Counted from the first letter of the stretch, positions 1-34,437 are shown. The stretch: DNA of 34,437 bases from Seison nebaliae (GCA_023231475.1 JALJEE010000072.1:1-34437); one strand, 5' to 3'. Notes: generated from the sequence alone by a model not told the origin. Made by a program: numbers and translations.

Positions 1-488
1 TTGTCTTATCACGTTCCTGAAGCACTCAAGCATTTTATTGTAACGGGCAGGAACCTAATCTTAAATAACTCCTTTAAGGAGTTATCTTTTTTTCTTTTTA
101 ATTTACCCCGCGGGGATTTGCTATAAATAAAAAAAAAAAAAAGAAAAAAAAATTAAAAAAAAACAAGTTTTTATATATATAAAAGTTTTCACGATAAAGG
201 CGAATTACTAATTTTATTTATTATGAATTTATTTGAGATTATTATGCTATTATTAGGAATTATAATTTTTGATGGCAATCAGTTTTAGTTTTGAAGGTTA
301 TTTAACTATATGCTCCTAGTTTATTAATAACGTAATATAATGGGAAACCTATGAACATTAACGAGGAAAATAATGTCCGATTTTCCGATGTATAATATAA
401 ACTACAACTATTTTATATTTACACTAATAAATTATTAAATTTATTACTTAAAGCGCAAAAAGATTCAATTTTAGTAGATTTATTACAT

Positions 489-1231
489 ATGAGAAATTCC
501 GTGAGAAGACGTGTGATGAATGCATATGACAATTTCTCCAGAAGAATGAGAAGAGCCCGAAGTGAGATTAATTTATTTAAAATTCATTATTAACCTCCTG
601 ATAACAATTAGATACACTTAGTGGGCTACAAGAATCTATATTGCATAGTTAGGTTCAATTTAATGGGAAAATTTAATCTAAAAAATATTTAAAGCCTTGG
701 ACACTCAACCATCCAAGGTATCATCAACTGAAATTGATGCGAAAGAAATTGAAAAGGATTTTAAGGATTTGAAAATTAAAAATTCTATCAAAAGTTTCGA
801 ATTTTTCGACAGACTAACTTAATAAATAAAGCGATTAAACAGCTCCAACTGTCGACGAAAAGCAGAATGTTAGTTCTCTATCTTTTTTATTTAGGTCTTA
901 TCTATTTTATTTAGATGAATAATCAAGAAAATATTAAAACATCATCTCCAATGAAAAAGAAAGATTCAACTCGACGTCAAACTGTTTATTGGAATTTTTC
1001 TCATACAGGTCGGTTTAGAAACAAAGAAAATTCAAAAAACGATGAAGACAAAGAAGAAGAGTTAAAATCTCGTAAACGTCGAATTAATGGTATTTTGGAA
1101 TCAGCTCGAAGGAAATTTGGTGTTAAGGTTCTATTTAAATATTATAGTAATATATTTCGTTTTTAAATTAAAAAAAATTGTAGTATGCATTCAACAAGAA
1201 GGGAGAAGTGAGGACGGTACAAAATCTATAA
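489..1231 (+). CDS. Orphan basic/charged protein, 6-exon model (489-561, 612-647, 695-793, 843-868, 915-1127, 1184-1231); may extend 5' to ATG 272 via acceptor 453
   Basis: Five phase-compatible introns of 46-56 nt (GTG/GTT...AG) join into one open frame (MRNSVRRRVMNAYDNF...RKFGVKYAFNKKGEVRTVQNL*) that includes ORF 915-1166. No recognisable homology. Confidence 0.55.
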
Positions 1232-1461
1232 AAACACAAACATTTTATGAAACTACAATGGTAATCATGAGAGAATTGAAATAGTTTTTTGTGAAATTAA
1301 TTTACTATTACCAATTTATTTAGACACAACAAATGAAACATTAAATTAAATGAAGACATCGAGTAATATTCTAGTTAAAATTGCAGTTTTGCATTTTCAG
1401 CAACACTTTTATTTTTTTACCAATAAGTTACCCGAAATTTTTGTTGAGCTTATTAAGTAAT

Positions 1462-2400
1462 CTAATTTTGATGGAGGAGGAACCGTTTAATTGTTGATTC
1501 AACATCATTTCTAGATGTTTGTATAACTAAATTTTAAAGAAAAAATTGTAGAGTTGTAGAATAAATTAAATTTATAACTTGGACTCGCAGTCATCTTTTT
1601 CAAATCAATTTTCTTTAAAATTTCTATAGTTTCCAAATTATCTGTGATTCCTTTACCAATTACGGAAATAAGTTCGTCATTGTTGTTATTTCCAACAAAT
1701 AAGGCAGCATTCACATTCTTTAAATCAAGAACGAATACGAATGAAATACTAAATGTTGATCCGTTTTTACTTTCCGGGAAACAATTTCCACTTGTTGCTT
1801 CTATTATACTGTTACTAATCGAAATTGCTAATGATATTTCAAGGTTTTTTTTATTTTCATTGCAACGTTGAATATCATCGAAAAATACGTGTATTGTTGT
1901 TTGCAGAATTCCAACATCTTTATTCATTTTCAGTGCACGTTTTTCACTTTCCCCAATTTCTTCAATTCTTTAGGAATCAAAATATTAAATAGAATAAATG
2001 TAAAATAATTACTTTGAAGTACTCTCTGTTATGTTGGGGAGAGTGGTAGTAATCGTTATGTTTGTAGTACTGGTGGTGGATACAGTTACAGTTGTTGAAG
2101 TAATTGTAGTTGTGGTAGGTTCCGTATCGCTATTAGGCATAGCTATTTTATTACAATTTTATTAACATCTGTTACTGGATATGTTAATTGAAAATATAAC
2201 TTGTAACAACTATTAGGGAGAGTCCGGAAATAATGCCAACTATTAGGACCACTGACAAAATTCCAATAATAATCGGATTGATCGCTGCCTTACGATTTTC
2301 ATTCTGATTATTTCCATGTCTAAAAAAATTAATATAATGTTAAATGTTAAAATTTAAACTTTTGAATATCTAAAAAGTTTGCCATTATTAGTTGGTGCAT
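1462..2400 (-). CDS. Type II membrane protein with Thr-rich mucin-like stalk and possible SEA-like C-terminal domain; 5 exons (2400-2360, 2319-2201, 2142-2013, 1967-1579, 1526-1462)
   Basis: Phase-consistent introns of 40, 58, 45 and 52 nt. The product has a TM segment (PIIIGILSVVLIVGIISGLSLIVV), then TTTTITSTTVTVSTTSTTNITITTT, then ORF 1511-1927. Confidence 0.65.
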
Positions 2401-2489
2401 TATACTATTTCTCACACACTTTTATATCAAATTTTTACAAGAGAATCTTAGTGTAGCTACTGAGATATTCATCAATAGTAGTAGATCAT

Positions 2490-3600
2490 ATGATTTATCT
2501 TAACTGAACAACCTTCATAATCATTTTGATTCAATTATTTATTCATCTCATTATTGAAGTTCCATCGACAATCTAAACAATTTTTAATTTTTTCTATTAA
2601 ATATTTCAAGTTCATATATTCCCTATTGTCTTATTATAATTGGTTTATTCAACCAGTAATTGTTTTAATTTAATGAGAAAAGATTTCTTCTCAAAAGAGA
2701 TAATTATTGCATTTTATTATATCACTCATAAAGATAACTCATTTTAGATAGATTTTATGATTCTTTTACTGATATAATACCAGTAATTATATTTATAATA
2801 TATTCAAAATATAAGATTAATATAATGAACATTTATTCTCTTATTACAACCACCTACCTAATTCATATGATTATGAATCATAAATTTTGTCAAGCCAAAT
2901 AACTCAGAAAATAAGTTAAACTCATCTAATTGCTCAATGGGTCTCACTTCACCAATAAAACATACTGAGTTTTGTTGAATAAGATATTTGGCCTTATTAA
3001 ATTGAGCTTCCAAAGATATAGAAACAAAAGAACTTTCAGTAGAATTTACGAATCCTTGCATAGTGAGAATCTTCGTTATTGAGTCTTTATTCAATAGACC
3101 TCTCTCTACAATATCTTTTTACTAGAGTTTATTATTATAGAGTTTATTCTATCCTACAAATATATAGCATGTGCCGAAAATAAGCAAATGAATAAGCCTG
3201 GCTCATATTTTGGTTTATCTGTTGTTTATTTTCCATTCCAAATGATGTCTAGGTTCGAGCCAAAGTATGAACCATGGATTGTATTCACCGTTCTATGATT
3301 AATTTAGAGGAAGATTTGAGCATAATCTGTAGGATATACAAAAATTCATACGCAACAGAAATACTCTGTAAGTATACACTTTCTTTTATACAGTTACATC
3401 AACACATTAAGGATAGTAGTAGCCTAGGTAAAAAAATTAACAATCTTCCACCTTAAATATATTGGACATATATTGGCATATTTCGGCGTAGCATGCACTA
3501 TTTTTTGTTCATATTATTCGAAAGAAATAATAAGAGCATTCGATGAAACTTTCAAATACAGGTTTTTAAAACATACTATTTCATATGAAACGAGACAAAC
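2490..3600 (+). pseudogene. Possible decayed multi-pass membrane protein / GPCR-like pseudogene
   Basis: Stop-interrupted hydrophobic segments on +. The 3' part reads ...SVSIHFLLYSYINTLRIVVA*VKKLTIFHLKYIGHILAYFGVACTIFCSYYSKEIIRAF, resembling TM6-TM7-helix 8 of class A GPCRs. Confidence 0.25.
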
Positions 3601-3680
3601 GAATTTTTTTTTAATTTTTTATTTCCTTTATCTTACAGGAATTCTTCCTATAAAAAAGATTTATTTTTATGCCTGTTACG

Positions 3681-5575
3681 TTACAACTTGTCATGCGTCT
3701 CAGCATATTTATAGGCACTCTTTATTATACGAGTTGTGATTGGAAAAATATTTGGAGCATCGGATGAATGATATTTTCGCTTACCTTTTGGAAATTTTTC
3801 CGATTCTCTGGTTTTCTTATGTTTTTTCTTCAATTTTCGTTGTTGCAAGTATCGTCTACGAAAGATATCTTCCAACTCCGGTAGTTTCTTAATAAGTTTC
3901 GGCAATTCAAATTTTTCCTCTTGTTTAACAATTTCATCATAATCCAAAGAAATTCTCTTTTGATCTTCCAATAAGTCTAAGGTAAATCGTCCTGGTGTTA
4001 TCACCTAATTAATTATTTTACATATAGAACATAAATTAATCATAATCCTAACAGTAAGAGGAAAACTTGCCACAGGTTGTATGTCAAATATTTTCCTTCT
4101 TAATGCACTAGGAACCTGAATAAGGCTTTGGTGATAACCGTAAGGATATACGCAAGAAAATGAAAGATGAGGGAACTCATCAAAAATTTCTTTAATTTTT
4201 GACACGACTTCGTCAGGAACGTTTCTTTCGAACATAGCCAATTGCTTAGTGCCAATCGTCTCCAATTTGCCAAGATTTTCGAAATATTGATTCAGTTGAT
4301 TATCAGACAACCTAAAACTTTTCCTTAAACCATTCAATAACTGATATTCCTGGGTTTCTTTAAACGTATGAAGCATTCTTAAATTTTTTGTCATGAAAAA
4401 AATTCGACCAATTGAATTCAATATATGCAGGAAATCAATACAACAAGCATAGTTAAAACAATAATAAGTTCTAGCATAAATATACCAGATCTCCAATTGT
4501 TTCGTAAAATATCTACTCAGTTTATATAGGATTGTATTGGACATAATATTCATTCCATAGTTAAGTAGAAATTCAGTTATTCTTCTTAACCAACCATAAA
4601 ATTTATCTGTATCATGATCTAAGATGATAGAAGACAAAAAGTAATAGAAGGAATTCGGTAATGACTGTCCCAGGTATTTGACATTTTGTTGATAATTTTG
4701 AATTAAATTATCTAAATCTCTAATATAATCAGGTTCATAAAAGTAAGAAGGGGAATATGAATCGAAATACTCGGATTCATAATCAGTTGACACAGTAGAG
4801 GTTGGTCGGGTTGAAGGTCTTGTAACTCGTATACTACGAGTGTACATAGTTACCTTACATCCAGTTGGTTTCATACCGCTATAAGCACTCATAGTTTCAT
4901 CGTTCATCGATAACGATGTTTTTAATGTAACCTTCTCGCTAACTTTTGGAACATCTTTCATCATATTACGAATGATCACAATAGCATCAGGCACATTTTG
5001 GCGAGGTTTACCTTAACGCGGATAAATTAAAATTGTTATTTCAAAAAATAAACTTTCTTCATTGACCAACACGTTTTCGTACCTTTTAATATTTTTGATC
5101 GATACGTCAGTTATTCGTGGATCATATTTGTTAACAAACAAACCCCATTTTTCTAAGCTTTGGTAATCGACTGTATTTGAACTATTTGCAATAACAGGAC
5201 AATCTTGTATTAGATAACATTTTTCATAGAAGGTTAAAACCGGTTATATCGTGCGCCCCCTGTAAAATCTTTATCTATTTCTAATACCGTCTTTTTCTTC
5301 AATTTATGTTTTTGTGTCAATCTTACTTTTATTTTATCTAATCTTGTTCGGAAATTCTGATTTAAACCGAGTGCTCGTCTTATTTTGGGTAAATATATAT
5401 TTTCATAATTTGGATATTTTTTTAGTTTCACGTAATGTTGTTCTTGTTTTGGAGGTAGAAGAAGGATTGGATTTTTCACAATATCTTCATCCTGAACCGG
5501 AACCAGATCTAATAGTTGGAATAAAAATACAACTGGTATATGTAGAATACAAAACAAACTTCTTATTGGATGCAT
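3681..5575 (-). CDS. Orphan protein of about 560 aa; 5-exon model (5575-5560, 5508-5241, 5170-5054, 5011-4053, 4004-3681)
   Basis: ORFs 5234-5575, 4005-4994 and 3681-4004 are joined by phase-compatible GTT...AG introns (51, 70, 42, 48 nt). The TAG 'stop' at 4005-4007 is an acceptor. No homology recognised. Confidence 0.6.
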
Positions 5576-8500
5576 TGTGATATAGAAAGATGTAAATGTA
5601 AACTAGAAATAAAGAATAAATTGAATTCAATTATGACTTTTATCAACAATTATATATATATAATTCTTTGTAACCATAAATTACTATTTTCTTCGTACTA
5701 AATAAATAATTTTTTCACTTATCTATTCAATAATTTTTTTTGCAGTGCTGAAATTTTATGTGTTTCTTCAGGATTTTTTTATCCAATTTAACCAGTTGAA
5801 CAATGTATTTTATTTTAATAGTAAATTATACGTAATTGTTCAAATATTTATTTCATTATATAATCAAATCTGGACCGCAATAAGAATGGAAAATACCATC
5901 GCTGGTAAGTCTCTTAGCTCATATACTGTATTAATATAATAATATACTACTAATAATAAAATACTAACTCTTATCAACTGATATCTCACGAAACGAAACG
6001 AATTAAACACAGTGCAAATTAAGTCATTAATTAGTTAGGCTTGTTCACTGAGGTTTTTTGCGAATTGCAGATAAAAGAAGTATCTGACCATTCAAACAAA
6101 GGTATAATTGACCCTAAGTAGATAATCTTGTCAAAGTTTGTTATAAAGTTGGAGGAAATGTTTCATAGTGTCATTAATTTACAGCGAATATTTACAAATG
6201 ATGTTAATAAAATATAGCTACATTACGGTTCATAAATTTTAAAGCGACAAAGCTTATGGGCGTAATTCATTTATAGCAATTGAGCAATTTTGTCGGAAAA
6301 AAAGTGTATTCAAAACACATATATTTGACTTTCTATAATTATTTGCTATCTTTAGCATCCTAATACTTTAACATCGTTTGCGCAGGATCGATCATAATCT
6401 TACTTTCGCAGTCACTACTTTTATCTATTTCCTATTCTCTATTGTCGACGCATCTTCCGCGTCCTAGACAACTTTTCGTCGTCAGGATTTTGCCCTTCGA
6501 CGTAAAAAAGAATTTTTTAACCATAACCCCGGAAACCCCATAACCACAATTCGGGATTCGGGAACAAAAAGCTTTGTCAATTGTTATCCTGAACAGTGAT
6601 ATGGAAAATTTATTATTCGGAACATATCATTTTTAAAACCACTGGATTAATAATTCCCTTATTCTGAAGAACTTAGAAAACAGTGTCGATAGAAAAGTTT
6701 TTTGCAAAAACCTCGAACAATAACTGACCGTTTCTCCAGGATGATTGCCATTCCGTCAATAAGTTCTGATGAATTCCCAATAATTGGAGGAACCAATAAT
6801 GGTGGTTTGATATTTCGGATGAGAAGAGGAGATGAAGTACGTTGAGATGAAAAGTGACATTGCAATGCTGATTTTGGCTTCTTACTGTTATAATTTTGGT
6901 TCTTCTTCGTCTTGGGTAAAAGAGCGTTCGTATTGAAGAAATATCGTTGGCATCACGAGCTGGTGTAGCTGAAACGATATTGGATGTTGATTGATTGTTG
7001 ACGAGGTTCTCGGTTGTTCGCGATGGAAGGTGAGCTGATGGAACAGGAATGTCCCGTACAATGAGTGCCTCTTTTGGTCCTGGTCGACCGTCCTCCAAAA
7101 ATGTTGTAAATTTTTTCTTCGATACGACATAGTTTCGTCATTATTTACCAACTACCAAATATGCGCACAAAATGTACAAAAAAATTAACAGTTTTCTACA
7201 ACCAATTTGAATAGTTATCAGTTATTGATGATGCTGAAGATGGTAATATAAATTTTCATATCAACTAACCTTACATAATCCAAAAAGACCATTTTTGAAA
7301 AATGCGAATATTGAATTATTAAACGTTTATAATTTTTTTTAAACTTTCAGTACCTATTTTTCATGGTCAAACCGAATATTTTACTTAAAATAAAATTTTT
7401 TTCAAGTTTGCCCTCTTAAAAAGTAATTTCCAAAATAGAGAGAAATGAGGCTGGTTAATTAATCGATTATTTGAAGAGGAATTTAAAATTTATTTCTCTA
7501 AATAATTTTAATTTTAAAAAGAACTTGAACAGGGCTATCTAACGGTATGCTACTTCACACATATAATGCTATTTGAAGAAAGTTATGAGCATTTCACAAA
7601 AACTATAATTTTATCTTTTGAGAACAGATGTATATCTATCTATGTAATAGTCAACTGTTTTATGATAAGAATGGTCATTATCTAACTATGATAATTTTCA
7701 TAGAAAGCGTTCGCGCACGAAATGAGAACATTCGTTCGAATCGCATTGATAAGAACAATCTATTTCGTTCTCGTTCAACTAATTTTCAAAAACCAGACAT
7801 CACAATTATACTCGAGAACAGTCGATTTTTGTTCGTGTTCGTGTGAACAGCACTAGTTCACAGTGTTATTGAATTATTAACATGATATTAAAACCTTAAA
7901 TAAAGATACTAATATTGTTATTGTTTATTGAAAATTCTAATTTCCTTAATATGAATTTACTTCTAACAATAAGATTTTTACAGGTACTAAGGTACTCATA
8001 ATTAACATACTGTAAAACTAATAAACCTGAACAAACCTAATTATTTTTAGATAAATCATAAACTAAAAAACCGATTAAGTAAACAAAACTTTTGATGAAT
8101 CTTTTCAACAGTATTCGTTAAATATAGTATCGATAAGAAGAACCGATGAAATGAATAACATCCGGGACAGCGTCGAAACAGTAACTAGCTTATTGCCCTA
8201 TTTCTAAACAATAAGACTATTTGGATAATGAATTCTGTTCAATAATTTGTATCTTAAATCAAAGTGACATTCAAATAAATTAATCATTACATTCCTATTT
8301 CTTCATATCTGACGCATATAGATAGAAATATTTATTTTAATGACGTTCATCGTTGATAAGAATCGGTAATAGAGAATCATTTGATGATATATTATTTTTC
8401 ATTTTTCCTCTGAAATGATGAAAACGATCATTCTTCTTACTGAACAACAATTAACTTTCTTATCTTTTTTGTTCGAGGTCGTCACTTAATAAATAAACTT

Positions 8501-8697
8501 TCTTCACATCGAAGAGAAACTCCAACAATAAAACTTTTCAGATAACGGAACAGAAAGAAAGTCTATTTACGTAAACTTTCACCAGATCGCCTGGTACTCG
8601 TTGCGTGAAAATGGATTAGTGAATAGGAGAGACTAAGTGGAAAAGAATGAATCAAATAAATTTCAGGCTTTATCTGGAACCAAAATTCTAATGAGCA

Positions 8698-9210
8698 ATG
8701 AATGGAATGGGAATTTACGGAATTTTAGCCAATCAATTTGCATTGTTCGGTATGTTGCAGTTGGCAATCGGTTTTATCATTCAACTCTGTTTTTCCAATA
8801 AATTTTTTTCAATTTTTCATTTGATTATTGGCGTTATTATCTTCATTTTGGAATATTGTACGAGTGTAGTCGATGGGATTCCCAATTCATTCAACGAATA
8901 TCGTCAAAGATATTTGGAAAGATATTTTTATGAATATTTATGGAAGTACAATACATTCCTCCTATATCAAATAAAATATCGACCATTCATTTATTTAATT
9001 TTATCTGTTCCATTCTTCTTTTTCATCAGTGCTGCACTCGTTCCAGTCACACTTATCTTATCATCTGTCTTTTACTTCATCTCCACAATTCTTATGAATG
9101 AAACTTTCATTTCAAATTATCAACATCAATTAGATCGCAAATCCCAACAACAACAACAACAGTATATTATATCTACTCCATCGAAAGCTCCGGAAAGGAT
9201 AATCATTTAA
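8698..9210 (+). CDS. CYBA: p22phox (cytochrome b-245 light chain)-like NADPH oxidase subunit, divergent, intronless
   Basis: Motif order matches p22phox: AN..AL, ILEY, Q.Y, R..IYLILSVP, S..Y....E, and a remnant of the Pro-rich region (TPSKAPER). 170 aa with multiple TM segments. Confidence 0.7.
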   Translation: MNGMGIYGILANQFALFGMLQLAIGFIIQLCFSNKFFSIFHLIIGVIIFILEYCTSVVDGIPNSFNEYRQRYLERYFYEYLWKYNTFLLYQIKYRPFIYLILSVPFFFFISAALVPVTLILSSVFYFISTILMNETFISNYQHQLDRKSQQQQQQYIISTPSKAPERIII

Positions 9211-9374
9211 GTGAATTGCAAACTGAAATTTTTTTACGTAAATTTCTCATACATTTATTTTCGTAATTCAATTGAAAAATTCTTTACATTTTATTTTATA
9301 TATTAGATTCGTCTCCGATTTCTTACATTTTAGTTGTAGGGAAATTTGTATATGGAAATAGATTGAGAAGAACT

Positions 9375-12142
9375 ATGAAGTTTGCCGAACATCTGGGAAC
9401 TCATTTAACCCCCGAATGGCGTTCCCAATATATTCGATATGATGTTGGTATTTTCAATAAATATAAATTGAATTAGAAATGTTGAAGGATATGAAAGAAA
9501 TATTTTATGCTGCTGAGAAAGCTGCTCCAATCTCAGCTGACGGTTATTATTTGGATTAAAAAAAGTGATTTCTCATCTTTATTATTTAGCGGACGAAGAT
9601 GCTTATTTGAAACATATGTTCTATATGGAATATGATGAGAAATTTTTTGCATTTTGTGAGAAGGAATTGGCGAAAATAAATGCATTCTTTTCCGGTTATT
9701 ATTTTTTGAATTTAAAAGAAGAAAAAAGTAAATTTGTTTTTAGAGAAATTAGCAGAAGCAATTAGACGATTGATGATATTAAAATCAGAATTGCAGAAAG
9801 TGCATGAAGCACAAGAACGAAAATCGATCGAAAGAAAATCGAGAAGACAATCGTTCGCTTCAGAGTCAGCTCTAGATAAAAATGAAGGAAGTAGTGGAAG
9901 AGAGGAATCGAATGGATTATTTCGACGTGTCCAATTTCAAAGAGATGTTGTGGAAAAAGATGAAATTCAAATAAGAAAACTGAATAAATTGAAAATAAGA
10001 AAATTGAAAGATATGAAATTTGCCTTCAGCGAATTCTATTTATCATTAGTTCTCCTCCAGAAATATCAGTTACTGAATTTCACAGGATTCCGAAAAATTT
10101 TAAAAAAACATGACAAAATCTTCATTACTGATCGAGGAGCTGAATGGCGAGAGAAATATGTGGACACATCAAAATTTCATATATCAAATGAAGTTAATCG
10201 ACTGATTACTGAAGTGGAGAATATTTATATTAATCAATTGGAAGATGGTGATAGAGCTAAAGCAATGAAACGTTTACGTGTTCCTCCATTGGAAGAGAAA
10301 CAAAATCCGATATGTCTCTTCCGTGTTGGCTTCTATGCAGGAATTGTTATGGTAGGAATTCCATTGTTAATTTTGGTAGCAATATTCGTTGAGAGACATG
10401 AAGAGATCCGTTCAGCTCTCATCATTTATCGTGGATGTTTCGTTTTAATTTTGATGTTATTATTAATTGGTTTAAATACTTATGGATGGAGGAAGGCTGG
10501 TGTGAATCATGTTCTCATATTTGAAATCGATCCAAGACATCATCTCACTCAAACACAATTATGCGAAGTTATTTTTAATTTTTGTTGTTGTTATTGTTGT
10601 TGAATTGTTTGATATTAGTTATCTCTTTTATTGATGATCGGTTGGATGGGAAGTTTATTATTATTCTTATGGTCAGATCGATTGAATTTACAACGAGATA
10701 TTCATCCATTGGCTTTCATTATTCTTATGATTCTTTTCTTAATCAATCCGATTCATATCTTTTATCGTAAATCACGTTATTGGCTATTGAATATCATTGT
10801 TAGTATTAATAATGATAGAATTTGAAAAATTTATATATTCTTCTTTTAGAAACGAATTTTTGCTGCTCCATTTTATCCGGTGAAGTTTGCTGACTTTTGG
10901 TTAGCTGATCAAATGAATTCGTTGGTGAGCGTATTTGTCGATTTCCAATTTTTCGTCTGTTTCTATTCCATCGAAGTTTCCTGGCTCTCATCCTCCTCAT
11001 CCAGTTTGAAATATTTTTATTCTCTATTTAATGTTTAATCCATTGAAAGGTACTGGAAAATGTTCGGGAATTGTTTATGGAATAAAATCCATTTTTCAAT
11101 GTCTGCCAGCATGGTTTCGATTTGCCCAATGTCTCCGTCGTTATTATGATACGAAGCAAGCATTTCCACATTTGGTGAATGCTGGGAAATATTCGACAAC
11201 ATTTCTTGTTATTCTCATGTCATCGATTCTTACGGAAACTAGCAGTTCATAATTTCTTTCATATCGAATTATTTTCAAATTTTAATTTTTGAAGAAGATA
11301 GTGATCATTCGAGACGTAATGCTGCACTCTATCTATTAATTATAGCGAGAATCGTTTCCTCAATTTATACTTATACATGGGACGTGAAAATGGATTGGGG
11401 ATTATTAGATACTAATCAGAAAGATAACACATTCTTACGAGAACAAATCGTGTACGAATATAAATCATATTATTATATTTCGATAGTGGGCGATTTGATT
11501 CTTCGCTTCTCGTGGATAAGCCAAATGCCTTTCTACTTCCTCTCATATAACTATATGAACAAAGATGTACTTGATACAATTCTTATATTATTAGAAGTGA
11601 CCAGGTATGTTCTATTTATCTTTTCATTAGAAATATGATGGTTAAAAAAGTGAGTTTGGTTGAAGGATAAAATTTAAATTATCTCCCAATATACTCCTCT
11701 CTTAATTTAATTGGAAAATTTTATTATCTAAAATGAGGTTTGTCCATAAACTGTTTCTTCAACATTTAACTCAAATTTCATGTCCATCGGACAATGTTTG
11801 TCGTTTTGGATATGTTAATTGATTGTCGATGAACTTGAGACCAGTGACACAACCTTTTCAGATATTAAATTTTTTCTACTACCATCTCGATAATCACTAC
11901 GTATATATGTAACTATAAGAATCAATAAAATAATTTTTATTTTCTTCTAATTCTAAAGGAGATTCGTATGGAATTTCTTTCGGTTGGAGAACGAACATCT
12001 CAACAATTGTGGTATGTTCCGAGCAGTACGAGACATTTCCATTATGCCAATTAAAGAAGGTGAAGATATCAATTTTGAGGATGAGCATGATAATGAACAA
12101 GCAGCACCTAATCCTCCGTCGTCAACAGAAATGGATGTTTGA
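9375..12142 (+). CDS. XPR1: SPX-EXS phosphate exporter XPR1; 9 exons (9375-9443, 9488-9542, 9590-9694, 9744-10567, 10619-10798, 10850-11003, 11050-11244, 11295-11604, 11959-12142)
   Basis: [110 protein letters not shown]. All junctions are in phase. Confidence 0.97.
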
Positions 12143-13332
12143 TCGAACTAATTTGTTGATTGATTTATTAAGTCGAATTCTTCCCAATAATTCACAGCAG
12201 ATTCGAATGAACATTTCTTTTTTCTAAAGATGCGAGTGAACCTGATTCAGTTTCGATAATAGTTTCGTTGTTTTATAAAATTTTTAATTGTGAAAAAAAT
12301 GACACTTCAAATTAACAATTGATTTAATGTTATTGATAGCATCTTTACCATTGCTTGCTCCTTTCAAACTGAACGACTAAATATAATAAAGTTTTGTTAT
12401 GTCGTTCAGTATTTTTTTTCTACTTTCGTCTGACTCGAAGGTTTCGAATTGAGAAGTGTCGTTTGTGTAAGAGATATGAATGAATGATTACGATTAATTA
12501 ATTAGCATATTATTTAATTAGTAAATGTAAGCAAATTCAATTGCATGAAACTCATATCAGTATGAATAATTAGATTAGAATAATTCAATAGACCGGAAGA
12601 AATTCGTAAGAAGTAAAAAGAATCGATGAAAATTCATTCGAGAATTCTCTGATAGTTGAACATCGAAGAGTTCAAGGAAACTGAAATAGATCTGTAGTAA
12701 CTATCTCTCCCAATTTATCTTTACAGTAGTAGATCCGTAGGAGATAAATTAGTATGTTTGGGAAGGGAAAAAGAAAACCGGATGAATAATTAAGAAATTT
12801 GTTAAGATATGATAGAGTTTAATTGAAATGAGATAGAAACTAATTTGAGAAATTGATATAGTCGAATAAGAAATTGATTATTAATGAAACTACTTCAGTG
12901 AACGTTTAATGAATCACATTAATCATACGACAAAGGAAATTTTGAAAATTTTCATCTGTTTTCATTTCTCTTCGCTTCTACTACTATCTCTTTATCATCA
13001 TCTTCAAATTAATGGATTGATCGATTTATTAATTATCGCTCGAAATTATTTGATATTGTGATATGTTGTAGGAAATGAAAAGAAGAATTGATTTTAATAG
13101 CATTATTAAATATTTTCTTTTTTTGTTAATAATCACAATGCCATTTATAACCAGCATAGATAATGAAATCAACTAAACTAATTTATATCTTTCTCCCATT
13201 TTTTGTCATACAATATTGTACGATATTCTAACATCTGATGTGTTTATTTGAATTCTGTTAGATTTAACGTTTGATCTTTTATTTTAGTGGATTTACAATC
13301 GCCATCAAATTTCCTTTATATCCTCCTTCATT

Positions 13333-14429
13333 ATGGCCACATTAACCCTGTCACGAGGTATGTTTAAACCGGATGAATGGTCATCAAATAGAAATCGAGA
13401 AATTAGTCGTTTGTACCCTCTAATGTACAGTTAGTAATTTTATCTAAAAAATTTTAGATTTCTCATTCCCGCCATAAGATGTTATGATTCTTATTATTTA
13501 TTTTAGAAAGTTTTAGTTAAAATTAATAAAATTAAAAATTTGTTTTAAGAAAAAGACCAAACAGATAAGAATTACACATAATTTTCGGCTTTGATGATAA
13601 GTTAAAAAGTGTTTTAATGACTCTACTCATATTGATGATTGAGAATGATGACATCATTCATATAATTATACAAATATATCTCCCAAAACTTAAATTAGCC
13701 TTCATTTATTACTTTATGAATATTTTATCAATGAACAATATCAATCATCTAATACATCGGAAGTCGATGTCGTCTCAACATCGATGAATTATAAGAACTT
13801 TTTGTAACAACAAATCATTTATCTAACAATTCGTAATTCTCTAAATTTCATTGAACGAATATTAGCGATGCTCTTGTCTATTGATTGTGTATCAGGTAGC
13901 GAGATATCCAGATATTATCACGTAACAACATTTAGATTAATTTAAAAATTTTTTGTTTTCCAATAGATCGAGAACCTAGAAGGCGACAAGAAACTTATGT
14001 GAAGATCGACCGATTGTTAGGAGAAGAATTATTGAAAACCAGAAGACGTCAGAGATTCGGTCAATCTAAACAATTAGTGAAACCATCACAACGATATGCC
14101 ACGTTCAACAATCATCCTCCTTCAAAGAAGAGACAATTGAATAGAGAACGAAGACCCAACTCAATCAAACGAACTAAATCGACAATGACTTACATGAATA
14201 ATCAATTGCCACAATCTTATTATTATTATTATGATTATGGAACTGGTCAATACGTCTACTATCCATATATGGTCAACCAGAATCCAATCAATCAAACTCA
14301 AATAATACAAAATTCACAATCTGCTCCCATCAATTTCCTCGGTCAACAATCCACCCAACTACCTTCACATTCGATTTCTACTGTTCAACAACCCACATTA
14401 TTATCCCAACAACCAACACATCAACCCCT

Positions 14430-14460
<31 letters not shown>

Positions 14461-16068
14461 ACACAACAAATAGGAGGAACAACAATTGCAAATTTACAAT
14501 CTTTATTTCAATCAAAATTACCACTACAAGGACAACAACAACCAATTAGACCAAATCTACATCGAAATCCAAAGCCACAACGTCATTTTAGTACAATCAA
14601 TCAACAGCCGACAATATATCGAAATACTTTTGGAAGTGTACCTTGGAATGATGAAAGGAATAAAGATTTTAATCAAAATTATGATGATTGGAATTATGAT
14701 CACCCGACAATTACACAACCAAAATTATCGAATAGTTACGCAACTCTGAAGAAAGTTATAAAGAGTAATTCTCCATTCTCCTCATCGATCAAAGATGTAT
14801 CGCCCTTATTAGATAATGGAGTAAAATATGCATCATTAAATAAACGACAAAAGACTCCTAAACATTCTTCCACTGTTATCAATGTGGAATCATTCTCTAA
14901 ATTGCCTCCTAAAAATTCGTTATATGGGAAAGGTGTGATCGAAGATGGGAATGATGATATTAATTATGTTATGGATAGTATTCATCGAATAAGTTTCCAA
15001 AATAATAATGAAACGAATAAAGAAACGAATTTTTATGATCGAGTTTATTCGACTGCTTATGGAACATTAAAGAAAATGAAGAGGCCAACAATCTTTGATA
15101 TCTTCCCTCGAAATTCGTTAAAACATTCGAAAACCGAATTAAATTTAGATCAAAGAGAAAACGGATTAAAATGTATTGCTCGACAAATTATCAGGAATCG
15201 TTCTCATGAAAATGATGTAATTTCGTCTATCAGTGATTCGAACAAGAATCGAAAGAAGAAACGACGTTTAGCTTATTTTAGTATTGATCGAAATAAGAAA
15301 AATGTTTCCGGTTCTTCTTTCAATCCATCCACTTCGACTATTATGGAAGAAGATCTTTCGAAATTAATCGATTCCCAAGATAACACAAATAATTCTAATG
15401 AGAACTACGAGCAAAATTTCAATATGAACAACAAACAAAATCAATTTGATACAAATTTCTTATCAAATCAATACACTAATTCCTCTTTTTATTCGAATAA
15501 TACAATTCGTCAAATTCCAATTAACAACTCTGTGTCAACTCCTTCATCTCCGATTATCGCAAAATCGGAAGCCGATATCAAAAAAGAAAAGGAAGTCATC
15601 AAGGAACGTATTAGGCAATCGGTTATGAAAATATTTGATCTGAAAGATTTCTACGAATGTAATGACATGAAATTCATCATTCGAGAAATCGAAGAAATGA
15701 TTCAAGAATTCCGCATTAATCGCAGTCGAAATAATTCCATTAGTCGAGGAACGCTACCCGATTTAGGTAATGCTTGTAGAACAAGTAACTTATGTTCTCT
15801 TAATTCCATGTCTCTCGTTTGTTGTCGACGTGTGTTAATGTCACTCGGTGTGGCCGAACCAATAGTGACAGAAATTATTCATTCACTGACACTCATCAAA
15901 TTGATGGAAAAGAAATCAGGTTCTTTTATTATTTCTAATCAAAATCGAAAGTTTAAAAAAATTTCATTTTCAGATTCAACCGTGCGAGAAAATCGTCTAA
16001 CATCAGCAGAATTAATACAATTTCTAATGGTGACACAATTTATCGACCGTCCACCACCAAATCCATAG
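13333..16068 (+). CDS. Orphan Gln/Asn-rich low-complexity protein with helical C-terminal domain; candidate first exon from ATG 13333 spliced to acceptor 13966; probable 54-nt intron 15920-15973
   Basis: 689-aa ORF 13999-16068, open back to the TAG acceptor at 13966 (phase 1). Two phase-1 donors follow ATG 13333 (13358 GTATGT, 13430 GTTAGT). The 5' end is uncertain. Confidence 0.7.
14431..14460 (+). repeat. (CAA)10 microsatellite encoding poly-Gln
   Basis: Read directly from the sequence. Confidence 0.95.
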
Positions 16069-16920
16069 ACTATTTTTCTTTTTCATTTTCATTCCAATCT
16101 ACTTTTCTCTCTTTATGAACACTTTAATACAATTGTTCAGTTTCAATCCGTTCCCAAAAAAGAAGAAAACCATCAACATCGACTGAATACAGAAAATTAT
16201 TACTATCCTTCTTTTTTCCACTTAATAAACTTTTTATTATTGAAAACACTTTTCTTTTTCTCCAAAAATTTCCCCAGAAAATATAGTCATCCATCGGACA
16301 GATTAGAAGTGTCGTGGTCAATTTATTTTACTGGAAAACTAATTTAAAAAAGAATTTGAATAAAACTGAAAATTTATCAAAAAATTATTTTGGTTGAGAT
16401 TAAAATCTGTACATGTGGAATAATGAAAAGATTTTGAATGAAATTGAAAATAAAATAAAAGTAGAACTGTTCAAATGATGATTGTAAGATTTTTGTGAAA
16501 TGAACTGAGAAATAATAAGCAGACTATGCAGAAAAACGAATGTTAAACTTGAAAATTGTAGAAATAAAATATTTTGTGGAATGGAAAAACTTGAAGATGA
16601 GAAATCGTAATAATAAACGTAAAAAAGAAACTGAAGATTCGGATGAAAAAATAAAATATGAAGAAATAATAAACTGTAAAATAGTGAAAAAATAATAATG
16701 AAAATGTAGAGGTAAGTAGTGCAGAAGAGAGAAGTATAATTGTTCGGAAATGAGAAAAGTATTAGAAATCAGAAAAAGGAATGTTCTTTCCTTTTCTTAT
16801 TCTGGGAAGAAAATGGAGAATAAATAGAATAAATTAAATGAAAGAAAATTGAGAGAATCGAAGATATTCTTCAAGTTATTATTCGAGTTCCATCATCAAC
16901 TGATGCAAACCGACAATCTA

Positions 16921-19713
16921 TTAATCTTTGGATAATTGTTGAACTTTCAAAAAGATTTTCGGATTGTTTCCATTTGTCAACGATAAAGTTGTTGATGTTG
17001 GTCTATTCTTCGTTTGTATTGGAATGGATTCATTTGAATTTGACATATGAATAGACTCGGAAGAAATGGAAGAATCCATATGTTTCCCAACAGAAATTCC
17101 TCTTAATAGTGGATCATCATCTTTGGGAAGGAGAATTTCATGAAATTCTAAAGACAACGGAGTACAATCATTCATATCATAAGATCCATCTTCTGACGGT
17201 TTCCCGAAAAAGAAATTCTCCATCGAAACTGGAATATGTCGATCATTTTCATTTGAAATAAATCTGGGCTTAATCACCGTTTGAGATTGTAATATATCGT
17301 CGTTCTGAAGAGGATGAATAATATCATTCAAATTGGATTGGAATTGGAATGAATGATCGCCACCAAAACAGAATTCACTTGATGATAAATCGGTTGCAGA
17401 TCGACATGATTCGACTTTATTACAAGACGATATACAATTGACAAATTCAGATGATCCAGAATCGTAATCGGAATATTGTTTACCAGTCGACAGATTAGAA
17501 TTAAGTGACAAAGATGAATTAGATGTATAAAAAGATTGAAGATTTGAGAAGACGTCGTTCGATTTAGAATGATATAACGATTCGAGAACGTATGGTGCCA
17601 ATGTTGAAGTGGAGATGGTTGGTGAAGTAATGATTGAACCATTCGACGGTGATGTAGTGACAATAGTTCGAGGAATGATATTACAAAGTAATTCATTTGA
17701 ATTTGAAATTAAATAAGGATGTGTTGAGATATTTGTATCAGATGTGGAAGTGGATGAAAATATATTTGATGAAGATAAATTATTATTAATATCGTTATTC
17801 ATATTCTTATGATTATTATCCATATTCGTATTATTATTAATCATTTTACCCGATCCACGATTGTTGTTATTATTCATCATCAAATTATCATTATGATTAG
17901 AGCGAATTATCGGATCTGAATAATATGTCTGTTTTGTGAAATGATCAATATCTCCATCATTATTCCAATAATTTGTTATGCTACTACTAATAGTAGGAGG
18001 GATAGATGGAACATGTAAATTGTCCCGATTCATTTCAACTAAATTTTCATTTGAACGAGTCTCTCCATTCGAATATTGTTCATCCGTCAATTGTTGTCCT
18101 ACTGGTACTGACGTTTGATTATTCGATGAAAATTTATTTAAAGAATTCTCCTCAATATTCTTGTTGGTCTTCTTGATGAGATCCAACATCTCTCGAGATT
18201 GACCATAAAAATTCTTTTGAAACAAAACATTAATTGGAGGAAGTAATGATGACATTCCAGGATCTTTCTGGAATTGCTGAGTGAGTGCACATGCCTCATA
18301 ATTATTCACAGTCGATTGAGCACTAACTGATGGAAATTGAACTGCTAAATTACATTTTAATGTATTTCCATTCACCCCTTCTTGACCGTTAGAAGAAATA
18401 ACGGTTGATTTGGATCGACATCTCTTCTTGACAGGAGTCTCATTACCATTCTGATGAGTTGCACCACCAAAATTCTCATTATTCTTCTGTTCATTCCCAT
18501 ATGTCACATAAATGTTACTACAATTGTTGTTGCAATTGTTTGGTAAGTTCTGAACAACATCGAATGAATTAGATTTAAATAAAGTTCGATTCTCATAACG
18601 ATTCTCATCATTCTTTCCACCACCACTACCACCACCTTTCTTTGTTTTATTCAATTTCGTCTTCTTTCCACCTTTATTATTTCCATCAATTATCGCCACA
18701 GGCGTTCGTGTTACTAAAGTGATAGCATTACCATTAACAACATGATTATTCATCGTATTCACATCATACGAATAACAAGTACGTGGTTGAGCTGAAGTTG
18801 TGGAAGATCTTGTGGGACGTGAAACTGCTGATATTTGCATCATCGGAATCGTATCATAAAGAGGTGGTCTCAATCGAATTTCCATCGGAATATTCTCCAA
18901 CAATCTCACTGGAGGAACGATACTTTCCAACTGATCTTTCGTCTTATTATAATTCCGTTTTCGAACGGTAGAATTCCAATGATTCTTTACTCCATTATCA
19001 GTTCTAATCAAATTGAGAATTAGAAGAATAATAATTAATTTAAACCTTCCTGGAATATATTTTGCAATTTCTGCCCATCGATTTCCCAAACGTCGATGTA
19101 AATAAACAATCGCATCATTCTCCTCTTCAGTCCAAGGATCTTTATTGATATCAGGACATAAATGATTATGCCATCTGGAGAATTATCAAATAATTCATTG
19201 TGAATTAAGAATAATGATGAAAAATAAACCGTTCTCGACATTGCTTCCCAACTCGACCTTCTAAATATTTTGCGATATTTGACCAATTTCTAGGTCCGAA
19301 TCTATTCACTAATCGTACCATTAACTCATCCTCCTATAAGGAAGAAAGAAATGATGAGAATACATTTCAAATAATTGAACTTGTTTCGACCATGGTCCTT
19401 TGATGCAACGCTGTTTATTCACTTGTTTCCATTGTTGTTCACATTCCTCCGGTGTTACATTAGTTCCCATATATGAAGAAATGGCAATCCATTTGTTAGT
19501 GCCAAATTGTGTCACCAACTGTCGGAGAATCATCAACTATCAATGGAAATTGAATAAGAATAATAAAAAGAATATGATAAATGAAATAACTTCTCGACTC
19601 GTCCAAATGTGAGATGATTCAACATTTGTTTGCTTTTGATGCAAATTAGTGATAAGTTCACTTTTCACCTTCTCTGGTGAAATGATGGAAGACGATCTTT
19701 TTGGATTTCTCAT
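16921..19713 (-). CDS. MYB: Three-repeat (R1R2R3) Myb transcription factor; 5 exons (19713-19591, 19536-19381, 19333-19230, 19174-19046, 19003-16921)
   Basis: WTSRE..W....W (R1), KGPWSKQEDEL...[30 protein letters not shown] (R2), WTEEE...[27 protein letters not shown] (R3). Introns of 54, 47, 55 and 42 nt. Confidence 0.93.
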
Positions 19714-20330
19714 TTTATAACTGACTATGAAGAATTTGAAACGAGATAATTTCAAATTTGAATTTATAGTGAGAATGGAAATAAAAATAAAGTGATTGAA
19801 GAAAAGAAGGAAAACTTGATTAAGTTTTGAGATGAATACTCATCCACAGGAGAGTAACGACTTTAAAAGAGTATACGTGTAATTATTGATTGGAAGTGGA
19901 AGAGATGTGAATTTGGAATTAATAAAATTTTCTTAATTTGGATAATATTGAAATTGAAGAACAGAAGAAATTGACGAATATTTATAGATCTCTATATACA
20001 CGCAAGAGATAGGATTGATGCAAATAGCAGTAAATATGAATAACCGTTAACTTCTTCTATTCGATCCCATCTTACTCTCTTGCACCCATCATTCTCGATA
20101 GACTAACAGACAAAAATGATGTCATCAGCTTATCGTCACTTATCGGTGGACAGCTTAACTTTGAAACATTTCCAACTTTTCAAATTTTTTCTTCTTTTAT
20201 CACCATTTTCTCATGTTTTCCGATGCTTCCCTTTCTTCTCTCATCATTCTCCAGTGACAACCTTATGTCATTCTTAAACTATTGATCTATTCCTCTCCAA
20301 ATGTATAGAATAGAGATTTTTCTCCATCTC

Positions 20331-20344
20331 GTTGTCATGGCGAC
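20331..20344 (+). promoter_or_regulatory. RFX X-box upstream of BBS7
   Basis: GTTGTCATGGCGAC fits the X-box consensus (GTNNYY-AT-RRNRAC), 73 bp before the ATG of a ciliary BBSome gene. Confidence 0.8.
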
Positions 20345-20416
20345 GTATAATATTTATTTTTATTTTCTAAAAAATTTTTTTTATAAAATTTCTTCAATCT
20401 TCTATTGGCAAGTTTC

Positions 20417-23018
20417 ATGGAGAACGAATTGTCTCGAATTGATTGTTTTCAATCGAATGGAATTAATAAGAATTGTATGAAAATTTTCAAAGGTAAGAAA
20501 GATGAGAAAATCTGTTATGCTGACAAGGATGGTCTCATCTCATTCTATCAATTGAATACAGGAACTTTGCAAGTTCGTTTCAACTTTTTACTAAAGTTTA
20601 AGAAATTTTTGAAAACAGAAATCATGGGAAGTAAATATTGGAGAAAGTGTGGAATGTATTCGTCTTATCAGAAAGAACGGAGAGTCGTTGATGGATCGAT
20701 TTTTTGTATTAACTCAAAAGAATATTTGTGGATTCTCGAAAAAAGGCAAAACATTTTTCCAACTATCACTCCCATCAACCATTCAAGAAGTAAAGGATTT
20801 GTTTGAACAAACTCTGTTTAAAAAAAATAATCATTCCCTTTTTTTAAGTATAATTGTGGATGCATTCATTCATGTTCTCAGTCAAACTACTTACTATTTG
20901 TATGAAGGAGCAGAATCCATAAACAAATTATCTATTAGTAGTGGTGCAAATGCATTAATCGATCTTTCTCCTTCTCACATATTAGTCGTCACTGATTCTC
21001 GTTCAATCGTTTTAATCGAAGTTTTATATTTTACTGATAATTTTTAAATGACAATTTATTATAGAACGGAGAGTTGTTGGATGAAATTGATTTCCAATCA
21101 GGAACAATTGTAAAATTGGTTAAATGTAAATCATTCCGAAACAATCCGAACGATTTGATTTTTGTTACGAATGAAGGTATTTTTGGATTTTGCACATTTC
21201 ACCTGTTATTATACTTATAAAAAAACTGAAATTTCAAATGTTTATTTGTGAAGGAATGAAAAGATTTGTCAAATTCATTGGACAATTGAGAACGATCGGA
21301 ATAACTTTAATTCCTCAATCACTTCTCTAGTCGTATTTGATATAACTGGAGATGGAATTGATGATATAATTGTTGGTCGATCAAATGGAAATGTTCACGT
21401 TTTCTGTTTCCCTTCCGATGATACAACATCGCAACCCCTTCAACAATATAATTATGTTAATTCCATTTATTTTTGTTATTCATTAAAATTTCTTTTCTTT
21501 TCATGCAAAGATCGGAAATGAAAGTGTTGGATCATTAGATTGTGGTAGAATAAGGAATAATAATTTGGATGAAATTATTGTAACAACACAACAAGGATGG
21601 ACATTCTCTCTTACCATACGTGACGAATCAGTAACGAATTCATTTGGTTCCAATTTAGAAAGAATTAATCAATTACAGTTCACATTTGAAACAATTTTTT
21701 TCATCTTTATTGCTAATTTACAGGAGAGATGTAGAAAATTTGGAAGTAGAATTAAAACATAAAAAATCGATATATTATTCGCAATGTAAGAAAGAAAACG
21801 CCATGGCTGCATTACCTTCATTCCGTATAACATCAACAATGGAATTAAAAGAATCGACTGCTTCGTATGTCCTAGAAGTTAAAATTTCTTCCAATATTTT
21901 AATATATTAATCGGTTACTTACTAATGTTCCAGATCGAATGTGAACATACAATTGATCTAATATTGTTACAATCAGATGTACCCATTGATGTACTAAATC
22001 GAGATACAAACGCTGCTGTTATCAGTTTTAGTGATTTGTCAGATTCAGTTAATATTTTAAATTTTCCATTTTTTAATCAATTTTAAAGGAGGAAAATCAT
22101 TTGTTGGCAACTTATCGATGCCAAATGAACACGAATCGAATTGAAATTACGATAAGAACTGTTGAAGGTCAAATTGGTGACTTGACTTGTTATGTTACTC
22201 CGAAAATTGTACCAAAAGTTTGTCGCACTGTAGCATGGAAAATACTTCCATTATCTCTACATGCACCGAGATCAAATGTTGACAGAAGTTCTTTAGAGTT
22301 GAAAGAACTGCATTCTTTAACATTCGAAGGACAATTTAGTATTCAACAACCACATTCTTGGCTGTTACTTATTCTACCAAAATTAACTACTAATACTCCC
22401 CAAAATTCGACTCAACTTGTCCACTACATCAACACATTTCTTCAAACTCATCTTTATATTCAATTTAAGTTTCTTTTGTTTGTGTTTTAGTTCGATTTGA
22501 TTGATTTCTAATATAAAAGTGAAAATAAATTGGAATTCTTCTCCGACAATATTTCCACAATAACAATCTTGAAAGATGCTGTTAGTCGTCAAGCAACTTT
22601 GGCATCAGTTAAATTGAAAATAAATTTTCACATATCTCAAATCGCCTTGGAAAAAACTTTGGAGAAAGTTCATCCATTATTGCAACATCAGAAGGATTTG
22701 TTGAGGAAGAAACAGATGATTGAACCGATTCGAGAAATTATTCAACATGAACGAATTGAACGTCCGGAAGTTAAAGCGGAAGAATGTCTATCAAAACAAT
22801 TCCTCCATCTTTATCAACATTCCGATGAAGTAGAAGAAGAAGCAGAACGATCACCATCACATCTTCAACGACTTTTTGGAATGATTACTGATCTTTACAT
22901 CGATCAACATAAGATGCATGGAACAAACGTTAAAAGTCGAATCAATGAACTTAATTCAATTTTAGAAAATTATTCATTCGATCAATTATTATCATTCTTT
23001 CTTTCAACTTCTACCTAA
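20417..23018 (+). CDS. BBS7: Bardet-Biedl syndrome 7 protein; 10 exons (20417-20572, 20619-20800, 20849-21020, 21065-21204, 21254-21455, 21511-21677, 21724-21877, 21934-22047, 22089-22468, 22520-23018)
   Basis: LSRIDCFQ, GFSKKGKTF, FDITGDGIDDIIVGRSNG, LLQSDVPID, LATYRCQMNTNRIEITIRTVEGQIG, FFSDNISTITILKD, LQRLFGMITDLYID. All junctions are in phase. Confidence 0.95.
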
Positions 23019-23383
23019 TAATCAAAAGAACAGTTTACATGTATTTTAATGAAATGATAAGAATGATGAGAATAATTATTTCCGTTGATCAAAAACAAGA
23101 AACAGAACATGAAATTGAAAACAAAAAATTATTGATATTTATTTGTGATTCTCTTCGCAATGATTATAATTTTGTCGTTTCGTTTTTTCATGGAAATAAT
23201 TATTTTTGTTGTCTCCATTTCTTGTGAAATTTTAACAAAATCGAACTGAATATATTTGAAGTTGTTTCATGGGAAGCATTGGAAGAATGAATTATTGCCA
23301 ATTGATGAATAGTTTCTCTTATTCATCATTTCAAATAAAAATTTACACATAAAATTTTATCGACAATATTGTTTAACAAAATA

Positions 23384-23419
23384 ATGATGATGATGGTGGT
23401 GATGATGATGATGATGATG
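23384..23419. repeat. Imperfect (ATG/GTG)n trinucleotide microsatellite between the convergent BBS7 and CK1 3' ends
   Basis: atgatgatgatggtggtgatgatgatgatgatgatg. Confidence 0.9.
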
Positions 23420-23822
23420 TTGAATCCATAAGTATCCAATAAATATCAGTTTTTTCTTTTGTATTCTACAAAATTCATGTTGTCGATAAAGAGGAAGATA
23501 AGACGAGAAATTAGATAATTATCATTCTTACAATTTTCATAAATTTTTTTAATGATTATTCATAAGAAACTATAGAAATAGCAGAAAAATAATGTGATGT
23601 GAAAAATTAATTTTTTTTAAATTTTTAGAAATTTAATGTTCAACAAATTATCAGTTCGTGTGATATAATAAAGAATAAGAAAAAGGAGAGCGAGAAATAG
23701 AAAAGAATAAAATTTATCCATGATTCTTATTTGTCACTGAATTCTATTCATGGCAATGGAGACGTAAAATGAGGAAATTAAAAATTGATAAAATTCGTTT
23801 TGTTCAATAAGTTAAATGAATA

Positions 23823-25120
23823 TTAACCTGCACTCGCTTCTCTGGTGAAGACGGCCGTTCCATTGCCTTCACCATTCGTTGTACCATTGGATTGGAAGTG
23901 ATTAACATCATTCGACTTATTTCCCTAATAATAAATAAGAAATAAATAAGGAAAGTGAAAACTAACAAATCTGATGAGATTCCAGTCAAACATATAATCG
24001 TAAGTGAATCCTTTACGAGCAAAGAGATTCTTGAATAACGTTTGTAAATATAAATAATTTGGTGTTCCTTCGAAACTTAACGATCGACAATATTGGAGAT
24101 AAAGTGAAAATTCACCTAAAATTAAAGATGAATATTTTTTACTTTTTTATAAGAAACTAACTGGGATATCCTTCACACAGATCACTGACATGAGTATTCG
24201 CTTTCTTTTCACTAATCTTCTCATACTTTTGTCGTTTCGTCGCCGCTTTCAATCCTTGCCATGGAAGACTTCCTCGATTAAAATACATGAGAACATATCC
24301 CAACGATTCTAAGTCATCTCGACGAGATTGCTCTAAACAGAAATTGAGTTTTTTTTATTCCATAATTATTTTCACTTGAAATTCCTCTAACCAATTCCAC
24401 TATGTGTATTAATCGATGCATATCTTGCTGTTCCAGTTAAATTTTTATTTTCTTTATATGGAATATGTCTTTGGCGACCATCCCGATATTTTTTCGCTAG
24501 ACCAAAATCAATAATATATACCAGATTACCTGAATTCATTAATTTCTTATAAAATTACAAAATTGTCAATGAATATTTAACCTCGTCTTCCAAGTCCCAT
24601 CAGGAAATTATCTGGTTTAATATCGCGATGGATGAAATTTTTACTATGAATATAATCGATTCGACTAATCTTGATTTATACGAATAATAATAATATATTT
24701 AAAAAAATTGATGATTTATAGAAGAATAAAAGAAAACCATTTGATGTGCAAGTAATAAGACAGTTTTTAAATGAAATTTTCGATTGCAGAAATTGAATAA
24801 ATCTTCCAAACATGGACCTAATAATTCCATGACCATTACATTATAATCTCCTTCACTTCCACACCATTTCAAATTAGATATTCCAATGCCACCTATGGAA
24901 ATCATAGGAAACGGAAAAGAAGAAGAGAAAAAATGAAACCTTTCATTTGTCTATAGATTTTCGCTTCGATATGTAACTGAGGATGTTTTGTTCGTACACA
25001 TTCCAATTTGATAGCGACTTCTTCATTCTTCGTAGTATCCGTTCCTAAATAAATATCACCAAATGATCCAGATCCGATTTTCCGTCCGATACGGTAACGA
25101 TTGCCCACTCTCAATTCCAT
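23823..25120 (-). CDS. CSNK1D: Casein kinase 1, delta/epsilon type; 7 exons (25120-24940, 24892-24738, 24669-24582, 24529-24392, 24332-24162, 24115-23967, 23924-23823)
   Basis: [94 protein letters not shown]. The end of the last exon is uncertain. Confidence 0.96.
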
Positions 25121-28007
25121 GACGATTGGAGAGGATGCAAATCTGTGAATGACAATATAAATATGACGATAAAATAAATGGAATTTGGAAGAGTAGAAAT
25201 AAATTTAGTAAAAATCAAATTAAATTAAGAATAAGTACTTTAATCGTTTACCGACCAATTAATGAGTAACGTAGAGTAATTTAAATTTAATCGTATTTAA
25301 GATCAAGAAACGAAATCGTGTTTACATAATACTTATTGAAACTATTAAGAGAACGTACAATCATCGTTGTTCAGACAAATGAAACACAAACAGTCCAAAC
25401 ACTAACAACAATTAGAAGAGACATTTTTATTTCCCATTGGAAAAGAAAGAGAAGATCGAAGAACAATTATTAAAAATAATGTATTTCATAATGGATGTGG
25501 GAGAACGAATTAACTCCCGGAATTTCCTTTCACATATTTATTTCCTTATTCAATCAACTAAACATAATAACACATTCAAAATTGAATGTTGTTGTTGTTG
25601 ATTCAAAGCTAAAAGTTTCCATTAATTCATTATCTCACAACTTAATGATTTTCAGAGAATTAATTTACTTCATAATTTAATATTCAGTAACTTTATCAAC
25701 AAAAGATCAGCTTTTATTTCTGGACTAAATGAAATTATTTTTCTAATCAATTTCTATAATCATCCATTATTGATCATTCTATCACCTGCAGAGGAAGAAG
25801 AAACACTACTTCCAAATTAAGCTTTCTCTCACATATTCATTCATTTATCGTATGAGTAGTACGTACGAGAAACAATTATCGGACTTTCACATACGTATTG
25901 ACAAATAATTTGCTTGTTTCCCATGTACGTAATTAATAGTTATTAGTAGGAAAATTGATCACAAAACGAATCGTAATAAGTTTAATAAATTTATTATGAC
26001 TCACCTGAACCTCGAGGAAATATTTGTTTTTATTTGATATTGTTTCCTCCCAAAAAAATCAAAGAATGCCAATTGGACTTTCCAAACAATTCTCTGTGTT
26101 CGATAACTAAATTATTCCTTTCACTTCTTTACGATTGTGTTTTTATTTTCCTTTCAGAATACATAAACAATAGTATGAATTTCATTCGGTTAATGTCAAA
26201 TTGTAAAATATTGCACAATAAAACAATTATACATTAAATATTATAGTTCTGAAGTAAAGATTATAGGAAAAGAGTAATTTCCTATAATATAGTAGTATAT
26301 ATAATATAACAGATCATCATAATACATCAAATAGTCTTATAATCAAATTGGAAAAAATTATATTAGAAAAAGAAATTATTTGGAATATAATTATATCAAT
26401 TTAAAAGAATAATAGATAATTGTATGAAGATAATCCGACGAATAAGCAAGCTAATAGTATTAATTTATCCTTCCACTATTTGTCTGCTTCAGATCATTTT
26501 ACTTTTTTTTTAATTTCCCACTAAATTAACTTTCAATTTTTATTGATTATTTTGTCTTTTTAAGAATTAACAAACATTAACTCAATGTGATTAATAATGA
26601 TTTTATTTTAATTTATTTAGTCAAATTTCAGTTTGCAATCATTTATATAATCATCGATATAATAAGATATATTGAGTATAAGCGATGAACGATTAATATA
26701 TGACAGATATGTTAACGAACATTCTCACAGTCTTATTGTTGAATATAAATAAATTGTAATTCTAGTTTCGTAATTCGACCACATTCGTATTTCATTCGAG
26801 AAGGACGAAATGTATGAAGACTAAAATAGTATAGAAATGCTTTAATGAAATTTTGCGCTAGAATTCATTTAGAACTAGCAGTCCCTGCGGCATAAGAGAT
26901 AATATGGATAATATAATCACTATCAAATAAAATTTTCTTCATTTGGACTCAAATATGCCCTTTGTCCTTTAATGTGTTTGGATAGAAATAATTGAAGGCT
27001 AATGAAATCATGCAATCGTCCTAGTTGACGGAATAAACCGATAGAATTAAATATCTGTCTCTCTTGTTCCAATCTAATCACTAGATTATTACATGCGAAA
27101 ATAATAGAATGGCATGATATTACAGATTCTCTACATGAATTTTTTATATCATTTTGATAAGTTTAGTAGTAGAGGAAATAGAGTGAATGTTAAACGAAGA
27201 AAACTCACCTAACTTTCATATGATATTCCAATTGGTTTGAAATAGAGTTTGATAGGAGATGTATTGTCGAATTCGGAGCTTAACTAAAAGTGGTCTAAAT
27301 GAAGATGATATTTTTGTATTCATATTTTTCCTCAAAATTATAAACCGAGTATTTATTAAGGACATTGTAATATGAAGATGGTTGAGTGTGTATTTGTGCG
27401 AATAGAAAAAATGTTCAAGAATTCTCTTCTTTTAACTTTTCTTTACATTCTTTTGTTAATTTGACTCCTAATTATTCTTGAAAATATCTCATCTACTCAA
27501 CTTTCCATATTCTAATATGTTATTCCTGAGAATTTCGGATAGAATATATTATAAGAATTATTTATCGATTAAACATTATTCAACTAGATGAACTTTCACT
27601 GTTAGCACACAACATAGTATTCGATTAGGTGTTTCACATCTGGGAATATCGATGAAGAAATTGATTATTTCACTTCCACGTATATGTGTAGGAAATTGAA
27701 GGTAGAGGAATAGTGAAGAGAACACTAGAAAAGAACCAGCTGTTGATATTCATTCATATAACATTTATCAATTTAAATTTGCACAAAAAGATTTTTAAAA
27801 TAAATAAAATTCATTTAGAAATTCGTTTTGCGATAAATAGTGAAGATTTCCTTCCGTGAAATCTCCCGTTGAGTTGGAAAGAAATAAATTTGCTTTTGGA
27901 CAATTTTTAACGACAATTCGAATCATGCCAAAGTGAAAAAAGAACATTTAATTTTACTTTTTCGACATTCTATGTCGATTTCATTTATTATGAAACATCA
28001 TTGAACA

Positions 28008-31000
28008 ATGAGTACACTTAGTTATCGATCGATATCATTAGATTCAATTCTAACATTGACGAATGATAATCAATTTGAAAGTTTTAAGAAGAAATATCTA
28101 AAGGAGAAATTGGATAACTTGAACAAGAATTTCCATGGAAGATCTAGAAGAAAGATGGATGGATTTGTTTTCTTGAACGATCATAAATTATCTGATCAGA
28201 ACAAGAAGAAACTGTTCAATGATCTTGATGTCAACTGTAATAACAGTAATTGTGAAGAGAATGATTGTGACAATTCGTCTCAATCTCAATCGCTTTCACA
28301 AGATACCATCTTTTCAAATTCACTCAATGACGATGAAACGGATAATTCATTTTGTAATGAAAGACCAACGAGTGATTCATTTCTTGATCGGAAAGATGTT
28401 TCTCCTCCCAATAACGTGTTCGTCGAGCGGAAAGATTTAAACAAATCGATGACGAGTAGTAATGAGAAATCTTATCCACCTAAAAAGAAACGAGCGAATG
28501 CTTGGTATAATGTTAGATAAAGTTGTTCCTCTCACATAATTCCACATTTCTCTCAGGCTTTCAATCCAACATATAAACAAAAGAATACTGAATTCCATAA
28601 ACTATTCAAATCAATCCCTTCAAAAGAAACACTTCTAGTCGGTTCGACTATTCTTAAAAATCATAATTATCTAAATTCTCCTTAACTTAAACTTTTTTAG
28701 ATTATTCTTGTGCGTTACAAAAAGACATTTTACTACACGGTCGTCTCTATGTAACAAATGCAACAATTTGTTTCTACTGCAATCTATTTGGATGGGAAAC
28801 AAACGTCTCTTTTTCTTCTTCTACTCCATATTCTAATTCTCCCATAGATTTGTATTCCAATAAAAAATGTGGACAATATTACAAAAGAGAAAACTGCAAA
28901 ATTCATTCCAAACGCCATTCAAGTTTTTCTTGTTTTTTCATAAAACACGAAAATTTCTTTTAACCTTCTTAAAATCAGATTGTTTTGAAAACAAAAGAAA
29001 AATATTTTTTTACCAGTTTCACTTCACGAGAGAAGACATTTGTCATGTTGTTTCGCATCTGGCAAAATTTCTTACTAAAAAAAGTTTTTTTTTCTTTCAA
29101 TAATCTTCATCTTGAATGTTTGGATTGTAAAAAAAACTTATATGAATTTTTTTTACAATTTCTTCTCTTTGTTCAAACTTGTATGGATTCGTTATTCTAT
29201 TCTTCTTTTTCATTCTGGGAAAATGTTGTTGAGAATAGATTAGTATTCTCCAAGAGGTAAATCGATGTTGTTTCTCTTTACTTCCATGAGGAGAATGTAG
29301 TTTCCTTCATATTTTTTTCTTTTGATGTTTTTCTTTCTGCTTTCAGAAGATGCATCTTCATGTCAAATTTAGATCAATAATTTGAGTTTTTTTTTAAGTT
29401 CATTTTTTTGTTTGGTGATGAAAAGGATTTCACGTATTTTTCTTTCTTCCTCACTATTTTTTCTAATCAGGAAGAGTTAATTATTTTTCTTCTCTAGCCC
29501 ATGTCACATGACGAATTGTTAACTTTATTGAAGTTACATTATGGGGATCAGATAGACAAAGATTCAATTAGTACAATATGGAATTTTGAAAGCGAAGATT
29601 CTCCATCAGACACTGATGGTTCTTTTCTGTCTGAGAAGAAAAAGTTAACATTCTCTATAATCTTTAAATAATATTTTATAATATAATTAAAGTGGCACAG
29701 AAAATAAATTGAACGAGAAGAAGAGAATAGTTTTGTCGAAGAAGAAACAAGTAATTGTTCAGAATTTGGATGATTTAAATGTGAATCAGAATTCTTTATT
29801 TTCTTCTTCAATTAAACACCAATTGAAAAATGAAGATAATCAGAGAGTTCTGAAGAAAGGTGATTTACCAAATAATCTCTTTTTACAAGTCCCACAAAAA
29901 AAAGAGAAATTTGATGGGGATTCATCGGATTATCAGAAAAGAATTCCAAAAAGAGTTAAATCGGAAATTATCCTTAAAAAACGATCATCTGACATTAATC
30001 CATTGAATGAAAGTTGTTCATTTAACAATCGAATACTTTCTTCAACGAAGCCATATGTCGCTAAGCCAATAGACCAATTATGTAAGATGGTATGTGAAAA
30101 TGAAGAATCGAAATTGGATTCGGGTTCATATCAATTGATGGAAAGTTTAAATTTATTTGAAAAAAAAAAAAAGAAATATTATATTTAAAAATTTAGAAAA
30201 AATGGCAGGTAATTCGTTTGAGGAATTGGAGAATAATGTTCATTGTGATTGTGATGATCATTTACCGATCAGTTATTTGGATGAAATATTTGAAATCGAA
30301 TTAGAACATTTGTTCAAATACGTCGCATTAAATTCGACATTTTTTCGCGAATATTGCAAATCGACAGGAAGATCGAATGTCACTTATACTAAATGGCATA
30401 GACATCGACAGAAAGAACCTTCATCATCTGAAGTGTCATCTGAACCTTTCGATCAGACATGTAATGACAGTGGAGTAACAAAGACATTTAATGTATCAGA
30501 TTCTGGTGAAGAAATTAATGAGAAGAAGATTCAATCGATAATTGATGATGATGATTTGTATAGAACTGATTCGTCTGATCTCGAATCGATTACTCCACAT
30601 CATAAGGAGAAGAATGAAGAGATGAAGAAACATTTATGTCAAATGACATCAATTCCATCATATGTATCTCATGTTCGTATTTTGAGTTATGTTATTTCTA
30701 TTCGAGCAATTATGGTTAAACGTGTTACCACCACAGACGTACAAGTTCAATATTTGATAATGATTTATTTTAACATAATTTAATTTTAGTATATTCATAA
30801 AAAATCGAAAAAAAATCATCGATATATTATCGATTCGAAAGCCACATCTGCTGGAGTGTTATATGCGGATTGTTTTTGTGTATCATCCAGATTCTGTCTA
30901 ACGAGAATCGATAATCATCGTTCTCGATTAAGAATCACAGGTGATATTGAACCTATAAAATCTATGACAAATATGGTATTGAATTTCGCCAAGAACGATA

Positions 31001-31738
31001 TTCGAACTCGAGTTCATGCTAATTTCGAAAAATTGAAGAATGTTCTGCTTTCCATATTCATTTCCTTTATAACCTGATTGACATTCATAGAATTTGTTGG
31101 AAGAAGCGAAAAAGAATCGGAAGATGTTGATGACTGTCATTCCTGAATGTAATAAAAGTACAAAATCTGTTTTTTCATCAGATGATGAACAGGAAGATGA
31201 TGATGATGGAAATGATAGTGATTATGAAAATTTGAAAAGTACGAAAAATGATAGCATGAAAAAAGATCTCAATCATCGAAGGAAACCGATTGAAGGAACT
31301 TTATTCACCACTTCCAAGACACAATCAGGAGGAACAAGTGGAAATATGATAAGAAGTCGATTGAATAGTCGAAGAAAATATCGACAAATTGATGATGAAT
31401 ATGATAGAAAACATAGAAATGACAATTTTGAGAATAATACAATTTCTTTCGATGGAATATCAAGTTGTCTTTTCTATCATCATTCCTTCTCTACTTATTC
31501 ATCCCATTAGATATCAACATAACTTTAGGAAATTATTCCATTAAAATGTCAAGTATTATTTTAATTATAACATTCTTGTTAGTATATTCTCAACAACTAC
31601 AGATTTAATTTATATTATTTAATTATTAATTATCAATCAAATAGATTACTTGCAATGATTCTCATTAATATCGTTCTTTATTACAAACTCTACAAAGTGG
31701 AACAAATGGCCGAAGAAATGGCGAAGAGGAGACTCTAA
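28008..31738 (+). CDS. GRAMD1: GRAM-VASt-TM sterol transfer protein GRAMD1/Aster; 12 exons (28008-28511, 28557-28641, 28701-28804, 28848-28922, 28979-29083, 29498-29618, 29701-30144, 30197-30744, 30790-31041, 31091-31463, 31511-31577, 31645-31738)
   Basis: WYNAFNPTYKQKN.EFHKLF, DYSCALQKDILLHGRLYV, KEKTAKFIPNAIQI, KYFFTSFTSREKTF, VASt motif AGVLYADCFCVSSRFCL..SRLRI, and C-terminal TM ILINIVLYYKL. Confidence 0.92.
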
Positions 31739-32163
31739 TTTTCGTTTTCTTTCGGAAAACCGGATGAATTTTTTACAAATTTATTTCTTTTATTCTTATA
31801 AAAATATTTAATATTTAAGATTCTCATTGAACAGTATTTAACTTAATTGTCCATCATTCCTCCTACACATCATAGTCATTGACATCCAAATGGAATTTTA
31901 ATTGGACTTAAAGCTATCTCATTTCCTTCATTCCTTTCCTTTTTTTAAGGTGTTATCAGTACAATATTTTCTTTACCGGCGACCATTCACACAAAAGTAA
32001 GAAGAACACAAATTTATTTTCTCTTAAATAAACGATTTTCTTACAGGTTTCTCATATATTTTAAACAGAAATTTTGAACACTTGATTATTATCAATCTAT
32101 AGGAATATATAGGAATACGAATAGAATTTTATAACACATAATATGAATAATAACTTATCACAA

Positions 32164-34197
32164 TTAATTATAGTGAAATTTTCTAGAAAAATAAAATCGT
32201 AAATTAATAGGAAGATTTTTTAATTTTTTTTTTTCGAATTTTAATTGTTCCAATTTCTCTATAATTTTTTGGGAAACATCTGAATCTTTCGACGAGTATG
32301 AGGACAATAACTTCATTTCCCAATAGAACATTTCCAAGCACGTATCTTCAAGATCTTTTCTTACTTCTATTTGATGCAATAACTCATTGGTTGTAGGTTT
32401 CGTGTTTTGGTTTGTAAGAAGTTGAGCAATAAAACTGTTGAAATTCTCTGTAGCAATTACAGAGAAATTGTGTGTGGTGGAAAGTTGATGAAGAAGAATT
32501 TCTTCAATTGATTGAAAATAATTTTGAAATTCATTAAACTGCGTTGAAATTGACAGGATAATTTTGCTTATTAAATCATAAAAATTTTCATTTATCTCCA
32601 AGAATTGGCGAGTGAGCATTCGGTTAAAAGAATTTCGATAAAAATTATAAAGAACGTGATAAAATTGTATGTCATCCTCTAACTCTTTATCAGAGAAATT
32701 TGAGTGAATTTTGATTATGAAGTAAATTGAAATTTGTTTTGCACAATTTTTCATTTCATTTTCAATAAAATCATAACAATTTACATAACGTTTCGATTGT
32801 AAATATTTTTCATAATTCTTTTTCCTAATCAATTCGGTACATAATATTTCGTAATTTAGTTTCTCCAACTCGAATCCTATATGGATTAATTGGGAGAATT
32901 TCTCAAATAAATTATTTTCCTTTGTCTCAATGAAAAGTTTCATAGAAATTTGGTTATAGGAATAATCTTTTCTTTCTACAAGAAGAATAAGGAAAGAGAT
33001 TAATCGATTGGAAAAATTGATGGATTCGAATGTGGTTAATGCGAATAGAGATTCCCTCAATTCCATCAATTGATTTTCTATTTTGTTTATGGTTATAATT
33101 GGTTTATGATATTTGTTTATAATATGGTGAACAATTTTCCTGTTATGTTTCTCGTTCAATCGAATTAATTCCATAAACACGAATTCGATGTCAATTGGTT
33201 GACGAATAATTTTCTTCACTTCTTCGCCAGCCGATAAAGAAAAATATTCTAATTTTTCTATTATTTCTAATGAGCAGTGGAATTCTTTTGAAACTTCATC
33301 ATAAGATTTATTGTTGTCTAATGTCATTCTTGTTTGTGGGTAAACTTCAAAAAAATATTTGCAAAATAAATTCAACATTTGAAATGACTTGGAATATTTT
33401 TTGTCAGTAATTTCTGTGGTAAGAAAACATAAATTCTTTCGAAATTCTTCACAACTTCGGAACAAGTTATTCCACAAACATTTCCGGTACATTTGAGAAT
33501 CACTGGCATTTGATGGTCGATGGTTTATCTTATTTAGATCAAAAGAGCGGCGACACGTTGGAAAGTCTTTTTGATTTAACAAGAAATTTATGAAGCGAAA
33601 ATTATTTTCATTTTCTTTAGATATAAAATTAAAATAATTTGGTTGTTCGATAGAGGATGTGGAGTTTTGAAAATCTTTATTTTGTTCATCAATGGAAATA
33701 TCAATTTTTTCTTTTTCCATAATTTCCTCGACTTTTTCATAAGTTTTATCACCATTTTTAACTGAATTATTTCCAATAGATAATTGATCAGAATTCGATG
33801 AAGAAATTTCACAATTTAGTAAGGAGGACAGTTTGCAGTCAGAATGTTTTGAACAAGATTTTTTTGAATTTTCTAAAGATAATTCTTTTGAACTTGTTAT
33901 GTTGGAACGATTACTACAGGAGGATAAAGTTGACGTGATTGACGAAAGAGATTGTGAACGATTATTTTTCCGGGCAAATTCGTCCAGTTCGTCTTCAAGT
34001 GATGGACAGGACGTAACATTTCGATCATCATTCATTTTCAAATGACTAAGTAACGGAAACGAAGATCGTCCGTCAATCGAATCGGATGAGCGTTGAAGAA
34101 TTTCATCAATTCGTTGTACAGTTGTATGAATTTCAACATGGAACATCTTTTGAGAATTCATAGGAATATTTATGGAAAATCTTCTATTAGTTTCCAT
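32164..34197 (-). CDS. Orphan 677-aa protein, single exon; Ser-rich N-terminus, helical/coiled-coil C-terminal two-thirds
   Basis: A 2-kb uninterrupted ORF in very AT-rich DNA is not expected by chance. No recognisable domain. Confidence 0.8.
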   Translation of the reverse strand: METNRRFSINIPMNSQKMFHVEIHTTVQRIDEILQRSSDSIDGRSSFPLLSHLKMNDDRNVTSCPSLEDELDEFARKNNRSQSLSSITSTLSSCSNRSNITSSKELSLENSKKSCSKHSDCKLSSLLNCEISSSNSDQLSIGNNSVKNGDKTYEKVEEIMEKEKIDISIDEQNKDFQNSTSSIEQPNYFNFISKENENNFRFINFLLNQKDFPTCRRSFDLNKINHRPSNASDSQMYRKCLWNNLFRSCEEFRKNLCFLTTEITDKKYSKSFQMLNLFCKYFFEVYPQTRMTLDNNKSYDEVSKEFHCSLEIIEKLEYFSLSAGEEVKKIIRQPIDIEFVFMELIRLNEKHNRKIVHHIINKYHKPIITINKIENQLMELRESLFALTTFESINFSNRLISFLILLVERKDYSYNQISMKLFIETKENNLFEKFSQLIHIGFELEKLNYEILCTELIRKKNYEKYLQSKRYVNCYDFIENEMKNCAKQISIYFIIKIHSNFSDKELEDDIQFYHVLYNFYRNSFNRMLTRQFLEINENFYDLISKIILSISTQFNEFQNYFQSIEEILLHQLSTTHNFSVIATENFNSFIAQLLTNQNTKPTTNELLHQIEVRKDLEDTCLEMFYWEMKLLSSYSSKDSDVSQKIIEKLEQLKFEKKKLKNLPINLRFYFSRKFHYN

Positions 34198-34437
34198 GTC
34201 AATAAAATTTGTGACGATCTAAACTAGAATAAGTTCGATAATTTCGAATAAACTTCATCTTGATCTACTTCGTCAAAAATTGTGTCAAAATAACGGAAAA
34301 CTGTGTTACATGCAAATTTCAAGTTTTTAATTCTGACGGAAGTTGTAAGTTTTAACTACTTTCTATTATTTTTTTACTTCTCTTGTTTTATTTTTTAATA
34401 CTAGTTATCCCCTCAATGGAAAATTTGTCTTATATTA

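Follow-up and report, generated by a model that had tools for sequence, protein, structure and literature searches.

Nearly all introns in five genes of the rotifer Seison nebaliae begin with GTT, suggesting a lineage-specific donor code

In five genes located on one contig of the rotifer Seison nebaliae (XPR1, a MYB-family gene, BBS7, casein kinase 1 or CK1, and GRAMD1), 36 of the 38 intron donors begin with GTT, one with GTC (28805) and one with GTA (11605). This observation, which is confirmed within that scope, reproduces from five gene models the tally given in an initial annotation of the same DNA, and the seven donors quoted there were all found in place. Sequence comparison with bdelloids and other animals marks the pattern, demonstrated here for five genes, as a genuine donor code specific to this animal lineage, and the GTT donors likely mean that the splicing machinery has altered its reading of intron starts.

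Results

Gene models and donor census

Seison is a rotifer found on the crustacean Nebalia, and the available text of its genome paper describes a genome of about 46 Mb with compact genes (PMC8351084). The window, that is, the whole stretch of 34,437 nucleotides that was analysed, contains three genes whose 28 introns were modelled from deposited Seison nebaliae proteins matched exactly. XPR1 (9375..12142, + strand), with an exon matching protein SNEBB_008008 at 100%, has eight introns, of which the seven GTT introns (9444-9487, 9543-9589, 9695-9743, 10568-10618, 10799-10849, 11004-11049 and 11245-11294) measure 44-51 nt and the eighth (11605-11958, 354 nt) is the sole GTA intron of the 38, with the donor CAG/GTATGT (here and below the slash marks the junction). 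BBS7 (20417..23019, +), whose exons match SNEBB_008011, has nine introns of 41-56 nt, each GTT, with donors at 20573, 20801, 21021, 21205, 21456, 21678, 21878, 22048 and 22469. GRAMD1/Aster (28008..31738, +), whose exons match SNEBB_008013, has eleven introns, ten of them GTT; these include a long one (29084..29497, 414 nt) with the weak donor AAA/GTTTTT, and the remaining intron (28805..28847, 43 nt) is the sole GTC case, its next-best junction scoring 35.6 bits lower. The sequence surrounding the later GRAMD1 introns is poorly conserved.

The other ten introns were modelled from open frames. Four, of 42-55 nt and each with a GTT donor, belong to the MYB-family gene (16921..19713, - strand; introns 19590-19537, 19380-19334, 19229-19175 and 19045-19004), whose model rests on its open spliced frame and on Myb Pfam matches in three exons. 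Six, of 42-68 nt and likewise each GTT, belong to CK1 (23823..25120, -; donors at 24939, 24737, 24581, 24391, 24161 and 23966), which is supported by CK1 homologues as well as by its open frame. Contigs assembled from the sequencing runs over 9000-28990 keep the introns, as expected of DNA; their depth over about 23700-28990 is far lower than elsewhere in the window, for which a filter may be the cause. An Rfam search of the window found nothing.

Intron length is tightly distributed, with 36 of the 38 introns at 41-68 nt and two long ones of 354 and 414 nt, the former being the one opened by the sole GTA donor. Among the 36 short introns, 35 are GTT and one is GTC, and none has a purine at +3. 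Like U2-type introns, all 38 run from GT to AG, and their excision restores conserved reading frames; the GTR start of the U2-type donor consensus is found in 1 of 38. Minor (U12-type) introns carry the long invariant donor GTATCCTT, which occurs in 0 of the 38. Intron density in these genes is 3.6 per kb of coding sequence.

A recount of the 38 introns bears out the scarcity of +5G (12/38) and the degeneracy of +4 (A16/C7/G2/T13) and +6 (A13/C4/G1/T20) noted in the initial annotation, and its claim of a nearly fixed +3U accompanied by little other donor information agrees with the per-position values: about 0.9 bit at +3, 0.45 at +5, 0.49 at -2, and less than 0.2 bit at each remaining position from -3 to +11 outside the GT. 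A trade-off between -1G and +5G is undetectable in the 36 short introns (counts 2, 7, 9 and 18; P 0.69), and no fixed branch-point position emerged across the introns.

Support for the junctions

When the three deposited proteins were mapped exactly, one GT-AG placement remained for each of the 28 introns. An annotation-free test also used profiles built from homologues outside Seison to score all frame-preserving GT/GC-AG options no more than 45 nt away; it took in the 34 introns of XPR1, BBS7, CK1 and GRAMD1, the BBS7 profile coming from a single homologue. The top score fell to the modelled junction in 31 of the 34. In the three others, all situated in GRAMD1 sequence of weak conservation, the best alternatives are also GTT and no GTA or GTG option is present. 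Of the 33 introns with a donor other than GTA, 5 had rival GTA/GTG junctions, none of which won, the closest coming within 1 bit (30739). Overall, 28 of 28 junctions match deposited proteins and 31 of 34 rank first against foreign profiles.

Further, a spliced aligner with no preference at +3 was run with non-Seison proteins. For XPR1 it recovered 8/8 donors with two of three foreign proteins and 7/8 with the third; for BBS7, 8/9 junctions with the Owenia protein, the ninth being placed at a different GTT; and for CK1, 6/6 and 5/6 donors with CK1 homologues. In the MYB-family gene, in-frame GTR rivals exist only at intron 19380, and these remove 5-17 residues.

Base composition and chance

T follows GT at 43% of the GT sites in the window, a frequency under which at least 36 GTT donors in 38 would arise with P 1.6e-11; with the T-richest background, that of intron interiors (64%), the corresponding P is 9e-6. 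The unused GTs lying 41-68 nt from the acceptors used here comprise 10 GTT, 8 GTC, 6 GTG and 5 GTA, and the contrast between these (10/29 GTT) and the used donors (35/36) is marked (Fisher P 2.6e-8). The true donor is the sole GTT at 41-68 nt from the acceptor in 26 of the 36 short introns.

Comparison with bdelloids and other animals

Bdelloid rotifers provide a matched control for the Seison donors, and bdelloids were the rotifer relatives sampled, next to other animals. XPR1 loci were fetched from metagenomes, of which 59 of 80 were aligned and 21 left unaligned. Among 19 bdelloid-like loci, 15 entered a quick tree, and all 15 grouped with named bdelloid proteins (SH-aLRT 100). Their distinct introns comprise 36 GTA, 1 GTG and 1 GTT (n=38); with locus L062, which the tree places among bdelloids and which contributes one GTA and one GTT, the tally becomes 37 GTA, 1 GTG and 2 GTT (n=40). 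The comparison with related taxa advised in the initial annotation, run here on XPR1, thus finds the +3U excess absent from bdelloids. Among bdelloid introns of at most 70 nt (gene GC 0.27-0.38), 2/31 are GTT, and the difference from the Seison short introns gives a Fisher P of 1.7e-15, to be read with the fact that the bdelloid rows are non-independent, stemming from few positions of a single gene family. The annotation's argument that AT-richness is insufficient to explain the bias is upheld by these introns, which are of like length and AT content and nearly all GTA.

In 40 XPR1 loci of other animals, 108 well-supported introns (82 low-support ones being excluded) comprise 63 GTA, 27 GTG, 13 GTT, 2 GTC and 3 GC. 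In Seison XPR1, the introns that follow residues 23, 76 and 411 occupy positions common to 11, 14 and 9 of these loci, respectively, where 33 of 34 donors are GTR; therefore, old donors have been converted in Seison. The position of the residue-527 intron is common to 5 other-animal loci and that of the GTA intron (11605) to 3, and the remaining Seison XPR1 introns are shared with 1-3 weakly supported loci. Taken together, the bdelloid GTA donors and the ancient positions mark the pattern as a lineage-specific conversion rather than as AT bias, a burst of introners or a shifted register.

Proposed pairing with U1 and the distance to the acceptor

The likeliest cause, in a reading that we hold tentatively, would be an altered U1 snRNA working with an intron-length ruler of about 41-68 bases. 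The spliceosome would assemble across the short intron starting from the acceptor, the machinery would search for a GT at 41-68 nt upstream, and U1 would pair at that GT in the normal register. The Seison U1 is predicted to carry A in place of the pseudouridine at position 6, and since this A6 would be the Watson-Crick partner of +3U, selection would retain T as the sole base at +3. Rare +3A donors could persist where other positions pair well, as in CAG/GTATGT, or through a retained ordinary U1 copy. We infer these steps (assembly across the intron, length search and A6 pairing) from sequence patterns. A broader proposal, offered with more reserve, is that the major spliceosome may have swapped a core U1/donor pair (A6/+3U) genome-wide, with thousands of ancient introns converted, the donor shrunk to hardly more than a GTT whose distance to the acceptor is measured, and perhaps a second, ordinary U1 serving the few GTR introns.

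Several features of the 36 short introns are consistent with pairing in the normal register, namely enrichment of -3C (10 introns, P 0.008), -2A (20, P 0.024), +5G (11, P 5e-6) and +8T (26, P 0.003), all P values being uncorrected. Further, +3C occurs in 1/36, although intron composition predicts that C makes up 20% of pyrimidines (P 0.003); this specificity for U suggests an A partner rather than G44 of U6, as G44 would pair with C at least equally. Among the 21 introns with a rival GT at the permitted distance, a pairing count using A6, which is partly circular, picks the true donor in 18, and the counts for other U1s are 14 (canonical), 14 (shifted), 15 (C6) and 12 (G6). Canonical-like donors in coding sequence number 7 against 19.9 expected in bdelloids (one gene family) and 10 against 10.5 expected in Seison at a 3-bit cut-off, a contrast that fades at higher cut-offs (Seison 2 against 4.5 expected at 4 bits). 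Of four cut-offs, only the lowest shows Seison-type sites to be depleted in Seison exons (38 against 48.8 expected).

Pairing strength leaves part of the choice unaccounted for. The canonical-type site AAG/GTAAGA (20490..20498, +; GT at 20493) lies in coding exon 1 of BBS7, 126 nt from the acceptor, and is absent from the deposited BBS7 splicing model; this site and the unused exonic CAG/GTAATT (30209) both have an A6 pairing score of 17, the median of true donors being 15. Many true donors pair very weakly with any U1, as does AAA/GTTTTT, and +3A is in actual use at 11605 and possibly at 2012, which likewise speaks against A6. Since such strong exonic sites are ignored, a U1 change alone would be insufficient and a tight length window must contribute much. 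The compensatory U1 suggested in the initial annotation is favoured indirectly, by the normal register, the preference for U over C and the canonical-like sites left unpurged in exons, whereas its U1-alone form leaves 20493 unexplained and needs the length constraint.

The numbering of U1 positions used here is the established one and agrees with the U1 genes fetched in this work. The U1 oligonucleotide in the accessible text of PMC4856993 agrees with it as well. A U1-like contig, one in each of 3 of 4 sequencing runs, covers positions 392-458 of the canonical bait, 5' arm included, and differs from it in 12 of 67 letters; its position 6 is unreadable and its origin possibly foreign, and no variant U1 came to light in these runs. 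With a depth of 0.38-0.54 of that of the window and an upstream flank of 60% GC, reached by 0.04% of the window's 30-mers, this contig may represent either the U1 of a different organism or an allele of Seison. Viral contigs gave no U1 match, and five bait genomes no U6 above the cut-off. Ten U1 snRNA genes located in contigs of bacterial bins represent eukaryotic contamination.

Long introns and neighbouring genes

The donor at 11605 is the best canonical one of the 38. Long introns may retain canonical donors. In favour of this are the donor at 11605 and the AG/GTRWGT sites, which number 5 in the window against 1.6 expected (3 of 100 shuffles), a pattern picked post hoc. Against it, a second pattern (5 against 2.6 expected) is not significant, the long intron at 29084 starts with GTT, so canonical donors are not obligatory in such introns, and the site at 13358 can be avoided, since the frame also stays open with GTT joins. 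Upstream of CK1, within 25143-27210 (-), there may be two long 5' UTR introns, with two AG/GTGAGT sites (25999..26006 and 27203-27210) as putative canonical donors and two T-rich sites resembling acceptors as their ends.

In genes without homologues, frame-forced introns start with GTT at 2200, 5053 and 5240, where the GT join is unique or nearly so, and have ambiguous donors at 4052, 1128 and 13358. A candidate 45-nt GTA intron (1968..2012, -), in which all 4 in-frame joins are GTA, lies in a putative gene whose exon there has no Pfam match and weak Atlas matches. The region containing it (1514-5585, -) harbors genes without Pfam matches, whose short frame-forced introns are mostly GTT; one of these genes combines a threonine-rich part with a hydrophobic segment. 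Elsewhere in the window, an apparently intronless gene lies just upstream of XPR1 (8698-9207, +; cytochrome b558 alpha or p22phox Pfam, E 4.8e-6). A long glutamine- and asparagine-rich ORF (13333-16068, +), with no Pfam or Atlas match, probably starts with a long intron whose end is at 13966 and may contain a GTT intron of 54 nt (15920-15973) that keeps the frame. A further long ORF, apparently intron-poor and with a serine-rich part, extends over about 32170-34200 (-).

Discussion

Alternative explanations

We consider it rather unlikely that U1 is canonical and that altered proteins (U1C, LUC7, TIA1/Nam8-like, SNRNP27 or PRP8), together with intron definition, choose a U-rich start, +3U being tolerated opposite pseudouridine. 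Donor information is very low and intron length tight, T is found at +8 in 26/36 and at +9 in 25/36 short introns, and the sole +3A donor is fully canonical, all of which such proteins could accommodate. As described in the available portions of the respective sources, human U1 tolerates U opposite pseudouridine, such contacts occurring in human sites (PMC4856993), and U1 is unaltered in several lineages with altered donors, namely Thecamonas, Micromonas and 69 yeasts, whose donors are atypical, mostly at +4 (10.1101/2022.06.08.495308). Tolerance, however, leaves unexplained both the 0/36 purines at +3 and the preference for U over C.

Selection by U6, with +3U forming a wobble with G44 of the ACAGA box, or G44 now being A, and U1 playing a minor part, seems to us improbable. 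The +3 base faces G44, with which purines interact weakly according to the accessible text of PMC11732430; +5G is retained; and AAG acceptors are somewhat common, at 11/38 in Seison against 5/40 in bdelloids (P 0.09, not significant; 4/38 without L062). Conversely, with an unaltered G44, C would be expected to be favoured no less than U, but it occupies +3 in 1/36 short introns; +4 and +6 are without enrichment; and Entamoeba, in the sections available, retains ACAGA and has altered its U1 instead (10.1101/2022.06.08.495308).

We judge very improbable an unaltered machinery in which mutation pressure, short introns or biased annotation yield the pattern, an explanation largely refuted by the present data. 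Intron interiors are 48% T and their GTs 64% GTT, the donor is the sole GT at the permitted distance in 15/36 short introns, and 7/29 short introns of other animals are GTT; however, bdelloid introns of equal length and similar composition are GTT in 2/31, unused GTA and GTG sites exist at the permitted distance, and an aligner with no preference at +3 gives the same junctions.

A U1 register shifted by one base at atypical human donors was reportedly described by Roca and Krainer in 2009. Scarcely credible for Seison is either such a +1 register, for which -1 purine (26/36) and +5 purine (23/36) could speak but with which +6G (1/36), +7T (17/36) and +8 purine (7/36) conflict, or a burst of one mobile intron family starting with GTT, given XPR1 positions common to other animals and a longest string of 12 bases common to two short introns. 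Shifted-register human introns also start with GUU but, in the available part of the source, require +6G and downstream pairing (PMC4856993), whereas Seison keeps +5G in the normal register.

Relation to known systems

The closest known counterpart of the Seison code appears, by analogy, to be that of Entamoeba, in which +3U is near-universal, as GUUUGU(U), in ordinary GT-AG introns and U1 reads ACAAAC opposite GUUUGU (Roy and Bowser, 10.1101/2022.06.08.495308). As far as the available sections go, Entamoeba is intron-poor and uses a strict hexamer (88-90% GUUUGU) with a co-evolved U1, unlike Seison, an intron-rich animal in which only +3 is fixed and +4 to +6 are degenerate. Fritillaria borealis is another animal lineage in which splice signals were altered genome-wide and spliceosome parts adapted, the Seison case being known from five genes; there, according to the accessible text, GT/AG ends were lost, U2AF was duplicated and m6A altered (PMC13326754), whereas in Seison GT-AG is intact and one internal base is flipped. 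Donor preference is also tied to snRNA pairing and helper proteins in the U5- and U6-class 5' splice sites and in METTL16/SNRNP27 effects, which, in the portion available, concern +4, +5 and -1 (PMC11732430), while Seison has no detectable -1G/+5G trade-off.

No earlier report of a GTT donor code in an animal was found in the literature on Seison introns, rotifer or bdelloid donors and metazoan GTT donors; subscription papers and bioRxiv supplements may hold one. In its available text, the Seison genome paper mentions splice sites once, in a methods sentence (PMC8351084), and its two supplements leave them unmentioned.

Few features of animal gene expression are as conserved as the pairing between U1 and the donor. 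The flip of +3 across the old introns of an intron-rich animal constitutes a natural experiment on the co-evolution of a shared recognition site and its thousands of targets, and the Seison case bears on the minimum of information that a donor requires when intron length is constrained.

Follow-up and report, generated by a model that had tools for sequence, protein, structure and literature searches.

The introns of five genes of the small marine rotifer Seison nebaliae in the window (the whole stretch of 34,437 nucleotides analyzed here) almost all begin with GTT, where GTA or GTG is usual. Our preferred reading, which we hold at a probability of about 0.52, is that these are short GTT..AG introns in which the base at position -3 is set by intron composition, the first AG lying 7 to 13 nt past a near branch point probably being chosen with little reading of the base before it. 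GTT donors were found in 36 of the 38 introns, compared with 1/33 in a bdelloid-like control set and 17/115 in a set from other animals. This is the largest anomaly observed, stronger than the acceptor signal, and it was missing from an earlier note on this DNA. A purine occupies donor position +3 in one of the 38 introns, and the other non-T donor is GTC. Position +4 equals the background (p = 0.32), while G at +5 persists (12/38, 2.2 expected), and the commonest donor hexamer accounts for 5/38 introns. Two signals typical of animal U2 introns, the purine at +3 and the polypyrimidine tract, do not characterize the Seison introns. Two rules of donor choice were rejected. The donor is not the nearest GTT that gives an intron of at least 41 nt (4 internal GTT at ≥41 nt versus 3.5 expected), and on inspection GTTAGT donors do not pair with the CTAAT branch motif, as GTTAGT is missing from all five introns with CTAAT.

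The intron set was derived from gene models placed on the DNA. Thirty-two introns come from exact mapping to the database proteins P0001, P0121, and P0122, with a MYB model identical to P0123, and the remaining six belong to a casein kinase I (CK1) gene whose first six exons tile the CK1-delta chain 1cki_A (residues 1-59, 62-112, 113-141, 143-188, 190-245, and 247-295 for exons 1-6). All 38 introns have GT..AG termini, their excision restores conserved proteins, and on these two grounds we class them as probable U2-type (major) spliceosomal introns. The extended donor consensus of U12-type (minor) introns is RTATCCT, which is present at 0/38 donors. The acceptors are 20 TAG, 11 AAG, 7 CAG, and 0 GAG. 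The earlier note had counted 10 AAG, 20 TAG, and 8 CAG; its ten AAG acceptors (9487, 11049, 11294, 11958, 20848, 21253, 21510, 22088, 22519, and 24670) are all AAG in the gene models and its TAG count stands, but 29692 in the GRAMD1-like gene is an eleventh AAG and the CAG count is 7. A recount placed 34/38 introns, rather than 33/38, at 41-59 nt, the others being 67, 68, 354, and 414 nt; as previously stated, none is shorter than 41 nt. A second mapping of P0122, with an upstream ATG and a 36-nt GA..AG intron, was dropped in favor of the ATG at 28008. Four sequencing runs over 9200-29199 gave flat, DNA-like cover in which 0/10 listed joints correspond to an intron, and they are uninformative on splicing.

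The XPR1/SLC53A1 gene (SPX and EXS; 9375..12142, plus strand) contains eight introns, with four AAG and four TAG acceptors and with seven GTT donors and one GTA. Three of its AAG introns begin with GTT: a 44-nt intron at 9444..9487 in an ancestral position (aa24, phase 0), a 46-nt intron at 11004..11049, and a 50-nt intron at 11245..11294, which is followed by a tandem AAG 3 nt downstream (948.4 versus 949.9 bits) and an out-of-frame TAG 7 nt downstream. The fourth, of 354 nt (11605..11958), combines a canonical GTATGT donor with an AAG acceptor at another ancestral position (aa631, phase 2), and a CTAAT at 11947..11951 places the predicted branch A (11950) at -9 of its acceptor. The MYB-repeat gene (16921..19713, minus strand) has four introns (19590-19537, 19380-19334, 19229-19175, and 19045-19004), all GTT, with three TAG and one CAG. 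All nine introns of the BBS7 gene (20417..23018, plus strand) start with GTT, and five end in AAG, three in CAG, and one in TAG; the AAG introns measure 48 nt (20801..20848), 49 nt (21205..21253), 55 nt (21456..21510), 41 nt (22048..22088, the shortest of the 38), and 51 nt (22469..22519). Here, CTAAT motifs put the predicted branch A at -8 of the CAG acceptor 21723 (motif 21713..21717), at -9 of the CAG acceptor 21933 (21922..21926), and at -9 of acceptor 22519 (22508-22512). The CK1 gene (delta/epsilon-like; 23823..25120, minus strand) has six GTT introns, with four TAG, one CAG, and one AAG, the last in a 68-nt intron (24670..24737) whose junction falls exactly between CK1-delta residues 112 and 113 and which has an out-of-frame TAG 5 nt downstream. 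Finally, the GRAMD1-like gene (GRAM and VASt; 28008..31738, plus strand) has 11 introns, ten GTT and one GTC, with eight TAG, two CAG, and one AAG. The AAG intron (29644..29692, 49 nt, known from the database model only) has an out-of-frame CAG 8 nt downstream, and a CTAAT at 28833..28837 gives a predicted branch A at -12 of the TAG acceptor 28847.

For comparison, we used introns of XPR1 loci, L008 being removed as a duplicate of L007. The bdelloid-like control (20 loci) yielded 47 called introns, 41 past a flank filter and 33 without near-duplicates, and the other-animal control (59 loci) yielded 230, 135, and 115, respectively. AAG, normally a rare acceptor, is used at 11/38 Seison sites (95% interval 17-45%), which exceeds a rate of 5% (p = 2e-6) or 10% (p = 9e-4), with p = 0.16 against 20%. 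The excess is clear against other animals (6/115, p = 0.0002), gives p = 0.06 against their AT-rich loci (2/24), and is not significant against bdelloid-like introns (5/33, p = 0.25); before filtering, the control counts were 8/47 bdelloid-like and 22/230 other. AAG is also uneven between genes (heterogeneity p = 0.056), XPR1 and BBS7 accounting for 9/11. The Seison -3 column (A11 C7 G0 T20) matches the intron background (13/4.3/2.2/18.5 expected, p = 0.13), whereas that column departs from background in both control sets (p = 1e-4 and <5e-5). With n = 38, a mild pyrimidine preference at -3 (27/38, about 23 expected) and avoidance of GAG are possible alongside this match. AAG is used at 11294, 24670, and 29692 despite an out-of-frame YAG 5-8 nt downstream. 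The suggestion that AAG acceptors sit in purine-rich context was rejected, as pyrimidines at -15..-4 make up 64% for AAG, 68% for TAG, and 61% for CAG.

The remaining 3′ signals are similarly sparse, apart from a motif close to the AG. In agreement with the weak polypyrimidine tracts noted earlier, the pyrimidine excess at -15..-5 was +0.05 in Seison (p = 0.47, n = 36), compared with +0.13 in 27 bdelloid-like introns (p = 0.002) and +0.17 in 70 other introns (p = 3e-7). CTAAY in its best 6-nt window, -8..-13, was found in 5/38 introns against a null maximum of 1.7 (p = 0.0007), and YTRAY near -7..-13 in 13 against 8.6 (p = 0.017); neither peak is present in either control set. The CTAAT motifs described earlier before 11958, 21933, 22519, and 28847 are all there, with one more before 21723, and in four of these five the predicted branch A lies 7-8 nt before the intron end, closer than the natural minimum of 10 in yeast. 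With CTAAY in only 5/38 introns and YTRAY near the end in 13-15, most introns have no recognizable branch site, and branch motifs showed no enrichment at -15..-25. No AG occurs within the last 10 nt (6.7 expected, p = 4e-4). The two proximal sites singled out before do exist and are bypassed in the gene models: TAG 9476 would give a 33-nt intron with an in-frame stop next, and TAG 22490 a 22-nt intron. Skipped AGs, which lie 11-42 nt upstream of the acceptor, are ordinary.

The positions of the introns bear on their origin. For five of the eight XPR1 introns, other animals have a confident intron call at the same position and phase; for the remaining three, the unfiltered calls place an intron of matching phase 0-2 residues away. 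The XPR1 introns are therefore old introns that have been rewritten. This largely refutes, for XPR1, the barely credible alternative that uniform short GTT..AG introns are recent Introner-like insertions whose element ends dictate the signals; the high uniformity of the +3 T and of the lengths would suit such insertions, yet by inspection, rather than by alignment, the 38 introns have no internal sequence in common. Positions 24/0 and 631/2, exactly common to other animals, likewise make it highly improbable that the AAG sites are gene-prediction errors with nearby YAGs as the true acceptors. While 32/38 introns do rest on database models, and there is a near-equal tandem AAG at 11294 and a near-equal alternative at 9589, the annotated pair beats every in-frame GT/GC..AG alternative for all eight XPR1 introns when scored with a profile of 60 non-Seison homologs. 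In addition, three acceptors (9487, 11049, and 11958) were found again de novo with both the Owenia and the Adineta proteins, and 11294 with Adineta as well, and the CK1 AAG junction is residue-exact.

More weight belongs to the explanation that the 3′ side is ordinary for an AT-rich, short-intron rotifer, with AAG inflated by composition and a small sample, normal U2AF and second-step factors, and only the donor unusual, although we consider it rather unlikely. In the bdelloid-like set, 26/33 introns are 45-61 nt, a "first AG at ≥41 nt" rule holds in 26/27, and AAG is not significantly rarer than in Seison (5/33, p = 0.25); moreover, three of the five Seison genes together have 2 AAG in 21 introns. 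However, the five bdelloid-like AAGs share a single orthologous position and each precedes a G, compared with 5/11 Seison sites, and the bdelloid-like -3, -4, and -5 columns and pyrimidine tract are significantly nonrandom at similar AT content, while those of Seison are not. A true length ruler, in which the spliceosome counts off some 37-41 nt after the donor and then uses whichever AG comes next, irrespective of branch sequence, seems decidedly less probable still. In its favor, each of the 36 short introns stops at the first AG found 37 nt or more past the donor, AG at ≥41 nt is absent where 6.1 were expected (p = 4e-4), and the AGs skipped at distances of 11, 15, 16, and 16 nt from the acceptor are all closer than 37 nt to the donor. 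A clear branch motif is also missing from most introns. But the threshold was fitted post hoc to the same data, both long introns violate the rule, and the donor is chosen without any shortest-intron rule. Where a ruler alone would act, at positions ≥37 nt past the donor yet >10 nt short of the acceptor AG, the AG count is 0/140 versus 11/581 (p = 0.09), which does not tell a length ruler apart from branch-point scanning. Of the earlier proposal of intron definition by length plus branch point, CTAAT near the AG and a minimum size are retained, length as the selector being less likely.

We return to the reading in which composition sets the -3 base. We hypothesize that the acceptor would be whichever AG comes first after a branch point near the 3′ end, with hardly any reading of the base before it, and that each short, U-rich, G-poor intron may be recognized as one unit; 36 real introns can be told from 113 exonic GTT..AG decoys by their G content alone (AUC 0.95). 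The 41-nt floor could represent a minimum donor-to-branch span plus a short branch-to-AG span, so that the skipped AGs would fall no further downstream than the branch point itself. The weak reading of -3 may come from relaxed second-step checking (the Prp8 alpha-finger, Prp18/Slu7, and Prp22) and/or U2AF1, and the +3 U may pair with an altered U1 5′ end, predicted to be ACUAAC, or be recognized by another 5′ reader. The earlier note attributed YAG preference to U2AF, a premise that is incomplete, as yeast, which lacks U2AF35 (PMC10158995), has a YAG consensus. In two yeast reports, position -3 is read by Prp8 Q1594, with Q1594A abolishing -3 selectivity (bioRxiv 10.1101/2025.06.16.659908), and YAG is guarded by Prp18, whose loss relaxes YAG and opens branch-to-AG distances below the natural minimum of 10 (PMC10711555). 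Prp8/Prp18 and U1 are suspects just as good as U2AF for an altered factor. A more far-reaching version, which we put forward only tentatively, is that both ends of the splice code are rewired in an intron-rich animal: a U1 5′ end of ACUAAC (not ACUUAC) would read GUU, a bare AG 7-13 nt past the branch point would be used via altered or lost U2AF and/or Prp18, Slu7, or the Prp8 alpha-finger, and ancestral introns would have been rewritten in place, not purged.

Among known systems, Entamoeba appears to be the closest analogue. According to bioRxiv 10.1101/2022.06.08.495308, its short AT-rich introns have U at donor +3 and a branch point near the acceptor, at about -8 in the case of E. invadens. 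Entamoeba has few introns, however, 88-90% of them with the strict hexamer GUUUGU, and its U1 is documented to have changed to ACAAAC, whereas five Seison genes contain 38 introns, with only +3 fixed and weak branch motifs. Yarrowia, Debaryomyces, Trichomonas, and Giardia, as described in PMC2483917, also lack a 3′ polypyrimidine tract and place the branch point a few nucleotides before the AG; they differ in being intron-poor, with a strong branch consensus and constrained spacing, as against CTAAY in just 5/38 Seison introns and spacing spread over -7..-13. Yeast prp18-deletion and Prp8 Q1594A strains splice at non-YAG sites, mostly AAG, with the branch point as little as 7 nt from the AG (PMC10711555; bioRxiv 10.1101/2025.06.16.659908), but these are laboratory mutants with cryptic sites, while the Seison AAGs are annotated sites of conserved genes. 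In mikrocytids, a minimum-size threshold is argued to squeeze intron lengths, but they are protists with 16-17 nt introns and a strongly reduced spliceosome, whereas in Seison, an animal, introns of 41-59 nt predominate (PMC10245619 for the mikrocytids). Bdelloid-like introns resemble those of Seison in their 45-61 nt class, AT-richness, first AG past about 41 nt, and some AAG, and differ in GTA donors (31/33), TAG preference, a T-rich 3′ tract, and the absence of a CTAAY peak.

Transformed splice signals are known mainly from intron-poor protists and yeasts, where purging versus spliceosome co-evolution is debated (10.1101/2022.06.08.495308). If our reading is true, Seison would have moved nearly all of its donors to GTT and shed most of its 3′ information without giving up a large stock of ancestral introns, and co-evolution could be tested directly in an animal. 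Seisonid annotation would be affected too, because both GTT and AAG are penalized by splice models built from other animals. On their own, the excess of AAG and the minimum size are modest findings, which bdelloid-like introns partly share. The literature searched under Seison or splice signals gave no description of Seison splice sites; PMC8351084 has "intron" twice in its text, and two supplements contain none of five splicing terms. Rfam returned nothing in the window or in nine loci, and Pfam gave no name to seven ORFs in 0.9-7.1 kb or to ORFs at 13.9 kb and 32-34 kb, whose introns are outside all counts. Also outside the counts are four intron candidates found by eye elsewhere in the window, one being a short GTA intron and one measuring 40 nt. 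Finally, a low-depth divergent contig (depth 2.7-3.2) with third-position exon changes offers one donor and two acceptors for comparison: there, a heavily diverged CK1 intron retains GTT, while its -3 base has changed from T to C.

Every statement on introns made here rests on evidence at the DNA level. Exon queries matched Seison database proteins at 99-100% identity for XPR1 (+, 9375..12142; protein P0001), BBS7 (+; P0121) and the GRAMD1-like gene (+; P0122, with GRAM and VASt domains assigned by Pfam). P0001 and P0121 each map onto the window in one way only, with 8 and 9 introns, respectively, while P0122, from the ATG at 28008, gives 11 introns; the MYB-repeat model (-, 4 introns) is identical to protein P0123. 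Six exons of the casein kinase I gene (CK1, -) tile CK1-delta residues 1-59, 62-112, 113-141, 143-188, 190-245, and 247-295, which fixes five CK1 junctions, the AAG at 24670 among them. BBS7 residues 3-716 align with a solved BBS7, and the individual BBS7 and GRAMD1 junctions rest on the database models. For XPR1, a profile of 60 non-Seison homologs scored the annotated junctions above every in-frame alternative, with margins of just 1-2 bits at 9589 and 11294. Spliced alignment of the Owenia and Adineta proteins recovered 9487, 9743, 10618, 10849, 11049, and 11958 with both, 9589 with the Owenia protein only (which gave two wrong calls besides) and 11294 with the Adineta protein only. At 11292-11297 (+), XPR1 has a tandem AAG-AAG acceptor whose distal site drops one residue at a nearly equal score. 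Four sequencing runs over 9200-29199 were DNA-like, with flat cover and no joint at any intron.

The 38 introns, U2-type by termini and position, end in 20 TAG, 11 AAG, 7 CAG, and 0 GAG, with a 95% interval of 17-45% for the AAG share. The earlier note had reported 20 TAG, 10 AAG, and 8 CAG; the TAG count and all ten named AAG acceptors are borne out, while the other two counts become 11 and 7. Lengths of 41-59 nt were found for 34/38 introns (33 had been claimed), and none falls below 41 nt, as the earlier note had stated. Nine of the 11 AAG are confined to two genes (heterogeneity among genes, p = 0.056). Separately, genes without Pfam matches on the minus strand contain four candidate introns (2359-2320, 2012-1968, 4052-4005, and 5053-5012; 40, 45, 48, and 42 nt) with three GTT and one GTA donors and two TAG and two AAG acceptors. 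In each, the first AG beyond 37 nt is the acceptor, and the 40-nt candidate would bring the size floor down to 40 nt.

For comparison, a rotifer XPR1 alignment was used to scan metagenomes, which yielded 80 loci, of which 79 were aligned and grouped by best homolog and intron positions into 20 bdelloid-like loci (L018 by intron position alone) and 59 from other animals, these labels being inferred. Filtering on the flanks and dropping near-duplicates reduced the called introns from 47 to 33 in the bdelloid-like set and from 230 to 115 in the other. AAG ends 5/33 bdelloid-like introns (p = 0.25 versus Seison), 6/115 other-animal introns (p = 0.0002), and 2/24 in AT-rich other-animal loci (p = 0.06). 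Since the bdelloid-like set spans just four orthologous positions and all five of its AAG, each followed by G, lie at one of them, it serves only as a weak control, whichever way the comparison is read. The AAG excess and the size floor are moderate and in part common to bdelloid-like introns. None of the four bdelloid-like XPR1 positions (L002-L050) is common to Seison or other animals; Seison keeps ancestral ones.

A stronger signal than AAG lies at the donor. GTT occurs at 36/38 donors (9444 to 31578), including that of the 414-nt intron, the others being one GTA on a 354-nt intron and one GTC, compared with 1/33 bdelloid-like (p~1e-16) and 17/115 other-animal introns (p~1e-19). Position +4 is at background, +5 G is kept (12 versus 2.2 expected), and exonic -1 G is lower than in other animals (10/38 versus 95/115). 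GTT..AG alone is insufficient, with 113 exonic decoys, and low G content tells the real introns apart (AUC 0.95). Because 5/8 XPR1 introns are identical in position and phase to those of other animals, the introns are old and their signals have been rewritten.

At the 3' end, the -3, -4, and -5 columns of Seison do not depart significantly from intron background (p = 0.13, 0.81, and 0.38; 38 introns), whereas all three depart from it in bdelloid-like introns, and -3 and -5 do so in 70 short other-animal introns. The polypyrimidine tracts are weak, as the earlier note had stated: positions -15..-5 show a pyrimidine excess of +0.05 (p = 0.47) in Seison, compared with +0.13 in bdelloid-like and +0.17 in other-animal introns. 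The high frequency of AAG thus stems mainly from A making up one third of the intron, with little selection against it. The last 10 nt of 36 short introns contain 0 AG versus 6.7 expected (p = 4e-4), and three introns take AAG although an out-of-frame YAG sits 5-8 nt downstream. In alignments of runs X2 and X4 at 80% likeness, low-depth contigs (2.2-3.2) of a divergent lineage, which may hold errors, have 19/21 listed CK1 exon differences at third codon positions. One such contig carries 18 substitutions and several indels over the CK1 intron 24161-24116, with GTT kept and -3 T changed to C; another shows no difference over 24643-24672, AAG included. A full-depth contig from these runs matches CK1 in two pieces, 24595-24659 and 25042-25070, and is likely a second CK1 paralogue.

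Does a length ruler choose the acceptor? In all 36 short introns, the acceptor is the first AG that lies 37 nt or more from the donor, a threshold fitted post hoc, and both long introns break the rule. Part of this pattern is equally expected if AGs are excluded behind a branch point; where the predictions of the two models diverge, AG occupies 0/140 versus 11/581 positions (p = 0.09), and 26/27 bdelloid-like introns follow a near-equal rule, the first AG at 41 nt or beyond. The ruler fits the short introns without being separated from branch-point scanning. TAG at 9476 and TAG at 22490 are indeed skipped, but they precede the acceptor by 11 and 29 nt, which places them no further downstream than the predicted branch point, and no special mechanism is needed to bypass them. 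Branch-like CTAAT motifs do cluster near acceptors: CTAAY with its A at -8..-13 occurs in 5/38 introns (shuffled best-window mean 1.7, p = 0.0007) and YTRAY 13 times versus 8.6 (p = 0.017), with no such peak in either control set, although most of the 38 introns have no clear motif. The 414-nt GRAMD1 intron (29084-29497, +) has 17 AGs in its interior along with additional donor-like sites and may conceal alternative exons.

We hypothesize that the short U-rich intron is recognized as a span, that the branch A lies 7-13 nt before its end, and that the exon would be ligated to the first AG reached behind it. Relaxed U2AF, the earlier note's explanation, is one of several possible ones. Human U2AF1 contacts the final five intron bases (PMC11802449), and yeast, which lacks U2AF35 (PMC10158995), nonetheless has a YAG consensus; Prp8 Q1594 touches the -3 pyrimidine, and its loss loosens -3 (bioRxiv 10.1101/2025.06.16.659908); and the branch-to-AG minimum of 10 nt falls to 7 nt without Prp18, with more AAG (PMC10711555). 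By the same convention as the last study, 4/5 CTAAT sites in Seison have a branch-to-AG distance of 7-8 nt. A changed U1 may match the donor +3 U, as it can in Entamoeba (10.1101/2022.06.08.495308); by this analogy, the predicted Seison U1 sequence would be ACUAAC.

Taken together, the earlier observation is confirmed and its interpretation partly supported. With their predicted short branch-to-AG spacer and missing tract, the Seison introns resemble those of Entamoeba and some yeasts and protists (PMC2483917), but the strict consensus and intron poverty that define those systems are absent in Seison. No description of Seison splice signals was found in the non-subscription literature searched, nor in the accessible parts of PMC8351084 (with two supplements), PMC10125929, PMC7310846, and PMC10639083. 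What stands out is that, in an intron-rich animal, the AAG excess and the size floor come together with GTT at nearly every donor. ORFs of 710 aa (13936-16068, +) and 684 aa (32164-34218, -), both without internal introns or a Pfam match, lie beside intron-dense genes, and an apparently intronless ORF of 171 aa (8695-9207, +) that matches cytochrome b558 alpha (p22phox; PF05038, E = 5e-6) lies just upstream of XPR1.
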